64,000 bases of DNA from Acidobacteriota bacterium (lineage in GTDB: Bacteria > Acidobacteriota > UBA6911), in assembly GCA_963664705.1 (NCBI GenBank), contig OY761556.1, positions 6,176,001-6,240,000 on the forward strand. Direction: 5' to 3'. The position numbers and the translations under genes are program-made. Below, one piece after another: positions 1 to 64,000 of this stretch; position 1 is the stretch's first letter, and the number at the start of each line of letters is the position of its first letter. The notes beneath the pieces were generated by a model. That model was not told where the DNA came from. It made no database searches and saw nothing but the letters and a program-made list of their open reading frames with translations.

Positions 1-915
1 AGTGGCGCTGATCCCCTGGATGCCCTGCAGCAGCAAGGGGTAATAGAGTGTTACCCCGACCATGCCAAAGAACGAAAGAAAGCCGGCTCCTGAGGCCGTG
101 ATAAAAGGCCGATTCCTGAGCACCGACGGATCCAGAATGGGTTCCTCCGCTTTTGTTTCCGCGCGCAGGAACAGAATCCAGAAAACCAGTGAGACCAGAA
201 GCAGACTGATGACCGGCGCGGATCCCCATGGATAGGTGGTGCCCGCAAAGGAAAGACCGAAAATCAGAGTAGAAGATGCAATCGCAACGGTTGTGGATCC
301 CTGAACATCAATCTTGCGCGCGGCACCCTGCACCAGCGAAGGCATTCCAAGGGTGATGCTGATGCTCAACAGAAGCAGCGGGACTCCCCACCAGAAAATA
401 TATCGCCAGCTCATGGAGTCCACCAGCCAGCCGCCCAGTGCGGGGCCGAAGACCGCGAATACTCCGGTTGGGATATTCAACAGGCCAACCCAGCGGCCGC
501 GCTCGGCCGGCGAGAACATGTCTCCGACCACGGAATACACCAGCGGAGCCAGTCCTCCCTGGCCAAGACAGAGGATCGTTCGAGCTGCGATCAGAAACAC
601 GTATGTCGGGCTGAGTGCCGATAGAACTGCTCCGACGGCAAAGATGACCAAACATAGCTGCATCATGAGCCGGCGCCCGAAGATGTCGGAGAGCTTTCCG
701 ACCAGAAGCGTCCCAAAAGCTAATCCAAGTCCTGGAATTGATACCGACCAGGAGTACAATGCCATTCCGTCAAGGTCTGCGGCCATGCGTGGGGCTGCGG
801 ATCCGGGCGTCTGGACGTAATAGCTGAAGACGAGTTGGGCAAGAAAAATGCTTGCCAGTGCCAGGAAGACCTGCTTTTTCGTATACACGAGTTGCGGCTG
901 CGCGGCTGGTTTCAC
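1..915 (-). CDS. MFS transporter (DHA2/EmrB-QacA-like), 3' end runs off the window
   Basis: Not in the ORF track because there is no stop in the window. Manual translation from GTG at 915 (RBS AAAGGGGAGA): MKPAAQPQLVYTKKQVFLALASIFLAQ...GKLSDIFGRR, which is MFS motif A, followed by hydrophobic helices. Confidence 0.85.
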   Translation of the reverse strand, partial: MKPAAQPQLVYTKKQVFLALASIFLAQLVFSYYVQTPGSAAPRMAADLDGMALYSWSVSIPGLGLAFGTLLVGKLSDIFGRRLMMQLCLVIFAVGAVLSALSPTYVFLIAARTILCLGQGGLAPLVYSVVGDMFSPAERGRWVGLLNIPTGVFAVFGPALGGWLVDSMSWRYIFWWGVPLLLLSISITLGMPSLVQGAARKIDVQGSTTVAIASSTLIFGLSFAGTTYPWGSAPVISLLLVSLVFWILFLRAETKAEEPILDPSVLRNRPFITASGAGFLSFFGMVGVTLYYPLLLQGIQGISAT

Positions 916-975
916 TTTATTCTCCCCTTTAGAATTGCTGACGAATGTACAATAAACGGGAGCAAATGAAAATCG

Positions 976-1857
976 GTGATGAGAGATAAGGGAATCTTAA
1001 ACGCTTTTGGTGCTTACTTTATCTGGGGGCTGTTTCCGGTCTACTGGAAGCTGATCCGGCATGTCCCGGCTATTCAGCTGATCGGGCATCGGATCATCTG
1101 GTCGTTTATTCTGCTTGCGGCCTTTCTTTCCATCACGCGCAGGTGGTCCGAACTGAAAACCGTTTCCTGGGATCCCAAAATCCTTCGTGTTTATCTCGTT
1201 GCGGCTGTACTGGTGGGGTTTAACTGGTTCATTTATGTCTGGGCCGTCAATTCAGGGCACATTCTTGAAGCAAGCCTGGGTTACTTCATTAATCCACTAT
1301 TCAGCGTGCTTCTGGGTGTTGTCTTTCTGAGAGAAAAACTTCGGTTCTGGCAGTGGCTGTCGGTCGGATTTGCGGGCGTAGGCGTTCTGTATCTCACACT
1401 GGCTTACAACCGTGCTCCGTGGATTGCTCTCGGACTGGCATTCACCTTTGGATGCTACGGCCTCGTCAAGAAAACTTCGCCCCTGGGATCGATAACGGGA
1501 CTGACGCTGGAATCCGGGATTCTCTTCCTGCCGGGTTTCCTCTTTCTTTTTTACCAGGACTGGATCGGAAAGGGCGCTTTTCTTCACACGGGTCTGCAGG
1601 CGGATCTCCTGATGATTGGGGCTGGTCTGGTCACAACCGTTCCATTGGTAATGTTTACCTACGCGGCCCAGAGAATTCCCCTTACCACCGTCGGCTTGAT
1701 GCACTACATTACTCCGACGGCACAATTCCTTCTTGGTATTTTCGTCTACGGCGAAGCTTTCCGTCGAGACCAGGCATTGGGATTTGGAATTGTCTGGGCA
1801 GCTCTGATTGTTTTTTGTGTTGAGGGCATTTTATTTACATCAAGAGTGCGGGAGTAA
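976..1857 (+). CDS. rarD: EamA/DMT-family transporter RarD
   Basis: AYFIWGLFPVYWK, EASLGYFINPL, YGLVKK and YITPT motifs; about 10 TM helices. Confidence 0.9.
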   Translation: MMRDKGILNAFGAYFIWGLFPVYWKLIRHVPAIQLIGHRIIWSFILLAAFLSITRRWSELKTVSWDPKILRVYLVAAVLVGFNWFIYVWAVNSGHILEASLGYFINPLFSVLLGVVFLREKLRFWQWLSVGFAGVGVLYLTLAYNRAPWIALGLAFTFGCYGLVKKTSPLGSITGLTLESGILFLPGFLFLFYQDWIGKGAFLHTGLQADLLMIGAGLVTTVPLVMFTYAAQRIPLTTVGLMHYITPTAQFLLGIFVYGEAFRRDQALGFGIVWAALIVFCVEGILFTSRVRE

Positions 1858-1860
1858 TCG

Positions 1861-2307
1861 ATGGACGAATTCATGCAAGCTGCCATTGAAGAAGCCAGGA
1901 AGGGTCTTGCCGAAGGCGGAATTCCGATCGGTTCGGTGCTGGTGGTCGATGGCATAATTGTGGGGAGGGGACATAACCGTCGCGTTCAACAATCGAGCGC
2001 GATCCTTCACGCCGAGATGGATGCCCTGGAAAACGCTGGTCGGCTTTCAGCCGAGAGCTATCGCCGGGCAGTGCTCTACTCGACCCTGTCGCCGTGCGAT
2101 ATGTGCACCGGCGCCGCGCTACTCTATAAAATTCCTAAAATTGTAATCGGGGAAAATCGGACGTTTCGCGGGCCCGAGGAATACTCTGTTTCCCGCGGAG
2201 TCGAACTGGTGATCCTCGATGATCCGGACTGCTTTCGGATGATGCAGGATTTTATTAAGAACAGGCCGGAGCTTTGGAACGAAGATATCGGAGAAATCGA
2301 CGCCTAA
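1861..2307 (+). CDS. Zn-dependent cytosine/nucleoside deaminase (fungal Fcy1-like fold)
   Basis: HAE and SPCDMC zinc motifs; GGIPIGSVL and C-terminal WNEDIGE. Confidence 0.88.
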   Translation: MDEFMQAAIEEARKGLAEGGIPIGSVLVVDGIIVGRGHNRRVQQSSAILHAEMDALENAGRLSAESYRRAVLYSTLSPCDMCTGAALLYKIPKIVIGENRTFRGPEEYSVSRGVELVILDDPDCFRMMQDFIKNRPELWNEDIGEIDA

Positions 2308-2441
2308 CTCCTGCCTCCTGTCTCCTTTCTTTTATTCTTCTTTGACCTTTCATAGCCCTTTAGTAGCATGGAGCCCGAAGATCGGAAGCGCCGTTTTATT
2401 TCTGACACCTGGCTTCTGACTTCTGAACAAGGAGAAATGAC

Positions 2442-2942
2442 GTGGCGGCAACAAAGTTGATAACACTGACGGTAAATGGAATGGTTCATGAACTCGACAT
2501 CGGCACACGCTCAGGGCAGGTCGATCCCTCGCACACCCTGATCTTTACCTTGCGCGAGACGCTCGGATTGACAGGCACCAAGATGTCGTGCGGTGAGGGC
2601 GCTTGTGGAATCTGTACGGTCATTATGGATGGGAAGGCGGTTCCTTCCTGCCGAATTCTCACTGTCGAATGTGATGGAAAGAACATCACAACGGTCGAAG
2701 GGTTGCGGGACTCCAAAACGGGTGAGCTGGATCCGTTGCAGCAGGCTTTCATTGACCATACTGCATTTCAATGCGGCTTTTGTACGCCGGGAATGTTGAT
2801 GACGGCAAAAGCCCTCCTCAACGACAACCCGCATCCCACGGAGGAAGAGGTGAAGGAAGCTTTGTCCGGCAATTTTTGCCGTTGTGTCAGCCATTACCAG
2901 GTGTTGAAGGCCGTCATGTCGGTTGCAGAGAGGGGGCAATAG
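2442..2942 (+). CDS. Xanthine dehydrogenase family 2x[2Fe-2S] small subunit
   Basis: GTKMSCGEGACGICTV...C and QCGFCTPG...NFCRC; RBS AAGGAG before the GTG start. Confidence 0.93.
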   Translation: MAATKLITLTVNGMVHELDIGTRSGQVDPSHTLIFTLRETLGLTGTKMSCGEGACGICTVIMDGKAVPSCRILTVECDGKNITTVEGLRDSKTGELDPLQQAFIDHTAFQCGFCTPGMLMTAKALLNDNPHPTEEEVKEALSGNFCRCVSHYQVLKAVMSVAERGQ

Positions 2943-2943
2943 C

Positions 2944-5214
2944 ATGGGCGAGAACTATCGCTGGATAGGGAAGAAGATGCCCCGTCGTGATGCGGCCGAG
3001 GTTGTGACCGGGACAGCAAAATATCTGGACGATCTGAAGTTTCAGAATTTGCTTTACGGCAAGGTGCTGCGCAGCCCGCACGCGCACGCGAATATCAAAA
3101 GGATAGACAAAAGCAAAGCGCAAGCGCTGCCGGGTGTTGCTGCCGTGGTGACATGGGAAGATATTCCGGACTGGAAAGGTGGAACGCCCCGAATGGTCCG
3201 CGTACTTGACAATAAAGTCCGGTACGTTGGGGATGCGGTGGCCCTGGTTGCGGCGACCACAGAACAGATTGCGGAAGAGGCTTTGAAGCTGATCGACGTG
3301 GAATACGAGGTTCTGTCCGCCGTCTTTGATATCGATTCCGCCCTCAAGCCGGATGCTCCGCTCCTGTATGAGGAGCTTGGAAGCAATATCCTCCCCGGCG
3401 GAACGATCATCTATGGTCCCAACTGCCTGAAGGGAGTAGTCCGTGGCGATGTGGATAAGGGATTTGCAGAGGCGGATGTCATAACCGAAGGTACTTTCGG
3501 ATATGAGAATACGCCCAACGCGGCGCCTCCGGAATGTGTCGGTGCTGTTGCCGTATGGGAACCGCCCAACAACGCCACCATCTGGGGCACCAGCCAGGCG
3601 CCCTATCTCGACAAAGTGACGCTGTTCCACGTATTCAACCGGCAAGTTGAAATCCGGAGCATCGCCAACCATGTCGGCGCCGGGTTCGGCACCAAGATCA
3701 TGTGCTGGCAGGTGCAGGCCTATGCCATTATTCTTGCCCGCGCAACCGGCCGGCCGGTAAAAGTCGTGTTCACCAAAGAGGAACACCTGGCTGCCTTTAC
3801 TTTGCGGATCAGCTCCAGGATCCACGCCAAAGTCGGGATGAAAAATGATGGTGAAGTCACTGCCATTCAGGGAACCTGGTATGTAGATACCGGTTACTAT
3901 TCGTTTACAACACAAGCCCAGGTTGCAGTCGGATCGGGTGAGCTCCAGATTGTGGCGCAATGTCCGAACTGGGATCTGAAGAATACCATTGTGGCCACGA
4001 ACAGAAACGCCTCCGGTGCGACCAGAGGTTTTGGTGGGCTGGAATTGAAGTGCTCGTTTATTCCGTTGCTCTGCCTGGCTATGCAGAAGGCGAAGCTGGA
4101 TCCTTTCGAAGTGCTGAAGAAGAACTTCATCAAACCGGGGAATACCGGGTACTTCTGGCGCGATGGCGAATGGTACGACTACCGCGGCATCGATTTTTCC
4201 AAATCCATGGATGCCGGCGCAGATCTGTTCGGATGGAAAGATAAATGGAAGGACTGGCTGACGCCCAGTTCAGTGGATGGCGTCAAGCGCCGCGGCATCG
4301 GCGTGGGCGTACACGGCAATGCGGATATTGGCGAAGATACCGCCGAAGCCTACATCCAGCTTGGGTATAACAATACGGCCACAATCTTTCTCTGCGTTGC
4401 GGAGCACGGTACCGGCCAGAAATCCAATTACGCGAGGATGGCGGCTGAAGTCCTCCAGATCCCGCCGGAGCGGATCGCCATGTCTCCGGCTGATTCGCTG
4501 GTCACTCCATTTGAATTCGGCGCGGTCGGTTCGCGCGGCACCTATGCGATCGGAAGCGCAGTCATTAACGCAGCTCAGGATGCCAAGAGGCAGTTGCTCG
4601 AGCTGGCGGCGCCAAAACTGGGCGCCGATCCAAAGGATCTCGATACGGTCGATGGCGTTGTTTTTGTCAAAGGACAGCCGAACAAAGGGATCAAGTGGCG
4701 AGCGATGGGAAATGATCGGACCATCCTGGGCTATGGACGGTTTGATCCCGACTTCACGATGTGCAACATGATCATGTGCTTTGTTGAGGTGGAAGTTGAT
4801 ATTGAGACCGGTAAGGTGAGCCTGATCCGTGCAGTCAATGCCACGGACGTCGGTCAGGTTATTGATCCGGTCGGACTCGCCGCCCAGCTCAATTCGTCCT
4901 GGGGCTCCGCCGGAATTGACAGCGGAATTTTCGAAGAAGCCGTGATTGACCGGCGAACCGGGCACATGCTCAACTCCAACCTGATCGACTATAAATGGAG
5001 AACTTTTTCGGAACTGCCCATTGCTGAGTGTGTGGCACTGGAAACCCCATTTCCCACGCATCAATTTCACGCGGTAGGGGTGGGCGAGATTGCTACAGCT
5101 CCCGGGACGACGGCTGTTTTGATGGCGGTGTCGAATGCAATCGGCACCTGGTTGTATCAATACCCCGCGACTCCGGATCGCGTGTTGAAGGCACTCGGGA
5201 AAGGAGTCGCATAA
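2944..5214 (+). CDS. Xanthine dehydrogenase family molybdopterin-binding large subunit
   Basis: LRSPHAHA, GAGFGTK, TRGFG, GSRGT and GVGE (catalytic Glu) motifs; start taken at ATG 2944. Confidence 0.93.
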   Translation: MGENYRWIGKKMPRRDAAEVVTGTAKYLDDLKFQNLLYGKVLRSPHAHANIKRIDKSKAQALPGVAAVVTWEDIPDWKGGTPRMVRVLDNKVRYVGDAVALVAATTEQIAEEALKLIDVEYEVLSAVFDIDSALKPDAPLLYEELGSNILPGGTIIYGPNCLKGVVRGDVDKGFAEADVITEGTFGYENTPNAAPPECVGAVAVWEPPNNATIWGTSQAPYLDKVTLFHVFNRQVEIRSIANHVGAGFGTKIMCWQVQAYAIILARATGRPVKVVFTKEEHLAAFTLRISSRIHAKVGMKNDGEVTAIQGTWYVDTGYYSFTTQAQVAVGSGELQIVAQCPNWDLKNTIVATNRNASGATRGFGGLELKCSFIPLLCLAMQKAKLDPFEVLKKNFIKPGNTGYFWRDGEWYDYRGIDFSKSMDAGADLFGWKDKWKDWLTPSSVDGVKRRGIGVGVHGNADIGEDTAEAYIQLGYNNTATIFLCVAEHGTGQKSNYARMAAEVLQIPPERIAMSPADSLVTPFEFGAVGSRGTYAIGSAVINAAQDAKRQLLELAAPKLGADPKDLDTVDGVVFVKGQPNKGIKWRAMGNDRTILGYGRFDPDFTMCNMIMCFVEVEVDIETGKVSLIRAVNATDVGQVIDPVGLAAQLNSSWGSAGIDSGIFEEAVIDRRTGHMLNSNLIDYKWRTFSELPIAECVALETPFPTHQFHAVGVGEIATAPGTTAVLMAVSNAIGTWLYQYPATPDRVLKALGKGVA

Positions 5215-7562
5215 TGAAAAAGTTCACACACCATAATGCGCGATCGCTGAAAGAAGCCGCGACTCTGCTGTCGAAATACAATGGGAAAGCGAAGGTCAAC
5301 GCCGGCGGGACGGATCTCCTGGGGACGCTTCGAGAGAACAGTGCCGCGGACTATCCGGAAGCCGTCATCAATATCAAGAACGTTCCGAAACTCAATTATG
5401 TCAAAGCCGGCAGCAGAGGCTTGAAAATAGGCGCCCTCACAACTCTTGCAGATTTGCTGAAGTCGCCTGCAATTCGGGCGGATTATCCGCTTCTGGCGGA
5501 AGCAACCCATGCGGTGGCAAGTCCGAATTTGAGAAACATGGCTACGATTGGCGGCAACCTTGCCCAGGACGTACGGTGCTGGTATTACCGCTATCCCCAG
5601 CAGATTGGCGGGCCGATTGTCTGCCTTCGCAAAGGAGGCAAGACCTGCAGCGCCCTGCTGGGAGACAACCGGTACCATTCTATCTTTGGTGCCGCGGCTG
5701 CGAATGAACGACGATGCGCCGGCCACTGCCCGGCCCACATCAACATACCGGGTTACCTGAAGCACGTTCGAAAGGGGAATCTCGGGGAGGCCGCCAGGGT
5801 GTTGATGCGGTACAACCCTATACCTGCGATTACGGGAAGAGTCTGCCCGATCTTTTGCGAACCACAGTGCAATCGCGCCGAGTTCGATGATTCGGTTGCC
5901 ATACACCTGGTGGAGCGTGGCGTTGGAGACTACATCCTTGATCATGTTGTGGAGTGCTTCGTCCCTCCTCAAACAACATCCGGGAAAAAGATCGCCATCA
6001 TCGGTTCCGGGCCGGCCGGAATGACGGCGGCCTTCTATCTGAGAAAGTCCGGTCACGAAGTTACCGTATATGAACGGATGCCGGAAGCCGGTGGTATGCT
6101 TTCCTATAGCATCCCGCCATTCCGTTTGCCGAAGGATGTGGTCCGACGGCAAGTCCAGGCGCTGCAGTCCATGGGGATCCGGTTTGAAGTCGGATCGACA
6201 ATAACGGATCCGCGCGCTATCGATCAGATGCAATCCAGTTTTGATGCGGTGTTGCTGGCCGGCGGGACCTGGAAAAGCCTGAAGCTTGGCATTGCGGGAG
6301 AGGATGCGCCGAACGTTTCCCATGCGCTTGATTACCTCAGCAAAATCAATGCCGGCGAGAAAATCGCCCTGGGCCGCAGGGTTATTGTCGTTGGCGGGGG
6401 CAGCGTTGCGATTGATGTAGCCAGAACCGCTCGCAGGCTGGGATCGGAAGACGTCCTTATCGTTTGCCTGGAGACGAGAGATCTCGCGTCCGGTGATCGG
6501 ATGCCGGCTTTGGATTGGGAAATTGCGGAGGCGGAAGAGGAAGGCATTGTCATTCATCCTTCCGCCGGAGTCCGGGAGTTCCTGTTGCAGGACGGACGGG
6601 CGGTTGGAATCAGAACGAAACGATGTGTTTCTGTGCGCGAACAGGACGGCCGGTTCAATCCCCAATATGATGAATCGGCTGAAGGCGAAAGCTACCAGGC
6701 CGAAAGCATCGTTGTGGCAATTGGGCAAGCCGATGACCAGACGTTGGCATTTGTCCAACAGGCAGCCTCTGGTCAGGGTCGGACATTTTCCTGCGGCGAT
6801 ATGACCTCCGGCCCATCCACGGTTATCCAGGCAGTTGCTTCCGCGAAAACTGCCGTTCAGGACATTGAGACATATTTGAATGGTGGCCGACTGCCTGACG
6901 TGAGCGACGAGGAACCGGAGTTTGCGGAATCCAGTTTCGAAAATATTCCGAGAGCCGTGGTCCATGCAGCGAACGTGGCTGACCGGATCCGGAGTATCGA
7001 TGGCGAAGATGTTCCAGGCCTCAGCCTGGCTGACATCGAAACCGAAGCGAAGCGGTGCGTCAGCTGCGGGTGCCTCGCGGTGGGGCCATCCGATCTGGCC
7101 ATTGCGCTGGTTGCCCTGGATGCAAGCATCGTTACCACGCAGAGAACGCTGGAGGCCAAGGCGTTTTTCGCGGCCAGCGCGACATCTTCGACTGTTCTCC
7201 GACCCGATGAACTGGTCAAGGAAATTCAAATTCCTAAACCGCCAAAGGGAGCGCATCAGAGTTATCGCAAATTTACCCTGCGGAAACCGCTCGATTTTGC
7301 TGTTGTGAGCGTGGCGTCCATCATTTCATCCAAGAACGGAATTTGTTCTGATGCACGCATCACGCTTGGCGCTGTAGCGCCGGCTCCTCTGCGTGCCAGC
7401 GCGGCCGAAACAGCATTGCAGGGAAAGCCTCTCAACGAAGAATCCGCTTCCGAGGCGGCAACGCTTGCTTTGAATGGCGCCATGCCACTGAGTATGAACG
7501 CGTATAAGGCTGAGATTGCCCGCGTGCTGATCCGGCGATCGATTCTGGGCATCCCGGAATAG
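5214..7562 (+). CDS. Mo-hydroxylase FAD subunit (PaoB/HcrB-like) with an inserted GltD/NfnB-like Fe-S flavoprotein module
   Basis: TAATG coupling to the upstream gene; AGGTDL, RNMATIGGNL, CWYYR..C..C, then CAGHCP, GRVCPIFCEPQC, GSGPAG, GGGSVAID, EAKRCVSC, then the FAD subunit resumes with CLAVGPSD...LGAVAPAP. Confidence 0.88.
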   Translation: MKKFTHHNARSLKEAATLLSKYNGKAKVNAGGTDLLGTLRENSAADYPEAVINIKNVPKLNYVKAGSRGLKIGALTTLADLLKSPAIRADYPLLAEATHAVASPNLRNMATIGGNLAQDVRCWYYRYPQQIGGPIVCLRKGGKTCSALLGDNRYHSIFGAAAANERRCAGHCPAHINIPGYLKHVRKGNLGEAARVLMRYNPIPAITGRVCPIFCEPQCNRAEFDDSVAIHLVERGVGDYILDHVVECFVPPQTTSGKKIAIIGSGPAGMTAAFYLRKSGHEVTVYERMPEAGGMLSYSIPPFRLPKDVVRRQVQALQSMGIRFEVGSTITDPRAIDQMQSSFDAVLLAGGTWKSLKLGIAGEDAPNVSHALDYLSKINAGEKIALGRRVIVVGGGSVAIDVARTARRLGSEDVLIVCLETRDLASGDRMPALDWEIAEAEEEGIVIHPSAGVREFLLQDGRAVGIRTKRCVSVREQDGRFNPQYDESAEGESYQAESIVVAIGQADDQTLAFVQQAASGQGRTFSCGDMTSGPSTVIQAVASAKTAVQDIETYLNGGRLPDVSDEEPEFAESSFENIPRAVVHAANVADRIRSIDGEDVPGLSLADIETEAKRCVSCGCLAVGPSDLAIALVALDASIVTTQRTLEAKAFFAASATSSTVLRPDELVKEIQIPKPPKGAHQSYRKFTLRKPLDFAVVSVASIISSKNGICSDARITLGAVAPAPLRASAAETALQGKPLNEESASEAATLALNGAMPLSMNAYKAEIARVLIRRSILGIPE

Positions 7563-7586
7563 CTGCGGTAGGACCTGCGACAGCTT

Positions 7587-7616
7587 GGAGACTGAGAGCC
7601 GGCGCTCTCAGTCTCC
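7587..7616. terminator. Perfect 13-bp hairpin between convergent genes
   Basis: GGAGACTGAGAGC-cggc-GCTCTCAGTCTCC between stops at 7562 and 7627; no clear U-tract, so it may be a REP-like element. Confidence 0.55.
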
Positions 7617-7626
7617 GAGAGTGTTC

Positions 7627-8313
7627 CTATTGAGTCAAATAGGAAAGAACTTCACCCATAATCCCATTGATGTTACGGTAGAAATCCTCGGGCGCAGTGC
7701 GCACCTCCGCTTCCGTCTGAACATATTTGCCGGGAACCGCAACATCGCTCAGACAGTTGTCTAAAATGCTGAGGGCTAGTTCAGGCGTTGTTTCCAGGTG
7801 AAATTGCAGGCCAAGCACATTCCTGCCAATTTGGAATGCCTGATTCTCACAACCCTCGCTCCTGGCCAGCTGCACGGCGCCCGCGGGCAGATCGAAGGTC
7901 TCGCCGTGCCAATGAAAGGCAGTAAAATCCTTCGGAAATTGGAACGCAGTCGCCGGGCCGGGGACTGTCCGTACGGGAAACCAACCGATCTCCCGCTCAC
8001 CATTTCGATACACCTTTGCCCCTAGAGCGCTGGCGATCAGCTGAGCGCCAAGGCAAATCCCAAGGACTGGAATGCCTCGCGCCACGGCATCCCGGACGAA
8101 CTGCTTCTCAGGAACAAGCCAGGGGAAGACTTCTTCATCGTTCACGCTCATCGATCCGCCCATGATGATGATCATTTCAATGGAATCCAGCGAAGGGAGT
8201 ACTGCCGATTCGAAAAAGCGTGTGTGGGAGATCCGGGCTCCGCATGCCTTCAGCCAGGAATCGATGCTGCCAATACTCTCGAACGGGACATGCTGCAAAA
8301 TGTGAACCTTCAT
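7627..8313 (-). CDS. Class I glutamine amidotransferase (stand-alone)
   Basis: LGICLGAQ nucleophile elbow, HWHGETF, QFHLE (Cys-His-Glu triad). Confidence 0.9.
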   Translation of the reverse strand: MKVHILQHVPFESIGSIDSWLKACGARISHTRFFESAVLPSLDSIEMIIIMGGSMSVNDEEVFPWLVPEKQFVRDAVARGIPVLGICLGAQLIASALGAKVYRNGEREIGWFPVRTVPGPATAFQFPKDFTAFHWHGETFDLPAGAVQLARSEGCENQAFQIGRNVLGLQFHLETTPELALSILDNCLSDVAVPGKYVQTEAEVRTAPEDFYRNINGIMGEVLSYLTQ

Positions 8314-8345
8314 GAAGGCAATCCTTTGAATGTCTGTGCTGATAG

Positions 8346-9302
8346 TTAGGCTGACTTCCTATTGAATAGCAGCACCGCGCTTTCCAGTTCCGGAGGGATG
8401 ACCATTAAGCTCAACTTTCGGTCGATGCCCCACTCAAACCTGGTCTGTTCTTCATAGCTGGTCCAGTTTCCACTGGCAAACCTGAACCGGCTTCCAATGA
8501 CGATATAGGATTCGACGCTCCTTGTATTGAACACATGCCGCTCGAAGCTGTTTCCCGGAGGCGGCCAGGAGCAGATCACGACCTGCGGTTCGTATTTTGC
8601 CAACGCCTGCTTCGCCCCCAGCTTTTCCACGGCATCCGGGTATTCGATGCGATGGCTCCAGCTATAGTCATCGGTGGCCCGTGCGGATATTCCCTGCTTT
8701 GTAAGAAATCCCGTCAGGGTCCCATCGCCTGCGCCTATCTCAAGGCAGGTTCGATTCCCGATGAATCGGCAGAATTCCCATGTCAGTTCCCGGGAATAAA
8801 AACAATAGATGCCCTTGGTTTGCACCAGGGGCATCAAGATCCTCTTTTGAGTGATAAATCGCCACCAGAAGTTGAAGCATTTTAGAGACGCCGGCTTCCG
8901 CGTCAGATGGCGCTCAAAAAGAAGTTTCTGAATGATATATCCATTGATCCGGTTCAGGCGGACCTTTCCCGTCGAGCCGATCGCGGCCGTTTGGTAGCAC
9001 AGGCCGGCGGCCAGAAGGAACATTCTGTTACGGATCAATTGCGGCATTGCCGACTCTATAACTTTGGGATTGTGCCGGCTTTTTTCGACCCGGTTTTTCC
9101 ATGTCTCCTGGGTCAGTCTTTTTTGAGTGCAGGAATCGGTGAATTCAGGGCCGTTGCTGTTCTTGAGAGCGTTTATGAGTTCGGGCCCCACGCATTGCCA
9201 ATCCTGCGGGTATCGATCCATTAGCTCCTGAAGGCTTGCCTTGTGACAGACCCAGATATATTCATCCTTCGGACGCAGTTTTTCGCTCATGAATTCTTGC
9301 AC
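8346..9302 (-). CDS. Hypothetical protein with a C-terminal class I SAM-dependent methyltransferase domain
   Basis: LEIGAGDG motif I and ICSWPP; start may be ATG 9290. Confidence 0.65.
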   Translation of the reverse strand: MQEFMSEKLRPKDEYIWVCHKASLQELMDRYPQDWQCVGPELINALKNSNGPEFTDSCTQKRLTQETWKNRVEKSRHNPKVIESAMPQLIRNRMFLLAAGLCYQTAAIGSTGKVRLNRINGYIIQKLLFERHLTRKPASLKCFNFWWRFITQKRILMPLVQTKGIYCFYSRELTWEFCRFIGNRTCLEIGAGDGTLTGFLTKQGISARATDDYSWSHRIEYPDAVEKLGAKQALAKYEPQVVICSWPPPGNSFERHVFNTRSVESYIVIGSRFRFASGNWTSYEEQTRFEWGIDRKLSLMVIPPELESAVLLFNRKSA

Positions 9303-9463
9303 CTTCCGGGCGACGCCGGATTCATTACCCGGCTAGGAGGTTAACATCCTGGGAGGAGCGGAACAACCGTTTCGCCGCAGACAGGAATGATTTAACCTTT
9401 TTTGTTTGGAAACTTCAGGAGAGCGTGTCTAAATACTTCGTCGCACTATACGGGTGAGAGTGG

Positions 9464-10057
9464 GTGACAGGAAATTATATGCAACCGTTTAAGAGCCCTT
9501 TCGAAATTCAGGATTTTATCAATACGCTGAAATATCGTCCGGATGGCGGAGCGATGTCACCGCTCGTGGTTGAGCGCACCGGCAAGGCAAATTGCTTCGA
9601 TGGGGCGGTATATGCGGCGGCTGCATTGGAAACACTCGGCTTCCCACCGCTTATCGTGGATCTGCTTGCAAAGAAGGACGACGATCACGTGATCGCGGTA
9701 TATCACGCCGGGGGATGGGGAGCTCTGGCTCAGTCCAATACCACGATGCTGCGAGCGCGGGAACCCGTATACCGCAGTCTGCGCGAGCTTGTGATGTCTT
9801 ATTTCGATGGCTATTTCAATGTCCATGGATACAAAAGCTTGCGAGGCTACTCTGCTCCGGTGAATCTGAAACGGTTCGATTCCTTGAAGTGGCGGACAAC
9901 CGAAGACAGTCTGGATGCCGTGGAGAGCTATCTCTTCAAGGTCAGGCATTACCCACTCATCACCCGGCAGATGGAACGAAAACTGGTACCGGCAGAGCCG
10001 CTGCTGATACGTGCCTGTTTCCTCAATGCAAACAAGAAGGGCCTCTATCAGCCCTGA
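9464..10057 (+). CDS. Transglutaminase-like (vasohibin-like) cysteine protease
   Basis: ANCFDGAV, DDDHVIAV and WGALAQSN...YRSLRELVMSY parallel the vasohibin Cys/His/Ser motifs. Confidence 0.7.
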   Translation: MTGNYMQPFKSPFEIQDFINTLKYRPDGGAMSPLVVERTGKANCFDGAVYAAAALETLGFPPLIVDLLAKKDDDHVIAVYHAGGWGALAQSNTTMLRAREPVYRSLRELVMSYFDGYFNVHGYKSLRGYSAPVNLKRFDSLKWRTTEDSLDAVESYLFKVRHYPLITRQMERKLVPAEPLLIRACFLNANKKGLYQP

Positions 10058-10263
10058 CCGGCTCGATCAGATGCGGACCAAGGAAGTTCTCCCGCATCAA
10101 TATGGATACGAATAATTACTATTTCGCTGACGCATTGCTCCTGTTCTCGGCAGAACGAAAAAAGGACCGGAAAAATTGTGTCTAAGGGCGTATAAATTGT
10201 TTGTTTGGACATATCTTGATGATGACAAAACGTTTGGAATGATCCGACCCCGGGAGGAAAAGC

Positions 10264-11910
10264 ATGGGAGCAAAAATGAAGTCTTTGACCAGGCTTGCCG
10301 CATGGAAGGCTCTCGCGGCACATCGTAAGGATTGGGGTTATCCTCTGACGGAGCTTTTTGAGGAAGATCCGGACCGTGGCGCGCGCATGACCGCAGAGGC
10401 TGCCGGCCTCTTCCTGGATTATTCAAAAAACTACGTTTTGCCCGAGACATTGGAACTGCTTGTTCAACTTGCCGAGGAATGTGATTTGCGCGGCAAAATT
10501 GATGCCATGTTCCGGGGAGACAAAATTAATATTACGGAAAACCGGTCTGTCCTGCACGTAGCGCTTCGTGCCCCCCAGGGTTCTTCCATTATTTGTGATG
10601 GCGAGAATGTAGTGCCCAAAGTGCAGGCCGTCCTGGAAAGAATGGCGACCTTTACCGGACGCATCTGGAACGGCTCGTGGAAAGGCTTCACGGAGAAACC
10701 GATCAGGAACATTGTCAATATCGGGATTGGTGGTTCCGATCTGGGGCCGGTGATGGCGTATGAGGCCCTCCGGTACTACAGCAGACGTTCCATGACGTTT
10801 CGGTTCATTTCCAATATCGATGGGACGGATCTTGTGGAAGCGGTAAGGGATTTGGATGCCGAGGAAACTCTCTTTATCATTTCCTCCAAGACCTTCACCA
10901 CGCTTGAAACAATGACCAATGCAGAGACTGCCCGCGCATGGCTGCTGCAAAAACTCAATGCTGGAGAAGAGGCGGTCGCAAAGCACTTTGTCGCTGTATC
11001 CACGAATGTCGCAGCCGTCACCCGGTTCGGAATCGATGCTGATAATATGTTCGAATTCTGGGATTGGGTTGGAGGGCGATATTCCATGGATTCGGCCATC
11101 GGTCTCGCGACCATGCTGGCAATTGGTCCCGACAATTTCCGGAAGCTGCTCCATGGATTCCACCAGATGGACGAGCATTTCCGCACGGCGCCTTTTGAAA
11201 GCAACCTGCCGGTGCTCCTGGCGCTTCTTTCGATCTGGTACTCCGATTTCTTTGACGCCGAAGCCATCGCCGTCCTTCCCTATGAGCAGTACTTGAAGCG
11301 CTTTCCCGCCTATCTTCAACAGTTAACAATGGAGAGCAACGGCAAGTACGTTACCTTGGATGGGAGAGAGGCCGATTATCAGACAAGTCCCGTTTACTGG
11401 GGCGAGCCCGGCACAAATGGCCAGCACTCCTTTTATCAATTGTTGCACCAGGGGACGCGGCTGATTCCGTGCGACTTTATCGCATTTGCTGAACCGCTGA
11501 ATCAGGTGGGCCGTCATCACGACCTTCTGATGGCGAACGTTTTTGCGCAGGCTGAAGCGCTTGCTTTCGGTAAAACGCTGGAAGAAGTGAAAGCCGAAGG
11601 CGTCGAGGATTGGCTGGCCCCTCACAAAGTTTTTGATGGGAACCGTCCGTCCAATACCATTCTTGCGCAGAAACTGACTCCTGAGGTACTCGGCAGCCTC
11701 GTCGCCCTTTACGAGCATTGCGTGTTCACCCAGGGGGCTATCTGGAATATTGATTCGTTTGACCAGTGGGGTGTTGAACTGGGCAAAGTTCTGGCCCAGA
11801 GGATTGTCCCCGAGCTTGAATCTCCGGCTGAGCCCGAGCTCCATCATGACAGTTCCACCAATGCCTTGATTCGGCGCTACCGGCGGCTCCGGCAGAATAT
11901 CGGATCGTGA
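10264..11910 (+). CDS. pgi: Glucose-6-phosphate isomerase
   Basis: [44 protein letters not shown]. Confidence 0.97.
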
Positions 11911-12614
11911 GCATGAAACTGGAAATTTTGGCGGATGCCGATTCCGTTGCGCGCAGGGCTGCGGCGATCATCGCGGATGCAGCGCGCAACGCGGTCGTGG
12001 ACAGAGGACGATTTGTTCTGGCTGTCAGCGGTGGCCGAACTCCCTGGGAAATGATGCGTGCATTCTCCGGCGAAGATGTTCCCTGGGCAGGGATCAGAAT
12101 TGTGCAGGTGGATGAGCGCGTCGCCCCGGATGGGGATGCCGATCGAAACCTGACGCATCTGCGCGCCTGCCTGCCGCAGGAAACTGCTTTGCTCCCGATA
12201 CAAATATATCCGATGCCTGTCGGGCAACCGGATCTGAGGGCGGCCGCGGATGACTATTCGCGAACGCTTGAAGAACTGGCCGGCCGCCCCGCCGTTCTTG
12301 ATCTGGTTCACCTAGGCCTCGGCTCAGACGGCCATACCGCTTCTCTTGTGCCCGGGGATCCGGTGCTTGATGCGCTCGATGTGGACGTTGCTTCCACCGG
12401 CATATACCAGGGAAGACCGCGCCTTACCCTTACCTACCCGGCCATCAATCGAGCACGATGTATCCTTTGGGTGGTGACGGGAAGCGAGAAGATGGAAATG
12501 CTTTCCCGTCTCTATCGCGGAGACCGGTCTATTCCGGCCGGTCGAGTGGCGCGCGAGCGCGCATGGATTCTTGCGGACCGCGCGGCAGGCGAAAACCTGG
12601 TTCCGGCGGTCTGA
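11907..12614 (+). CDS. pgl: 6-phosphogluconolactonase
   Basis: [28 protein letters not shown]; overlaps the pgi stop. Confidence 0.93.
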
Positions 12615-12638
12615 CCCTCGAGCTCCAAAATTCCCGGA

Positions 12639-13313
12639 TTACTTTCGCTTGAAGATCGGACGCAGCAAGTCCGGCATGAATTCTTTGAGAACCCCAAGTC
12701 CCACATTCCAGCCGGCCGTGATGGCGAAACGCGTGGCGGCATCGCCGGCAGAATCAGAACTGGGCGGCTGCCAAAGCCTGGAAATACCGGCTCCGCTTGC
12801 AAAGCCTGCAAGCAGGGATACGGACGGGTATCTCTTCCCATTGTCGTGGCGAGCCAGGACTCCACTCGACAGAGCATAGCTGATTCTCGGGCCGAAGCCC
12901 TTTTTTCCGGAGGCAAAGTATCGATTGTCTTCGTGCAGCAGGCTTTCAAGCCCAAACCTGACGGTATTCCGGATCGCATACTGGCCCAGGACATCCGCAT
13001 AGCGTTTCCCATAGCCGGAGCCACCCTGTTCCCATTCTTCAGGATCGTCCGACCATTGATGAAACCCGGCCGAAGCGGCAGTTTTGACAAACCAGATCGG
13101 ACTGCGCAAACTCCCCACAAATGCCCGATTCCGTTCTCCCTGGGTCAACGGCTTGAACTCACCCGGATTGTTTCCACTCTGTATATTGACCAGACCATAG
13201 GCGCGGCTCCAAACCGTGCCGGCGGATCCATTGTCCTGACAGACGGCGGGGACTATCCCCGCCATGATGACGGATAAAATTAGCCAGACGCGGACCGGTG
13301 GATTGTTCTTCAT
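12639..13313 (-). CDS. Exported hypothetical protein
   Basis: Signal-peptide-like N-terminus; EWEQGGSGYGKR and LHEDNRY motifs; no function assignable. Confidence 0.65.
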   Translation of the reverse strand: MKNNPPVRVWLILSVIMAGIVPAVCQDNGSAGTVWSRAYGLVNIQSGNNPGEFKPLTQGERNRAFVGSLRSPIWFVKTAASAGFHQWSDDPEEWEQGGSGYGKRYADVLGQYAIRNTVRFGLESLLHEDNRYFASGKKGFGPRISYALSSGVLARHDNGKRYPSVSLLAGFASGAGISRLWQPPSSDSAGDAATRFAITAGWNVGLGVLKEFMPDLLRPIFKRK

Positions 13314-13541
13314 AGCAAAACGGACCTCGAAGACTCAAAGGCTCAAAGAAATTTCAGGTCTTCGAGCTCGGATCGGCAACGATCTATAGAATACTACACG
13401 GATCTTCGAGCCAACTTCCACTTTTAGTGTTCTGATGCAGTTGGATGACGGGTCGGGGTTTGCTATTATCAAGAAAAACCCAAGAATTCGAATTGTTTCA
13501 AGGATGATGGTTGGGTTTGCACTCTGGCTAAAGGAGTCGCT

Positions 13542-15776
13542 TTGAAAACTCAGACACCGACGATCATATGGACGTGGACGGATGAAGCCCCTGCACTGGC
13601 TACGCTGTCTTTTCTGCCAATAGTGAAAGCATTTACACAGGGAACGGGCATTGCCCTGGAGCTTTGGGATATCTCCCTTGCCGGGCGAATCCTTGCCAAT
13701 TTTCCGGATTGTCTGTCCGAGGGGCAGCGCATCCCGGATTACCTGACTCGGCTCGGTGAGTTGACGCTTCTTCCCGAAGCCAACATTATCAAGCTACCCA
13801 ACATTTCCGCTTCGATACCCCAGCTTACGGAAGCGATTCGAGAGCTTCAATCGCAGGGATACAATGTTCCCAATTATCCGGAAAACCCGCAGAACGAATC
13901 AGAGCGGGCCATACAGGCGCGATATTCGAAAGTTTTGGGAAGCGCTGTCAACCCTGTGATTCGCCAGGGGAATGCGGACCGTCGATCGCCCGCGTCCGTG
14001 AAGGAGTACGCAAGAAAGCACCCGATCAAAATGGGGGCGTGGAGTGCAGACTCAAAGACCCATGTTTCTCACATGACGCGTGGGGATTTTTACGAAAGCG
14101 AAAGATCCGTAACACTCGGTGCCGACATCCGTGTGCGTTATGAATTTGTAAGTCCCGAAGGCTCGGTTCAAGTGCTAAAGGAAGATGTCTCGCTTCCTGC
14201 GAATTGTGTCCTGGATACTTCGGTTATGCACGTGCGTGAGTTGCGTTCATTCTATGAAGAGCAGATTGAGGAAGCAAAACGACAGGGCGTCCTTTTGTCG
14301 CTGCACCTGAAAGCGACCATGATGAAGGTGTCGGACCCGGTTTTGTTCGGCCACGCCGTCAGTGTCTACTATCGACCCGTTCTGGAGAAGCATGCGGATG
14401 CCATGCGGCAGATCGGATTCAACCCGGATAATGGAGTGGGGGACCTTCTCTGCCGGCTCCATACTTTGCCTCCCGAAAAGAAATCGGAGATTGAAGCGGA
14501 CATAAGGGCTTTGTACGAAAGCCGCCCCGCTCTTTCCATGGTCGACTCGGACCGGGGCGTAACCAACCTGCACCTCCCGAATCTCGTGATCATTGACGCG
14601 TCAATGCCGGCAATGATCCGCGATTCCGGAAAAATGTGGGGTCCCGACGGCAAGCTCCACGATACGAATGCCATGCTCCCTGACCGTTGTTATTCGACAA
14701 TGTATAAGGAAATTGTCGAGGATTGCCAACGACACGGGGCGTTCGATCAGACCACGATGGGGAGTGTTCCGAATGTCGGCCTGATGGCACAGGAGGCGGA
14801 GGAATACGGCTCGCATGACAAAACATTTATAGCCAGGGGGGGCGGCAGGATTCGCGTCGTCAACCAGGCCACGGGGGATTCGATCCTCGAACAACCTGTG
14901 GAAGAAGGGGATGTTTTTCGATCATGCCGCACTACGGATGCCGCGATTCGCGATTGGGTAAAACTGGCGGTGCATCGGGCCAAAGCCAGCGGCGCGCCCG
15001 CTGTATTCTGGCTGGACCGGAGCCGTGCCCACGATAGGGAAGTCATCAGCAAAGTGGAATTGTATCTGAAGGAGCACGACACGCAGGGATTGGATATTCG
15101 AATTCTGGATCCTGTGGAGGCAATGAGATTCTCGCTTGCGCGGATCCGAAAAGGACAGGACACCATTTCGGTGGGCGGCAATGTGGTTCGCGACTACCTG
15201 ACGGATCTGTTCCCGATTCTGGAAATCGGCACTTCCGGCAAAGTATGGTCCATCGTACCGCTGCTGGCGGGAGGCGGACTGTTCGAAACCGGAGCCGGTG
15301 GCTCTGCTCCAAAACACGTTCAGCAGTTCCAGAAAGAAAACTATTTGCGCTGGGATTCGCTGGGCGAATTTCTGGGCCTGGAAGCATCGCTGGAGCATCT
15401 GGCCGGGCAGTTCCAGAGTCAGCGTGCCGCTCTGCTGGCTGAGACCCTGGATCTGGCAATTGGCAAACTGCTCGATAACAACAAATCGCCGGCACGCAAG
15501 GTAGGAGAAATCGATAATCGAGGAAGTCACTTCTACCTCGCGATGTACTGGGCGGAAGCGCTGGCTTCTCAATCGAAGGATCCGGAATTGCAGGCACGCT
15601 TTGCTGCCGTGGCAAAGCAAATGTTCCAGGATGAAGCGAAAATCAATGCCGAGTTGATGGGGGCGCAACGCAAGCCTGTGGATATGGGCGGGTATTATCA
15701 TCCCGATATGGCCAAGACCGCCAAGGCCATGCGGGCCAGCGCAACCTTGAACGCCATTATCGACGGTATGGTTTAG
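13542..15776 (+). CDS. icd: Monomeric NADP-dependent isocitrate dehydrogenase
   Basis: [65 protein letters not shown]; TTG start with RBS AAGGAG. Confidence 0.96.
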
Positions 15777-15780
15777 TAAC

Positions 15781-15810
15781 CGGGAGCGCCGCATCTCACG
15801 GGCGCTCCCG
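15781..15810. terminator. 10-bp GC-rich hairpin between convergent genes
   Basis: CGGGAGCGCC-gcatctcacg-GGCGCTCCCG directly after the icd stop. Confidence 0.55.
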
Positions 15811-15836
15811 ATAAATTGCCGGGCACGCTTCCGTGC

Positions 15837-16601
15837 CTAGAGCAGACGGTCCGGTCCTGTCGGATTTTGCGGGAATGTCTCCGCAAATAGGGAAACTGCC
15901 ATTGGCCTTGCGGATAACCGGCCCGGCCGGTAATCCGCTTTCAATGCAGCAAGGTACGCCAGTTTGTTTATCACCCAGGCGTCATCCTTCTTTACATAAG
16001 AGACTTCGCAGACGCCGCCTTCCCACCCGTAAACAATTCCTTCTCCCTGCAGCCGAGCCATATCCACCAGCGAAGAATGCCCGGTCATTGGGACACCGAC
16101 CTGCATGGAATAAGGGAATTGACCGGTTGCGGTCATGCGGTCTTCCGCCACCTCCACGATATCCAACTGCCGGCCGGGATCCGATTCGAATCCGGGCACG
16201 GATTCGACCTTCTTCCCTGTTCGTCCGGAGGCGAAATGGTCGCAATACAGGCGTCGAATCCCGTCTTTTCCCACATAGAGACCGCCGTTATAAATCACCC
16301 GGGCGTCATCGGTGAACAGGCCGACGACCTCTTCGTACATGCCCTGATCGAGACGGGATTCGAATGACTGGTGCAGCCTGCGGATGGTGTTTGCGTCTTC
16401 GAGGCTTCCAATGCGGCTGGCAAGACGATCCAACTGTCCGCTTCGTCCGGCATCGGCATCTGCCTTGTGGGCTGGAATTCCCGCCACGGCCGATGCAACC
16501 ACCGCCGACATGGCCGCGCCGGTTTTCCAGATGAAGGAACGTCGTCCTGTATCCGGCTTGGTGTGGTTTCCGGCAACCGATTCAGGTTTTAGGATAGACA
16601 T
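15837..16601 (-). CDS. Tat-exported SnoaL-like/NTF2-fold protein
   Basis: GRRSFIWK twin-arginine motif plus hydrophobic stretch; LEDANTIRRL...LFTDDA...WVINKL pattern. Confidence 0.75.
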   Translation of the reverse strand: MSILKPESVAGNHTKPDTGRRSFIWKTGAAMSAVVASAVAGIPAHKADADAGRSGQLDRLASRIGSLEDANTIRRLHQSFESRLDQGMYEEVVGLFTDDARVIYNGGLYVGKDGIRRLYCDHFASGRTGKKVESVPGFESDPGRQLDIVEVAEDRMTATGQFPYSMQVGVPMTGHSSLVDMARLQGEGIVYGWEGGVCEVSYVKKDDAWVINKLAYLAALKADYRPGRLSARPMAVSLFAETFPQNPTGPDRLL

Positions 16602-16602
16602 C

Positions 16603-18411
16603 TTATGCTCCTTTCACTTTCGCATTCGGTCCGAAGAAGCGCTTTATATCGTAGCCTCCGATTTCGCGCGCAATTGCTCCGATAAGATTGAGACCGACGC
16701 CTCTTTCCCCACCCGAGAAGCCAAAGCCTGAAGCACGCTTCGTCTTTACATTTTCAATGATACAGGTTTCGGCGCCGTTGCAGCCCTCTTCCACCAGGTC
16801 GAAAATATATACGCCATCGCGAAGCTTTACATATAGAGCCGGGGCGCACCATTGCATTCCAAGTGTCTGGTTTGCCGTATAGATCGTCCATGAAGACGAA
16901 TGGGGTGTGGTGTAAAGGTGCATAGAAGTCATCTGATCGGAATAGGTTCTTGTGAAGCCGCGGCCAACCAGTTCGTGCGTGAATTCATGGCGTACATACC
17001 TCGGCGCATCGATGCCTTCCAATTCAGCTGCGCCAAAGATGGCTCTGTAAGAAACCTCATTCCCGTAATACTTCGTTCCCATCCTGGAAAGAATGCATGT
17101 GGTCAGCCCGTTGGTCAGGTCCAGGGCGATTCTTCTGCAGGTCCGTGGTTTGCTCCCGGTAACGATGTGGGCGAAGAATACCAGTTTTTCATCCGACTCA
17201 AAGGCGCGGTAGGTCTCCTTTTGCCAGTCCTTGTCGCCGTCCTTCTTCCACTGGAGGTTATACAGGTCGAGGACTTTATAGTTCCAGGCCGGTCCCTCGT
17301 TGTCATAGCGGAGAGTGAATTCCTTGCCGATCAGCAGGTCACTTAACGGCAGCACGTTGCCACCCATTCCGCCGCCCTGTTCCTGTGGGGTATTGGCGTC
17401 GCCGGTGAAAGTCCGGGTACTTTTTTCAGCCGCCTGCTGAACCTCTTCATCGGTCATGTTTTTGAAATCTCTGCCCGGACGATAGACAATTCGCTGCCCC
17501 TTGGGCGGTTTGGCGGCCGGCTGGCTTGGTTGTGTTGCATTGGTCCTGCCGAGATCGACTTTATCGCCGTGCTCATCGAAGGGGGCGAGTGAGGTCAAAT
17601 GGCCCACCACTTTCCCGGTTCCCCGGAACAAGTAATATTCCAGGTCGTCCTTTTCGTTGAAGCCAAAGCGCATGCCCGCCTGGGTTTCCGTAAACAGGTC
17701 GAGGACGTACATGGTCATGATGCCGGAAAGCTCGCATTCCGTTCTCTGGTAGATAAAGAGGTTGTCATTGATCATTACATAGTCTGACGGTGCGCAGTAG
17801 CTGAGATCATCGGCATGACGGGTAAGCTCGACGAAATTCGAGGAGGAGACCGACGGATACAAGTCCAGGGTCTCGATCCCTGTGTCCTGTTTCCAGTACA
17901 TGCCGGAGCCCTCGAGCCGGTTGGTTGTGTGATGCCGCTTTTTCGGCGCTTCTTTTCCCGAGACCTCTACATAGCCGAAATAAATCTGGCGCTGTACTTC
18001 CCGGTCATCGATCATGAATTCTTTTTTTGACATCGTGACTTCTTTCTTGCCGCTGCAAAGCCATATTTCAAAGACCGTGGCAAGATTTGTATTCAGATCG
18101 ACGAAGACGTTATAGCCCTTCCGGGCTTTGGGCAGAAGGTGGGAGAAAAACACCACGTTCTTTAGCGACAGGGCGCCATAGGACGATTCCACTGCGGCGC
18201 CGCCATCTTCGACCAGAGTCAGCTTGTTCCTGCCCTTAAATGAGTAGTTCAAAACCGGGCCATTGTCGGTCACGATCTTGAGCGACTTCCCGTTGAGAGC
18301 ATCCGATAATTCGGATGCACATTTCGGGCCGGCGGCAGTTGCGGCCAGCTTGCGATCGATTTGATCGCTGCTGAGTTTGGTGTACTTAAATCGATGCATC
18401 GGCTCGTTCAT
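16603..18411 (-). CDS. MoaF-family-like protein with internal duplication
   Basis: LNGKSLKIVTDNGP / LIGKEFTLRYDNEGP N-type domains and LEGSGMYW / LVGRGFTRTYSD..H.Y...KLRDGVY C-type domains. Confidence 0.6.
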   Translation of the reverse strand: MNEPMHRFKYTKLSSDQIDRKLAATAAGPKCASELSDALNGKSLKIVTDNGPVLNYSFKGRNKLTLVEDGGAAVESSYGALSLKNVVFFSHLLPKARKGYNVFVDLNTNLATVFEIWLCSGKKEVTMSKKEFMIDDREVQRQIYFGYVEVSGKEAPKKRHHTTNRLEGSGMYWKQDTGIETLDLYPSVSSSNFVELTRHADDLSYCAPSDYVMINDNLFIYQRTECELSGIMTMYVLDLFTETQAGMRFGFNEKDDLEYYLFRGTGKVVGHLTSLAPFDEHGDKVDLGRTNATQPSQPAAKPPKGQRIVYRPGRDFKNMTDEEVQQAAEKSTRTFTGDANTPQEQGGGMGGNVLPLSDLLIGKEFTLRYDNEGPAWNYKVLDLYNLQWKKDGDKDWQKETYRAFESDEKLVFFAHIVTGSKPRTCRRIALDLTNGLTTCILSRMGTKYYGNEVSYRAIFGAAELEGIDAPRYVRHEFTHELVGRGFTRTYSDQMTSMHLYTTPHSSSWTIYTANQTLGMQWCAPALYVKLRDGVYIFDLVEEGCNGAETCIIENVKTKRASGFGFSGGERGVGLNLIGAIAREIGGYDIKRFFGPNAKVKGA

Positions 18412-18649
18412 TTGCTCGTCTCCTAAAGAAATCAGTTTTGTTGCGAAATCATATTCGAACGAAGTCTGATAAGTACCTGGGCTGCCGTTCGGAGTTCCGG
18501 AGGCCCCCCGATCAGCTCAATAATTTAAGTAAAATGAAAATGTGTGGGGATATTACTACGAGAGAACACCGGGAACACGGAAAAAACACGGTGAAATGAA
18601 GGACGTTGCACCGTGCTTTTCCCCGGGAATTTCGCGGGCTCCCAACGCT

Positions 18650-19885
18650 TTAGGAGAACTCGCGCGTGCAGTCCATCAGAGCCTGCACATTTTCGATTCT
18701 GGCTTCGTCCAGCACGGCACCCGCGCTCATGATGTATCCGCCGTCCCTGCCAACGGAATCGAGGAGCTTTTTGCAGTAGTGTCGCACCTGGTCCACAGTT
18801 CCGGTGGATAGGAGGGACATGGGAACATTTCCCATGATGCAGACCTTTCCTCCCAGGATGGCTTTTGCCTGCAGCATATCCACGTTTTCAAACCAGTAGA
18901 TTATCTTGCCTTCGGGCACGTCGGCAATCGTGTCAAGCCTTGAATGGTAGGGCCCTTCCACCAGCAGGACCGGTGTGAGATTCTCCCGGACAAGCGCCAG
19001 CAGCAACTCGCGCAGCGTGGGCCAGTAGAATCGTTTGAACTGCTCCAGGGACATGAAATTATCCGACCCCTTGTGCAGCGGGATCAGCACGCGTGGATTC
19101 CCCGACATTTTGGCTGCCGGAACGGCCGTTTCCAGCATGATGGGAAGGAGCTTTTCGCAGGCGGCCGTCAATTTGTCCGGACGCCGGTACATATCGAGAA
19201 GAATGCCTCGCGTGCCCCGGAAATAATCTCCAAGAGTGTCAAACGGCGCCTGCGTGCCAGAGGCGAAGAACATCGGGAATCCGGCCTGTGCGAGTTTGCC
19301 GACAAAACCCTGAAGCGCAGCCAGTGATTTGGCCGACTCTTCTCCCGCTTTTCGCAGCGCTTCCAGGGCTTCGATCCCTTGTGGGCTGGCCAATGGGATG
19401 AACCCTGAAGTCAGTCCGAAAAAATAGCTCATGATTGTGCGGATAGGGGGGAGTTGGCCCAATATGCCAAGTTTTCCGAGCGTCCTGGGCCAGTATTTGC
19501 GAATCAGATAGTCGGAAGGATCAAATAGGAAAGCATCGTATTCTTCCGCTTTCATGTACTCCCCCTCGACATACTGATACCCGTAATCGTCCGGCAATCC
19601 GTATCCCGACCATTGAAGCTGCTTGTAATCGAGAGTCTCCAGCACTGAACCGAAAGTCAGCGGAGCGGACGCCATGTCCGGTTTGAAATCCAGCGTCGCC
19701 TTCAGATTTGCTTCGTAGCTTTTTTCAAGATCGTACAGTTCATCTTTGCGACTGATGCCGGCGTATCGGCTGGCAAAAGCCCCAAACAGGATAACCGCTG
19801 GAATCTGTGAGGGTTTCTTCAACGCCAGTGCATCCAAAACTCGTTGTTCCCGTTCCTGGTAAAGCTGCAGGGCAGTCTTTGTCAT
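18650..19885 (-). CDS. Uroporphyrinogen decarboxylase/MtaA-CmuA-like TIM-barrel protein
   Basis: PFDTLGDYFRG, FMSLEQFKRFYWP, CIMGNVP, GGYIMS, ENVQA. Confidence 0.85.
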   Translation of the reverse strand: MTKTALQLYQEREQRVLDALALKKPSQIPAVILFGAFASRYAGISRKDELYDLEKSYEANLKATLDFKPDMASAPLTFGSVLETLDYKQLQWSGYGLPDDYGYQYVEGEYMKAEEYDAFLFDPSDYLIRKYWPRTLGKLGILGQLPPIRTIMSYFFGLTSGFIPLASPQGIEALEALRKAGEESAKSLAALQGFVGKLAQAGFPMFFASGTQAPFDTLGDYFRGTRGILLDMYRRPDKLTAACEKLLPIMLETAVPAAKMSGNPRVLIPLHKGSDNFMSLEQFKRFYWPTLRELLLALVRENLTPVLLVEGPYHSRLDTIADVPEGKIIYWFENVDMLQAKAILGGKVCIMGNVPMSLLSTGTVDQVRHYCKKLLDSVGRDGGYIMSAGAVLDEARIENVQALMDCTREFS

Positions 19886-19972
19886 TGGCAGGTCTCCAAT
19901 TGTCTGGGCTGGCTGTTATTGTAACAGAATGAAAAAGCGGGAGTATCGAGTTTCGAAGGGGGAATGGGGCAG

Positions 19973-20004
19973 GTGAGATTCGTGGCATTTGCCACGAATC
20001 TCAC
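19973..20004. repeat. Perfect 15-bp inverted repeat
   Basis: GTGAGATTCGTGGCA-tt-TGCCACGAATCTCAC, 10 nt downstream of the 20015 stop. Confidence 0.8.
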
Positions 20005-20014
20005 GAGAGTATTT

Positions 20015-21304
20015 TTAGAAGCGATAGAAGAGCCCTACGCTTACCGGAATCGTTCTTCGCGATCCATAACCGTAGAATGATTTGAGACCGGAAATCGGCG
20101 GTCCGCTTAACGTCGAGTAGGATTCGAACCCGGGCCCGGTCAGCAGCTGGATGTCCGGAGCTGTCGGAGAGCCGGTTTTCGTGGTTGCCTTTACCACCCA
20201 CGCCTTGTTGGCGGTGTTGGTGTGGGTGGCATCCAGCAGCGTGAGCATGGTGTTCTTGTTGAAATAAGCTCTTGCGTCCACCCGGAGTCCGATGTGTGCA
20301 CTCAGATAAATCTTGACCCCGAATCCGACCATCTCCGTAAAGGTGTGGTTGCTGGACCGGGTGACCTTGATGCTGAATGTATCCGTTTCCTGGGCATTGG
20401 GGCCGCCATAGGAACCCTGCATCGTGGCTCCCACCGTTTTGTCTTCATTGAAAACAAAACCGGCTCCGGCGGTGACATACGGATGAAGTCCAAAGGTTTT
20501 TGGCAGGTTGACGACGAAAGCTCCAGTCGTGAAGGTCTCGTGGCCACCGTCCTGCGATAGGGTGTAGGTCGAGCTGGTTTCGGTGTTGCCCGGTACGTCC
20601 AGCCGCTGCCAGAATTTCTTAAAGGTGGCGTCCGCCGCCTTTATTCCGGTGACCGCTTCGTTCGTCATTCCAATTTTGTTGCCGCGATCCAGCGAGAATT
20701 CCGCACCCAGCCACTTATTCAGGCTGCGACTGATCCTGAATCCATACAGCTTTTCTGATGGCTCGATAATCGGCTTGATCAGTGTGTCCTGCAAGGAGGT
20801 TGTGGTTCCAATCAACTCGGCGCCGTCGCCAACGTACCACGAGGACACGCGATTGCTTTGGTATCCCTGGGCCCCGGATCCTAACAGCGAGTATGCTTCC
20901 GCCGAAGGCAACAGCGTGTACCCGCCAGTCTGGTGCGTACGGGACAGACCTCCGTGGACCTCCACTTCCCATTTGAATCGCGATCCGGCGACCGAAGGGG
21001 CTACTTTTTGAGCCTTCTTGCCTTTGGAAGCGATTTTTGGTGGTCCCTGACGTCTCGCCATTGCCAGGATCACCTTTTCAGGTACCTTCTGCTCCTGCAG
21101 CGCGACAACGCTCTCATTGCTTATTTCGAAATTTGGCGTTGCTGTTTCGATGGCACGAATGATGTCTGCCTCCGACATCCCGGACTGTACCATCTTGACG
21201 ACATCGGCATTTGTCATGGGCTGTCCCTTGCCCTGCGCCATGACAAGAGCGCTGCCAAGAAATAATAAGACTGCCGTAACAGCGACTAAAAGGCGGCGTA
21301 TCAT
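20015..21304 (-). CDS. Putative outer-membrane beta-barrel protein with a small N-terminal helical domain
   Basis: Signal peptide; TNADVVKMVQSGMSEADII domain; amphipathic strands (PYVTAGAG, GLRVDARAY); C-terminal VGLFYRF. Confidence 0.7.
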   Translation of the reverse strand: MIRRLLVAVTAVLLFLGSALVMAQGKGQPMTNADVVKMVQSGMSEADIIRAIETATPNFEISNESVVALQEQKVPEKVILAMARRQGPPKIASKGKKAQKVAPSVAGSRFKWEVEVHGGLSRTHQTGGYTLLPSAEAYSLLGSGAQGYQSNRVSSWYVGDGAELIGTTTSLQDTLIKPIIEPSEKLYGFRISRSLNKWLGAEFSLDRGNKIGMTNEAVTGIKAADATFKKFWQRLDVPGNTETSSTYTLSQDGGHETFTTGAFVVNLPKTFGLHPYVTAGAGFVFNEDKTVGATMQGSYGGPNAQETDTFSIKVTRSSNHTFTEMVGFGVKIYLSAHIGLRVDARAYFNKNTMLTLLDATHTNTANKAWVVKATTKTGSPTAPDIQLLTGPGFESYSTLSGPPISGLKSFYGYGSRRTIPVSVGLFYRF

Positions 21305-21384
21305 TCAATCACCCCCGCGACAATATTCAATCCTGAAGCAAAGCCGAAATATTAGCCGTTTTTTGGACTGGCGCCAATAATTCT

Positions 21385-24231
21385 TTATTTCGTGGAGGCT
21401 TGTGTCTTTCCTGATTCCAGCGGAAGCGCGGTCAGGAGCCCCTGGTTATCGAGCAGTGCGACCGCAGCGAATGTGGCACCCGCCCGCGCACGAATCGTCA
21501 AAGTCCCACTGAATTTGGTCATGGCCAGATCCTGGGAAAGGTATTTGGCAACCTGCTGTTTAGGACCGATAGTGAAGGCTACCGTGTCTCCAATGCCGGC
21601 TCCATCTATGTCCGTCAACGACACCTCGATGTCGATGGTTTCATCTCCCGGGTTTGCTATGGCATAGGCAATCCACTTCCCCTGGTCGCCGTCGTTGTCC
21701 ACCGCAACCGTTGCAGATTCCAGCTCTCTTGATTGGAGAACCCCGGTGACAGTCTGCAGTCTGGAATTGAGCGGATACTCAAAGGTCACTGACCCGGAAA
21801 GAGAATTGTCCGAGGTTTCCAGCTCACCCCATCCGATCTGAATCGGATTTTCCGATGCAACTTCCGCAGCGGTCAGAAATAGTCTGCTTTGCGCGGGAAC
21901 TGTAACCTGGAAGGCGCTTCCCGAGGTGACAACCTGGGTAATTCCAGCTGCATCGCTGGCAGTGGCGCGAATCCGGAGAGGGTTTCCCTGGGAATCGGTC
22001 AGGCGCAACGTACCGCTTGCGGTTTTCGTGCCCGTGTTGCTGAGCGTGAATAGCGTGGAGTAGCCGCTGCCTACCGCTACCTGGGGAAAGAGGTTGGCCG
22101 TAGCGTCAATCGCGATCTTGCGGATTCTATTGTTGTCATAGTCCGCAACGAACAGGTTTCCGGAGTTGTCTCCCGCGATCCCCATGGGGTAGTTGAGCTG
22201 GGCCAGGGTGGCCTTTCCACCGTCGCCGCTGAATCCGGCGGTAGCAATGCCGGCAAAGGTGCTGATCACTCCCGAGGAGGATACTTTTCGGATGCGGCTG
22301 TTCTGGTGATCGACAATATACAGATTGCCTGCGGCATCCACCGTGACTCCAGTCGGAACGTTCAATTCCGCGGAGGTCGCCGGTCCGCCATCACCGCTGA
22401 ATGCTGCGCTCCCTATTCCTGCCACTGTACTGATAACGCCGGCCGGAGTCACTTTGCGTACACAATTGTTCCCCGAATCCGCGATATAGATGTTGCCCGC
22501 TCCATCCGCCGCTAATCCGGCAGGGAATTGCAGCTGCGCGGTGGCAGCCGGCCCGCCATCACCGCTGTATCCCGCGATTCCGGCGCCGGCAAAGGTGCTG
22601 ATGACGCCATCGGTCGTCATCTTGCGAACTCGATGATTTGAGGTGTCGGAGATAAACAGGTTCCCGGCACCATCCACCGCAACTCCCCACGGGGAGTTCA
22701 GCTGTGCGGCCGTGGCAGCGCTGCCGTCACCGCTGTAGCCCTGCGTTCCATTCCCGGCAACGGTGCTGATGACCCCGGCGGTCGTAACTTTTCGAATGCG
22801 CTGATTTACGGAATCTGCAATGAAGAGATTTCCCGATGCATCCACCGCGACGCCAACAGGGTTGGATAGCTTTGCCGATGTGGCCGCACTGCCATCACCG
22901 CTGAATCCATTATTCCCATCGCCGGCCACCGTGCTGATTATCCCGGCGGTTGTTACTTTGCGAATGCGTGAATTGGCTGAATCCGCGATAAAAAGGTTGC
23001 CTGCCTTGTCTACGGCAACTGCAGTCGGCAGATAAAATTGGGCGGAGGTGGCCAGTCCACCGTCGCCGCCAAATCCCTGGGCTCCCATTCCGGCAACCGT
23101 AGAGATGTTGCCATCCGTTTTTACCTGGCGAACGCGCCGGTTAACGTAGTCTGCGATCAAGATATTGCCGGATGAGTCGACGCTGATGCCTGTCGCGAAC
23201 GAAATCTGGGCGGAGGTGGCCTTCCCGCCGTCGCCGCCAAATCCCGATATGCCCGTTCCTGCCACGGTGCTTATGGACCCGCCCACGGTCATTTTGCGTA
23301 TGCGGTAGTTGTAAGCATCTGCAATATAGATGTTGCCGGAAGAATCCAACGCAATGCCTATCGGGTAACCAAACTTGGCGTTGAGCGCCGACCCGCCATC
23401 GCCGTTGAAACCGATCTCTCCGTTCCCGGCAATCGTGCTGATGTCCCCATTGGTTTTGATTTCACGTATCCGCTGATTGGCCGTGTCGGCAATGTAGATC
23501 ACACCTGCGCTATCAATGGCCACCGCCATTGGCTGATTCAGCGTTGCGTTGACGGCATCGTTTTCGCCGGTCGTGTTGTTCTCGTCGTCCTCGCTAAAGC
23601 CCACGCCGCCGGTCCCGGCTACCGTGGTGATGGTCCCATCGGTTAATTTGCGGATTCGATTGTTGCAGGAATCTGCAATATACAGATTGTTCACGGAATT
23701 GAGCGCCAGTCCGACTGGGCGGCACAGTTGAGCTTCAGTAGCAATCGCATCATCTCCGCCGTATCCACGGTCCCCATTACCGGCTATGGTGCTGATGATC
23801 CCGCCAGGACTGACCTTGCGGATTCGATTGTTGTCGGAATCCGAAATATATAGATTCCCTGTCGAATCCAGGGCCAGGCCCGTAGGGTGGAAAAGCTGAG
23901 CCGAAGTTGCCGGACCGCCGTCCCCGCTGAAACCAGGAGTATTGTTGCCCGCCACGCGAGTGATTTTCCCGTCCACCGTAACCCGGTAGACATTGTTTTG
24001 CCCGCTGATCGCAACGTAGAAACCACCCGTTCCATCCGGAGCGAGAGACGATGGACCGTCCAGCGGCTGCGCCGTGGCGAGAGCACCATTCACCGGTAAC
24101 CCCGGCCCGGCATAGGTCGTAATGATTCCGGACTGGGCAAAGCCGGTCATGCTCACAATGGCAAGAAGTAATATGGCTAAAGCGATTCGAGTTGATGACC
24201 TCACGATAATCCTCCTGAGCTCCTTCAGCAT
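21385..24231 (-). CDS. Secreted NHL-repeat beta-propeller protein (12 repeats) with a C-terminal beta-rich domain
   Basis: Twelve ~56-aa units GFSGDGGxATxAxLxxPxGVAVDxxGNLxIADxxNxRIRKV; signal peptide; C-terminal region starts FPQVAVGSGYST. Confidence 0.9.
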   Translation of the reverse strand: MLKELRRIIVRSSTRIALAILLLAIVSMTGFAQSGIITTYAGPGLPVNGALATAQPLDGPSSLAPDGTGGFYVAISGQNNVYRVTVDGKITRVAGNNTPGFSGDGGPATSAQLFHPTGLALDSTGNLYISDSDNNRIRKVSPGGIISTIAGNGDRGYGGDDAIATEAQLCRPVGLALNSVNNLYIADSCNNRIRKLTDGTITTVAGTGGVGFSEDDENNTTGENDAVNATLNQPMAVAIDSAGVIYIADTANQRIREIKTNGDISTIAGNGEIGFNGDGGSALNAKFGYPIGIALDSSGNIYIADAYNYRIRKMTVGGSISTVAGTGISGFGGDGGKATSAQISFATGISVDSSGNILIADYVNRRVRQVKTDGNISTVAGMGAQGFGGDGGLATSAQFYLPTAVAVDKAGNLFIADSANSRIRKVTTAGIISTVAGDGNNGFSGDGSAATSAKLSNPVGVAVDASGNLFIADSVNQRIRKVTTAGVISTVAGNGTQGYSGDGSAATAAQLNSPWGVAVDGAGNLFISDTSNHRVRKMTTDGVISTFAGAGIAGYSGDGGPAATAQLQFPAGLAADGAGNIYIADSGNNCVRKVTPAGVISTVAGIGSAAFSGDGGPATSAELNVPTGVTVDAAGNLYIVDHQNSRIRKVSSSGVISTFAGIATAGFSGDGGKATLAQLNYPMGIAGDNSGNLFVADYDNNRIRKIAIDATANLFPQVAVGSGYSTLFTLSNTGTKTASGTLRLTDSQGNPLRIRATASDAAGITQVVTSGSAFQVTVPAQSRLFLTAAEVASENPIQIGWGELETSDNSLSGSVTFEYPLNSRLQTVTGVLQSRELESATVAVDNDGDQGKWIAYAIANPGDETIDIEVSLTDIDGAGIGDTVAFTIGPKQQVAKYLSQDLAMTKFSGTLTIRARAGATFAAVALLDNQGLLTALPLESGKTQASTK

Positions 24232-24560
24232 ATATCGGGATTGGAGTCCTGTACGCCGGACTGCTGCCGAATTGCAGGGATTCCGAAAACAGTCTAATCG
24301 ATTCTAACGCAGCAAATCCTTGCAGGATCATTCTTACATAAAACAGACACTCCTATCCTTATAATTGTGCTCATTTCTGTAGACGGGATATTAGGCGTTA
24401 CGGGTCATAATTGGCCATGGGGATTCTGGAATTTACATGGATTTAACAAAATCCCGCCTCGCCACAGCGGCCGGGGATTCGACGGGTTTTTGCGTTTCGC
24501 CGGAGCCTGAGGTAGTATGGCTTCAAGCCGGAATAATCGCTTCTCTGGAGAAGGTTTAGC

Positions 24561-25514
24561 ATGGACGCCAAAAAAATCCGACTCGGGATCAGTACCTGCC
24601 TTCTGGGTGAACCGGTTCGCTATGACGGCGGACATAAGCTGGATCGATTCCTGACCGAGACCCTCGGCCAATATGTTGAGTATATACCGGTTTGTCCGGA
24701 AGTTGAATGCGGCTTGCCTGTGCCCCGGGAAGCCATGCACCTGGAAGGAGATCCGGAGGCGCCCCGGCTGGTCACCATTCATTCCCGGGTGGATTTGACG
24801 GATCAAATGAGCCATTGGGCAAAGAGGCGCGTAGCCGCTCTCGAAAAAGAGGGCTTAATGGGCTTCATTTTTAAAAGCGATTCTCCCAGCAGCGGCATGG
24901 AGCGCGTCAAAGTATATGGCGGGAAAGGAATGGCCGTGCGGAAAGGGATCGGGATGTTTGCCCGGGCATTCATAGAGCACTTCCCGTTGCTTCCGGTCGA
25001 AGAAGAAGGGCGTTTGCACGATCCCGAAATTCGCGAGAACTTTATCGAACGCATTTTTGCCCTTGCCCGGTGGCGCGCTCTACTGGCTGAAGCCGATGGG
25101 CTTGGCGGACTCGTCGAATTTCATGCGAGGCATAAGCTGCTTATCCTGTCGCACAGCACCCAAAGCTATCAGGAGATGGGACGGCTCGTGGCCGGGGCGA
25201 AGAAGTCATCCCTTCGGACGGTCCTGGACGGATATCAGAAAATGCTGATGGAGGCGCTGAAACTCCGAGCCACGCCGAAGAAGAATGCCAATGTTTTGAT
25301 GCACATGGCCGGGTATTTCAAGAATCAACTGTCGCTGGCTGAGAAGGCCGAGATGGCGCAGCTCATCGAGCAATACCGACTGGGCATGATTCCGCTAATC
25401 GTTCCCATTACTCTTATCAAGCATTTTGTCCTGGTGTTTGACCAGCCCTACCTCAGAGACCAGTACTACCTCAACCCACACCCCATCGAACTCCATCTCC
25501 GCAATCACGTTTAG
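24561..25514 (+). CDS. DUF523-DUF1722 (YbgA/RudS-like) protein
   Basis: STCLLGEPVRYDGGH, VCPEVECGL..PRE, EEEGRL, FHARHK, NVLMH..GYFK, QYYLNPHP. Confidence 0.88.
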   Translation: MDAKKIRLGISTCLLGEPVRYDGGHKLDRFLTETLGQYVEYIPVCPEVECGLPVPREAMHLEGDPEAPRLVTIHSRVDLTDQMSHWAKRRVAALEKEGLMGFIFKSDSPSSGMERVKVYGGKGMAVRKGIGMFARAFIEHFPLLPVEEEGRLHDPEIRENFIERIFALARWRALLAEADGLGGLVEFHARHKLLILSHSTQSYQEMGRLVAGAKKSSLRTVLDGYQKMLMEALKLRATPKKNANVLMHMAGYFKNQLSLAEKAEMAQLIEQYRLGMIPLIVPITLIKHFVLVFDQPYLRDQYYLNPHPIELHLRNHV

Positions 25515-25559
25515 GGCGAGGTCGGTTCGACGGATGGCACTCAAGCGGTTAAGGTCGAT

Positions 25560-27203
25560 TTAGTTGTGGACGCCGGGGGCTTCGCGACCGGTGATGCGGG
25601 CGTACTCCTCGTAGGTGCCGGGGTATGTCATCGGGTCCGTGTGGCCTAAATCGGCTCCACCCAGTTCCAGCACTCGATTGGCCAGGCCTCGCAGGAACGT
25701 TCGGTCGTGTGAAACGAACAGCATGGTCCCATCAAAATCCTTCAGGGCCGCAACCAGCATTTCCTTCGTCGCCAAGTCCAGGTGATTCGTAGGCTCGTCG
25801 AGTACCAGGAAATTTGGCGGATCGAAAAGCATCCGAGCCAGGACCAGCCTCGACTTTTCGCCGCCTGAAAGCACTCGAATAGGCTTGTCCACATCGTCTC
25901 CCGAGAACTGGAAAGCACCCAATAAATTCCTCAGTGCGCCCAGGGTTTCCAGCGGGAAATCCTTCTGGATCTGCTCAATGACCGTAAGCTGTGAGTCGAG
26001 CAATTCCAACGATTGTTGAGCGAAGTAGCCCAGCTTCAGGCTGGCTCCGAGCCGAACTGTCCCCGAGTCCGGTTCGAGTGTGCCCACAACCATTTTTAGC
26101 AGAGTGGTTTTCCCCGCGCCGTTCTTACCCATGACACACCAGCGTTCTCCCCGCCGGATCAGCAGATCAAAGCCGTCATAAAGAACCCGCTTGCCGAAAC
26201 GCTTTGCAACGCCGTTCAATGAGGCGACGTCTTGTCCCGATCTCTGGGGCATGCGAAATTTGAATTCCACTACCTTTCGCGTGCGTGGGAGCTCAATCTT
26301 CTCGATCTTGTCGAGCGCTTTTACGCGGCTCTGAACCTGTGCCGCTTTGGCGGCGTGCGCTTTAAATCTTTCAATGAACCGGCTTTCCTTGGCCAGCATG
26401 GCCTGCTGCCTGGCATACGCCGCTTCGCGATTAGCTTCCCGGAGTGCGCGCTCCCGCTCGTAGTTATCGTAATCTCCCTTGTAGAGATAGATCTCTCCGC
26501 CGTCAATCTCCACAATCCGGTCGACCACGCGATTCATAAAATCCCGGTCATGAGAGGTGATAATTAGCGTGCATCGGGCATCTTTCAGGAATCTCTCGAG
26601 CCACAGGATGGATTCAATATCCAGATGGTTCGTGGGCTCGTCCATGAGGAGAACATCCGGATTGCCCAACAAAACCTGGGCCATGGAAACCCTCATCTTC
26701 CATCCGCCGGACAGGTTTCCTACGTCGCCATCGATCTGATCGTCCTCGAATCCCAGTCCATGGAGTACCTCGCGGGCCTGCGCCTCGAGCCCGTATCCTC
26801 CGAGACTCTCGTATCGATGCTGTACCTCGCCATAGCGATCGAGAATCTTGTCCATTTTTTCCGCATTGTCAGGATTGGACAGCTCATGCTGGAGCGATTC
26901 GAGTTCGTGGTGCAGTTCGCCGAGCTCGCCGCTGCCGGCAATCGCTTCATCAATGACGCTCCACCCGGACATGTCATCGAGTTCCTGCCGAAAGTATGCG
27001 ATTCTCAATTTGCCGGGAACCGAAACAGACCCTTCATCCGGATGTTCCGTCCCTTTAATCAGACGAAACAGCGTGGTCTTCCCGCAGCCGTTGGGGCCTA
27101 CGAGCCCGGCTTTTTCCCCGGGATTGATTTGAAAACTGAGGTCTGTAAACAGGACCTGTTTCCCATACTGCTTGACAACGTTCGAAAATACGATCACACG
27201 CAT
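25560..27203 (-). CDS. ABC-F family ribosome-associated ATPase
   Basis: Two NBDs (GPNGCGKT/LSGGW/DEPTNHLD and GKNGAGKT/LSGGEK/DEPTNHLD), no TM segments; start ATG 27203 or GTG 27197. Confidence 0.93.
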   Translation of the reverse strand: MRVIVFSNVVKQYGKQVLFTDLSFQINPGEKAGLVGPNGCGKTTLFRLIKGTEHPDEGSVSVPGKLRIAYFRQELDDMSGWSVIDEAIAGSGELGELHHELESLQHELSNPDNAEKMDKILDRYGEVQHRYESLGGYGLEAQAREVLHGLGFEDDQIDGDVGNLSGGWKMRVSMAQVLLGNPDVLLMDEPTNHLDIESILWLERFLKDARCTLIITSHDRDFMNRVVDRIVEIDGGEIYLYKGDYDNYERERALREANREAAYARQQAMLAKESRFIERFKAHAAKAAQVQSRVKALDKIEKIELPRTRKVVEFKFRMPQRSGQDVASLNGVAKRFGKRVLYDGFDLLIRRGERWCVMGKNGAGKTTLLKMVVGTLEPDSGTVRLGASLKLGYFAQQSLELLDSQLTVIEQIQKDFPLETLGALRNLLGAFQFSGDDVDKPIRVLSGGEKSRLVLARMLFDPPNFLVLDEPTNHLDLATKEMLVAALKDFDGTMLFVSHDRTFLRGLANRVLELGGADLGHTDPMTYPGTYEEYARITGREAPGVHN

Positions 27204-27424
27204 ACCTCGCAAAGACGAAACATTATGCCGGTTGAGCTTTGCCGGGTCTACCGGCATTTTCGCCGGGGTTTCGAAATGCAATGTGCTTCCGATTTCGGGA
27301 GCGGATAGGCAGGGGTCGGGCAAATTCGCTTGACAAAACTTCCTGTCGGTTGCCCTATAAACCTAAAAGATGCAAAGATTCAAGGCGTGCATTGCTTTTC
27401 GCCTGGAACCGCGGAGGGATTATT

Positions 27425-28333
27425 TTGAGAATCGCAATTTTGGGTGCCGGCGCCATGGGGATGCTCTTTGGCGGTTATCTGTCCAAAGAGAACGACGTTG
27501 TGCTTATCGATACCGACAAAAGCAAAATCGATGCGATCAACCAGCACGGGATTTCCATTCGGGAGGCCGAGGGAACCATCCGCTCGAGCAACCCCAAGGC
27601 TGTTCTTCCAGCCGGCAATCCGGGATATGCGGATCTGGTAGTTCTTTTTGTCAAAGCCATGAATTCCAGAAATGCTCTTAGCGACAATTCCGCCTTGTTC
27701 GGGCCGACAACCCAGGTTATGTCGATGCAGAACGGCGCCGGCCATGAAGCAGTCCTGAGAGAGTTCATCCCCGAGGAAAGGATAGTGCTTGGGACCACTC
27801 AGCATAACAGCTTCATCGTTGGCCCAGGCGTTATTCATCACGGCGGCGGGGGACAGACTTATATCGGTCCCGTCGCGGGAGACAGCCAAAAGCTGAAACC
27901 GATACAAGAGACCTTTGCAAACTGCGGCTTCTCCACCGAGATATCCGAAAATATTCAACGGAAGATCTGGGAGAAGCTTTTTGTAAATTCATCGGCGAGT
28001 GCTTTGACCGCGATTCTTCAAACCAGCCTTGGATATATCGTCGAGAACGGCCATGCCTGGCAGCTTGCCAGGCAACTGATCCGGGAAGCCGTTGCCGTGG
28101 CAAATGGCGACGGGCTTGGGTTTGTTGAAGAAAAAGTTCTGGAGGACCTGCGGCAACTGCTCGAGCGGGCGAAGAGCGGATACACTTCTATTTATGCGGA
28201 TATTCGTGAAAAGCGCAAAACGGAAGTAGATACGATCAGCGGAGCTGTGGTCACGGCGAGCCGGCGTAATGGTGCGCCGGCTCCCTCGCATGAGTTCGTA
28301 GTCCAACTTATCCACGCGCTGGAAGAAAGATAA
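27425..28333 (+). CDS. panE: 2-dehydropantoate 2-reductase
   Basis: GAGAMG, FVKA, QNG, WEKLFVN, KTEVDTISG; TTG start after GGAGG. Confidence 0.88.
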   Translation: MRIAILGAGAMGMLFGGYLSKENDVVLIDTDKSKIDAINQHGISIREAEGTIRSSNPKAVLPAGNPGYADLVVLFVKAMNSRNALSDNSALFGPTTQVMSMQNGAGHEAVLREFIPEERIVLGTTQHNSFIVGPGVIHHGGGGQTYIGPVAGDSQKLKPIQETFANCGFSTEISENIQRKIWEKLFVNSSASALTAILQTSLGYIVENGHAWQLARQLIREAVAVANGDGLGFVEEKVLEDLRQLLERAKSGYTSIYADIREKRKTEVDTISGAVVTASRRNGAPAPSHEFVVQLIHALEER

Positions 28334-28366
28334 ATTCCAGGTCCGGATAAGAGACGAAGGGCCGAT

Positions 28367-29506
28367 TTACCCGGCCTGTTTTTCGCTGACGCCTGTTTCA
28401 AAAGGGAATTTATACGCCAGGCCAAGTTCGTTGCGCATAGCGCACAGCTGCTTCTGGACGACCGGGTCGACGGGAACTCCCCTGGTTGCGCGCTCCTGAC
28501 CCGCCAGGTATTCCTTTTCGCCGCAGGTATAGATGCGTTCCGCACCCGGCATCTTCTTGGAAGCACGCAGCCCGCGAAGGATATCACCGGATGTCTTCCT
28601 GAATGCATCGATGTTCGTGAAGCACTCGATATCGATGGCGATGAAGAAGTGCCCCAATCCATAGGGAACCGGCCGCCCCTGCTCATCAATGCCGCTCAAT
28701 TGCTTTAAAAAGGACCCCTGCTGCAGTGCAGCGGACATAATTTCCACAGCCGTTGCAAAACCATAGCCCTTATGGCCGCCGGTATCCTCACTCAAGCCGC
28801 CTACCGGCGTGAAGGCGCTTCTTCCCTTGATCAGGTCATCGAGAATCTTCTGCGGATCCGTTTCCGTATCGCCTTCCCAGTTAATGACCAGCCCGGCAGG
28901 GCAGGGTCGTTCCTCGCGAACATACTGTTCGATCTTTCCTCTCTGCACAATGGACGTGGCGTAGTCGTTTGTGAACGCGAACGCTTCATCGGTCGGGATA
29001 CCGAAGACCAGCGGATTTGTTCCCATCATGTTTTCAACGCCATGCGTGGGGGCGATGGAGGGGCGCGCATTTGTGCCGGTGATTCCGATCATATCGGCGG
29101 CAACCGCCATCAGTGAGTAGTGAGCCGCATATCCATAATGGGTGGAATTGCGGGCCACAACCATTCCCAATCCGTGTGTGCGGGCTTTTTCGATCGCCAT
29201 CTGCATACAGCGTTTGCCGATGACCATACCCATTCCGTGATGTCCGTCCACAACAGCCGTTGCTTTGTGATCGCGAACCACCTCGAATTGCGTGACCGGC
29301 TGCTGAACGCCACCCATGACGATGCGATCGTAATAGATGGGCTTGAGCCGCCCAACGCCGTGCGAATCGATGCCGCGCCGATCCGCCGCAATCAGGACTT
29401 CCGCGCACGTCCGTGCGTCCTCGTCCGGGACACCAACTCCCTTAAAAACATCGACTATAAATGCTTCCAGCAGATCAAACGGAATCCAGGATATGTTTAC
29501 AGACAC
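28367..29506 (-). CDS. Ldh_2-family (malate/L-lactate-type) NAD(P) oxidoreductase
   Basis: GIDSHG, RNSTHYG, MGTNP, GGHKGYG; GTG 29506 after GGAG. Confidence 0.9.
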   Translation of the reverse strand: MSVNISWIPFDLLEAFIVDVFKGVGVPDEDARTCAEVLIAADRRGIDSHGVGRLKPIYYDRIVMGGVQQPVTQFEVVRDHKATAVVDGHHGMGMVIGKRCMQMAIEKARTHGLGMVVARNSTHYGYAAHYSLMAVAADMIGITGTNARPSIAPTHGVENMMGTNPLVFGIPTDEAFAFTNDYATSIVQRGKIEQYVREERPCPAGLVINWEGDTETDPQKILDDLIKGRSAFTPVGGLSEDTGGHKGYGFATAVEIMSAALQQGSFLKQLSGIDEQGRPVPYGLGHFFIAIDIECFTNIDAFRKTSGDILRGLRASKKMPGAERIYTCGEKEYLAGQERATRGVPVDPVVQKQLCAMRNELGLAYKFPFETGVSEKQAG

Positions 29507-29552
29507 GTATATCTCCAATCAGAAAAGCTCTCATCTTATCATCGAACTGGTA

Positions 29553-29644
29553 ATTTCAGATTCCTGATTTCGGATTTCAGACTCCAGAAAAACAAACAGA
29601 TTGCCGGGTTTGGAATCTGAAAGCTGGAGCCTGAAATCCGCAAT
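29553..29644. repeat. Inverted pair of heptamer tandem arrays (ATTTCAG/CTGAAAT family)
   Basis: 29553-29587 atttcag attcctg atttcgg atttcag actccag, facing 29610-29644 ttggaat ctgaaag ctggagc ctgaaat ccgcaat. Confidence 0.75.
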
Positions 29645-29654
29645 AGTAGAGGGG

Positions 29655-30722
29655 TCAGTCGATGTAAGTAGTCTCGTGGTTTGCGCCGAGCGACATCAAA
29701 AGAAAGCCGAACGGCCGGTCGACCCATCGCGTAACAATCGGATTATGGGCAACGCCTGCCGGGACAACAACGGCGGTCGGCTTGTTGATGATGTGCCTCT
29801 CATGTTCCGGTCCCATGTCGATCTGAATTTCGGCTCCGAGGTAGTCGATATCCGACGGATCGGTGCCCGCGAAGAGCAGCACTTCATCGTGCGGATGGAT
29901 ATGCGCTCCCTTGCCCGGGCCCCTTGTCCAGATTCCCGGACTCTTGTGAATGCCCCAGCAGAAATTTACATCCATGCCTTCCAGATCCTTGCCGAACATC
30001 CAGACGTCATTTTCGGACATGCCCGGTCCCGGTTTGCGGCCATCCGCAATCATGTCCCCGTATTGAGCGTTATCGGCCTCAGTCATCTGACGCACCGTCA
30101 TGGTGTTCGGAATCAGAGGCTTTATATAGTGAGCATTCAGCTGGCCGTGCGTCACGGTTTCCTCGGAAATATGAACCCGTTTCGTTCCAAATGATGAGTT
30201 CATCGGCGACTTTATCCCGCTTGACGGATCGGGCTGCATGCGTTTCATCTGCTCTTCGGAAATTCCATCGCCCAGCCAGCGCGTGGTGGGATCCGCTCCC
30301 AGTGAAATGATAAAGAAGCTGTATCCGATCGGACTGGTTACATCCAGCGTGACGGAGGGACAGTGGAAGTATCCTCCCGGGGCCACGACCACGGAAGGTT
30401 TGTCAAACGTGTGAATTTCCAGTTCCTTTCCCAGACAATACTGGAGCTTAGCGCCCAGGTATTCCGGCTTGTCCGGATCGAGTCCTACAAACACCAGGCA
30501 TTCGGGGTATGGGTGGACATGCGGATCCATGCCGGGATGCCAATCGCCCAAACCCGTGTAGAAACCCCAGGAGAAGTTCAACTGCAGCCCCTCCAGGTGA
30601 TCCCTGCCATTCAGCCAGCGATTGACGTCCGCATTTCCCGTGTTTCGGAATATCGCGGCCTGTCCGGGCATTTCAGCCATTTTCAGCGGTTTGAACAAGT
30701 ATTCATATTTGCCGGTCGACAT
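29655..30722 (-). CDS. Uncharacterised bicupin-like metalloprotein
   Basis: Two copies of HxHPxxE...PxGxxHxP (HVHPYPE/PGGYFHCP and HIHPHDE/PAGVAHNP). Confidence 0.7.
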   Translation of the reverse strand: MSTGKYEYLFKPLKMAEMPGQAAIFRNTGNADVNRWLNGRDHLEGLQLNFSWGFYTGLGDWHPGMDPHVHPYPECLVFVGLDPDKPEYLGAKLQYCLGKELEIHTFDKPSVVVAPGGYFHCPSVTLDVTSPIGYSFFIISLGADPTTRWLGDGISEEQMKRMQPDPSSGIKSPMNSSFGTKRVHISEETVTHGQLNAHYIKPLIPNTMTVRQMTEADNAQYGDMIADGRKPGPGMSENDVWMFGKDLEGMDVNFCWGIHKSPGIWTRGPGKGAHIHPHDEVLLFAGTDPSDIDYLGAEIQIDMGPEHERHIINKPTAVVVPAGVAHNPIVTRWVDRPFGFLLMSLGANHETTYID

Positions 30723-30760
30723 TTTGGATTTACCTCCCTCGATTTCCCAATCTATTGGCT

Positions 30761-31819
30761 TTAGTCAATGGCCTTTGCCTCATGTTCGCCGGCCAGGCAG
30801 ACGGCAAAGAATGCAAATGGCTTGTCGACCCATCGGGATACCTGCGGCAAATGGGGCATTCCGGCGGGGCAGATCACTACGGTTGGCTTATTGAACAGAT
30901 GTCTTTCGTGCTCCTGTCCCATGTCGAGCTCAATCTCCGCTCCAAGGTATTCAACCTCGGGATCGATGCCGAGATAGACAAGAACTTCATCGCATGGATG
31001 GACATGGGCGCCCATGCCACGGCGCCAGATGCCGGGCTGGCTGCAGAACCCCCAGAAAATTGTGGCGTTCAAACCTTCGAGCTCTTTCCCTGTCATCAGA
31101 ACAAGGTGATCGGCGTTTCCGGGTCCCGATTTTTCCCCCGTTTTCTGCTCCTTTTCCATCTGCGCAGCCAATTGCTCCGGTGTAAGCCGCGCGGCATTCG
31201 TTTTTCCGCGCTGAACCAGGATGCTGGGAGCGATTGGTTTCACGAGATGGGCATATTTCCCCGTCGATGGAATCGGTTTGTTCCGCAGGGCCTTTTCTGC
31301 CGCGATAAAGTTCAATCCTTCCGGCGCTGACTTCCGCTGTTCCGCAGATAGCTTTGTGACCTCTTCTCCCAGCCATGTAATCTCGGATGTGGCGTTGAGT
31401 TCAACCGCCCAGAAACCGAATCCTCGCGGGCTAAACATGCGCTTGGTGGTGATCGGCCCATGAGGAACCCCCGCCGGAACCACAATGGCTGTAGGCTCGT
31501 CAAAGGTGTAGGTTTCCTGTTCCGCTCCCAGGCAGCACTCGATCTGCGCCCCCAGGTAATTGACATTGGCCGTGTCCAGCCCTACGAACAGGAGGACTTC
31601 CGGGTATGGATGAACGTGTGGGTCCATGCCCGCATGCCAGTCCCCCAGTCCATTGTGGACGCCCCAGGAGAGATTGACGTTCAGCCCTTCCAGGTGATCC
31701 CGGCCGTTTATTCGAATCTCACGGCTGGCATTCCCGGGGCCGATCGCAAGGGTGCCTTTTTCCCAGTCCATCGCGCCGATATTCAGTGGTTTTATGAGAT
31801 GCTCGTACTTGGTTGCCAT
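30761..31819 (-). CDS. Uncharacterised bicupin-like metalloprotein, paralogue of 29655-30722
   Basis: Shares NGRDHLEGL, GLGDWH.GMDPHVHPYPE and HVHPCDE/PAGMPHLP. Confidence 0.7.
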   Translation of the reverse strand: MATKYEHLIKPLNIGAMDWEKGTLAIGPGNASREIRINGRDHLEGLNVNLSWGVHNGLGDWHAGMDPHVHPYPEVLLFVGLDTANVNYLGAQIECCLGAEQETYTFDEPTAIVVPAGVPHGPITTKRMFSPRGFGFWAVELNATSEITWLGEEVTKLSAEQRKSAPEGLNFIAAEKALRNKPIPSTGKYAHLVKPIAPSILVQRGKTNAARLTPEQLAAQMEKEQKTGEKSGPGNADHLVLMTGKELEGLNATIFWGFCSQPGIWRRGMGAHVHPCDEVLVYLGIDPEVEYLGAEIELDMGQEHERHLFNKPTVVICPAGMPHLPQVSRWVDKPFAFFAVCLAGEHEAKAID

Positions 31820-31870
31820 AGCCCTCCCCTATAATTTCAATGGAGTAAATCGTTTCTGCCATCACTCCGG

Positions 31871-32800
31871 TTATTCCCGCGGCGGGTCTCCGTCGTATGT
31901 TCCGTTAGGACTGAGGAAGATCTTGCCCGGCTTGCCCGGCAACGGCGTGAGCCAATCCGGGCAGCTGCGCGGGAACAGCAGGCGTGCCTGCCAGTGAATC
32001 GCAAAATCCTCGGCCTTCACTTCCGGATAAAATCTTGTCATTGCCGACACCATTTCAGCCCCTGTTCTGGCGCTGTTATACACCTCTTCATAGTTCTCGA
32101 GGTATAGCAATGACCAGTCGATGCACTCGTCGTACGCTTGTTTGGAATCCGCCTGTGCTTCCTCCATGATCCGAATCTTCTCTTCATCGCAATGGCCCGG
32201 GATGACGATCCGGGCGCCGAATTCGCGAAGCTTGCGGATCGACGCACGCCATTTTTCTCTCCGGGCGACAGTGCTTTCGATCGGCCACAGATGACAGTCA
32301 TGGAATGCGATATCTGTCGCGCAGGCGACCTTGATCGATGGAATCCAGACGGCAGAGTTGTTGAGGCTGTCCCCCTCCCAATCATCGGACAGGAGAATTT
32401 CCTGATCCTCGAGGATCAGCCTGGGTTCGCTCAAGGGCATGGGAATTGTGGTTTTGCGCGCGATATCATCCGGACCGAAACGGTCGATCGCCCACAGTTC
32501 CACCTTGTCGCTGGATGTGAAGACAATATCTTTGACGACGCTCGGCAGCGCCACAATTTTTGCATTCGGGAATGCATGCTGCAGCACCAGCAAACCGAAA
32601 TGGTGGTCCGGATGAAAGTGCGAAACATAGATGTGGGTAAGGTTCTTCCGCATCGGAATGATCTCCGCCACCATCCGATGCGCATCACTTAATAGCTGCG
32701 ACGCGTCGACCAGGATCGCGTCCCGCTTCCCATAGATAAGCGTCGAATTGCTGTTGAAACCGAGATAGCTGTGCAGAAAGACTCTGAATTTCAGCGGCAT
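31871..32800 (-). CDS. MBL-fold metallo-hydrolase
   Basis: SHFHPDHHFG, ATD, VIPGH; RBS GGAGG. Confidence 0.88.
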   Translation of the reverse strand: MPLKFRVFLHSYLGFNSNSTLIYGKRDAILVDASQLLSDAHRMVAEIIPMRKNLTHIYVSHFHPDHHFGLLVLQHAFPNAKIVALPSVVKDIVFTSSDKVELWAIDRFGPDDIARKTTIPMPLSEPRLILEDQEILLSDDWEGDSLNNSAVWIPSIKVACATDIAFHDCHLWPIESTVARREKWRASIRKLREFGARIVIPGHCDEEKIRIMEEAQADSKQAYDECIDWSLLYLENYEEVYNSARTGAEMVSAMTRFYPEVKAEDFAIHWQARLLFPRSCPDWLTPLPGKPGKIFLSPNGTYDGDPPRE

Positions 32801-32819
32801 CCTGTCCTCCCATGACCTT

Positions 32820-32864
32820 TTGAGCCTTCGAGGCTTGCCGGGTCCGGCTGCCTCAAAGGCTCAA
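32820..32864. repeat. Long imperfect intergenic hairpin
   Basis: TTGAGCCTTCGAGGC..GCCGG-gt-CCGGC.GCCTCAAAGGCTCAA; the 13-mer CTCAAAGGCTCAA recurs at 13334-13346. Confidence 0.65.
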
Positions 32865-32882
32865 TCCACTGCCTGCTCGTCC

Positions 32883-34712
32883 CTATTCCCAACCGTTCTT
32901 GATTCCGTATTTGGCAATATAGCCGATAGCCTCGATGTCGTATATCTTGCCATTCCGAATTTTGAAAATATGAGCGGCTGGAAGGTTGAACGCGCCATAG
33001 CTGTTCTTCCTCTCCGTGGTTCCGGGCACTCCTGTGATTTTCATTACTTTGGGGGACCCGTTGTGAACGAACATGGAAAAGGCAAAGACCAGTCCCTTTT
33101 CCTTGTCGACCGCGAATACGCGCCGACGATTGATATCGGTGATGTAGCTCATGACGCCCGTGCTTAGCTGATCGCTGCAGGTCATCTTCCGGAAAACGGA
33201 GAAGTCATCTTTCTTGGCCTCCTCCGGAGTCTGCGTCTGATCGTTTGCGGAAATGCCACCGTTTTCGCGCCGTTGGCATTCGGCGGCAAAGGGAGCTACT
33301 TTCCCGTTGTCCTGCACGATGGCCTCATAATACGAATTGGCAATCTTCTGCATCTGTTCGCGGGAAACCCGTTCTCCCTTCAGTTCCCGTTCCAGCAGCG
33401 ACGGTCGCACTTTGGACATGTTCGGGTTTAGCGGCTGGTCAGTCGGCGGAACAACCAGGTGGTCGATTTCGGTGATTTTCCCATTTTCCACCTTCAGTCG
33501 GACGCTCACAATGGTCGGCTTCTTTTCGGTTTCAATAACACCGATAAATCCGACCTGCCCCTGGTCCGGATCTGCGGCATACACTTTAAAACTGGTCGGC
33601 CCGCCCGTCGCAGTCTTCCATAACCCCTGTCCGATCGGCATCTTCCTCGTGTTCTCAACCAATTGGACGTTCTTTGCGAGGGGGAGTCCTGAAGCATCAT
33701 GCCGGGGCAATGCAGCAAGATAATTGTCCATCATGTCGACGAGGCCTTGCCGCGTGCTGTTCCAGCCATTGCTGGCCTGGTAGGGCACGCCGACGATTGC
33801 CATGGCCTCAATTTCGTAAATCTTGCCGTTCTTGATCTTGTAAATGTGGGCTGCCGGTACGGTGAACTGCCCCCATGTGTTGGGCCTTTCCGTGACTCCC
33901 TGCACCCCTTTAATCTTCATTGGATTCGGTTCGCCGTCATGATTGAACATGGAGAAGGCCATCACCAGACCCAGTTCCTCGTCCACGGCAAAAAGACGCC
34001 GTTGGTTGATGTCGGTGATGTAGCTCATGACGCCAGTGTCGAGCTGCGGTCCACACTTCATCCGGCCAAATGCCGCCGTGCTGCCCGGCGCAGGCTGGGC
34101 GTTCGCCGCCAGCGGATCCTGATTGTTTGCCGATGTAACGCCATTCTCGCGCCGCTGACATTCGTCGGCAAATGGTGCCGCGTTGCCATTGCTCTGCTCG
34201 ATCGCTTCATAATACCCGTCCGCCGCTTTCAGCATCTGTGCGCGGGAAACACGCTCGGAGACGGCGATCTTCTGGACGAGGCCTGCCCGCGGTTTCATAA
34301 GGCCTGCCGGCAAGGGCTCGTTCAGAGGCGACACCATGTGATCAATTTCCGTGATCCTGCCATTTACCAGTTTCAGCCGGGCACCCAGCATAACCGGCTT
34401 GTTTTTGTCCTGCATCACACCCATGAATCCGATTTGTCCTGCAACCGGATCGGCAACATAAATCTTGAATTCAGTGGGGCCGCCGGTTGCGGTCTCCCAA
34501 AACCCTTTGCCGACCTGGATCTGTTTCAGATTTTCCACAAGCTTCACGTCGGCTGCCATTGGCGCTCCCGCGGGGTTGTGCTTGACCAGCGCCGCGAGGT
34601 ATTGATCCATCAGGGCTACCATGCAGGCACGGTCGCATTTGCCCTCTGCCGAGGCAGTCCCAAGGAATCCCAGGATAATGACAATACTCAGAATCACCGT
34701 CTTCTTTCGCAT
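32883..34712 (-). CDS. Secreted protein of two tandem ~290-aa NTF2-like repeats
   Basis: Signal peptide; both halves contain YLAAL..H, G.G.W.TATGGPT.FK.Y.ADP, APFA.ECQRRENG, TGVMSYITDIN.RR.FAVD and PAAHI.KI.NGKIY.IEA. Confidence 0.75.
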   Translation of the reverse strand: MRKKTVILSIVIILGFLGTASAEGKCDRACMVALMDQYLAALVKHNPAGAPMAADVKLVENLKQIQVGKGFWETATGGPTEFKIYVADPVAGQIGFMGVMQDKNKPVMLGARLKLVNGRITEIDHMVSPLNEPLPAGLMKPRAGLVQKIAVSERVSRAQMLKAADGYYEAIEQSNGNAAPFADECQRRENGVTSANNQDPLAANAQPAPGSTAAFGRMKCGPQLDTGVMSYITDINQRRLFAVDEELGLVMAFSMFNHDGEPNPMKIKGVQGVTERPNTWGQFTVPAAHIYKIKNGKIYEIEAMAIVGVPYQASNGWNSTRQGLVDMMDNYLAALPRHDASGLPLAKNVQLVENTRKMPIGQGLWKTATGGPTSFKVYAADPDQGQVGFIGVIETEKKPTIVSVRLKVENGKITEIDHLVVPPTDQPLNPNMSKVRPSLLERELKGERVSREQMQKIANSYYEAIVQDNGKVAPFAAECQRRENGGISANDQTQTPEEAKKDDFSVFRKMTCSDQLSTGVMSYITDINRRRVFAVDKEKGLVFAFSMFVHNGSPKVMKITGVPGTTERKNSYGAFNLPAAHIFKIRNGKIYDIEAIGYIAKYGIKNGWE

Positions 34713-34727
34713 ACACTTGCTCCTATA

Positions 34728-34765
34728 ATTTTAGATTCCAGATTTCGGATTTCAGATTCCAGATT
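34728..34765. repeat. Heptamer tandem array (ATTYCAG)
   Basis: attttag attccag atttcgg atttcag attccag; short inverted partner at 34811-34824. Confidence 0.75.
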
Positions 34766-34785
34766 GGAAACGATGGATAATCGCA

Positions 34786-37440
34786 TCAATACAGGCGATT
34801 TACAAACTTCCGGGAATCTGGAATTTTGTATTCCACCGCAATCGTTGTTCGTGCTTCTTCCAGTCCGTCCGATTTCGCAATCACGGTGATACGGCCGTTT
34901 TGGCCACGCTTTGCGCGCACGATGGCGAGCGCCAGTCCGTTAAAGGCTTTTCGGTCTTTTGACGGGAACGCGGTCATATCAGTCGGGTCTCCATTGTCCG
35001 TTGCGACGATCTCGCCTGGACCGGTTATCTCAAAGTGAATCTTCTCCATGGATCGCGGGACTATTTGCGAATCCTTATCCGCCACGCTCAGCGTGATGAA
35101 TGCCAGGTCATACCCATCGTTGGCAATGGCCGATCGGTCCGGCGTCAGGATAAGCCTGGATGCACTGCGCGCGGTCTTTATAGCCTCGCTTGCCCATTCC
35201 TTGCCATCCTTGTAGGCTACGACCCGCAGTTCTCCCGGTTCATACACCACGTCATCCCAGCGCAGCCGATATTCAAACGGTCCCTTCTTTTTGCGCCCCA
35301 GCGATTTGCCGTTGAGGAAGAGCTCCGCTTCATTGCCGGATGTATAGATGTGTACCGGCGTAACCTGGCCGATGCGTTCGGGCCAGGTCCAGTGCGGCAG
35401 AATATGTGCCATTGGGAAATCCGGGCGCCAGTAAGATTGATAGAGGTAAAACCGGTCTTTTTTAAAACCGGCTAGGTCAATGATGCCGAAGTAGGAACTC
35501 CGTGACGCATCAAACGGAGTCGGTTCTCCCAGATAGTCCCAGCCGGTCCATACGAATTCTCCGCCGACGTATGGATACCGTTCCTGCGCTGCAAATTCCT
35601 TGTCCGGCGAATAAGACCAGCTGGCAAAGTACAGATCGTAGGAACTGACCTGCCGCCTGTCTGCTTCCTGCCCGGCTTTCGCCGTCGCGGCAGTTCCGAG
35701 GCCGGAAACAACCGGGAAGGTATAAACGCCTCTGCTGCTCAGTGTCGATGTGGTCTCTGTTCCCACGATTAACTTGTCCGGAAATTTTTCATGAAAGACC
35801 GGGTATTGCGGAGTTCCAAACGAAAGGCCTGCACCCTGGTAATTCAGCCCGACCAGGTCTATCGGTTTGGGGAAGGGGCTTGCAGCGCTGGCGCTGTTCA
35901 TTCCACTGATGGTGGGCCGAGTCGGATCCTCCTGGTGGCAGATCTCGGTAAGCTCTGCGGCAATGGCCGCTCCATCTGCGCTGCCCCCCTGCTCGACAAC
36001 CTCATTGCCGATACTCCACATAATCACGGAGGGATGATTCCGGTCTCTGCGCAGCATGGCCCGCAGATCCTGTTCATGCCAGTCCTGGTAAAGCAGGTGG
36101 TAATCCAACGCAGTCTTCTGCCGCACCCAGACATCAAAGGCCTCGTCCATGACGAGAAAGCCCATTTTGTCGGCCAGATCCAAAAGCTCCGGAGCCGGCG
36201 GATTGTGGCTGGTCCGTATGGCGTTGGTCCCCATATCCATCAGCATTTCCAACTGCCGCACCAGCGCGCGGAGATTCAGCGCACTCCCGAGAGCCCCCAG
36301 GTCATGGTGGTTGCAGACACCGTTCAGTTTGAGGTGTTCGCCGTTTAAAAAGAATCCGGCATTGGGATCGAACTTCAGCGTGCGGACGCCAAACGGAGTC
36401 TCATACACATCCACCGTTTTTCCCTGTTGCCGTATCGTGGTTACCGCTACATAGCGGTTAGGCTTCTGGTGCAGCCCTGTGCCCCACAACTTCGGATTGG
36501 GCAGGATTGCCGAAGTCTGGATCGTCGTATTGCTGCCGGGCGCGATCCGGATATCCGCAGGAGCCGTGAATGCCACGGCATTTCCGAGTTTCCGGTCCCG
36601 GGTATCGATCGGGAAAATCTGTGTCGAGATGCGAACGGCAGCGTCTTCTCGGGCATCATTGTCGACCGTTACCTGGAGCTCTACCTTCGCGGATGATTTC
36701 GAGATTTCCGGTGTAGCTGCGTATGTCCCCCATTGCCCGACGTGCACCGGAGATGTCTTTACCAGCCAGATATTCCGGTACAATCCCGCGCCCGGATACC
36801 AACGGGAAGAGGCCGATTGCCAGTTCGAATCGGCAGGGATCGGATTATCGAGACGGATTGCCAGAACATTTTTCCCGCCGGGCCTCATATACGGGGTCAG
36901 ATTCAATCGGAAAGACGCATAGCCGTACGGCCATCCGCCTACGAACGTGCCATTCAACCAGACCATGCAATAAGACATGGCCCCGTCAATGTCGAGAAAA
37001 ACAGATTTGCCCGAATCCTCGGCCGGCAGGCGAAGGGCTTTCCGGTACCAGGCGATTCCGGCCGATGGCAGGCGACCGGTGCTGCCGCTGATCGAGGTAC
37101 TGAACGGACCTTCAACTGCGTAATCGTGCGGTAAATCCACTTTTTGCCAGGAGGAGTCGTCGTATCCCACCGCGGTGTAGTCGATATCATTTCCCGGGTT
37201 GCCCGCGGGTCGCCTGGATTGCTTACCCGCATCTTTCAAAAAACGATTGCCGGCAGGCAGAATCCAGCTCTTTACAGCGCTATATGCAAGATTTACCGGA
37301 CGGCCCGGAGGATCCCCTTTGATGAAGCGCCAGCCTTCATTTATGGACAGCCGTGTCCTTGGGGAAGCGACAAGGGATGTGCATGAATAGCCGGAGAACA
37401 ACAGAGCGAAAAAGCAAACCGCGAACCACGAACGCTTCAT
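34786..37440 (-). CDS. Glycoside hydrolase family 2 (beta-galactosidase-like), exported
   Basis: LPHD, WPYGYASF, SSRWYPGAGLYR, NAIRTSHNPP, RDRNHPSVIMWSIGNE, WTGWDYLGEP. Confidence 0.92.
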   Translation of the reverse strand: MKRSWFAVCFFALLFSGYSCTSLVASPRTRLSINEGWRFIKGDPPGRPVNLAYSAVKSWILPAGNRFLKDAGKQSRRPAGNPGNDIDYTAVGYDDSSWQKVDLPHDYAVEGPFSTSISGSTGRLPSAGIAWYRKALRLPAEDSGKSVFLDIDGAMSYCMVWLNGTFVGGWPYGYASFRLNLTPYMRPGGKNVLAIRLDNPIPADSNWQSASSRWYPGAGLYRNIWLVKTSPVHVGQWGTYAATPEISKSSAKVELQVTVDNDAREDAAVRISTQIFPIDTRDRKLGNAVAFTAPADIRIAPGSNTTIQTSAILPNPKLWGTGLHQKPNRYVAVTTIRQQGKTVDVYETPFGVRTLKFDPNAGFFLNGEHLKLNGVCNHHDLGALGSALNLRALVRQLEMLMDMGTNAIRTSHNPPAPELLDLADKMGFLVMDEAFDVWVRQKTALDYHLLYQDWHEQDLRAMLRRDRNHPSVIMWSIGNEVVEQGGSADGAAIAAELTEICHQEDPTRPTISGMNSASAASPFPKPIDLVGLNYQGAGLSFGTPQYPVFHEKFPDKLIVGTETTSTLSSRGVYTFPVVSGLGTAATAKAGQEADRRQVSSYDLYFASWSYSPDKEFAAQERYPYVGGEFVWTGWDYLGEPTPFDASRSSYFGIIDLAGFKKDRFYLYQSYWRPDFPMAHILPHWTWPERIGQVTPVHIYTSGNEAELFLNGKSLGRKKKGPFEYRLRWDDVVYEPGELRVVAYKDGKEWASEAIKTARSASRLILTPDRSAIANDGYDLAFITLSVADKDSQIVPRSMEKIHFEITGPGEIVATDNGDPTDMTAFPSKDRKAFNGLALAIVRAKRGQNGRITVIAKSDGLEEARTTIAVEYKIPDSRKFVNRLY

Positions 37441-37473
37441 GGGGGATCCTCACGCAATCAGGCAACGCGTTGC

Positions 37474-39225
37474 CTATTTCCATTCATCAATCAAGACTCC
37501 GCGACTGAAGCGGAAGTCCGTGACGAACCAGGTAGTCTGGATATTTCCTCCCGCCACCACGATCTGAATTGCTTTTGGATTGGTGAAGGGTTTGATCAAG
37601 GTTTCAGGCGGAGCCTTTTTCCAGCTGGCGTAGGGTTCCAGCCCCTGGAATGCCATGGGCATGGTTGCGGTGGTGTTGACGCCGTTCCCCCAGTAGGTTC
37701 CAGCCGCCACTTCAACATTCTTGGCCAGCCAATCGCTCATCTGCGATTTTGTTTTGAATCCATAGACATCTTTCAGCAGGCCGGCGACCGTCGGATCGAC
37801 GACCACGGTGGATGCCATTCCCGCCAGGGAGCGCATGTAATCCCTAATCAGCATGTGCGGCGGATGATTCCGCTGTGCTTCTCCTACGCTCGATATATAG
37901 CTCCAGCCCACTCCAATGCTGACCACGTTATCGGTGCGCCGGTAGCCCATTTCCACGCTGAGAGGCTCCCATCCCGCCGGCAGCAGTTCCTCGTTTTCCG
38001 CATAGCAGACATTGTTGTATTGCAGCGTGCTGCCAAGCGTTGAATAGGCGCCGGCATTCATGCGGAGATCCCCCAGCAGTTTGCCTGCGAGTGTGAAGGT
38101 CCTTCCGATAACAGAGTTGGCCTCATTGAATGGGCCCATGGCATCGATGCCCGCATTCATGCCCAGTTGTTTACGGATCGGTCCATTCACAACAATCATA
38201 TTTGCCATGGAGCTGGTGGAATTGCCGAACGAGTTTGCCTGGCTCAAAGTGGCGAGGATTGTCGGGAAATACTCCGGTTTGGCTCCGGCCATGGCCGCAC
38301 AAATCGCGGCCTTTTCCACCGTCAATTCCCTCGAGCCCGTTTTGCTCACCACTTCACCCGGCTTGCGGCTGGTCGCTTTCAGCAGCGCCGATACCCTTTC
38401 CTCGGTGGGAAGTTCGATGGCATTGAAGTCCGTCCATTCCTTGTCTTTGAACAGGCGCTTCAGATTGGCTTCGGTGTCCGGTTTTAAAAGTCTTGGCTCT
38501 ATCACGGCACCGGAAGGCATCCCCTTGATTTTCTCATTGTCGGTGAGCGGTTTGGTCAATCCGTCGACGATGGTCTGCATCATCGGCTTGCCGCTCAGGA
38601 GATCTTTTCCGTCGACGTAATTCTTGTGAACAGATTTCGGCTGGCCCGCCACGGGGAAGGGAAATGCGACGTACCGGATGGGCATGCCGTTTGAATACAG
38701 AAGTTCGTAATCTTTGAACTTCACTACGTTGATTCCGGAGGCTCCGACAGTCGGGATGCCGGCCAGTTCGAGATTCCGTGCAAATCGGCTCACGGCCGAT
38801 ACGCAGCCATGTCAGCCACCAATCCCGATGATGGCTCCACCCGCTTTCTTTTCGGTGATTTCCTTTCGCAACCCCTGGTCATCTCCGAACGGTCCGCCGC
38901 CGGACCGGCGTATTTCCGTCTTTACGGAAGGCATGTTTTTGGCAAACCACGCCTGCATTTCTTCGAAGACGCTGTAAGCAGCCTCCGGGCCTCCCCATTG
39001 CAGATCCACCATGTAGATGGTTTTCCCTTCAAGCGTGCCGGGACGTGAACAAAGAGGGACCCGCTCTGCCATCTTCGTTGCAATGGCAGGATTCATCACC
39101 GTAATCAGCTGCTCGCCCGGGGCTTTTCCCTTCTGGGGTTGCCCTGAGGCAACGGGCGTGGGGGCAATGACTATCAGGGCAATCGCTATGATCAGAAAAC
39201 TTCCAAACAGGATTTTTTCCTTCAT
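37474..39225 (-). CDS. UGSC-family selenoprotein (in-frame UGA at 38812-38814 read as Sec; 583 aa), N-terminal signal/anchor
   Basis: ORFs 38812-39225 and 37474-38793 are in the same frame: ...GIGG-TGA-HGCVSAVSRFARNLELAGIPTV gives UxxC. A SECIS-like hairpin follows, and there is no RBS before GTG 38793. Confidence 0.85.
38779..38805 (-). promoter_or_regulatory. Putative bacterial SECIS hairpin
   Basis: mRNA UGCGU-AUCGGC-CGUGA-GCCGAU-UUGCA; apical loop starts after 17 nt downstream of the UGA and has G at position 2. Confidence 0.7.
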
Positions 39226-39429
39226 CTCTTCCTCCCTTAAATAGCGGTAGGTATTTTGAACAGATTTTGATCAGCCTAAACCGAACCGCCTTGGCAATCC
39301 AGTCAAAATAGCTTCGAAACTTCGATGGTTTCCAGCCTCTTGCATAGCATCCCAATTTTGGGCAAAGTAGAGTGAATTACGTTTGCAGTTGTTGTTACTA
39401 TTTCTCATAACCGGCGTCAGGAGGTTCCA

Positions 39430-39699
39430 ATGTCGCTGCTGCCCAACGAAGTCGAGCTGATCAGAGTTCCGGGAGGCATTAATGCTGAGTCGATCGTCGC
39501 AGCGCTGCACGGACGGGGAATACCGGCCCGGACGCGCGGCGAAGCACTCGGTCCGATTTATGGCCTGACACTCGACGGACTTGGCGAAGTTACCATCTTT
39601 GTACCAGTGGAAAACCTTGACGAAGCCAAGTCTATCCTGGCCGCGGGAGAGCATGGCGACCTGTTGTTCGAAGAAAGCGATTCCACAGAAGAGATTTAG
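39430..39699 (+). CDS. DUF2007-like small PII-fold protein
   Basis: AESIVAALHGRGIP...V.IFVP.E....AK.IL; RBS AGGAGG. Confidence 0.75.
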   Translation: MSLLPNEVELIRVPGGINAESIVAALHGRGIPARTRGEALGPIYGLTLDGLGEVTIFVPVENLDEAKSILAAGEHGDLLFEESDSTEEI

Positions 39700-39758
39700 G
39701 TTTCGCAGGCTAATGGCAATAGCGTGCAGCATTAGGCGGGACGCCAGCGCTCCTGTGT

Positions 39759-39807
39759 CTGAAATCTGGAATCCGGAATCTGAAATCCGAAATCTGGAGT
39801 CTGAAAT
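39759..39807. repeat. Heptamer tandem array, 7 units (CTGRAAT)
   Basis: ctgaaat ctggaat ccggaat ctgaaat ccgaaat ctggagt ctgaaat between convergent genes. Confidence 0.85.
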
Positions 39808-40889
39808 CAAAACACCAGATACATTCCGTCGGCAATAATCCTTTTTTGTCCTGCCGCGTATACAGCCACCGCTTCCGCTACCTGAATCGGGTTGCCTTTG
39901 GCGTACACGATGTCCTGATGCACGACATTTTCCGGCTTAATAAATGAGCGCACACCAATGGCTCCACCAAGGTGGTCGGATCTCCCGTATGCCCAGTGAA
40001 AGCCGGCTTTTTCATCTTCCAGTACATTTCCGGTCACAATCGCATCGTCGTTGCATCCGAACGCCACTTCGGCAATGTTGGCGCGGATCGGGTCTATCGC
40101 GAAATAGTCGCGCAGGCGCTGACTTTGCTCAGCTTCCCCGGAGATTTCGACAATTCTGTTTCGTTCCACGCGAAGCACGACCAGTCCGCCATCGATGACA
40201 GCCGGCAGTTCGCCCGATGTCCGGGAATATTCGCCTGCCTTTTCGCCTTCGTAGGGAACGATGAATGTTTCTCCGGAGGGGAGGTTGATGATGCGGTCCC
40301 CTTTTTTGAAGCGTGGCAGGAACCCGTCGTCCACCTCGCATTTGCGAAACCGCAGATCGAATCGGCAGGAATGTCCTGTGGAAAAACGAACATCAAGGCT
40401 TTCGGCGCCTTCCAGCAGGTCCGCGAGAATGCCGCAGCGGCGGGCAACCTCCCGATAATCGGCCGCCAGGGCGCTTTTTTCCATGCGTCTTTCCAATCCC
40501 GGCATAGATGCGGCCCGGAAGTCTTCCTTCTTTCTGCAGAATCCATCGAGAGCGGCCGTCGCGGAGAATTCGGTGAGAAATGCGGCCAGGGTGCATTGGC
40601 CCAGAGCATCCTCGAGACGAACTTCCGCGCCGGATTGCATTCCCTTTGCCGGAAGATCCGCTCCGTTGGCGCCGGTTGCCGGATAGATGAGCAGCGGTTT
40701 GGTTGTAAACCCAAGCCTGCGGCCGAGAGATTCGAAGGCATCGCACCATTCCTGCGCCAGGGCCCGGCGGTCCTGCCATTGCGGATTATCTGCCACGGCG
40801 CCATGCGGAATATCACAAGCGACCAGTACTGTTTCCCCTGCCTGAGGGTCGAAGACGTTTACAAGAAGATCCTGCAGTTTGAATGCCAC
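39807..40889 (-). CDS. M29/aminopeptidase-T-like metallopeptidase
   Basis: NLPSGE, NIAEVAFGCN, LEDEK.GFHWAYG, HQD; GTG 40889 after GGAGG. Confidence 0.75.
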   Translation of the reverse strand: MAFKLQDLLVNVFDPQAGETVLVACDIPHGAVADNPQWQDRRALAQEWCDAFESLGRRLGFTTKPLLIYPATGANGADLPAKGMQSGAEVRLEDALGQCTLAAFLTEFSATAALDGFCRKKEDFRAASMPGLERRMEKSALAADYREVARRCGILADLLEGAESLDVRFSTGHSCRFDLRFRKCEVDDGFLPRFKKGDRIINLPSGETFIVPYEGEKAGEYSRTSGELPAVIDGGLVVLRVERNRIVEISGEAEQSQRLRDYFAIDPIRANIAEVAFGCNDDAIVTGNVLEDEKAGFHWAYGRSDHLGGAIGVRSFIKPENVVHQDIVYAKGNPIQVAEAVAVYAAGQKRIIADGMYLVF

Positions 40890-41038
40890 GGCGAGCCTCC
40901 CATTTTTGCTCTCGAGGCCGGAAGATTTCGGCATCGAGGCTCGTTGCTGTAGTTAGGATAGCACCGGGCAATCCTCTTTCGCCAAATTCGTGGCATAAGA
41001 AGCGGCGCAAAATTCGGGAATTTCAGCCAGCGCGATTC

Positions 41039-42244
41039 TCACCTGGCTGCGAATTCCAGCGCTATTCTTTTCCAGATTGTACGGATTCCGCGCAGCGGAA
41101 ATTCCCACCAGTGGTCAATACCCCAGATCCATTGCATATATCGGGGAAAACCCAGAAAGGCGGGCCGGAAGCGGCGGCGGAAGGCGGATCGTTTGTACAG
41201 GCCATAGCGAACCCGAAACAGGTCGCGCGTAGTCAGGTTGGAGACTCCTCGCGTACGGACCTTGATCCAGTCGCGCTCCATCGATGCAACCGGAAGGCTC
41301 CGGAGCTGCTTCAATACGAGACCGGGAATCGGGGCGTCGACCAGTTCATTCAGATAGGGAAGCATATATTGCAGGACAAGGGTGAGGTTTCTCTTGCGAG
41401 CCTGTGCCAGCAACCGGGCCCAGTCAAAGTCGGGAGTCGTGGCAATCACCGCGGAGGCATCCGCAACCCAGCGCATGGGGGCCACCGCATTCCATTCCAT
41501 TGCGTGGGAGCAGATGTGCAGCAATTGATCCGACGGCGACAAAGCGCGGGACTCTTCGCCACCGCAGATAATTGGAATCGATCCTTCCCACAGATCGACG
41601 TCAGCCTCAGGTCCCAGGCACTCCTGAAATACGTGCCAATGAAGATCCAGCTTGATATCCGTTTCTTCCCGGGCCAGGTTGCAGGCTTTTACCGCGAGCA
41701 GGTATTCCGGAGTGATTTTCTGCGGGCAATCTTTCTCGGGCTTCCATCCTGATTGGATTAAACGCTGAAGTGCCTCAATGGCCTTATTCGTGGGAATCAG
41801 CACGTCGATATCTGCCATTGGCCTCAAGCCGAGGTCTCTGTAATAAAGATGTGCCAGGGCTGCTCCTTTGAGAATCAAGGTGGGGATTCCCATTTCGTGG
41901 AAGGAGCGGAGGACCGCGGAAAGTCGGTGCAGCGCCAGTTGATTCTGATACCAGGCCCTGCGATAGATTCCTTTGAACCGACCAAGCAGATCGGTTTCCA
42001 CTCCGATGCTTTTCAGGTTGCGATAGAGCAGCGGGATCAGCCTGAAGGAACCGTAATCGAGATGATCTATATCCGCCAGGGATCGCCATTTTTCCCAGGC
42101 TTCGATCCCGTGTGGCACAGGCAGGAGAGCTGCGCGCAGCATCCATTGCTGTTCAGGCGTCGGCCATGCGTAGCCGGATTCTCCGTCAATGGCGAAAGGC
42201 GGCGCGCATATCTCAAATGGACGGTTCATTTTTTTTATCTTCAT
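41039..42244 (-). CDS. Nucleotidyltransferase (NTP_transf_5-like)
   Basis: LILKGAALA..YY...LRPMADIDVLI, DLHW, LLHICSH, RWVAD. Confidence 0.85.
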   Translation of the reverse strand: MKIKKMNRPFEICAPPFAIDGESGYAWPTPEQQWMLRAALLPVPHGIEAWEKWRSLADIDHLDYGSFRLIPLLYRNLKSIGVETDLLGRFKGIYRRAWYQNQLALHRLSAVLRSFHEMGIPTLILKGAALAHLYYRDLGLRPMADIDVLIPTNKAIEALQRLIQSGWKPEKDCPQKITPEYLLAVKACNLAREETDIKLDLHWHVFQECLGPEADVDLWEGSIPIICGGEESRALSPSDQLLHICSHAMEWNAVAPMRWVADASAVIATTPDFDWARLLAQARKRNLTLVLQYMLPYLNELVDAPIPGLVLKQLRSLPVASMERDWIKVRTRGVSNLTTRDLFRVRYGLYKRSAFRRRFRPAFLGFPRYMQWIWGIDHWWEFPLRGIRTIWKRIALEFAAR

Positions 42245-42944
42245 TGAAGCGTTGGACGGCTGCCTGCCGACGCCGGTCCAAAGCTGTTTTTACAATGCGT
42301 ACAAAGTCGACCTGCGAAGAACGTTCGACAATTGTCGTGTTGCGTCCATGTACGCGACGCCGATAGACGATTTCCGGCAACATTTGAGCCTGGAGTCCCG
42401 CTTCCATCGATTTGGCAAACCAATCGACAAAATCCCCCACTCGCCAGGTGTCGTCAAAAAGCCCCACTTTGAAAAACGCTTCGCGCCGGATCAGCATGGC
42501 GCTCTTCATATATGCAGGCTGGGGTTTATCCGGGATCAATAGCCGGCCGGCAACCTCCATCGGCATGTCCGGACTCCGAAAAAAGAGGCTGTGCCCAAAG
42601 ACCATATCAATGCCGGGCCGAGACTGTAGAATTGCTGCCTGCTTTTGCAGTTTGTCGGGTTGCCAGATGTCGTCGGCATCAAGGAATGCAAGATAGTTGC
42701 CCTGCGATAACTGGATGCCCCGGTTTTGCGTTGCCGAAATGCCCCTGTGAGGCTGGCAGTCGCAATAAATGGAGCGGCCGAAGGAACCTGCCACCGCTGC
42801 CGTATCATCGGTAGATCCGTCATCCACGACAATCACCTCAAAGGGCGGCAGAGACTGCTGTAGAACACTGTTTATCGCCTCTGACAGGTAGTCGGCAGTA
42901 TTGTAGGCTGGAATGATGACGCTGATCCGCATATCGTCAGGCAT
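42213..42944 (-). CDS. GT2 glycosyltransferase
   Basis: SVIIPAYN, VVDDGSTD, FLDADD. Confidence 0.9.
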   Translation of the reverse strand: MPDDMRISVIIPAYNTADYLSEAINSVLQQSLPPFEVIVVDDGSTDDTAAVAGSFGRSIYCDCQPHRGISATQNRGIQLSQGNYLAFLDADDIWQPDKLQKQAAILQSRPGIDMVFGHSLFFRSPDMPMEVAGRLLIPDKPQPAYMKSAMLIRREAFFKVGLFDDTWRVGDFVDWFAKSMEAGLQAQMLPEIVYRRRVHGRNTTIVERSSQVDFVRIVKTALDRRRQAAVQRFNEDKKNEPSI

Positions 42945-44025
42945 CGGCGAGACTCCCGTGCTGGTTTGGCGATGAGAGGAACGGTTCGCTCAAGATCCGG
43001 CGAATAGTGGCCGGAATCTGGACGAGATCGGTGCCGACGGCAATTTCAAAGCTGGGCACGCGCCGGACCACCGCTGCCAGTCTTTGAAATGCTTCCGCTC
43101 CCGCACCAGCCAGTTGAAAAATTGTGCTTGGCGCCAGGGCCCGCAGGGCCTGGGCCGGCGGGATTGGGTTCAGTCGCGTTTCGCGGGTTCCGGCTACGCG
43201 GGGCAGCAGGATGGCGCGCAGGGGGAAGCCGGCGGACAGCCGTCCCGGATACAGCCGGTGCAGCAAATACAATGTCTTTTCAGCGGGAGTTGCTTCCGGA
43301 CGATGGATGGCCTCTGCCAGCGCGGGTAGCCGATTCCGGCCGTCCGCCGCAAGCTTCGCCGAACAATAAAGGCCGTGGATGTATGCCGGATCAGTCGAGA
43401 GTGCACAGTAGTCATCGGAGACGAAATCGAGACCACCCGTCAGACATGCCAGGGCAGTCGTCGATTTTCCGGAGCCGCCTCTTCCCACCAGAAGGACTCC
43501 GCCATCCCTCGACCCCACAGCTCCGGCATGCACCAGTTGACACCCGCGGGATGCAAGCCACCAGTGCATGACCGGCAGCAGCGGTGCTCCCATTTCGTAA
43601 TAGGGGATGTCGGAAGCCTGGCGAGTCCAGAATACTGCGCGTCGTGTTTCAGCGTCATACATGACCAGGGATCCGGAATCCCCGTTGTAGACAATCTTGA
43701 TCCGGCTTCCGATATGCACTTCGTTTCGTACCGATTCCGTCCACTTCCATGGCGGCGCCGGCAAGGCAACGCCCGTGGATTGGGTGTCCCACAGAAAAAT
43801 GTGACAATCGGCGGACGTGTCTCGTGTTTCCAGATGGTCGAATGCCGGCGCAAGGCAGAATGTCAATGCCGTCCCCGCGAAATCGAGGCGGAATGAATAC
43901 GGACCGGTGCCATAGTATTTCGTACTCCTGGCGGAGACGGCTACCGCTCGTTCAAAACAGGCCAGCGCTTCAGAGAAGTATTCCGGGAGTACGGATTCAT
44001 CGATCGCCTGATTCGATGTTTGCAT
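42937..44025 (-). CDS. HPr-kinase-related kinase
   Basis: VHAGAV, Walker A GRGGSGKST, VSDD. Confidence 0.82.
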   Translation of the reverse strand: MQTSNQAIDESVLPEYFSEALACFERAVAVSARSTKYYGTGPYSFRLDFAGTALTFCLAPAFDHLETRDTSADCHIFLWDTQSTGVALPAPPWKWTESVRNEVHIGSRIKIVYNGDSGSLVMYDAETRRAVFWTRQASDIPYYEMGAPLLPVMHWWLASRGCQLVHAGAVGSRDGGVLLVGRGGSGKSTTALACLTGGLDFVSDDYCALSTDPAYIHGLYCSAKLAADGRNRLPALAEAIHRPEATPAEKTLYLLHRLYPGRLSAGFPLRAILLPRVAGTRETRLNPIPPAQALRALAPSTIFQLAGAGAEAFQRLAAVVRRVPSFEIAVGTDLVQIPATIRRILSEPFLSSPNQHGSLADA

Positions 44026-44034
44026 AACCCCCCG

Positions 44035-44508
44035 TCAGGACTGCTTGGGGTTCGAGTCCGACCCTGCAGCGGAGTTCGGGATGTTGGGCCAGCCGGTTTC
44101 ATCCACTTCGTGAATCGGGTCCACCAGCAAAAGCTCCTGCATGTCCGTATATTTATTCAATACCGGAGCGGTAAACACCCTGCGTGGCTGATGCTCCGAA
44201 TTTCCGGAAGCTTTTTCCTCCGCAGAGACCGCAGGGTCCGGCACGATCAGGTTCTCGGCAATGATGCGTTGAATGAATTCCGCAACCGCCGTTTCAATAT
44301 CCTTCGCGGAGCCGTCGTAGATGCGGGACAGATGTAATAAAATTTCGCCTGCTGTGAATCCACTCTCCAGCATTGACCAGATTTCCGCGCCCAGCGTGTC
44401 AATGCTGTAATAGTTGCCGCTGGCGAGGTTGACGATAACAATCTCATCGTCAAAATTTTCCAGGATGACATCGGGCTTGTTGGTTCGATATCGGTCACTC
44501 TCGTTCAT
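44035..44508 (-). CDS. PqqD/RRE-family protein with a C-terminal leader/core-like extension
   Basis: Three strands (ENFDDEIVIVNLASGNYYSI) and three helices (GAEIWSML...FIQRIIAENLI), linker, then FTAPVLNKYTDMQELLLVDPIHEVDETGWP; ATG 44508 after GGAGG. Confidence 0.85.
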   Translation of the reverse strand: MNESDRYRTNKPDVILENFDDEIVIVNLASGNYYSIDTLGAEIWSMLESGFTAGEILLHLSRIYDGSAKDIETAVAEFIQRIIAENLIVPDPAVSAEEKASGNSEHQPRRVFTAPVLNKYTDMQELLLVDPIHEVDETGWPNIPNSAAGSDSNPKQS

Positions 44509-44745
44509 TAGCCGAAACCCTCCGGGGCTGAATTGTCTCACAGTCCGGATAGGAAATGAGATTATTTTAATAATCACCGAAAGCCGGGAGCTCTGCTGTC
44601 CCGGCTAATGCTGCAGGTGATTTGCCCAGTGAACCTGGAATAGCAGTGAACATCAGCCCTCCGTGCCTGGCGCTTCACTCGGGTCGCCGGACTCAGAACA
44701 AATAGTATGTGGTGTTGGCCGGGACGGCGGCACTCCCGGTGGAGA

Positions 44746-45453
44746 TCAAGTCTTCTCTGTCTGCTGCTTTCTGTGTATTGATGCCCGGATCAGGCGGAAC
44801 ATATCATTCCACAGTGCAAGCGCCTGGTTGGAGTCATTCTTTGCGTGCAGTCTTCGATAGAGCAGAACGTCCCGTAAAACCATCCTTTGAATGCCCAGAT
44901 CCTGCGCTCGAAAGAACCAGTCCGAGTCATTTCCGACCTTGTACGAGGGATCAAAAAGGCCGACCGTACTCAAGGTTGTACGGCGAACCATGAGCGCACT
45001 GGGCAAAAAGGAGGGTGCCGGCTGATGCAGCAGTTCCGGCTTAAGACCGGCCGGAATCGGCGTTCCGCTTTCAAGAATCATCTTCATGTACGAAACCACA
45101 TAGCCGACCTGTGGATTAGTTCGCAAATAGTGGGCCTGGAGACTAAGTTTACCGGGGGCCCACCAGTCGTCTGCATCGAGGAATGCGAGAAACTCGCCGC
45201 GTGACTGTTCTATGCCTGCATTTTTTGCTGCGCCATGCCCCTGGTTGACCTGGTGAAAATAGCGCACGCCGGGCCATTTCCGGGCGATTCGGGCGGTGGA
45301 ATCTGTGGAGCCATCATCCATGACGATGACTTCTATCGGGCGATAATCCTGTTCAAAGACGCTGGCCAGCGCATTGGGGAGAAAATCCTCTCCGTTGTAT
45401 ACGGGAATAATGATGCTGACCAGGTCTCTTTCGTACTCTGCCGTAATCATCAA
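44746..45453 (-). CDS. GT2 glycosyltransferase
   Basis: SIIIPVYN, DDGSTD, FLDADD, DSDW. Confidence 0.9.
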   Translation of the reverse strand: MMITAEYERDLVSIIIPVYNGEDFLPNALASVFEQDYRPIEVIVMDDGSTDSTARIARKWPGVRYFHQVNQGHGAAKNAGIEQSRGEFLAFLDADDWWAPGKLSLQAHYLRTNPQVGYVVSYMKMILESGTPIPAGLKPELLHQPAPSFLPSALMVRRTTLSTVGLFDPSYKVGNDSDWFFRAQDLGIQRMVLRDVLLYRRLHAKNDSNQALALWNDMFRLIRASIHRKQQTEKT

Positions 45454-46250
45454 TGCTTTAGCCTCTCGGGTTCTGCATCGACCGTTTCACAAGCCTCCAG
45501 GCGAGGCAGGGACGAGGCCGCCCCCCCGCCGGCGGCTCTCCGCCTGTCGAGCGACTGCTTCAGCATTTGCACAAGGAAGTGATTGTCCACCTTGCGGTTA
45601 TTCGTCAGATTTCCTTCATGACGACGATAATGCAGCACCAAACCGCGATGGATGTGGATATGGGTTCCGAGTTCGCGGGCGCGCATGAACCAGTCCCAGT
45701 CATCGCAATGCAATAGTTGCGTATTTAGCGGCCCCAATTGGCGAAACAGGGATTTTCGGATCAGGGTGCTCCCATTGCCCATAATCAGCTGCGGGCTCGC
45801 TGGCAACTGGAAAGGCAAATGGTCCGGATCCATCCCCGGATCGGGCCATAGAAGCGCATATCCCATGACCACCTGGATTGTGGGATCTTCTTTAACCGGG
45901 GCCAGTTGCAGCTCGATGGAATTTTCGGGCCAGACGTCATCGGCATCCAGCAGGCTTATCCATTCCGAGGTGGCTTTCGCAATGCCTGAATTGCGTGCTG
46001 CCGGAGCACCCTGGCGTTCCTGCCGGTAATATTGGACTGACGAGCCGAATTGCATGGCGATCCGCGGCGTGCTGTCGGTGGATCCATCATCGACGATGAT
46101 GATTTCGCGCGGACGAATCGTTTGGCGAAGAGCGCTGGAAATCGCCTCGTGCAGGTACTTCTCCCCGTTGTATACCGGGATGATCACGCTAACGGATTCA
46201 TCGGGCTTGGCATCGGATGGTTTCATGGCTCTCTGTTGTTGCCGGGTCAT
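45450..46250 (-). CDS. GT2 glycosyltransferase
   Basis: SVIIPVYN, DDGSTD, LLDADD, DWDW; start uncertain (46250 or 46226). Confidence 0.88.
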   Translation of the reverse strand: MTRQQQRAMKPSDAKPDESVSVIIPVYNGEKYLHEAISSALRQTIRPREIIIVDDGSTDSTPRIAMQFGSSVQYYRQERQGAPAARNSGIAKATSEWISLLDADDVWPENSIELQLAPVKEDPTIQVVMGYALLWPDPGMDPDHLPFQLPASPQLIMGNGSTLIRKSLFRQLGPLNTQLLHCDDWDWFMRARELGTHIHIHRGLVLHYRRHEGNLTNNRKVDNHFLVQMLKQSLDRRRAAGGGAASSLPRLEACETVDAEPERLKH

Positions 46251-46715
46251 AAGCCTGCAAACCCGCAGCCTGGAGATTTTACAACGAAGGCGCACGAAAA
46301 AATCGGCAAATCCGTGGCAGACTTGCGGTTCCTTTTCGCTCCTGATTTCACGGATTGTGGGGAGATTCTAAGGGCAGGAAACAACCCCGGGTTGCCGGTG
46401 CGTTCAGGTTGCCTAAAAATGTAACGATTTTTGGTGAGATATGCTAGATTATGCGGTCGAGGAAGAAAGCGAATAATTCGTGTTGCCCGGAAATACGGGA
46501 GCGCTCCCGCGGCTGATTCGGCAGTTCTGTCAGATCCGCGAGGAGGACGATGACGCGTACCTCAAAAGCCCTTATCATCGCACAATGAGTGATGATTGAT
46601 TCGCGATACTGAACCGTTCGTGATCAGTATTGGACGTTCTATATTGCAGATGTGGGGGGCACATCAGCGAACCGGTTTGCCGAGCTGTGTTGGGAAAACT
46701 TGGAGAGGACCTCTG

Positions 46716-47747
46716 ATGACTTATTATCTTGCGACCAAAGAAAGCATCGTCAATTGGATTAAGGGATTGTCTTCCGACAACCGGACCTACTTCCCGCAAA
46801 GGCACGGGGAAAAGAGCTACCGGTTTGCCCAAGTCCAATCCAATTCCGATATACAGTTTGAGCAATACACTCCAACTGTTGTGCCTCCGGTAAAATTTCT
46901 TGTCCCGGCAAGGGACGAGCTCCTGCAGTTCAAGAAAGGTGCGGACGGCAAAAGCGAGGTGAATGCCTCATTGGATACCTCCTTCCGGATTCTGGCAGGC
47001 GTACGGCCCTGCGATCTCAAGGGGATCCAGCTCATGGACCTCTTCTTCAAAGACGGCGTGCCTGATGCGTATTACCTCGCCCGTCGGGAGAATACGGCCA
47101 TCATCGGATACTCATGCTCGGCCGCCTGCGACGAGCGCGCATTCTGCGGAGCGGTTGAATCGCTCGACTACAGCGAAGGCGCGGATGTCTTTGTTACTTC
47201 CCAGGCGGGCGGCGACCTCCTGGTGGAAGTGAAAACGGATCTTGGGAAAAAGCTGGCCTCCGGGGCGGGATGGAAAGCGTGCGACAGCGCGCCGGCTCCA
47301 AAGAAGAACGCCCAGCCGTTCGGCCGCACATTTGCTGCGAGCGTGCCCGAGATTACCGGCATTATCGATAAAAACACGAACAGCCCGATTTGGGAAAAGC
47401 ATGTGACCCGCTGTTTCTCCTGCGGTACCTGCAACCTGGTTTGCCCCACGTGCTATTGCTTCGACGTCGCCGACGATCTGAACTTGGACGTAACAACAGG
47501 GAATCGCACAAGAACCTGGGACGGCTGTATGCTTCCGTCATTTGCCGTGGTAACCGGAGGGCATAATTTCCGTCCGGAAGCCGCCGCGCGGCAGCGTCAC
47601 CGAGTCAGCCGCAAGTTCGATTATTTGACCAAGAAATATGGACGCGGCTCGGTTTGCGTGGGATGCGGGCGGTGTGGCCGCCAGTGCACGTCCCACATAG
47701 ACATTTACGATATCGTGTCAGACCTGATCAAAGAAGGAGGCCGATAA
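46716..47747 (+). CDS. hydB: Group 3b [NiFe] hydrogenase beta (Fe-S) subunit
   Basis: GVRPCD, CFSCGTCNLVCPTCYCF, CVGCGRCGRQC. Confidence 0.88.
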   Translation: MTYYLATKESIVNWIKGLSSDNRTYFPQRHGEKSYRFAQVQSNSDIQFEQYTPTVVPPVKFLVPARDELLQFKKGADGKSEVNASLDTSFRILAGVRPCDLKGIQLMDLFFKDGVPDAYYLARRENTAIIGYSCSAACDERAFCGAVESLDYSEGADVFVTSQAGGDLLVEVKTDLGKKLASGAGWKACDSAPAPKKNAQPFGRTFAASVPEITGIIDKNTNSPIWEKHVTRCFSCGTCNLVCPTCYCFDVADDLNLDVTTGNRTRTWDGCMLPSFAVVTGGHNFRPEAAARQRHRVSRKFDYLTKKYGRGSVCVGCGRCGRQCTSHIDIYDIVSDLIKEGGR

Positions 47748-48595
47748 TGAGTACCGTTGCATCCTCATATGCGGAACTAGCCAAGGACAGTTTCCTGCCG
47801 CAGCGGGGCAAGATCGTCGAAATCATCGACATGACCGCAAAAGACAGGTATTTCCGCCTTGAGCTGGAAAAGCCGCTGGGCCACCGTCCGGGTCAGTTTG
47901 TCATGGTTTCAATCCTGGGAGTCGGCGAAGCTCCGATATCCGTCAGTTGCGGGCCCCGAAACGATAACGTGCTGGAAATGGTGATCCGCCGCCTGGGTCG
48001 GCTGACCGAGGTGATTCATGCGCTGAAAGTAGGGGACGAGATGGGAATTCGCGGCCCCTTCGGTTCCGGATTCGATCTCAACGACTTCTACGGAAAAGAT
48101 GTCCTGTTCGTTGCCGGCGGCCTCGGTCTGGTGCCGCTTCGATCCCTGATCACGCCCGTCGTGGCTGAAGCCAAGCGTTGCGGTACGATTACCCTGATTT
48201 CCGGATGCCGGAATCCCGCGGAAGAACTCTATCGGGATCAGCTCAAGGCATGGACGGATGCCGGCGTCAACGTGATCCGGCTCGTGGATGGCACTGAAAA
48301 CATGCCGTGGGAGTTTGGCGTAGGCCTTGTTACGGAACCGATTCCGAAACTGAAACTTGATCCGAAAAATACCGTTGCCGCCCTGTGCGGGCCGCCTGTC
48401 ATGTACAAATTCGTCATTGCCGCGCTGTTGAGCAAGAACCTGCCTCAGGATTGCATCTTCGTCGATCTTGAACGGCGTATGAAATGCGGCGTTGGCAAAT
48501 GTGGGCACTGCCAGATCAACCATGTATATTGCTGTCAGGAGGGACCGGTCTTTCGGTTTTCCAGTCTGGCAGGATTGCCGGAGGCGCTTCGATGA
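47747..48595 (+). CDS. hydG: Group 3b hydrogenase gamma (FAD/NAD(P), 2Fe-2S) subunit
   Basis: PGQF, GEAPIS, RGPFG, AGGLGLVPLR, CGPPVM, ERRMKCGVGKCGHC..C. Confidence 0.9.
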   Translation: MSTVASSYAELAKDSFLPQRGKIVEIIDMTAKDRYFRLELEKPLGHRPGQFVMVSILGVGEAPISVSCGPRNDNVLEMVIRRLGRLTEVIHALKVGDEMGIRGPFGSGFDLNDFYGKDVLFVAGGLGLVPLRSLITPVVAEAKRCGTITLISGCRNPAEELYRDQLKAWTDAGVNVIRLVDGTENMPWEFGVGLVTEPIPKLKLDPKNTVAALCGPPVMYKFVIAALLSKNLPQDCIFVDLERRMKCGVGKCGHCQINHVYCCQEGPVFRFSSLAGLPEALR

Positions 48596-49368
48596 AACCC
48601 AAGGTAGCATTTTTCGATTTCGCCAGTTGCGAAGGATGCCAGCTGGCCATTCTGAATTGCGAGGAGATCCTCCTCGACATACTCGGCCTCATTGACCTGG
48701 TGGAATTCCGCGAGGCTATCTCTGAAACCGCACCGAAGTACGACATCGCCTTCGTGGAAGGAAGTATTCATCGCGACGAGGATATCGAAAGAATCCAGAA
48801 TCTGCGGTCCCGAACCCGCTACCTTGTAGCGCTGGGCGCGTGCGCGTGCAATGGAAATGTGCAGGCGCGCTCCAATTTTGTGGCTCCCGCCGTGAATTAC
48901 GAAGCGATCTACGGCGAAAAAGCCCGCAACCTGGTTCAGGTCGATCCGGACTACTGGCAGTTGTGGGCCCATACCCGTGTGCGGCCGCTGGACAAGATCG
49001 TCAAAGTGGATGCATATCTGCGCGGCTGCCCCGTGGTGCCGGAGGAATTTCTCCACCTCGTGAAATCGCTCCTTCAGGGAACCATGCCGACAGTGACCGC
49101 GAATGCGGTTTGCGTGGATTGCAAGAAGAACGAGAACGAGTGCGTGTATGAACGGGGCAAAACCTGCATGGGACCCGTGACATGGGGCGGTTGCAACAGC
49201 ATCTGCGTCAATCAGGGATATGTCTGCGACGGCTGTCGCGGATCTCTCCCACACGCCAATGTGGAAGCCCATATCGCACTGATGCGGGAACACAACATCG
49301 ACGACAAAGATATCCGAAGCCGATACCGGCTTTTCCTGGGTGCCGAACCTATTGGTAGGGGAGTCTGA
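48592..49368 (+). CDS. hydD: Group 3b hydrogenase delta (small) subunit
   Basis: SCEGCQ, VEGS, LGACA, GCP, VCVDC, CMGPVT.GGC, CDGCRG. Confidence 0.9.
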   Translation: MKPKVAFFDFASCEGCQLAILNCEEILLDILGLIDLVEFREAISETAPKYDIAFVEGSIHRDEDIERIQNLRSRTRYLVALGACACNGNVQARSNFVAPAVNYEAIYGEKARNLVQVDPDYWQLWAHTRVRPLDKIVKVDAYLRGCPVVPEEFLHLVKSLLQGTMPTVTANAVCVDCKKNENECVYERGKTCMGPVTWGGCNSICVNQGYVCDGCRGSLPHANVEAHIALMREHNIDDKDIRSRYRLFLGAEPIGRGV

Positions 49369-49371
49369 AAA

Positions 49372-50676
49372 ATGGATTTGAAAGCCAAAACATATACGAT
49401 TGATGTCAAGCACGTTACCCGTGTCGAGGGGCATGGACGCATTGTAGTCAATACAAAGGAAGGCGCCGTCCAGGAAGTGAAGCTTGTAATCACTGAAGCC
49501 AACCGCTTCTTCGAGAACTTCGTAAAGGGGATGCAGCCGGCGGAGGTGCCCTGGATCGTCAGCCGGATCTGCGGCATTTGCTGCGTGGGTCATCAGTTGA
49601 CCGCGACAAAGGCCGTGGAAGCCGCCCTGGGCATTCAGATCAGCCCGCAGACCGCCCTGCTTCGCAAACTTCTCACGGAGTCCCAGTTTCTGCAGAGCCA
49701 TGTACTGCATGTTTACTTCCTGGCTGTCCCGGACTTCCTGGGCGTGAAAAGCGTTCTGCCGCTGGCAAAGACGCACCCGGAGGTCGTGACGCGTGCGCTC
49801 CGGCTCAAAAAGCTGGCCAATGACTATACAACCATGTTTGGCGGACGCACGCTGCATCCGATGGCCAACACGCTCAAAGGTTTCCGCAAGCTCCCGGACC
49901 TGGACGCGGTTGCCGCCCTCAGGAAACGGCTGCTGGACGCGATTCCGGATATCGAGGAAACCGTGCGTGTCGCCAAGACTCTCCAGATTCCTCCATATGA
50001 ACGCGAAACCGAATACGTATCATTGAAGCATCCGGATGAATATGCGCTGTACGATGGCGACATCTACAGTTCCGACACGAAGTCTGCGGTGCCGGTGGAC
50101 AAATACCGGGAAGTCACCAACGAATTCACGGTCGCGCATTCGACCACCAAGTGGTCAAAATGGCATCGGGATTCCTATTTTGCCGGTGCGCTGGCTCGTG
50201 TGAATAACAACTTCGACCAGTTGATGCCCCAGGCCCAGCAGGTCGCCCATGATCTCGGATTGAAAGTGCCTTCCTACAATCCGTACATGAACAATGTGGC
50301 CCAGGTTGTGGAAGTTGTGCACTGCGCCTACAACAGCGTCCGCATGTTGGACGAACTGCTGGGCGGCGGGATCAAGCAGGAAGATATTTCCTTCCCGGTC
50401 AAAGCCGGCCGCGGCGTGGGTTCCTGCGAAGTTCCACGCGGGATCCTGTTCCACGAATATGCCTTTGACGCGGATGGCCGTTGCATCGATGCCAACGCCA
50501 TCATTCCGACAAGCCAGAATATCAACAATGTCGAGCAGGATATGAAGGCGTTTGTGCCTCAGATGCTGCCGAGCATGTCCAAAGAGGAGCTCACGCTTCA
50601 CATGGAGATGCTGCTGCGGGCGTACGATCCGTGCATTTCCTGCTCGGTTCACATGCTGGATGTTGATTTTGTCTGA
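49372..50676 (+). CDS. hydA: Group 3b [NiFe] hydrogenase large (alpha) subunit
   Basis: TRVEGHG, L1 RICGIC, EVPRG, L2 YDPCISCSVH plus a short cleavable tail. Confidence 0.95.
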   Translation: MDLKAKTYTIDVKHVTRVEGHGRIVVNTKEGAVQEVKLVITEANRFFENFVKGMQPAEVPWIVSRICGICCVGHQLTATKAVEAALGIQISPQTALLRKLLTESQFLQSHVLHVYFLAVPDFLGVKSVLPLAKTHPEVVTRALRLKKLANDYTTMFGGRTLHPMANTLKGFRKLPDLDAVAALRKRLLDAIPDIEETVRVAKTLQIPPYERETEYVSLKHPDEYALYDGDIYSSDTKSAVPVDKYREVTNEFTVAHSTTKWSKWHRDSYFAGALARVNNNFDQLMPQAQQVAHDLGLKVPSYNPYMNNVAQVVEVVHCAYNSVRMLDELLGGGIKQEDISFPVKAGRGVGSCEVPRGILFHEYAFDADGRCIDANAIIPTSQNINNVEQDMKAFVPQMLPSMSKEELTLHMEMLLRAYDPCISCSVHMLDVDFV

Positions 50677-51163
50677 ACCTGCGACGCCGACTGCCATGTT
50701 GGAGTGGCAGATCGTGGGGATCGGGACCCGTCTTAATAGCGACGACGAGATTGGTCTTGCGCTGGTCCGCGCTCTAACGGAAGAAGCGGAGTGGGCGGAA
50801 AAGTGCGTTCTGTGGGAAGGCGCCGACGCTGCGACGGTTACCTCGTCCCTGCTGGAATGGAGCCGCGCGACTGTCCTGGTGGATGCTGCCGATATGCGTC
50901 TTGCGCCGGGCGAGTACCGATTCTTTCCTGACCGGGATGCTTCCGTCACGCTGAAAGACAGTTCGGTTTCTACTCATGGCCTGGGTTTGCCGGAAGGATT
51001 GCAGTTGGCCAGGAGTCTTGGGTTCGACCAGCCGATCTACGTTTTTGCAGTTCAGCCATTTGACCTTTCTCCAAGACAGGGAATGACATCAGAAATGACC
51101 GCCCTGTTTCCTGCGCTGCTTTCGGCCTTGAGAGCAGCCTGTGTTCGGGTGTCGCAGGGATAG
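50660..51163 (+). CDS. Hydrogenase maturation protease
   Basis: GIGT.L.SDDEIG, LVDAA, STHG; start uncertain (50660, 50669 or 50696). Confidence 0.85.
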   Translation: MLILSEPATPTAMLEWQIVGIGTRLNSDDEIGLALVRALTEEAEWAEKCVLWEGADAATVTSSLLEWSRATVLVDAADMRLAPGEYRFFPDRDASVTLKDSSVSTHGLGLPEGLQLARSLGFDQPIYVFAVQPFDLSPRQGMTSEMTALFPALLSALRAACVRVSQG

Positions 51164-51315
51164 GCACAACGCGTCGAGGCTCGCCGATGGTTTGCTTCGA
51201 GCTGTGCCGCCCGGGATGAAGACACGGGAATGGGAAGGCGGATCTGCGCTGAGCCGGATTTGCCGTCTTGTGATAATCTGTTGCCCAGTCGACCTTTTCG
51301 AGTGAGGCCGTCGCT

Positions 51316-52752
51316 GTGGTAGAAAAGAAACATTCCTTTTTCTACGATTGGGGAGCCGTAACCACTTATAAATCCGATATCAGTTCCCAGGAACTGGTGT
51401 CGCGGGCGAAGTGGTTTATCAACATGCGCTGGTTCGCAATCCTCGCATGTATAGCGGCAGCCTTTATTGCAGCCAGCGGCATATTTCCGGCCAAAGTCCG
51501 TCTCACGGATTTTGCCATTGCCATTGTATTCCTTACCGCGACAAACCTGGTCTATTCCGCCCTTGGCCGTAATCTCTTTGGCCACAGGTCGCACGATCGG
51601 GAACTGCAGCTGCTTCTGCTGCTGCAAATGCTGGGAGATTTTGCTGCCCTCAGTTTTCTGGCCTACTCGCTCGGCTCCATCGAGACGCCCCTGGGCGCTC
51701 TATTCCTGGCACACATCATTCTGGCTACGATTTTCTTTTCCCGGTGGCATTCCCTGATGATTGCCACCGCCGCCTGGATTTGCGCTTCGTTGCCATTGAT
51801 CCTGGAGTGGGGCGGTGTTATTCCGGTGCGGACTATCTTCGGAGGGGAGCTGAAGCCCCTGGTTAATGCGAGCTTTGGTATTACCATCGGATTTGTTCTG
51901 GTCAGCGGCGCCGTTTATCTTTTCTGCTGGTACCTGGCCAGCGAGATCAGCTCGGGCCTCAAACTGAGAGAGCATCAGCTTGAAAATGCATACCAGATGC
52001 TTATCAAAATAGATAAGGAAAAAACCCAGTCCACGCTACTGGCCACGCACGAGCTGAAGGCGCCTTTTGCCGCCATTAAGAGCTATGTGTATACGCTGAG
52101 GGACGGATTCTGCGGACCGCTTCCGGAAAAAGCCCTGGCAGTGGTGACGCGGATCGGGGAGCGCTGCGATCAGATCTCCAACAGGATTACCGACATTATC
52201 CACCTGAGCAATCTGCGGACGCTGGTTGTAACCGATATGCATCTTGCCCCGGTCGATCTGGTCGCCATTGTGGCGGAGGAGATTCGAGAGGGGGCCCTGA
52301 TTGGCGCCCCGCGGGGAATCCAGGTCATCAACCTGAATGAGAAGCACCCGCCGATCTACATCATGGGATCCGGGTCACATCTGAAAACACTCTTTTCCAA
52401 CCTGATTCATAATGCAATCAACTACAGCCACGACCATACGGGGCGCGTGGTCATTTCGATTGAAGACGAAAAAACGCGAGCGTCGGTCGCGGTCCAAGAC
52501 AACGGGATCGGAATTCCGAAGGAAAACCTGGACAAGATTTTTGACGATCACTTTCGCAGCAAAAACGCGGTAGCCCACTATTCAAACGGTACAGGGCTCG
52601 GCCTTTCCATGGTCAAAGAGATCGTAGTTCTCCACGGAGCTTCCATTCAGGTGGAGAGCATAGTTGGCAGAGGCAGCAGTTTTAAAGTAATATTTGAAAC
52701 CATTGAGGCCAAGCAGGAGCGAAACAATCATGGCGAGCATACTTATAGTTGA
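51316..52752 (+). CDS. Membrane sensor histidine kinase
   Basis: About 6 N-terminal TM helices; H-box THELKAP, NLIHNA, DNGIGI, GTGLGL. Confidence 0.92.
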   Translation: MVEKKHSFFYDWGAVTTYKSDISSQELVSRAKWFINMRWFAILACIAAAFIAASGIFPAKVRLTDFAIAIVFLTATNLVYSALGRNLFGHRSHDRELQLLLLLQMLGDFAALSFLAYSLGSIETPLGALFLAHIILATIFFSRWHSLMIATAAWICASLPLILEWGGVIPVRTIFGGELKPLVNASFGITIGFVLVSGAVYLFCWYLASEISSGLKLREHQLENAYQMLIKIDKEKTQSTLLATHELKAPFAAIKSYVYTLRDGFCGPLPEKALAVVTRIGERCDQISNRITDIIHLSNLRTLVVTDMHLAPVDLVAIVAEEIREGALIGAPRGIQVINLNEKHPPIYIMGSGSHLKTLFSNLIHNAINYSHDHTGRVVISIEDEKTRASVAVQDNGIGIPKENLDKIFDDHFRSKNAVAHYSNGTGLGLSMVKEIVVLHGASIQVESIVGRGSSFKVIFETIEAKQERNNHGEHTYS

Positions 52753-53140
52753 TGATGATTTGGATATTATCGACAGTCTGAAGATGATTCTGGAAGGCAG
52801 CGGGCATAAAGTGTCCGTCAAAACGGATCCGGATAATCTGGTGGCAAGCGTCAAACAGATATCTCCCGATCTCATCATCCTGGATATCATTTTCCCCGAA
52901 GATCCTAATGCCGGCTTCACTGCCGCAAGGGCATTGCACAAAGCGGAAGGGGTGAGGGACATTCCCATCCTGCTTCTGAGCGCGGTCAATCAGATGAGCA
53001 AGATGTCCTTCGGATTTTCCGAAAATGATATCAGTGAAGATTTTATGCCGGTGAAAGCCTTTATTGAGAAACCGGTGGAGCCCGCCGCGCTGATTTCTAA
53101 AGTGAACGAGCTCCTTGGGATCGCAAGCAACAAGGCATAG
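52730..53140 (+). CDS. Single-domain response regulator
   Basis: LIVDDD, LIILD, LLSA, EKP; overlaps the kinase stop. Confidence 0.92.
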   Translation: MASILIVDDDLDIIDSLKMILEGSGHKVSVKTDPDNLVASVKQISPDLIILDIIFPEDPNAGFTAARALHKAEGVRDIPILLLSAVNQMSKMSFGFSENDISEDFMPVKAFIEKPVEPAALISKVNELLGIASNKA

Positions 53141-53298
53141 GTTCTGAAACCGTCTTGGTTTGTGTCATTGAGGCAGTTTGAGGCTGTCGTTCATTTATGC
53201 GGCGAATTGCCTCAATGATGCGAACGCTTGCGCGCCGCCCGGGATTTCCCTCGACAAAAACCTCGCAGATAATCCGAAATAGGATACAATTCGTTTCC

Positions 53299-53700
53299 AT
53301 GCAGACGAATGAACATGTATTGGAATTCCGCGTTTACATGGAAGATACCGATGCGCAAGGCATCGTGTACTATGCCAATTACCTCCGCTTTTTCGAGCGG
53401 GGACGCAGCGAAATGATCGAATCGCTCGGAATACCCATGACAACGGCAATCGACCCGGATTGCAGGCTGGTGATCTACGAAGCCCGCGTGAAGTTCCGGA
53501 GGCCGGCTTTTCTTGGGGACCGGATCCAGGTGGTGACCTCGATGCTGCGCTCCTCGGAATACCGGGTCACCTTCCGGCAGCAGGTGAAGCGACTCGGAGA
53601 AGAGGATGCGCTGGTCAGCGGGGAAATTGATCTCGTTGCCATCGACCAGACCGGAGCCCTCAAGGAGCTGCCCGCATTTTTTCAACCCGAAAAGAAATAG
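53299..53700 (+). CDS. YbgC/FadM-family acyl-CoA thioesterase
   Basis: RVYMEDTDAQGIVYYANYLRFFERGRSE. Confidence 0.9.
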   Translation: MQTNEHVLEFRVYMEDTDAQGIVYYANYLRFFERGRSEMIESLGIPMTTAIDPDCRLVIYEARVKFRRPAFLGDRIQVVTSMLRSSEYRVTFRQQVKRLGEEDALVSGEIDLVAIDQTGALKELPAFFQPEKK

Positions 53701-54579
53701 AGCACTCCGCGGCAAATTCCAGGAAAGAATGCTTGATGCCGGACTTTTTGCGGCAGTACACATAAAACCTGACTTGACCGAATTAGTAACCCCTCTAACC
53801 GCGAAGACCGCGAAGACCGCAAAGAAAATATTTGCACCGCTGATAAACGGACTCCAGCAATTCTGGCGCTGTATGGATTGCCACCGCTGAATCGACAATA
53901 TGACGCGCAATTTTTTCCTGTCCATCACACTATCTCATTGCCCAGCAGCAAAATGAGACCCAAAATCTTTGCGGTCTTCGCGGTTCAAATATAAAAACTA
54001 ATCAACGCCATTTATCAGTATTTTTTGTATGGAACCAAGTTTTTCCCCAAAAGCCGGCCAAGTCCGGAGGAGCTGCCCGCATTTTTTCAACCCGAAAAGA
54101 AATAGAGCACTCCACGGCAAATTCCAGGAAAGAATGCTTGATGCCGGACTTTTTGCGGCAGTACACATAAAACCTGGCTTGACCGAATTAGTAACCCCTC
54201 TAACCGCGAAGACCTCGAAGACCGCAAAGAAAATATTTGCACCGCTGATAAACGGACTCCAGCAATTCTGGCGCTGTATGGATTGCCACCGCTGAATCGA
54301 CAATATGACGCGCAATTTTTTTCGTCCGTCACACTATCTCATTGCCCAGCAGCAAAATGAGACCCAAAATCTTTGCGGTCTTTGCGGTCTTCGCGGTTCA
54401 AATATAAAAACTAATCAACGCCATTTATCAGCATTTTTTGTATGGAACCAAGCTTTTCCCCAAAAGCCGGCCAAGTCCGGAGGAGCTGCCCGCATTTTTT
54501 CAACCCGAAAAGAAATAGAGCATTCCACGGCAGATTCCAGGAAAGAATGCTTGATGCCGGACTTTTTGCGGCAGTACAC
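53663..54579. repeat. Tandem direct repeat, about 2.2 copies (405 bp, 413 bp, 99 bp)
   Basis: AGGAGCTGCCCGCATTTTTTCAACCCGAAAAGAAATAG starts at 53663, 54068 and 54481; the copies differ by scattered substitutions and a 9-bp unit. Confidence 0.95.
53797..53985. mobile_element. MITE/REP-like element with 9-mer-based terminal inverted repeats (copy 1; copy 2 at 54202-54398)
   Basis: AACCGCGAAG(ACCGCGAAG)ACCGCAAAGA ... TCTTTGCGGTCTTCGCGGTT; no transposase in the window. Confidence 0.45.
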
Positions 54580-54632
54580 TTAAAGACAGCTGCGCACACA
54601 AATCTATTTCCATCTGACAAGAGGACGGAACA

Positions 54633-55976
54633 ATGACCTGGATGAAAAGCACGTACATAGGTGCGGGAAGCTATCGAGTTTCCAGGTGTTGCCCGGAAAT
54701 CCTGGAAGCTGTTCTTGCGACCTGCGTCGGAGTCGTTATTGTGGACCGCGAGGCAAAAGTAGGAGGCCTCTACCATATCCTGCTGCCGGAGCAGACGTGG
54801 GAGGATTCGGCTCTGGACCCGGAGCTTTGTGCCGCGAGCGGGCTGCCTCTTTTTCTTGATGCCTTGCGCACTGCCGGGTGCGGCGCCGCCAAAATGGAGG
54901 CCACGCTTGCGGGCGGAGCCTTGTTTGGCGATATTTCGAGGGCAGATCTTGATTTGGATCTCGGCGGCAGAACGGTTGAAACTGCCAACCGTATTCTGAA
55001 GCAGGCCGGTGTTCCGGTTTTGAAGTCGGAGACCGGAGGCTATTTCGGAACCAGGCTGGAGCTGAATCTTGACACCCTGAACTGTGACATTGCTCCGATC
55101 TTTGCTTCGCCCCAGCCGAATGCCGCCACCCCGGTGCAACTGAACCTCAAGAGCCTGGATCGTACGATCTCCCGCGTCCGCCCGATTCCGCAAGTCGCAT
55201 TGAAGCTTATCCGCTCCATTTGCTCGGAAGAATACGACCTTCGGGACATCGCTTCGTCAATACGCCAGGACCAGGTGATCTCGGCTAAAGTTCTGCGCGT
55301 GTGCAATTCCGCCTATGTGGGCGCGAGCGATGAAATCAAATCCATTGAGAATGCCACCATGATGCTGGGAGGGCGCATGGTGGGCCAGATCATCATCACA
55401 TCGGCCATGGATCAGTTTTTTGCTGAATGCGAACGGAGCTATTCCATGTCGAAGGGCGGCCTGTATCATCACTCCATTTCCACCGCCATCGTGGCCGAGC
55501 AGATTGCCAAGCTGACGAAAAAAGCTGCGCCGGATATTGCCTATACGGCCGGGCTTCTGCACGATATCGGGAAGGTGCTGCTGGACCAGTACGTAGCCCC
55601 GGCAATGCCACTGTTCTACAAATCGCTGGTTGAGAACGGGAACCAGATGCTGGAGGCGGAACGATCCCTGTTGGGTATTACCCATTTGGAAGCCGGTGCG
55701 CGACTGGCGGAGTTATGGAAGTTTCCTCCCGCTTTGCAGGATGCCATCGCCTGCCATGCATTCCCTTCCTATTCCAGAAATGAAAAAACCCTGACCCACA
55801 TGGTCTATCTTGCGGATCTGCTGGTATCGCGGTTTGACGCCGGCCGCGAGCTCGATTGCATCGGGACCGAGGAGTTTGCCGAAACGCTGGAAGCTTTAGA
55901 GCTCACCCGGAATACCCTGCCTGCGCTGATCAGCCAGATTCCGTGGAAGGTGCTCGATACGCCCGGCTATTTTTAG
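54633..55976 (+). CDS. CheD-like deamidase domain fused to an HDOD domain
   Basis: LATCVGV..GGLYHILLP..LAGGA..ETGG, followed by RPIPQVA, DQVISAKVLRVCNS, AGLLHDIGK, HLEAGA.LAELWKFP. Confidence 0.85.
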   Translation: MTWMKSTYIGAGSYRVSRCCPEILEAVLATCVGVVIVDREAKVGGLYHILLPEQTWEDSALDPELCAASGLPLFLDALRTAGCGAAKMEATLAGGALFGDISRADLDLDLGGRTVETANRILKQAGVPVLKSETGGYFGTRLELNLDTLNCDIAPIFASPQPNAATPVQLNLKSLDRTISRVRPIPQVALKLIRSICSEEYDLRDIASSIRQDQVISAKVLRVCNSAYVGASDEIKSIENATMMLGGRMVGQIIITSAMDQFFAECERSYSMSKGGLYHHSISTAIVAEQIAKLTKKAAPDIAYTAGLLHDIGKVLLDQYVAPAMPLFYKSLVENGNQMLEAERSLLGITHLEAGARLAELWKFPPALQDAIACHAFPSYSRNEKTLTHMVYLADLLVSRFDAGRELDCIGTEEFAETLEALELTRNTLPALISQIPWKVLDTPGYF

Positions 55977-56033
55977 CGCCGGTCGCGCCGGCGGCTTCAG
56001 TAAAAATCATCCACGATTTTCCCATATTGCGGT

Positions 56034-58643
56034 ATGCTGTCAGGGCCTCGTATGCAGGTATCCCTAATGTTGATAGGCATTGCTGACAACATTCCCGACC
56101 AGAAAAGAGCTTTAGCGGAGGCCTTTTTCGACCGTCTGGCGAAAGAGGGACTCTCCAGCCAGGAGCTGTTTGCCCGCATCATGCAGGATCCCGCGGCGTT
56201 CGAGCACGCGGTCCTGATCCGGAAGCTGAATGAGCTCATTCCTGAATTGAGCGCCTTTGAGGAAAATCCAAAAGACAAAGACCCGAATATTTATCGCCCA
56301 ATGCCGGTCATGCGGCACATGCTCGAGTCCATCCGTCAAACATTTAGCTGGGTCCGCGATTTCGGTGTGGAAGAGTACCGGGATGCTGAATCCAGGCGCT
56401 GCGCCCTGCTATGGATCAATACGGCGCTTCTGTTTCACGACCAGGGCGAAATTGCCATTTTGAAGGGAACGAACCTGCCTCTCTGGTATCACTTCTCGGT
56501 GGAATGGACCAAGAAAAGAAGAAAAGGCATCCTGCGCGAGACCTATCCTTTCTTTGGCATCGATACTCCGGAAGGACGAAGTTACATCAATCACCTGAAA
56601 CATCCTGAGATCTCCGCAGCGCTGGCAGCCGTTCCGCTTGCCCACCTCGGCTGGGATTCGCGTTTCATCAAGATCGTCCAGTTCCTGATTCGAAATCATT
56701 CCGTCCTGATCGAAGAGGCGACTTATGGACGCATCAAAGACGGTCGGATCCTCCATCGGGACCTGTACCGGGATATTTCGCTCGTGCATGAAGAAACCGG
56801 CATTGCCCGGGAAGATTTGTTGAAAATGCTCCAGGTCGTCCAGATCATGGATGCCAAAGCCATCAAGCCGGGCATGGCGGAGATTCCGCAGGAAACAATG
56901 ATGCGCGTCTGGATGGCGTACAGCTACATGCACATCGTCCTGGAGGTTGGCAACTCCGCGCAGCGGCTGAGTGCTTTTAAAAACTATCGAAAAATGTTCA
57001 GCCAGGTCCGAAAGGAAATGCCTTTCGGGACGCCGTTCAGCGAATCCTTCAACGAACTCCTTCGACGGATCGAAGCGGAGGACGGCGGCTTCGGGGCGGA
57101 AGACCGTCGACTGCTCGAGCAGGAACTGGAATATTTCGAGCGATTCGAGATCATCCGGGAAGATCACATTCACATCAATAATCAGTTCAACCGATTGCTT
57201 CATCTCGTTGAGCGGACATCGGGAAGGGAACTGACTTCGAACGACAAAGCCATTCTGCTGCAATCCTATAAAATTGCCTACAGGTCGCATGACGGGCAAT
57301 TCCGCCGTGCGTTCAAAATCATCCCCACCGGAGATACGCGGCGCAAATATATCGAGCACCCGATAAGGGTCGCGAAAATCATGGTCGAGTCCTTCGGCGT
57401 AACGGACCCGCTCATCCTGGCCGCAGTGATGTTTCACGACGTTTTGGAAGATACGGAGATCAATGTCGAGGACATTCTGGCTGCATTCAAAAATGAAGAT
57501 GGGAAAGGCCGCATCCTCCAGGCAATCAAGATTCTCACCAAGCCTGAATCGAGGAAGGAAATAGAGTCGAAGCTGCACAAGGATCTGGAATACATCTCCT
57601 ATATGGCCCGTATCATCACGGCCGGCGACCGGATTTTGGATGATCGGGAACTGTTTGCCTGGCTTCGCTTTGTCCTCCCGCGAACCAAGGCCGCCGACAA
57701 AATACACAATCGGCTCTCGCTAAAGGCCAGGAAACCGGAAGGACGGATCAAGGAAATATGCAGGAATGTGAATGCCCTTGTGCTGTTTATGGAATCCTCC
57801 AACCTGACCGCAGAAGAAAAACGGAAAGTCCTGGCGGAGTTCGACGGAAGCCTGTTTGAGATATTCAGCCCGCTTGATTTTGCAGACCAAGAACACGCAA
57901 AAAGATTCCGGACGGCTCTTTCACTGTTCAATCGGTTTATACGAGAAACATTTGAGGCCATCGATGAGCTGCCGCCGGCGAGACGCGAGACGCTGAAGGA
58001 ATTGGACCGCCGGCTTTCCGTGCTGCCCCAATTCATGAACGATCCCACTGCTATTGTCGAAAAATTGAAAGGTGTCGATGAGGCATTGCCGCAGTTTTGT
58101 CGGGATATGGGATTGGACGAGCGACGGACATCTGTCCTCCAGGATGAATACACGTTTTTCCTGTTCAGCATTTCCGAGGTCCATTGGATTTCGGATCAGA
58201 GCAAACGGGAGATCATCCGGTTTCAGGAAGTGATCCGCCTATACAAAGAAAGATTGCGTACTGCGGACTGGCAGCCGGAAACAGCAAGGATGATTGAGAG
58301 CCTCGTGCAATATGCACAGGGTTTGGATAATGCTGTGCCGCCCCTGGTCCGGTACTCCTTTCTGCCGGACCTGTTCGAACTCCTGTCAAAGGTGCCGCTG
58401 CTGCATCGATGGTATGGCTCTGCCCTGGAAAAAAAGAAGCGCGAGCTGGTAGCGCGTCTCCTGCCCCGGGTTGCAATGCTGCCGGTAAGGCAGGTCTGCT
58501 GGCTGGAAGGGAAGGAAGTCCGGAGAGTGGACAGAGCCTCGATTGAAAGAGAAATTGGCGGACTCCGCCTCGGACATCGATCGGGAAGGATCGACCTCAG
58601 GATACCTCGCCTAAGGCTGAGTAATTCTGCTTCTGAAATCTGA
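56034..58643 (+). CDS. Large protein with two HD domains, the second RelA/SpoT/Mesh1-hydrolase-like
   Basis: LFHDQG..HPEISA..LIRNH..MD, then AYRSHDGQFRR..YIEHPIRVA..MFHDVLEDT..KAADKIHN; start uncertain (56034-56067). Confidence 0.75.
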   Translation: MLSGPRMQVSLMLIGIADNIPDQKRALAEAFFDRLAKEGLSSQELFARIMQDPAAFEHAVLIRKLNELIPELSAFEENPKDKDPNIYRPMPVMRHMLESIRQTFSWVRDFGVEEYRDAESRRCALLWINTALLFHDQGEIAILKGTNLPLWYHFSVEWTKKRRKGILRETYPFFGIDTPEGRSYINHLKHPEISAALAAVPLAHLGWDSRFIKIVQFLIRNHSVLIEEATYGRIKDGRILHRDLYRDISLVHEETGIAREDLLKMLQVVQIMDAKAIKPGMAEIPQETMMRVWMAYSYMHIVLEVGNSAQRLSAFKNYRKMFSQVRKEMPFGTPFSESFNELLRRIEAEDGGFGAEDRRLLEQELEYFERFEIIREDHIHINNQFNRLLHLVERTSGRELTSNDKAILLQSYKIAYRSHDGQFRRAFKIIPTGDTRRKYIEHPIRVAKIMVESFGVTDPLILAAVMFHDVLEDTEINVEDILAAFKNEDGKGRILQAIKILTKPESRKEIESKLHKDLEYISYMARIITAGDRILDDRELFAWLRFVLPRTKAADKIHNRLSLKARKPEGRIKEICRNVNALVLFMESSNLTAEEKRKVLAEFDGSLFEIFSPLDFADQEHAKRFRTALSLFNRFIRETFEAIDELPPARRETLKELDRRLSVLPQFMNDPTAIVEKLKGVDEALPQFCRDMGLDERRTSVLQDEYTFFLFSISEVHWISDQSKREIIRFQEVIRLYKERLRTADWQPETARMIESLVQYAQGLDNAVPPLVRYSFLPDLFELLSKVPLLHRWYGSALEKKKRELVARLLPRVAMLPVRQVCWLEGKEVRRVDRASIEREIGGLRLGHRSGRIDLRIPRLRLSNSASEI

Positions 58644-58681
58644 AATCTGAAATCTGGAATCTGGAATCTGGAATCTGAAAT
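58633..58681. repeat. Heptamer tandem array, 7 units (CTGRAAT)
   Basis: (ctgaaat)x3 (ctggaat)x3 ctgaaat; supplies the TGA stop of the upstream CDS. Confidence 0.9.
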
Positions 58682-58732
58682 TCCGCAATTAGTGTGCGGC
58701 ATTGGGAGAGCTGGCAGCGGTCTCAGTGAAAA

Positions 58733-60040
58733 TCAGGCCTGCCAGTTTTCAATGCCATTCCAGAACTGTGTGAGATGCGGAGTAAGATCTGCATTCCTGG
58801 CATCGATAAAATAGGCGACGCGCTGCATGCCATCGAATCCGAATGCCTGATGGATCTCCATACCCAGGCTGCGAATTTTTTCGCTCTGTGGGTATTGTTC
58901 GTGTGGCGGCCAATGATGCGTTAATCCCCATGCCCTGGCTTCCAGCAGAATATCGAGCAATTCCTCTGCCTGCGGAGGGATGTCCTGTCCGGTTCTACCG
59001 CTGGTTTCATTTCGAATTTCCTGTGGCGACCTCGCCTCGAAGACTCTGTAGCCTTGCACCATGGTCGGGGGAGACTGGTCCGGACCGGTGCCGGCCGCGG
59101 CGATCATTTCCAGCATTTCGGTGCGGCAAAAATGGGACGCAATCATTGTTGCGGTCATGCCGTCCTTTCTCCTGAGGCTCAAATCCGGGTTTGCGGTCAG
59201 CAGGGTCTTGACGATCTTGGGATATACGGTGTTGCAGGCATGCATGAGTGGGGTGCAGCCCTGTTTGTCCTGCGCGTTGGCATCCGCACCGGCCGTCAGC
59301 AGGATTTGCACGAGCTCCTCGTAGTCTTTGCCCGTTGCAGAACAGCAGGCATTCATCAGGGCCGTCGATCCATCCCTGTCTGAAGCGTTGACGTTTGCTC
59401 CGGCTGCCAACAGCTCTCTCACGACTGCAGTTTCCCGCTGATAGGCAGCAGACATCAAGGGCGTGCGCTGACTGTAATGCGTCGCCGCATTCGGATTCGC
59501 CCCGGCTTTCAGCAAAGCGCGGACCATATCCACGGACCGATAGGCGGCAAAGCCCAACGCGGTTTCCCCATCGGTCCGCTGAGCGGAAGCATCCGCCCCG
59601 GCGGCCAGCAGGGATTCGGCTATTGGGGTCCGTTCTTTGTCCAGGCATGCCAGCATCAAAGGGGTGGTGCCGAGATCATCGGCTGCGTCAACGCGGGCTC
59701 CCCGGGCAAGAAGCCGGTCGACTATGTCCTTTCGGTTGGATTGTGTTGCCAGATGCAGCAAGGTGGAGCCATTCAGAAATCGCTCCTCGATATCTGCTGC
59801 CTTTCCACAACGGGAGCAGGCCAGCTCCATATTCAGGAAATCGTGTTTGCCGTTGCGGGTCCTGCCGCAGCGCGTGCACTTGCATTCATTCCATTGATGG
59901 GCGTTGCTTCGGCTTTTGCCGCAGCGCGCGCAATGCTCGCAATCCGTATCCCAGAGGTGGTTGTCATCCTTCAGCAGGCCGCACCTTTTACACTTGCAGC
60001 CTGCCCATTCGTGAAATCCAAACACGCACGATATCGGCAT
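58733..60040 (-). CDS. Ankyrin-repeat protein with N-terminal His/Cys-rich repeats
   Basis: Four H-[WF]...CxRCG units; about 7 ankyrin repeats (GxTPLMxA...LLxAGAD); C-terminal WNGIENW; ATG 60040 after GGAG. Confidence 0.85.
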   Translation of the reverse strand: MPISCVFGFHEWAGCKCKRCGLLKDDNHLWDTDCEHCARCGKSRSNAHQWNECKCTRCGRTRNGKHDFLNMELACSRCGKAADIEERFLNGSTLLHLATQSNRKDIVDRLLARGARVDAADDLGTTPLMLACLDKERTPIAESLLAAGADASAQRTDGETALGFAAYRSVDMVRALLKAGANPNAATHYSQRTPLMSAAYQRETAVVRELLAAGANVNASDRDGSTALMNACCSATGKDYEELVQILLTAGADANAQDKQGCTPLMHACNTVYPKIVKTLLTANPDLSLRRKDGMTATMIASHFCRTEMLEMIAAAGTGPDQSPPTMVQGYRVFEARSPQEIRNETSGRTGQDIPPQAEELLDILLEARAWGLTHHWPPHEQYPQSEKIRSLGMEIHQAFGFDGMQRVAYFIDARNADLTPHLTQFWNGIENWQA

Positions 60041-60119
60041 ACAATCTCCCCGGTTTCGTGACAGACCAATGGCTTGATGCGCGTGCCGGTTTTTTTCAGC
60101 CTGCAAATCCAGGAATCTT

Positions 60120-60821
60120 CTATTCCTGTATGAGCAGCAGGGTGGTCGGATCCAGTGCTACATGGCTCGGACTGACCTCGGGATTGTCATGGTCTTTGAG
60201 CAGCCGCAGCGTGACATATTTCTCTCCCTGCTCCAGCGCGAGGATCACGTCAATCGAGTCTTCCAGGTGAGCGAGCGGTTCCGGGATGCCTCGATCATTC
60301 CTGGTGGAGTCCCGATGGGTGACTGCGGACATCCAGAGCTCTCCGTCGATTTCGCGGGCAATCTGGCGCAATTCCGCCATGTCTTCCTTTGTCGCCTGTT
60401 CGAATCGATATCCTTCGAGGATCAGGGCGGCGGGGTAGAAGTCCATGTGCGTGTTGAGGAATGCGATGGCATCGCGCAGCTTGGCGACGGAAAAGCTGTT
60501 GCCGACGTAGGTGTGGATGTTCCGGCAACGTTCGACATCGAGCCGTTCGGCGCCGATGTCCTGCAGATTGCCGGTCTTGGCCAGGTCCATGAATATTTCG
60601 TCGTAGTAGTTCCGAATCTTCTCGATGCGCTCGTCCAGCGCGACGTGCAGAACTTTGCGGCCGCGCATGAGATCATCCAGGGCGATGTCGACCAGGACGG
60701 CACTCTTGCCCACTCCGTGCCGTGCCGCGACGACTCCGATGTTGCCGCGGCCGAGTCCGCCGTGAATCGATTTTTCCAGGAGCCTCAGAGGGCTGCGTTC
60801 ATTCAGATCTTTTCGATGCAT
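60120..60821 (-). CDS. RecA/KaiC-like P-loop ATPase
   Basis: GGLGRGNIGVVAARHGVGKS Walker A, VLHVALD. Confidence 0.75.
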   Translation of the reverse strand: MHRKDLNERSPLRLLEKSIHGGLGRGNIGVVAARHGVGKSAVLVDIALDDLMRGRKVLHVALDERIEKIRNYYDEIFMDLAKTGNLQDIGAERLDVERCRNIHTYVGNSFSVAKLRDAIAFLNTHMDFYPAALILEGYRFEQATKEDMAELRQIAREIDGELWMSAVTHRDSTRNDRGIPEPLAHLEDSIDVILALEQGEKYVTLRLLKDHDNPEVSPSHVALDPTTLLLIQE

Positions 60822-60845
60822 GGTCTTTTCTCCTCCAACCCTCTT

Positions 60846-62942
60846 TTATTCGTCGTCTTTATCCGCGCCGGTCCCGTATTTCTTGATCAGATCCTTCGAG
60901 ACTTCGGAAGGCACCGGAACGTATCGGCTGAACTCCATTGTAAACTCGGCTTTTCCCTGGCTCGAGGACCGGAGATCGGTGGAATAGCCAAACATCTCCG
61001 AGAGCGGCACATCCGCGTCCACGCGGGCGAATCCTTCGGATTCGGTTGTGCCGACGATAATACCGCGTCGCTGCATGATCGTGCGGACGAATGAGCCCTG
61101 GAATTCGACCGGGCCTTCGACCGAAACTTTCATCAGCGGCTCCAGGATATGAGGTTTGGCCCGGTGGTACACCTCGCGGAACGCCCCTCTCGCGGCAGCC
61201 TGGAATGCATTGTCGGATGAATCGACCGAGTGCGCCGCTCCATCGTTGATAACGACGCGAAGGCCCGTCACCGGGAAACCGATCAAACGTCCTTTTTTCA
61301 GCATGGAACGGAAACCTTTTTCCACGGAAGGGATGAACTCCCTCGGGATGGCTCCACCGACAATTTCATCCACGAATTCGAAGTCTCCCATTTCCAGCGG
61401 CTCGAGGTATCCGCCGATGCGTCCATACTGCCCGGATCCACCCGTCTGCTTTTTGTGGGTGTAATCGAATTCCGCGCGATGACTGATCGCTTCCCGATAA
61501 GCCACCTGCGGGGCGCCGGTTTCGACTTCGGCCCCATATTCCCGTTTCATCCGTTCGACGTAGACATCGAGATGCAGCTCACCCATGCCGGAGATAATCG
61601 TCTCGCCGGATTCTTCGTCGACGCGCGTCTTGAAGGTCGGATCTTCCTTGGTGAACCGGTTCAAAGCCTTGGCAACATTGCCGGACATCTTACGGTCTTT
61701 GGGTTTGATGGTCAGATGAATGACCGGGTCGGGAACGTGCATCGACGTCATGGCGTAATTCACCTTTTCGGAAGAAAAGGTGTCGCCGGATGCACAGTCT
61801 ATCCCGAAAAGCGCGACAATATCGCCGGCGTGAGATTCCCCGATGTCCTCCATCTCATTGGAGTGCATCCGCACAAGCCGGCCGACGCGAACATCTTTGC
61901 CGGTGCGGCGGTTGACGATGGTATCCCCTCTCTGGATGGTGCCCTGGTAGATGCGGATGTAGGTCAACTGCCCGAACCGCGTCTCCTCGAGCTTGAATGC
62001 CAGCGCGACAAAGGGATCCGATGGCTCAGGCTTCAGAATGACTTTGGCTTCATCCTGCGAAAGGTCCAGCGCCTCGTTCTGCACTTCCGTAGGATCGGGC
62101 AGATAGAGATTAACCGCATCCAGGAGCGGTTGAATCGCGGTGTTCTTGTAGGCCGAGCCCATGAATACCGGCGTCAGTTGCAGCGCAATGGTTCCTTTGC
62201 GCGCTGCCTCGTAAATCATTTCGGGAGTAACCGTTTCCTCCAGCGCTGCCTCGAGGAGCCGGTCGGAGAACAAGGAGAGAGCATCCAGCATTTCCTGGCG
62301 CTTTTCCTCCGCCTGGCTGAGGAGGGCCTCCGGTATTTCCTCGACGCGGCGGATCTCGCCGTTGGCGCCGTCGAAGTAATGAGCCTTCATGGTGGCCAGG
62401 TCGATGACCCCTTCAAACTGGGCTTCCAGTCCGATGGGGATCTGCATCATGATGGCGTTGAGCTTGAGTTTTTCCCGAAGCTGCTCGGTTACACGGAAAG
62501 GGTTGGCTCCCGATCGATCGAGCTTGTTAATGAAGGCCAGCCGCGGCACGTTGTAGCGGCGCATCTGACGGTCCACGGTCAAAGACTGGGACTGGACACC
62601 GGCAACTCCGCAGAGGACCAGCACGGCGCCGTCCAGGACCCGCAGCGAGCGCTCTACCTCGATCGTGAAATCGACGTGGCCGGGCGTATCGATAATGTTG
62701 ATGAAGTGGCCTGCCCACTCGCAATAGGTCGCGGCGGACGCGATCGTAATGCCGCGCTCGCGTTCGAGTTCCATCGAATCCATTACCGCGCCGACGCCAT
62801 CCTTGCCCTTGACGTCATGCATGATCCGAATGCGCTGGGTATAGAATAGGATGCGCTCGGTTAATGTAGTTTTGCCGGAATCAATATGTGCGCTGATTCC
62901 TATGTTTCGTACTCGTCGCAAGTCCCTGGTCAAAGCTGCCAC
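60846..62942 (-). CDS. fusA: Elongation factor G (outside the str operon)
   Basis: [58 protein letters not shown]. Confidence 0.96.
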
Positions 62943-63026
62943 CTCTTTCTTTCATCCAAAATGAGCAACGAATATTACCAGATGTGTCAAGTGCCTGGGA
63001 GAGGCCTGCTGAAAGTGCCGTCGGTC

Positions 63027-63275
63027 CTACCGCCCCAGCGGCTTCTTCAGAACCTTTTTCCACTGGAAGGGATACAGGTAGATACAGGCCGATGCGGCCA
63101 TAAGCAATGAACCTATTTTAATATGGGACGAGACAATGTTAAATACGCCAATGATCATTAAGGCCAGGCATACCCGGAAGTGCCAATTGCTGTATGTGAA
63201 AGCCTTCCGCATGCGCTCGCCGTCGGCTTCGATATTGGGATAACTGTAAGGACTCATGGTAGAGCCTCCTGCCAA
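63027..63275 (-). CDS. Small hypothetical membrane protein
   Basis: Two hydrophobic segments; ATG 63257 preceded by GGAGG is the likelier start. Confidence 0.5.
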   Translation of the reverse strand: MAGGSTMSPYSYPNIEADGERMRKAFTYSNWHFRVCLALMIIGVFNIVSSHIKIGSLLMAASACIYLYPFQWKKVLKKPLGR

Positions 63276-63477
63276 AGCTCAGAGCCAGTTTATATTATAT
63301 AGAAAATCGAATCCTGTTCCGATTGAAAGACGCGTCGATCTCCCGCGCCGGTAATCCATGATAAGATAATCGCTATTGTGAAGAATCGTCTAATGGATCA
63401 ATCTCCCTGTCGGCTAACAATAGGATAAACCCGGTGGTCCGCTGCGCCAGGCGGAACACCGCAAAAGGAAAGAACTC

Positions 63478-64000
63478 ATGACGCGCCTCTTTAGCCTGAT
63501 CTGCGCCGCGCTAGCATTGTCCTTTACCGTGTCCGCCCATGCAGACACCGCGCTCGATGACTTCGCCCGTGATCTCGATCGCACCGAGAGCGTGCGCGCG
63601 GTCAAGACCCTCCAGCGAGTATATGCCCAATTTGCGCAGGATGGCCTTTGGACCCAGGCCGGCGCGCTGTTTGCCGCGGATGGAAGCTTCGTCTTCGACG
63701 GGCAGATCACGCCGGGCGAGACGGCCAAAGGGCCGGCCGCAATTGCCGCTTTCCTGCGGGCACGCTATGGCGGCGGCCAGGATGGGCCCGCGGTAGATGG
63801 ACTTTCGACGATGATGATCGAGGCCCCGGTTGTCAATCTCGCCCCCGACGGCAACAGTGCCAGGGCGCGCTGGGAAGTCATGATCTTCCATGGCCATGGT
63901 GGCAAAGCGCGTATCGAAGGAGGCGTCTTCGAGAATGACTATGTACGGCAGAATGGCATCTGGAAGATCGCCGTTGCCCATTATTATCCGCAATATGACG
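63478..64000 (+). CDS. Secreted SnoaL-like/NTF2-fold protein, runs off the window
   Basis: Not in the ORF track. Manual translation: MTRLFSLICAALALSFTVSAHADTALDDFARDLDRTESVRAVKTLQRVYAQF...LFAADG...ARARW...ENDYVRQNGIWKIA. Confidence 0.8.
   Translation, partial: MTRLFSLICAALALSFTVSAHADTALDDFARDLDRTESVRAVKTLQRVYAQFAQDGLWTQAGALFAADGSFVFDGQITPGETAKGPAAIAAFLRARYGGGQDGPAVDGLSTMMIEAPVVNLAPDGNSARARWEVMIFHGHGGKARIEGGVFENDYVRQNGIWKIAVAHYYPQYD

Follow-up and report, generated by a model that had tools for sequence, protein, structure and literature searches.

A GltD-type cassette nested in the flavoprotein subunit of an acidobacterial molybdenum enzyme: a UxdC-type protein with a predicted NAD(H) port

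The stretch of DNA analysed here (the window; 64,000 nucleotides) encodes a molybdenum flavoprotein subunit whose iron–sulfur loop is interrupted by a second flavo-iron–sulfur module. What does this module do for the enzyme? The three genes of the operon probably encode a xanthine-dehydrogenase-family Mo enzyme of the UxdFOC type, with the insert serving as an integral NAD(H) port that does not bifurcate electrons. HcrB-type 4-hydroxybenzoyl-CoA reductase uses reduced ferredoxin, which this port is predicted to replace. The architecture is already in print, and the protein is a further member of the UxdC-type family. New here are an apparent swap of a subdomain, two insert-less relatives that keep the fourth cysteine of the host cluster, and one likely independent insertion. 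The features of the operon, all on the forward strand, are as follows.

2442..2942, forward: gamma subunit (166 aa), UxdF/HcrC-like, two [2Fe-2S] clusters (Pfam Fer2 and Fer2_2)
2944..5214, forward: alpha subunit (756 aa), molybdopterin-binding (Pfam Ald_Xan_dh_C, MoCoBD_1 and MoCoBD_2)
5214..7562, forward: beta subunit (P0001, 782 aa), fused two-flavin protein (ORF call, Pfam, UxdC homology and structure model)
5214..5690, forward: host N-part with PCMH-type FAD site (AGGTD, TIGGN) and host-cluster ligands C122, C137 and C145
5691..7070, forward: insert, a circularly permuted GltD/StnC-type cassette, about residues 160–619 (fold match to 8oh5_C and alignment)
5712..5939, forward: Fe-S domain of the insert, C168/C219 (distal) and C172/C211/C215/E234 (proximal) (Fer4_20; alignment to T. 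maritima NfnB, 4ylf_B)
6003..6020, forward: FAD Rossmann motif GSGPAG of the insert
6279..6728, forward: NAD(P)-binding subdomain, residues 356–505, the apparently swappable part
6393–6410, forward: GGGSVA of the NAD(P) subdomain
6465–6473, forward: CLE in the place of YRR, residues 418–420
7044..7067, forward: permuted EAKRCVSC, whose C615 and C618 would complete the distal cluster
7071..7562, forward: host C-part from C620 (fourth ligand of the host [4Fe-4S] cluster), with the CO_deh_flav_C domain

The three open reading frames are adjacent or overlapping, in the order 2Fe-2S, Mo, flavin, and the ATG of beta overlaps the stop codon of alpha. Mo, two-[2Fe-2S] and PCMH-FAD subunits, each above its Pfam cut-off, thus lie in one operon, as in three-subunit enzymes of the XO family; gamma matches XdhC/HcrC-type NCBIfam models only under their cut-offs. 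Beta and gamma subunits of this kind are a textbook binding pair. The best PDB match of alpha is HcrA (1rm6_A, E 7.7e-72). Aligned with HcrA, alpha retains Q218, R361 (RGFG) and E715, which we take to be the Mo-site Gln, the RGFG Arg and the catalytic Glu.

The initial annotation described a GltD-type insert in the [4Fe-4S] loop of beta, and this description holds: the insert (∼5691–7070) separates the third ligand of the host cluster from the fourth. All motifs named there are present, namely CWYYR (C122), C137, C145, NRYHSIFG, CAGHCP (C168/C172), GRVCPIFCEPQC (C211/C215/C219), GSGPAG, GGGSVAID, EAKRCVSC (C615/C618) and C620-LAVGPSD. Pfam returns the expected FAD_binding_5 in two stretches, Fer4_20 at residues 165–242, Pyr_redox_2 at 259–515 and CO_deh_flav_C at 684–778. 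The spacing from RYH to xxxSD is 470 aa, as opposed to 13–16 aa in the five unfused homologues checked, and the insert is therefore about 455 aa long. GC3 gives no compositional sign of a recent foreign origin of the insert (0.59–0.65 within the insert, 0.58–0.63 outside).

An AlphaFold model of beta (pLDDT 92, pTM 0.87) was compared with known structures by a Foldseek search followed by a second structural comparison, and both insert and host gave clear matches. In the model, the split host reassembles a full PaoB/HcrB fold, with Z-scores of 39.7 to 5y6q_B (rmsd 1.8 Å, 317/330 residues aligned), 37.5 to 5g5g_B and 36.6 to 1rm6_B (rmsd 2.1 Å, 308/323 aligned). The insert (model range 161–619) superimposes on 8oh5_C with a Z-score of 43.5 and an rmsd of 3.1 Å over 446 residues; its fold is closest to modules of the StnC/NfnA type (Z 42–45 versus 35–36.5 for NfnB). 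Together with the Pfam domains and the conserved ligands described below, these matches support the earlier proposal that this Mo enzyme has two flavins and its own NAD(P)H module.

We assigned the ligands of the insert by alignment to T. maritima NfnB, using the ligand list given in PMC7596348. On this basis, beta would carry three [4Fe-4S] clusters and two FADs. The host cluster would be bound by C122, C137, C145 and C620, the distal cluster by C168, C219, C615 and C618, and the proximal cluster by C172, C211, C215 and E234. The assignment of C615 and C618 to the distal cluster and of C620 to the host cluster is supported by two insert-less orthologues (L016 and L017), which keep the equivalent of C620 and have lost C615 and C618. 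Among 145 aligned family members, each of the 11 cysteine ligands is kept in 144–145 (C122, C137, C145 and C620 in 145, 145, 144 and 145, respectively) and E234 in 144. Electrons would pass from NADH to the insert FAD and then via the proximal, distal and host [4Fe-4S] clusters, the host FAD and the two [2Fe-2S] clusters to Mo. The CxxCxC junction would place the distal and host clusters side by side, where ferredoxin would otherwise dock. An equivalent shuttle from distal to proximal FAD is proposed by the authors of the uxd study (PMC12658268). We also considered whether YgfK might do the work of the insert in trans and rejected this, since YgfK itself reduces yanthine (PMC12507026).

The first GltD cysteine motif does stand at the end of the insert, as had been noticed, but this permutation did not arise here and is native to cassettes of the StnC/NfnA type. 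We rejected the idea that it is unique to this protein because the EAxRCxxCxC tail also aligns in StnC (8oh5), 9bov and T. sibiricus NfnA (9n5u).

Does the enzyme need its insert? All four Pfam domains are shared by 119 close homologues (749–794 aa), and a survey across genomes found the architecture in 27 of 150 distant representatives. A search of the phylum with a junction pattern returned at least 2 of 301 genomes; this count is too low, as the pattern missed G021, which has a fused gene. The insert as an optional accessory seems unlikely to us, although several observations point that way. In two of 18 genomes of the same genus (L016 and L017), it has been lost in frame from an operon that looks intact. 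These two genes were rejected as ancestral empty sites, since they nest within the fused clade (support 100/99 in the host tree) and part of the insert tail survives in L016. On the host tree, sequences with and without the fusion intermingle, and the genome itself has nine unfused beta-subunit matches. Against dispensability, members down to 34% identity keep all ligands and both the FAD and the NAD motifs almost without exception, and sequences of the NAD(P) subdomain group according to their cofactor motif, a pattern suggestive of selection for the cofactor. The fusion may have arisen more than once: the host tree requires eight changes, of which starred branches force at least three, and FastTree support for the module clade, which includes four other rows, is only 88. 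P0162 looks like an independent insertion.

Bifurcation or confurcation, in which the insert or host FAD would split the electron pair of NAD(P)H between the Mo centre and another acceptor, for instance ferredoxin, would yield low-potential electrons for a difficult reduction. The initial annotation had raised this idea; it is weakly supported, and we think it quite unlikely that the enzyme works in this way. The protein has two flavins, and the NfnAB-type residues E234 (the Glu ligand of the proximal cluster) and R304 (the Arg on the FAD side) are each present in 144 of 145 members. Together with R304, the retained Glu counts against the non-bifurcating port; StnC has Lys at the ligand position, as do most non-Xdh cassettes shown in our tree. 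A probable NfnAB-like fusion lies elsewhere in the genome (C1:6065412-6067790, scanned beyond its N-terminal part). Nevertheless, E234 and R304 are necessary, not sufficient, for bifurcation of the NfnAB type: the Arg also occurs in StnC (PMC10482914) and the Glu in DsrL (PMC7596348). The insert is closest to StnC/NfnA, and the StnC module is reported to feed a linear cluster chain from a non-bifurcating FAD (PMC10482914). The counterpart of NfnB's low-potential exit cluster is, in this protein, the one joined to the host cluster. No gene of the NfnS, HydB/NuoF or Etf type was found by Pfam among 77 neighbouring ORFs (67 from 12 related loci and 10 from the window, with flanks of a few kb); a partner gene may lie elsewhere. 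In a heterologous host, C. sporogenes, the three uxd genes are enough for dehydroxylation (PMC12658268).

Purified Ucdh, a related dehydroxylase, works with NADH alone, which likewise speaks against bifurcation and for the linear port. The bolder proposal, that UxdC-type proteins are the first bifurcating members of the XO family (from NAD(P)H to the Mo centre plus ferredoxin) and carry a swappable NAD/NADP subdomain, we consider very unlikely as a whole; its subdomain half is much better supported than its bifurcation half. Such a swappable subdomain would allow anaerobes to couple a wide range of Mo active sites to the NAD or the NADP pool.

Turning to the nucleotide, the YRR motif for NADP(H) of NfnAB-type enzymes is absent and CLE stands at 418–420, from which we infer that the port would use NAD(H) and not NADP(H). 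In the GltD-like DsrL proteins, the presence of YRR goes with NADP(H) as cofactor, and enzymes lacking the motif prefer or require NAD(H) (PMC7596348). CLE is absent from the DsrL-1 motifs listed in that source, and the reading of Glu420 as NAD-specific is our own; E420 is invariant in 120/120 close homologues. A linear wiring that instead takes NADP(H), or both nucleotides, is most improbable given the missing YRR, the invariant Glu and the DsrL precedent. In its favour, automatic annotation names the module NADPH-dependent, YRR is found in 12 of 42 fused rows, and a conserved T/S-R-D after CLE could supply the Arg for the 2'-phosphate (R422 in 104/120).

The two motif types coexist in the family, and at one locus (L013) NAD-type and NADP-type paralogues are adjacent. 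Tree comparison suggests, with fair probability, that the NAD(P)-binding subdomain appears to have been swapped between such paralogues. The signal falls within residues 356–505 (AU p 9e-7), and a swap of the whole cassette is not supported (p-AU 0.083).

Finally, the possibility that the fusion stems from faulty assembly or is a nonfunctional chimera, suggested by its unusual architecture and by a relative (G017, locus L010) whose fused gene is split over two frames, can be dismissed: short-read contigs are identical across both junctions, 119 close homologues with the same four domains and 27 distant ones are full length, and a functional homologue, UxdC, exists (PMC12658268). In runs X1 and X3, which come from a single sample (possibly the source of this DNA), a 50-kb Logan contig covers window positions 4800–8000 without any difference. 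A 312-base contig from a separate study (X5) crosses junction 1, again without any difference.

If the port reading is correct, it would explain how anaerobes dehydroxylate or hydroxylate aromatic compounds without low-potential carriers, and the enzyme would be an NAD(P)H-driven, self-contained version of a ferredoxin-type Mo reductase and an easier biocatalyst. Wiring, cofactor rule and bifurcation are directly testable because the family offers natural controls: the L013 paralogue pair, the insert-less L016 and L017, and P0162 with its apparently independent insertion. The nested layout, in which a Mo flavoprotein holds a GltD cassette that in turn holds an exchangeable Rossmann subdomain, clearly illustrates how redox enzymes evolve by modules.

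As for the reaction, we lean slightly towards reductive dehydroxylation of an aromatic or heteroaromatic compound, with NAD+-linked oxidative hydroxylation as the somewhat less favoured direction. The neighbouring genes (RarD, a deaminase, MFS, IclR, one CoA ligase and TRAP) point to no consistent substrate. Neither a ucd operon nor an XdhC/MogA gene was identified among the scanned window ORFs. Urolithin is an unlikely substrate judging from the sequences: active enzymes have a UxdO similarity above 96%, a level that alpha, at 45% identity, does not reach, and an E. bolteae homologue with <44% identity is inactive on urolithin (PMC12658268).

Among known systems, NfnB/NfnL of NfnAB (4YLF, 5JCA) and GltD share with the insert the fold, two [4Fe-4S] clusters, the Glu ligand and the FAD-side Arg. 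They differ in being unpermuted, so that alignments stop at residue 557–561, and in having YRR (NADPH); bifurcation by NfnB requires NfnA, and no NfnA gene was found near the fused genes among the 77 neighbouring ORFs. StnC (Sporomusa ovata, 8OH5) and the large subunits of NfnABC (9N5U, 9BOV) have the permuted GltD cassette inside a host Fe-S protein, with the EAxRCxxCxC end. Their hosts, however, are NuoG/FdhF-like, and bifurcation occurs in a HydBC-like partner. StnC moreover binds NADPH and, in the alignment, has Lys170 as the proximal-cluster ligand where Glu234 stands here. GltD fusions are reported for proteins of the DMSO-reductase family, with none for the XO family in the accessible part of PMC6147048.

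The host domain finds its best fold matches in PaoABC of E. coli (5G5G) and in the Methylobacillus aldehyde oxidase (5Y6Q). Their flavoproteins also bear a [4Fe-4S] cluster but have no insert, and the alpha subunit of the operon described here is distant (209/1180 bits with the PaoC model). 4-Hydroxybenzoyl-CoA reductase HcrCAB (Thauera aromatica, 1RM6) provides the best solved match of alpha and, in HcrB, the host fold with the [4Fe-4S] loop; HcrB has no insert and uses reduced ferredoxin, to which PMC11760930 alludes, and the scores here fall below the NCBIfam equivalog cut-offs of TIGR03193/4/5, those of alpha and beta by a wide margin (158/258, 381/995 for alpha and 126/405 bits for beta).

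The initial annotation knew of no characterised example, but there is one: UxdFOC, the urolithin 10-dehydroxylase of Enterocloster, whose in-vivo function was published in 2025 (PMC12658268). In a literature search with subscription journals largely outside it, we found no other description of the fusion. The uxd study attributes to UxdC an additional 4Fe-4S and FAD/NAD(P) domain and predicts that it binds two FADs (PMC12658268). We assigned locus L024 to uxdFOC by four published primers, lengths of 171/758/810 aa and masses within one Met. The gene order (2Fe-2S, Mo, flavin) is the same, and UxdC (810 aa) shares 40% full-length identity with beta, the same insert junctions, the CxxCxC tail and CLE. 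UxdO is 45% identical (65% positives) to alpha and differs in the substrate pocket, with Gly in place of Q218 and different loops at 244–257 and 316–336. UxdFOC also belongs to another host group, the closest named relatives of the operon described here being Acidobacteriota.

The fused flavoprotein is encoded by the third gene of a Mo-enzyme operon, which comprises (window coordinates):

2442–2942, two-[2Fe-2S] subunit (gene 1)
2944–5214, molybdopterin subunit (gene 2)
5214–7562, forward strand, 782-residue flavoprotein (gene 3), whose start overlaps the stop of the molybdopterin gene

As the initial annotation had forecast for a Pfam scan, the flavoprotein contains FAD_binding_5 in two stretches, split around Fer4_20 and Pyr_redox_2, followed by CO_deh_flav_C. 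The RYH and xxxSD motifs are 470 residues apart, as opposed to 13–16 residues in five unfused homologues, which means that approximately 455 inserted residues separate the third ligand of the PaoB/HcrB-type cluster from the fourth. Positions 4800–8000 show zero differences to a 50-kb short-read contig (two runs of one sample, possibly the source of this DNA), and a 312-base contig from a separate study reads across the first junction without a mismatch. With its junction DNA reproduced in short-read contigs and its architecture shared by homologues, the annotated fusion is real and conserved.

Directly adjoining the operon upstream (976–2307) are genes for a RarD-type EamA transporter, syntenic in a second genome (G014), and for a zinc nucleoside/cytosine-deaminase-like protein without a match in the fetched loci. 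Divergent from rarD and running off the window, a 537-residue MFS transporter (1–915, reverse strand) is closely related to eight paralogues in the genome; near the operon of locus L017 lies a homologue with 47% identity. Downstream lie a 318-residue ORF without a family match (8346–9302, reverse strand), a 197-residue ORF with a weak Vasohibin match (9464–10057, forward strand; E 4e-4, below the cut-off) and a run of SnoaL-like, MoaF-domain, UroD-like, unknown and NHL-repeat genes (15837–24231, reverse strand). Similar UroD-like genes recur next to other Mo-enzyme operons of the same genus. Neighbouring genes in the window and in related loci give no consistent substrate clue.

All 145 aligned members retain Cys122, Cys137, Cys168, Cys172, Cys211, Cys215, Cys219, Cys615, Cys618 and Cys620, and Cys145, Glu234 and Arg304 are each kept in 144 of them. 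Alignment to Thermotoga maritima NfnB, using the ligand list given in PMC7596348, assigns Cys172, Cys211, Cys215 and Glu234 to the FAD-proximal cluster, while the distal cluster includes Cys168 and Cys219. Cys615 and Cys618 of the EAKRCVSC tail would be the two missing distal ligands. Since tails of this type align in StnC, 9bov and T. sibiricus NfnA and are seen in many other hosts, the permuted cassette predates its insertion into the flavoprotein. In the AlphaFold model (pLDDT 92, pTM 0.87), the split host forms a complete PaoB/HcrB fold (Z 36.6–39.7, rmsd 1.8–2.1), and the insert best matches StnC/NfnA-type modules (Z 42–45), whereas NfnB scores lower (Z 35–36.5).

In-frame insert deletions occur in two same-genus orthologues (L016:6644–7717 and L017:6538–7539). 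Both proteins lack Cys615 and Cys618 and keep the equivalent of Cys620, and both are nested within the fused clade (support 100/99); that of L016 retains a decayed insert tail. The insert has been lost at least twice, and this natural experiment supports the putative division of ligands between host and insert clusters. In a single sequence, P0162 (801 residues), a GltD cassette enters the host cluster loop at a shifted junction, the host cysteine is separate and Lys takes the place of Glu234; neither of the two trees puts this protein in the main group. The pattern suggests an independent cassette insertion.

The best 120 of 7998 candidates scored in the first homologue search include 119 non-query proteins, with 749–794 residues, 60–75% identity and all four Pfam domains. 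In a distant set (best 150 representatives at 50% clustering), 31 match all three parts, and coverage of each part exceeds 70% in 27. Among the named members are Acidobacteriota, Syntrophobacterales, Syntrophorhabdales, Acetobacterium, Dehalobacter, Clostridia and Acidimicrobiales. Of 18 other genomes of the genus, nine have a fused match, which is truncated by a contig end in one and divided between two frames in another; three of these nine also carry a second copy of 44% identity, and 2 of the 18 have the insert-less orthologue. Across 301 genomes of the phylum, a strict junction pattern, which undercounts, gave matches in two. BLAST of the window's genome gives 24 alpha-subunit and 10 beta-subunit matches, a single one of the latter fused. 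Many of the 24 alpha matches, of the xanthine dehydrogenase family, have neither a beta nor a gamma gene beside them. Four beta genes of 316 residues each, at positions 67011, 3089409, 4312852 and 5998593 of contig C1, are nearly identical. Elsewhere, the fused gene of G017 (locus L010) is broken over two frames near residue 430, and in G014 the intact gene is followed closely downstream by an isolated further copy of the C-terminal host domain, 77% identical (L022:11410–11757). P0144 (1730 residues) combines the Mo subunit and fused beta subunit in a single chain; this one sequence could be a read-through artefact.

In DsrL, according to PMC7596348, YRR denotes use of NADP(H) and its absence use of NAD(H). 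The query has CLE at this position (residues 418–420), and Glu420 is present in 120/120 close homologues (best 120 of 7998); read from CLE in place of YRR, its cofactor is probably NAD(H). Among 42 fused rows, 12 have YRR, 29 xxE and one neither. Tandem Mo-enzyme operons on a Syntrophobacterales contig (L013:831–3182 and L013:6077–8449) encode one YRR-type and one CLE-type fused beta subunit, and are ready-made material for testing the cofactor rule.

The query is 65% identical to the YRR paralogue of this pair in the N-terminal host part, 60% in the Fe-S part, 58% in the FAD domain and 64% in the C-terminal host part. Over residues 356–505, the identity is 35%, versus 58% to the adjoining CLE paralogue. 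Quick trees were built from one representative set of 35 rows, after removal of 12 near-duplicates and 7 additional fused rows. The host tree, from which a clade of ten members was defined, supports this clade at 94 and the Fe-S/FAD tree at 99; the NAD-domain tree, built without the motif columns, rejects it (p-AU 9e-7). Grouping of the YRR proteins is rejected by host (3e-45) and by Fe-S/FAD (0.03) and is not rejected by the NAD domain (0.47), and the cofactor motif needs two changes on the NAD-domain tree versus 8–9 on the others. The NAD(P) subdomain has a separate history from the rest of the protein. Exchange between paralogues offers the simplest reading of this pattern, which may instead reflect convergence across the whole domain; our literature search found no paper on a swap of this subdomain.

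In the proposed linear wire, electrons would pass from NADH to the insert FAD, through the proximal and distal [4Fe-4S] clusters to the host [4Fe-4S] cluster and host FAD, and via two [2Fe-2S] clusters to Mo. Cys618 and Cys620, two residues apart, are assigned to different clusters. 4-Hydroxybenzoyl-CoA reductase draws electrons from ferredoxin. The Cys618/Cys620 spacing would fix the exit cluster of the cassette where that enzyme receives them (ferredoxin use is alluded to in PMC11760930). In StnC, this cassette is described as an input that is linear and does not bifurcate (PMC10482914), and purified Ucdh, a dehydroxylase of the XO family, is reported to be active with NADH alone (bioRxiv 10.1101/2025.01.17.632430); bifurcation is therefore unnecessary for such chemistry. 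Although the insert keeps the Glu and Arg of NfnB (StnC has Lys) and a partner may be encoded elsewhere in the genome, the initial suggestion of a possibly bifurcating enzyme is highly improbable given these two precedents and the lack of a partner gene nearby, NfnS-, HydB/NuoF- and Etf-type families being absent, within short flanks, from 67 ORFs of 12 related loci (mostly other than the known Mo-enzyme subunits) and from 10 window ORFs. The most likely role of the query is that of an NAD(H) port without bifurcation.

The closest solved alpha subunit and the closest characterised one are both dehydroxylases. Alpha subunits paired with fused beta subunits are as low as 30–33% identical to that of the window, so the insert port would serve several active sites. 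A second fused-beta group adjoins Mo subunits with HESCWK or HLICIR in place of the usual RGFG, predicted to form an unusual active site; a UroD-like gene is present there. The Mo subunits without RGFG are:

L018, 4223–6634
L018, 1087–3546
L019, 7263–9674
L020, 4149–6560
L016, 7757–10168

The initial annotation knew of no characterised example of this architecture, which has to be corrected, since the function of the Enterocloster urolithin 10-dehydroxylase UxdFOC (UxdF, 2Fe-2S; UxdO, Mo; UxdC, fused flavoprotein) is published, and UxdC and UxdO are homologous to our beta and alpha subunits. According to PMC12658268, uxdFOC alone enables C. sporogenes to remove the urolithin 10-OH. We retrieved the locus (L024) with a published uxd primer, and its three proteins agree with the paper in length, in mass (to within one Met) and in the cloning primers. 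UxdC is 40% identical to the query, with the same junctions and CLE, and UxdO is 45% identical to the window's alpha subunit, which keeps Gln218 where UxdO has Gly. Because an E. bolteae homologue less than 44% identical to UxdO is reported as inactive (PMC12658268), urolithin is an improbable substrate here. The subdomain swap pattern, the loss of the insert at least twice, P0162 and the sharing of the port by several active sites are new here; the query itself adds a member, with a predicted function, to the UxdC-type family that was reported in 2025.

What the first reader, a model, noticed from the sequence alone, without database searches (positions are those of the whole stretch)
41039..46250. 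RRE + HprK-like kinase + nucleotidyltransferase + three GT2s with no cyclase: candidate new RiPP or glyco-modification system
Seen: six co-oriented genes, most overlapping or nearly abutting: GT2, GT2, PqqD/RRE, kinase, GT2, NTP_transf_5-like. Known: RREs bind RiPP leaders; HprK-like kinases and such nucleotidyltransferases tailor lasso peptides (paeninodin, pseudomycoidin); PqqD/HprK-related/nucleotidyltransferase trios of unknown function are noted in TIGRFAMs. There is no asparagine-synthetase-like cyclase, B2 peptidase, radical SAM or YcaO in the window. Inference: a phosphorylation, nucleotidylation and glycosylation cascade acting on a peptide or protein, or an RRE-regulated surface-glycan pathway.
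Basis: partly seen in the sequence, partly recalled or inferred. Interest (0 to 1): 0.78.

Follow-up and report, generated by a model that had tools for sequence, protein, structure and literature searches.

The report
Self-leadered protein carrier for phosphate-linked sugars
Six neighbouring genes form a cassette found across many bacterial groups, in which a small peptide-binding protein carries its own docking motif and a highly conserved tail that a kinase, a nucleotidyltransferase and three sugar transferases likely build a phosphate-linked sugar chain on; no paper I could find describes it, and the chemistry is untested.

Summary
The six genes are real, intact and co-oriented. No lasso peptidase or YcaO exists in this 98%-complete genome, so the cassette is not a lasso accessory. 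The 157-aa RRE protein ends in a tail with a lasso-type RRE-binding motif (F112-x-x-P115-x-L117, modelled as a bound strand), followed by a core (D122-P141) far more conserved than the domain (71% vs 29% identity in kinase-seeded loci). All 19 other loci found through this kinase clade carry the tailed RRE. Natural RRE-kinase fusions exist. The GT2s form three paralogous clades, and the GT set varies while the tail stays fixed. The tail has no invariant Ser/Thr; its near-invariant Asp130 sits at the register of the phosphorylated Ser of LPP precursors. Best reading (0.5): the tail is an in-cis acceptor, phosphorylated, sugar-capped by the nucleotidyltransferase and extended by the GT2s. Main rival (0.3): an unmodified scaffold for a small-molecule or surface-glycan pathway. 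No docking of the tail on the kinase was shown. The closest known system is LPP/pseudomycoidin K+N tailoring. This scan reported what reads as the same cassette on other DNA (e1-3823956, e1-946655); I found no paper on it.

The parts
45450..46250 (-). GT2 glycosyltransferase, cassette clade a (soluble, single domain; frame open from GTG 46295)
   Evidence: PF00535 E 8.5e-34; DADD-x-W motif and no hydrophobic segment; groups with clade a
44746..45453 (-). GT2 glycosyltransferase, cassette clade b
   Evidence: PF00535 E 3.9e-36; clade b
44035..44508 (-). 157-aa RRE (PqqD) protein with fused leader-like motif and conserved tail; proposed in-cis acceptor or carrier
   Evidence: PF05402; closest solved structure is the lasso RRE TbiB1; tail conservation
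44239..44496 (-). RRE domain, residues 5-90
   Evidence: [quoted passage not shown]
44149..44175 (-). Leader-like RRE-binding segment F112-x-x-P115-x-L117 to Y120, predicted to fill the protein's own RRE cleft
   Evidence: F/Y 114, P 117 and L/F/I 126 of 132 tails; residues 111-120 pLDDT 95 with strand 117-120; repeated after each RRE in tandem proteins
44086..44145 (-). Conserved flexible core D122-P141, with D130-P131-x-H133 and a closing G-W-P; proposed modification site
   Evidence: 71% mean identity vs 29% for the domain in 17 kinase-seeded loci; pLDDT 45-66; no invariant Ser/Thr
42937..44025 (-). HprK/PEPCK-fold kinase of a cassette-specific clade
   Evidence: H166-G181-G184-G186-K187-S188-D204-D205 has the spacing of the BsfK motif; score gap of at least 205 vs at most 75 bits; fold of a fused homolog closest to ATP-dependent PEPCK
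42213..42944 (-). GT2 glycosyltransferase, cassette clade c
   Evidence: PF00535 E 3.9e-31; clade c
41039..42244 (-). PF14907 (PsmN/LppN-like) nucleotidyltransferase-fold enzyme
   Evidence: PF14907 E 1e-43; G127, R141, D145 and D262 invariant and D147 at least 90% in 25 homologs

Best explanation
The cassette likely builds a phosphate-linked oligosaccharide on the tail of its own RRE protein: the tail's leader-like motif is predicted to occupy the RRE cleft in cis, the kinase would phosphorylate the presented core, the PF14907 enzyme would cap that phosphate with a sugar, and the three GT2s would extend the chain. Shown: the gene set, its co-inheritance, the tail and its conservation, intact catalytic motifs, natural RRE-kinase fusions, and the absence of cyclase, leader peptidase, separate precursor and lipid-initiating transferase from the cassette. 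Predicted: the cis-bound strand. Inferred: every chemical step, and the acceptor residue. The best candidate is Asp130, then His133; a variable Thr121 or Tyr120 is possible. In many relatives an MsbA-like ABC exporter would ship the product. This genome lacks that exporter, so here the product would stay inside or use another route.
For: (1) The tail is tied to the system independently of how loci were found: 7 of 7 kinase-seeded metagenome loci, 12 of 12 other strong-kinase genomes, and 113 of the top 150 hits of a domain-only profile. It is absent from 17 of 17 loci of weaker HprK-like kinases (1.5-kb flanks only). (2) The motif matches the [Y/W]xxPx[L/V/I/A/F/Y] RRE-binding consensus (PMC13381572) and is modelled as a strand at pLDDT 95. 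(3) In tandem-RRE proteins each RRE has its own F/YxxP-type segment but only one keeps the D-P-x-H...GWP core, so the core is a separate functional unit; five proteins fuse three RREs to the kinase. (4) D130 lies 18 residues after F112, the distance from Y-16 to phospho-Ser3 in LppA; in BsfA it is 19. (5) Precedent: PsmK phosphorylates and PsmN is needed for hexoses on the phosphate; RREs accelerate such kinases. (6) The tail is fixed while the GT set varies (1-5 GT2s, GT4, GT-D, sulfotransferase, SDR), which is the logic of a carrier. (7) Phosphoglycosyl-transferase-like hits occur in only 2 of 95 loci, and WecA, Wzc and Wza hits in none. (8) Tree distances correlate: RRE-kinase Mantel r 0.64 (69 loci), NT-kinase 0.63 (46 loci).
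Against: No Ser/Thr is invariant: T121 in 75 of 132 tails, and 8 of 132 have no Ser/Thr from residue 118 to the end, whereas the characterised kinases in the papers I read modify Ser (BsfK also an engineered Thr). Asp or His acceptance has no precedent that I found. In the model of a natural fusion the core stayed at pLDDT below 50, so no docking on the kinase was seen. The kinase fold is closest to PEP carboxykinase, a small-molecule enzyme. A related-fold nucleotidyltransferase, FzmU, uses a kinase-activated small molecule and did not need its RRE (PMC13622209). LppN was inactive in a heterologous host. A carrier used once per protein is costly, and no release enzyme or peptidase is conserved (M29 neighbour in 1 of 85 loci). 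Correlated trees can come from shared ancestry alone.
Confidence: 0.5

Rival explanations
1. The RRE protein is an unmodified adaptor. Its self-bound leader keeps the RRE in the enzyme-activating state and the conserved tail docks one of the enzymes. The kinase and the PF14907 enzyme activate a small molecule (sugar, polyol or acid), and the GTs make a glycoside, glycolipid or surface glycan.
For: No invariant hydroxyl residue in the tail. The core is rich in hydrophobic residues, as docking motifs are (inference). PEPCK-like kinase fold. FzmFKU precedent of kinase plus nucleotidyltransferase activating a small molecule. Some loci sit among surface-glycan genes (L060, L109). The exporter is generic MsbA/HepA-like and below every specific NCBIfam cut-off listed.
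Against: The near-invariant Asp sits at the register of known phosphoacceptors. The core persists in fusions where the kinase is already tethered, so it is not just a kinase tether. No acyltransferase, lipid initiator or sugar-nucleotide gene recurs in the loci.
Confidence: 0.3
2. An ordinary RiPP in trans: a separate short precursor displaces the fused leader mimic and is phosphorylated and glycosylated like LPP or pseudomycoidin.
For: Same enzyme families as LPP (RRE, HprK-like kinase, NTP transferase, MsbA-like exporter). Very short precursors can escape annotation (FzmZ, 22 aa).
Against: In 39500-46800 no ORF of 15-100 aa outside annotated genes on the coding strand has a convincing [YFW]xxPx[LIVF] motif other than the tail. 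No small conserved family appeared among ORFs of 60 aa or more in 67 loci; shorter ORFs in relatives were not clustered. No SpI-like peptidase lies at the cassette in this genome or, where positions could be compared, in 30 others.
Confidence: 0.12
3. A detached tailoring module for a lasso peptide whose cyclase and peptidase lie elsewhere in the genome.
For: The RRE is closest to lasso B1 proteins. 31 of 62 cassette genomes have some B2-like match. In Oscillatoria sp. PCC 10802 a B2 gene lies about 10 kb away.
Against: No B2 in this 98%-complete single-contig genome, nor in 7 of 11 near-complete relatives. The tail lacks Thr(-2) and Gly1 in lasso register (L127, V129). The Oscillatoria lasso locus has its own untailed RRE on the other strand. 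Asparagine-synthetase-like hits occur in 2 of 48 long loci.
Confidence: 0.03

Closest known systems
LPP (linear polyphosphorylated peptide) clusters of Bacillota, Popov et al. 2026, PMC13381572 (read parts 1-3 of 12 and passages)
   Same: RRE + HprK-like kinase + uncharacterised NTP transferase + MsbA-like exporter, no cyclase, near polysaccharide genes; YxxP-type leader; modified residue 18 positions after the aromatic residue.
   Different: LPP has a separate precursor with a variable core, an SpI peptidase and Ser3 as acceptor. Here leader and core are fused behind the RRE, the core is nearly invariant and has no fixed Ser/Thr, there is no peptidase, and a dedicated three-clade GT2 family is part of the unit.
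Pseudomycoidin PsmK/PsmN (PMC6993621, passages) and Bradymonas BsfK/BsfB1/BsfN (PMC10368454, passages)
   Same: Kinase catalytic motif spacing identical to BsfK; PF14907-type enzyme with a DxD pair; phosphorylation followed by sugar on the phosphate; RRE-stimulated kinase.
   Different: Those tailor lasso peptides (cyclase, B2, Ser acceptor). None of these is present here.
Fosfazinomycin FzmT/FzmU with kinases FzmF/FzmK (preprint PMC13622209, part 1 of 6 and passages)
   Same: RRE next to a nucleotidyltransferase; kinases plus nucleotidyltransferase build a non-peptide product on a peptide scaffold.
   Different: Separate 22-aa precursor, asparagine-synthetase-like enzyme and phosphonate chemistry; no GTs. 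Whether FzmU is PF14907 was not established.
TIGRFAM HprK_rel_A and HprK_rel_B systems (TIGR04352, TIGR04355)
   Same: HprK-related kinase beside PF14907 and PqqD-like genes; this genome appears to hold such a kinase/NT pair in an exopolysaccharide locus near 3.72 Mb (family assignment by eye).
   Different: The window's kinase scores 43 and 36 bits against cut-offs of 200 and belongs to a separate group.
Borosins (enzyme fused to its own core peptide) and acyl/peptidyl carrier proteins (both recalled, not tested)
   Same: Substrate carried in cis; invariant attachment motif with variable downstream enzymes.
   Different: No sequence or fold relation; analogy of logic only.

Membership tests
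Lasso peptide BGC | Macrolactam cyclase (asparagine-synthetase-like) in the cluster | tested here: not met
   None of 8 PF00733 matches in the window; hits in 2 of 48 long related loci
Lasso peptide BGC | B2 leader peptidase (PF13471) | tested here: not met
   0 in own genome; no match in 31 of 62 cassette genomes
Lasso peptide BGC | B1-type RRE and YxxPxL leader motif | tested here: met
   TbiB1 best match by sequence and fold; F112-x-x-P115-x-L117, but fused
Lasso peptide BGC | Thr(-2) and Gly/Cys/Ser at core position 1 | tested here: not met
   In register these are L127 and V129 (L in most homologs)
LPP | RRE + HprK-like kinase + NTP transferase without cyclase | tested here: met
LPP | SpI/SipW-like leader peptidase in the cluster | tested here: not met
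   TIGR02228: no match in the window; none at the cassette where positions could be compared among 30 genomes
LPP | Separate precursor with YxxPxVLxHQxIxFETxxS leader and variable core | tested here: not met
   No such ORF; tail is fused and conserved
LPP | MsbA-like exporter | tested here: inconclusive
   A cassette-specific ABC family is present in many relatives (ABC hits in 27 of 48 long loci, some generic) but has no ortholog in this genome (best 178 bits)
LPP | (Poly)phosphorylation of Ser3 | not testable with these tools
   The position in register is Asp130; chemistry needs MS
HprK_rel_A / HprK_rel_B systems | Kinase above the TIGR04352 or TIGR04355 cut-off | tested here: not met
   42.8 and 35.5 bits vs 200
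RiPP (general) | Modified core released from a leader by proteolysis | tested here: inconclusive
   No conserved peptidase; the core is internal in five kinase fusions; a housekeeping protease cannot be excluded
Undecaprenyl-linked surface glycan locus | Initiating phosphoglycosyl transferase plus Wzx/Wzy or Wzc/Wza | tested here: not met
   BLAST with single homologs: PGT hits in 2 of 95 loci, WecA/Wzc/Wza in 0; such genes could act from elsewhere in the genome

The most novel reading that the evidence does not exclude
A protein-primed route to oligosaccharides. A reusable 'glycosyl carrier protein' is phosphorylated on an invariant Asp (an acyl-phosphate) or His by a PEPCK-fold kinase. A PF14907 enzyme loads the first sugar, replacing undecaprenyl phosphate and its initiating transferase. 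A modular set of GT2/GT4/sulfotransferases elongates the chain before release or export. This would be a new carrier chemistry and a new linkage, evolved from RiPP leader-recognition parts and spread over many phyla.
Probability: 0.22. Interest if true: 0.9.

Novelty: new variant of a known kind. Interest (0 to 1): 0.7.

Why it matters
PF14907 enzymes and most HprK-like kinases have no defined reaction, and the partner that LppN seems to lack is an open question in the LPP paper. This cassette is compact, soluble, apparently self-contained and carries a candidate substrate in cis, so six genes in E. coli plus intact mass spectrometry could settle what the kinase/nucleotidyltransferase pair does and whether RRE systems build glycans. 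It is patchy but broad: 13 of 301 genomes sampled in this phylum, 10 of 201 in the cyanobacterial phylum, and loci from Chloroflexota, Actinomycetota, Nitrospirota, Bacillota, Proteobacteria and others. A small protein tag that receives a defined glycan would also be useful for glycoengineering.

Tried and rejected
The AlphaFold2 model of a natural three-RRE/kinase fusion (P0128, 68-row alignment; 24 kinase rows dropped because they misaligned) left the core unresolved. The M29 aminopeptidase downstream (39807-40934) is rejected as the dedicated peptidase: it is beside the cassette in 1 of 85 loci, a close relative. The second PqqD (1,393,306) belongs to a separate radical-SAM cluster with its own short precursor candidate. 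Promoter and terminator scans were at chance level, and repeats gave only GT2 paralogy and chance pairs. No RNA holder was listed. A search for longer tail-bearing proteins found nothing, a weak negative since one search did find them. The PF14907 profile has no meaningful PDB sequence match, and the exporter profile did not separate peptide from lipid or glycan exporters. The Atlas returned only PqqD-named clusters. My recollection that RRE-Finder or burhizin papers describe an RRE-precursor fusion with this gene set was not borne out. The first conservation table was biased because two of six seeds came from the tail; it was redone with kinase-seeded and domain-only sets. The D130 count is partly by construction (the pattern anchors on it): 132 of 134 scored tails fit, one has Asn there and one looks frameshifted. 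A resemblance of D-P-x-H to self-cleaving Asp-Pro motifs is recalled only and was not tested.
Full report
Observation. The six genes are present on the minus strand as described: GT2a 45450-46250, GT2b 44746-45453, RRE 44035-44508, kinase 42937-44025, GT2c 42213-42944 and PF14907 41039-42244. They are flanked by a divergent hydrogenase operon and an M29 peptidase gene. Catalytic motifs are intact. The kinase has H166-G181-G184-G186-K187-S188-D204-D205, the same spacing as the motif given for the lasso kinase BsfK. The PF14907 protein has G127, R141, D145-x-D147 and D262, and each GT2 has DADD-x-W. None has a membrane segment. The genome (98% complete, one contig) has no B2 peptidase and no YcaO, and no asparagine synthetase or radical SAM gene falls in the window.

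The cassette is a conserved unit. The RRE protein retrieved 67 loci from genomes of many phyla and 838 proteins. Among 48 loci of 12 kb or more (RRE- and kinase-seeded pooled, some from close relatives), 46 have the kinase, 46 a cassette-type GT2, 40 the PF14907 enzyme, 27 an ABC exporter hit and 15 a GT4; 2 have an asparagine-synthetase-like hit. Gene order varies but the families stay together. A kinase profile separates 13 of 301 genomes of this phylum at 205 bits or more from the rest at 75 or less, and these kinases form one group in a tree, with weak support (0.57). Tree distances of RRE and kinase, and of PF14907 and kinase, correlate (Mantel r 0.64 and 0.63), which shared ancestry could also give. 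The GT2s fall mostly into three paralogous groups, with one window gene in each and one of each in a natural triple fusion (L004); local supports are 0.75-0.90. The cassette is accessory: full-length matches in 2 of 24 sampled genomes of the same genus and 10 of 201 in the cyanobacterial phylum.

The overlooked part is the RRE protein's tail. Residues 5-90 are a lasso-B1-like RRE (TbiB1: E 9e-19 by profile; TM 0.85). After a variable linker comes F112-x-x-P115-x-L117, which fits the consensus for leaders bound by discrete lasso RREs (PMC13381572). AlphaFold2 gives residues 111-120 pLDDT 95 with a strand at 117-120. I infer that this fills the leader cleft; I could not inspect coordinates. Then follows a core, D122-P141, of low pLDDT. 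Because the first search was seeded partly from the tail, I retested without that bias. The tail is present in 7 of 7 kinase-seeded metagenome loci, in 12 of 12 other strong-kinase genomes, and in 113 of the best 150 hits of a profile of the domain alone. Of the 37 without it, 24 end within 40 residues of the domain, and several of the other 13 look frameshifted. It is in 0 of 17 loci of weaker HprK-like kinases, 7 of which have an untailed RRE within 1.5 kb. In 17 kinase-seeded loci mean identity is 29% for the domain, 62% for the tail and 71% for the core.

Fusions inform the mechanism. The domain-only search returned proteins with two or three RRE copies. Each copy is followed by its own F/YxxP-type segment but only one retains the core, and five proteins fuse three RREs to the kinase with the core internal. 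A model of one fusion shows a strand after each RRE (118-120, 271-273, 406-409) but leaves the core at pLDDT below 50, so docking on the kinase is not shown. So the leader-like strand belongs to each domain, the core is a single separate element, and modification at a free C-terminal Ser, as in pseudomycoidin, does not fit these forms.

Acceptor. In 132 aligned tails D130 (the anchor; 132 of 134 scored tails fit), P131 (128) and H133 (126) are the most fixed. T121 is in 75, Y120 in 92, and 8 tails have no Ser/Thr from residue 118 to the end. A minor variant keeps D-P but loses the His and GWP. D130 is 18 residues after F112; in LppA the phosphorylated Ser3 is 18 after Y-16, and in BsfA Ser3 is 19 after Y-17. 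This register makes Asp130 the best candidate, but it is inference from spacing, and an Asp acceptor has no precedent in the papers I read.

Mechanism. By analogy with pseudomycoidin, where PsmN is required for one or two hexoses on the phosphate placed by PsmK, I propose phosphorylation of the core, sugar capping by the PF14907 enzyme, and extension by GT2a/b/c. The pattern is the reverse of most RiPPs: the peptide is fixed and the enzymes vary (extra GT2, GT4, GT-D, sulfotransferase, SDR). No lipid-initiating transferase belongs to the unit (hits in 2 of 95 loci, by BLAST with single homologs). That favours a carrier on which a glycan is built. Against it stand the lack of a fixed hydroxyl, the PEPCK-like kinase fold, the FzmFKU case in which kinases and a nucleotidyltransferase activate a small molecule without needing the RRE, and no conserved release step. 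I give 0.5 to the in-cis acceptor, 0.3 to an unmodified adaptor, 0.12 to a missed precursor in trans and 0.03 to a lasso accessory. The cassette's ABC family has no ortholog in this genome, so export is not obligatory.

Comparison and novelty. It works like the RRE/kinase/NTP-transferase module of LPP and paeninodin-type clusters but fails membership of both: no cyclase, no B2 (31 of 62 cassette genomes lack any match), no SpI peptidase and no separate precursor. Ten literature searches, including the tail motif as text and family accession numbers, found no description. The library lacks most subscription papers and I read no supplements, where an RRE network table may list this group. What I saw: PMC7470986 (passages and part 6 of 9), PMC12710340 (passages), PMC6993621 (passages), PMC10368454 (passages), PMC13381572 (parts 1-3 of 12 and passages), PMC13622209 (part 1 of 6 and passages), 10.1101/2020.11.25.399105 (passages); the rest only as listings. 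Earlier notes of this scan report what reads as the same cassette on other DNA. They are not independent support: I had the fused-tail reading before seeing them, and they pointed me to LPP as the closest system and supplied the 'acceptor tail' wording. New here relative to the lines I saw are the unbiased tail tests, the tandem and kinase fusions, the Asp register and the genome-level lasso test.

Verdict. Real, widespread, uncharacterised and directly testable; a new variant of a known kind, with about a one-in-five chance of being a new carrier chemistry. Interest 0.7.

Noticed in passing
G000:C1:1,387,770-1,395,179 (outside the window): A second RRE cluster: ABC transporter, phosphatase-like gene, S24/S26-like peptidase, kinase-like gene, radical SAM, PqqD, a short ORF with a YxxPxI leader-like motif and a Cys-containing end, and a divergent PF14907 gene. 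It resembles a SynChlorMet-type RiPP cassette (label recalled).
   Followed up: partly
G000:C1:3,721,778-3,723,754 (outside the window): An HprK-related kinase and PF14907 pair inside an exopolysaccharide locus, with no PqqD match nearby.
   Followed up: partly
P0126, P0130, P0137, P0140; L086/L115; L143:9509-9949: A variant tail subfamily keeps D-M-x-x-L-L-x-x-D-P but replaces the His/GWP end with a Pro-rich end; where loci were seen it goes with several GT4s, and G506 carries both cassette types.
   Followed up: partly
window 39758-39808: Three copies of an imperfect 14-nt-period repeat overlapping the end of the M29 gene; similar copies at 39271-39330 region and 33699-33760 region by translation pattern, and on several other contigs of the same run: probably a genome-wide intergenic repeat.
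   Followed up: no
window 53212-54315: Two near-identical ORF-length segments (53212-53928 and 53998-54315 translate to almost the same N-terminal sequence), suggesting a local duplication or repeat element.
   Followed up: no
window 29655-34712 and 37474-39225: Several secreted-looking proteins without Pfam match at E 1e-6, including a 609-aa protein made of two similar halves.
   Followed up: no
window 46596-51163: NiFe hydrogenase/sulfhydrogenase-type operon divergent from the cassette; no sign that it is linked to the cassette in relatives.
   Followed up: partly

Follow-up and report, generated by a model that had tools for sequence, protein, structure and literature searches.

RREs are understood to bind a separate precursor, and two groups of described systems come closest to the locus studied here. 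One comprises the phosphorylated lasso peptides, namely paeninodin (PadeK), ThcoK, pseudomycoidin (PsmK/PsmN) and Bsf (BsfK/BsfB1), as described in PMC9266682 and PMC10368454. In pseudomycoidin, a hexose on the phosphate is reported as shown, with attachment via phosphoserine (PMC9266682), and BsfB1 is described to enhance phosphorylation by BsfK (PMC10368454). The other group comprises the LPP clusters of Bacillota, made up of LppA, LppB, LppK, LppS, LppD and LppN (PMC13381572). The accounts given in PMC9266682, PMC13381572 and PMC10368454 leave PsmN, LppN and BsfN, respectively, without a shown in vitro function. Furthermore, PF05402 proteins that are longer than a discrete RRE and have no second Pfam domain are reported as an unexplained class (21%; PMC12710340). 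An RRE fused to its own leader does not appear to be described in PMC12710340, the supplementary data of which could list members of the family presented here.

In the window, by which we mean the whole analysed stretch of 64,000 nucleotides from an Acidobacteriota bacterium, we found a gene in which a lasso-type RRE, a linker and a leader-like tail are joined (Table 1). Its 157-amino-acid product falls into the over-long PF05402 class of PMC12710340 by definition. Like the LPP clusters, the family to which this protein belongs combines an RRE with a YxxP-type leader, an HprK-like kinase and an NTP transferase and has no lasso cyclase, a candidate MsbA-like exporter is present in part of the loci, the surroundings are rich in glycosyltransferases and the distribution is patchy. 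In addition, D130 is located 18 residues from the anchor, as is the LppA acceptor from the leader Tyr. Unlike in the LPP clusters, RRE and leader are one protein, and a separate YxxPxVLxHQxIxFETxxS precursor, a recurring peptidase and a Ser in the place of the acceptor are all missing. Moreover, the core is near-invariant here whereas it is hypervariable in LPP, GT2s belong to the constant genes of the cassette, and the family ranges over many phyla instead of Bacillota. With the phosphorylated lasso systems the family shares a lasso-type RRE (the closest structure being TbiB1), a His-Lys-Asp-Asp kinase and a PF14907-type transferase. In contrast to these systems, the genome of the window has no B2 peptidase, the loci have no recurring cyclase, a conserved Ser is missing and the precursor is not a peptide of its own. 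The NCBIfam HprK-related kinase A/B systems (TIGR04352, TIGR04355) and lasso PqqD models (NF033536, NF033530) gave weak profile matches, all below cut-off. In its working the family resembles the LPP and phosphorylated-lasso modules, but it qualifies for neither group.

The fused family is real and widespread, and it seems to be undescribed so far. In the literature outside most subscription journals, searches turned up no account of an RRE that is fused to its own leader, and none of the searchable papers contains the tail motifs. The family explains part of the over-long PqqD-only proteins in RRE surveys, and a ligand carried in cis explains why precursor-hunting tools see orphan clusters.

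Table 1. Features of the RRE-tail gene and its cassette (positions in the window)
Feature	Position	Strand	Remarks
RRE-linker-tail gene	44035..44508	-	157 aa; ATG at 44508; GGAGG ~10 nt upstream
Lasso-type RRE/PqqD domain, residues 1-90	44239..44508	-	PF05402 and fold comparison
Ala74 (position of LppB Asp70)	44287..44289	-	Asp in Tyr-tail subfamily, small residue in Phe-tail subfamily
Variable linker, residues 91-111	44176..44238	-	13% pairwise identity
RRE anchor F112-x-x-P115-x-L117	44158..44175	-	cis docking predicted
Y120-x-D122-M123-x-x-L126-L127 leader part	44128..44151	-	predicted kinase contact
D130-P131-I-H133-E-V-D-E-T-G-W140-P141, conserved core-like stretch	44086..44121	-	D130 putative modification site; H133 alternative in subfamily A
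Ser-rich end, residues 142-157, non-conserved	44038..44085	-	alignment
HprK-like kinase, 362 aa	42937..44025	-	His166/Lys187/Asp204/Asp205 intact; start 9 nt after RRE stop
Short GT2 glycosyltransferase	42213..42944	-	overlaps kinase end
NTP_transf_5 (PF14907) nucleotidyltransferase	41039..42244	-	profile match
Short GT2 glycosyltransferase, upstream, same subfamily	44746..45453	-	profile match
Short GT2 glycosyltransferase, upstream, same subfamily	45450..46250	-	start uncertain; frame open to 46295

The RRE-tail protein and its two subfamilies

The original prediction placed an RRE of ~90 amino acids, a linker and a leader-like tail in a single ORF, and this was borne out. A PF05402 PqqD match scoring above the cut-off (E 1.9e-11) spans residues 22-88, and the tail FTAPVLNKYTDMQELLLVDPIHEVDETGWP occupies residues 112-141 (nt 44086-44175). 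The AlphaFold2 model and the PF05402 match indicate that the three-strand, three-helix RRE/PqqD fold is present, and the nearest solved relatives by sequence and fold are TbiB1 (5V1U/5V1V), PbaB1 (9X90), TfuB1 (6JX3) and LppB (9X8Z). Between residue 88 and the aromatic anchor, the median distance is 26 residues. Behind the tail, the 16-residue end NSAAGSDSNPKQS finishes at 44038; this copy has four Ser after GWP, and its last residue is Ser. With the NCBIfam lasso PqqD models NF033536 and NF033530 the RRE scored 52.5 bits against a cut-off of 80 and 24 against 70, and the adjacent kinase scored 42.8 and 35.5 bits against a cut-off of 200 with TIGR04352 and TIGR04355. Since all NCBIfam matches lie far under the cut-off, RRE and kinase family are covered by no curated model. 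Promoter and terminator scans at the locus gave chance level only, and its GC content is unremarkable.

Of 920 candidates from a full-length query, 838 proved to be relatives. When 118 of the best 120 of these were aligned, with two matches longer than 200 amino acids (P0042 and P0047) left out, P115, D122, L126, P131, H133, V135, G139, W140 and P141 were invariant, and D130 was Asp in 117 sequences and Glu in one. As full-length matches are biased towards the tail, a query with the RRE only was run as an unbiased check. It yielded 23 matches among 30 candidates, of which 22 are PqqD proteins including the query, and the tail was present in all 22 (21/21 without the query). A profile of the 33-residue tail alone found 2908 representatives of 50%-identity clusters (E<=0.001), and D130 was Asp in each of the best 150. 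On these comparisons, the tail motif is far from chance, and at least 2908 clusters, in subfamily A alone, appear to carry the RRE ligand in cis.

Among 320 sequences of this subfamily A, the mean pairwise identity was 39% for the RRE, 13% for the linker and 57% for residues 112-121. It reached 86% for residues 122-141, a value that is inflated because the set was partly selected by the motif, and fell to 16% beyond GWP. Conservation of the proposed tail thus holds for residues 112-141 and does not extend to the Ser-rich end. A set of 510 sequences (320 from subfamily A and 190 from subfamily B) was filtered for the D-x-DP-W pattern, so that the invariance of D122, D130 and P131 in this set is by construction; three proteins failed the filter, with D130E, D122E and a W-to-L exchange, respectively. 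The RRE was complete in 107 of the top 150 tail-profile matches (of 2908), and the other 43 were N-terminally short or partial, two of them with a chimeric look. Stand-alone tails were not adopted, as these 43 proteins look short, partial or chimeric. In whole genomes, all tail matches (14 and 7) lie in frames of at least 144 amino acids with an RRE.

A relative is encoded at 515 of the 552 pattern matches in GTDB genomes. The best 80 GTDB loci come from Bacteroidota, Chloroflexota, Cyanobacteria, Nitrospirota, Acidobacteriota, Bacillota and others, while no relative was found in the viral contigs searched and none of the solved peptides searched matches the tail. In the Atlas annotation the relatives bear generic PqqD names only, and a plasmid-borne cyanobacterial copy is called "PqqD family protein" by NCBI.

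From a weak genome match (L096) we obtained 1040 further proteins among 1060 candidates, which constitute subfamily B. The top 120 of these 1040 all end in a YxxPxLNIYRDMGDLLALDPPxPGLxxxPW-like sequence without His, and the B-type end DPPxPGLxxxPW is found at loci L096/L097 and L102-L181. The equivalent of D130 is Asp in all of the best 120 (of 1040). Both tails have the aromatic-x-x-P-x-L motif, Y, D-M, L-L, L-D-P and the distal Trp in common, and their comparison revealed no common Ser or Thr. The B genes sit among the same kinds of neighbours as the A genes. A metagenome scan for subfamily B with a single sequence gave no match.

Several tails are deviant (P0122, P0124, L093-L095, L209, L210, L212): in some, YxDWP replaces xxGWP, the aromatic anchor can be lost while the DPIH...W part stays, and one B member is without Trp. 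In P0152 and P0253, two single sequences that are probably assembly chimeras, the tail is joined to unrelated N-terminal domains, which we take to be a HAD-like domain and another one.

Predicted docking of the tail and its kinase partner

Structure prediction agreed with the initial proposal that the protein carries an FxxPxL leader motif in cis. In the AlphaFold2 model, pLDDT is 95 over residues 111-120 with a strand at 117-120, the linker is looser (pLDDT 77, 64) and residues 121-157 are low. Cleft occupancy was read from model confidence, secondary structure and listed contacts, and the RRE fold matches the TbiB1-leader complexes. The tail is hence predicted to be a leader-like FxxPxL motif, fused in cis, that occupies the RRE cleft.

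A residue switch in the RRE points the same way. In the crystal structure of LppB with LppA, a hydrogen bond is described between the leader Tyr-16 and Asp70, which precedes Phe74 by four residues, and LppB D70A weakens leader binding (PMC13381572). The counterpart of Asp70 is residue 74, four before Phe78. This residue is Asp in 183 of the 190 Tyr-tail proteins versus 2 of the 306 Phe-tail proteins, 256 of which have Ala, Ser or Gly instead. In subfamily A, 2 of the 5 Tyr cases have Asp at this position, and so do two free RREs beside Tyr-leader peptides. Judged from the alignment, the switch is the exact pair that would be expected if each RRE binds its own tail, although it represents essentially one, or a few, evolutionary events and not many independent ones.

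Next to the RRE-tail gene lies the HprK-like kinase gene. Among 401 genomes of the window's phylum, the tail and the kinase subfamily were found in the same 14, on the same contigs, and the other 387 have neither. In a second phylum sample, the kinase was present in all five tail-bearing genomes, and 72 of the 80 GTDB loci have it as well. The eight kinase-less GTDB loci include one with a truncated kinase, five that end within ~1.2 kb and two with the kinase on another contig. PDB sequence searches with the kinase returned classic HPr kinases only. His166, Lys187, Asp204/205 and Lys250 are kept in A and B kinases, and a His-Lys-Asp-Asp motif is reported as the catalytic set of lasso kinases (PMC9266682). 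The kinases of the B loci form one clade (16 of 102, support 0.999), which essentially reflects one event and not many independent ones. In B-type metagenome loci with at least 400 bp downstream, the kinase was seen in 20 of 62. Several B contigs of 10-14 kb are without a kinase, but the cluster runs off their ends, and the two whole genomes in which a B tail occurs both carry one; for these reasons, a kinase-independent subfamily B was not adopted.

The modelled complex of the RRE-tail protein and the kinase scored 0.77, compared to 0.40 for the best of three controls. Of 157 solved complexes, 116 attain the mark applied to this score, as do 2 of 215 mismatched pairs; this calibration is only rough here because alignments and ligands of our own were used. 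The runs share at least 43% of contacts, and pLDDT of the partners is at least 70. At the confident contacts, kinase residues 289-321 and the P-loop (182-183) meet the RRE sheet and tail residues 120, 122, 123, 126 and 127, and kinase residue 295 contacts RRE residue 33 and tail residue 120 alike. Tail residues 128-141 are not confidently placed in either the monomer or the complex model. The complex model supports RRE-kinase binding but does not show it. Together, co-occurrence and modelling support the adjacent kinase as the partner of the tail protein. Presentation of the tail to the kinase, as first suggested, therefore stands as far as this partnership is concerned (14/401 genomes; 0.77 versus 0.40), but not with the Ser-rich end as the target. 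With chaperone and candidate substrate in one small protein beside one kinase, the family provides a two-component test of RRE-to-kinase peptide handover.

Candidate acceptor residue and proposed mechanism

We searched the loci for a separate precursor and for processing enzymes. The [YWF]xxPx[LIVF] motif occurs in 39 of 2010 short ORFs in 81 loci; four of these are internal starts of the tail, and the remaining motif ORFs near the RRE form no family. The B2 leader peptidase PF13471 had no match in the genome of the window (98% complete). No recurring peptidase, and no SpI-like leader peptidase, was detected among the annotated recurring neighbour clusters or the window cassette genes, nor was a macrolactam cyclase in the window cassette or the recurring clusters of the 80 A loci. 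An M29-family peptidase encoded right after the cassette (39807-40934, minus strand) was rejected as leader peptidase because it has no homologue in the 80 other loci.

A genome that also holds two fused cassettes contains free peptides (L214:5087-8962, G487:C15). Six tandem ORFs of 30-32 residues share a YxxPxL leader and have short Ser-bearing cores. They face genes for a distant HprK-like kinase and a discrete RRE of 88 residues as well as an NTP-transferase-like gene, and neither a cyclase nor a peptidase was seen next to the peptides. At tail positions 6-13, which lie beyond the anchor, the peptide leaders match the tail better than nearly all shuffled sequences (only 0-10 of 5000 shuffles per peptide did as well); an rSAM-type precursor does not (1698 of 5000 shuffles), so that Y120-D125 looks like a kinase-type leader signature. 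The L214 system looks like an unfused cousin of the fused family, and possibly it is another undescribed linear phosphopeptide system. The RRE tree is too weak to place its free RRE (support 0.25).

The distance from the anchor suggests a candidate for the modified residue. Ser3 of LppA is reported to lie 18 residues from the leader Tyr (PMC13381572) and Ser3 of BsfA 19 residues (PMC10368454); here, F112 plus 18 residues is D130. The L214 peptides have a Ser, the putative acceptor, at 20-22 from the anchor, where subfamily A has H133 and subfamily B has Met/Thr/Val. The acceptor zone reads D130-P-I-H133-E in A and D-P-P-x-P in B, none of the 320 A sequences has a Ser 18-23 residues after the anchor, and Asp130 is the sole polar residue of this zone that is common to both subfamilies. 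By analogy, the register argument for Asp130 is suggestive only, because about 8 of the 21 positions with index 8-28 are near-invariant and an invariant residue at 18-19 could thus be due to chance. A literature search by title or abstract start returned no HprK-like kinase acting on Asp, and we know of none. If the acceptor is Asp or His, the chemistry of the kinase would be new. Kinases of this type are described to move phosphate onto phosphate, an anionic oxygen (PMC9266682), while LppK is reported to reject even S3T and S3Y (PMC13381572).

Our preferred reading, to which we assign a probability of roughly 0.5 by analogy with the described systems, is an uncleaved RRE-precursor fusion that would be modified at or near Asp130 and glycosylated through phosphate. 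Very probably, to judge from the predicted structure, F112-x-x-P115-x-L117 would fill the RRE pockets and residues 117-120 would add a strand beside the third RRE strand. The RRE sheet face together with Y120, D122, M123, L126 and L127 would then probably dock on the C-terminal helices and the P-loop of the kinase. The tail itself may well be the kinase substrate without being cut off, the odds being about even. The likeliest acceptor would be Asp130, giving an acyl-phosphate, an assignment that we regard as tentative. In analogy to pseudomycoidin, NTP_transf_5 and GT2/GT4 enzymes might finally build and tailor a sugar chain on the phosphate. It is likely that the Asp130-Pro-Ile-His stretch, and not the Ser-rich end, is delivered to the kinase. 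As an uncut but modified tail, the protein would be a fixed primer or carrier and not the source of a released variable peptide. The family further offers a route to the activity of the PF14907 transferases.

A more speculative and rather improbable extension is that the RRE-tail protein serves as a recyclable, ACP-like carrier for glycan assembly, a repurposed RiPP precursor. An aspartyl-phosphate on Asp130 would receive an oligosaccharide from NTP_transf_5 and GT2/GT4, and the labile mixed anhydride would hand on the phospho-glycan without proteolysis, again an improbable course. If true, thousands of lineages would possess a glycan pathway that is primed by a protein, and there would be a hint as to the reason for finding lasso and LPP kinase modules in capsule loci.

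The confident contacts of the complex model, confined to the RRE sheet and residues 120-127, would also suit an RRE that is permanently loaded with its own leader and acts as a scaffold or activating subunit of the kinase. The tail would then stay unmodified and the kinase would act on the hydroxyl of a sugar or glycolipid, a possibility that we consider real though not probable. GT2s may in this case also be bound via the conserved Trp, and Asp130 may mimic a phosphoserine. No Ser or Thr is common to both subfamilies, the neighbour genes are those of glycan tailoring, the catalytic Asp pair is kept as would be fitting for a hydroxyl acceptor, and the kinase-GT2 fusions in 8 of 80 loci suit a sugar substrate equally well. 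Against a mere scaffold, residues 130-141 are more conserved than the RRE and yet subfamily-specific in step with the kinase clade, an invariant carboxylate is located at the register of known acceptors, and every characterised relative modifies the leader-bearing peptide itself.

If the tail is the substrate, it is unlikely that the acceptor is Thr121 or His133 of subfamily A, or that the GT2s glycosylate Trp140 directly. A hydroxyl acceptor does exist in subfamily A, since position 121 is Thr or Ser in 300 of 320 sequences, but Asn/Asp in another 16, which would resemble a helix cap, and Arg in 184 of 190 B sequences speak against it. His133 is present in 320 of 320 A sequences and lines up with the Ser that the free peptides of L214 carry, but its position is taken by Met/Thr/Val/Ile in B. 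The Trp is common to both subfamilies, and Trp N-glycosylation is reported for NAI-112 (PMC11912497), but a few members (P0354, L210) miss it. The original prediction had the kinase phosphorylate a C-terminal Ser in the Ser-rich end, as PadeK and ThcoK are described to do (PMC9266682). The copy in the window, with its four Ser beyond GWP and its terminal Ser, would fit this paeninodin-type reaction, which nevertheless has become very improbable: a C-terminal Ser was found in only 3 of 80 loci, 11 of 150 representatives, 22 of 320 sequences in subfamily A and 8 of 190 in subfamily B; moreover, 125 of the 320 A sequences lack Ser in the part that starts with D130, and 32 lack both Ser and Thr there. 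The end after GWP is 3 to 20 residues long (80 loci), and given its 16% identity and the rarity of a C-terminal Ser, the Ser-rich end is no family feature. Hardly more credible is an autoinhibitory plug, displaced by a separate precursor that is encoded elsewhere. Short genes can be missed, and the L214 genome with its two fused cassettes also has a free-precursor system with a similar leader, but no short ORF recurs in the 81 loci and the conservation extends far past what plugging the cleft would need.

Gene neighbourhood and glycan context

In the window, the genes run in the order GT2, GT2, RRE, HprK-like kinase, GT2 and NTP_transf_5, and the kinase, GT2 and NTP_transf_5 genes overlap successively. 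The three GT2s are 35-36% alike over their length and nearer to each other than to any other GT2 of the genome. Among the 80 GTDB loci, a GT2 is present in 69, NTP_transf_5 in 55 and an MsbA-sized ABC transporter in 19; the cassette of the window has no such transporter. Kinase-GT2 fusions occur in 8 of the 80. Further neighbours encode GT4, GT10 and GT-C-like proteins, epimerases, PIG-L, deacetylases, hexapeptide transferases, acyl- and methyltransferases, radical SAM proteins and AsnB-type amidotransferases. In some B loci, AsnB-like genes are found, mostly with a full amidotransferase domain. One B-type cluster (L140:9005-10846) encodes a 614-amino-acid protein with only weak GATase and Asn_synthase matches, which could be a divergent amidotransferase or cyclase-like enzyme.

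Genes for AGE-family epimerase-like proteins recur in 10 of the 80 A loci and in 13 of 85 further loci (L028, L039, L044, L049, L108, L119 and others), and DUF6817/HD genes recur inside clusters. A complete cassette is located on a mobilizable plasmid of Crinalium epipsammum PCC 9333 (L216, NC_019735.1:5896-17248), where it comprises two NTP transferases, an FkbM methyltransferase and an ABC transporter and adjoins a group II intron. The second PqqD protein of the window's own genome (L081, G000:C1:1391806-1395015) is a discrete RRE. Beside it are a precursor of 55 amino acids that contains Cys and a YxxPxI motif, a weak NTP_transf_5-like match and a gene of the radical SAM/SPASM type, which does not reach the cut-off of the SynChlorMet radical SAM models. 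Elsewhere in the window, four or five genes on the plus strand (46596-51163) resemble what we take to be a NiFe hydrogenase or sulfhydrogenase operon with a maturation protease. Finally, at ~53600-54600, a stretch is present in about three near-identical copies, visible as repeated translations in overlapping ORFs.
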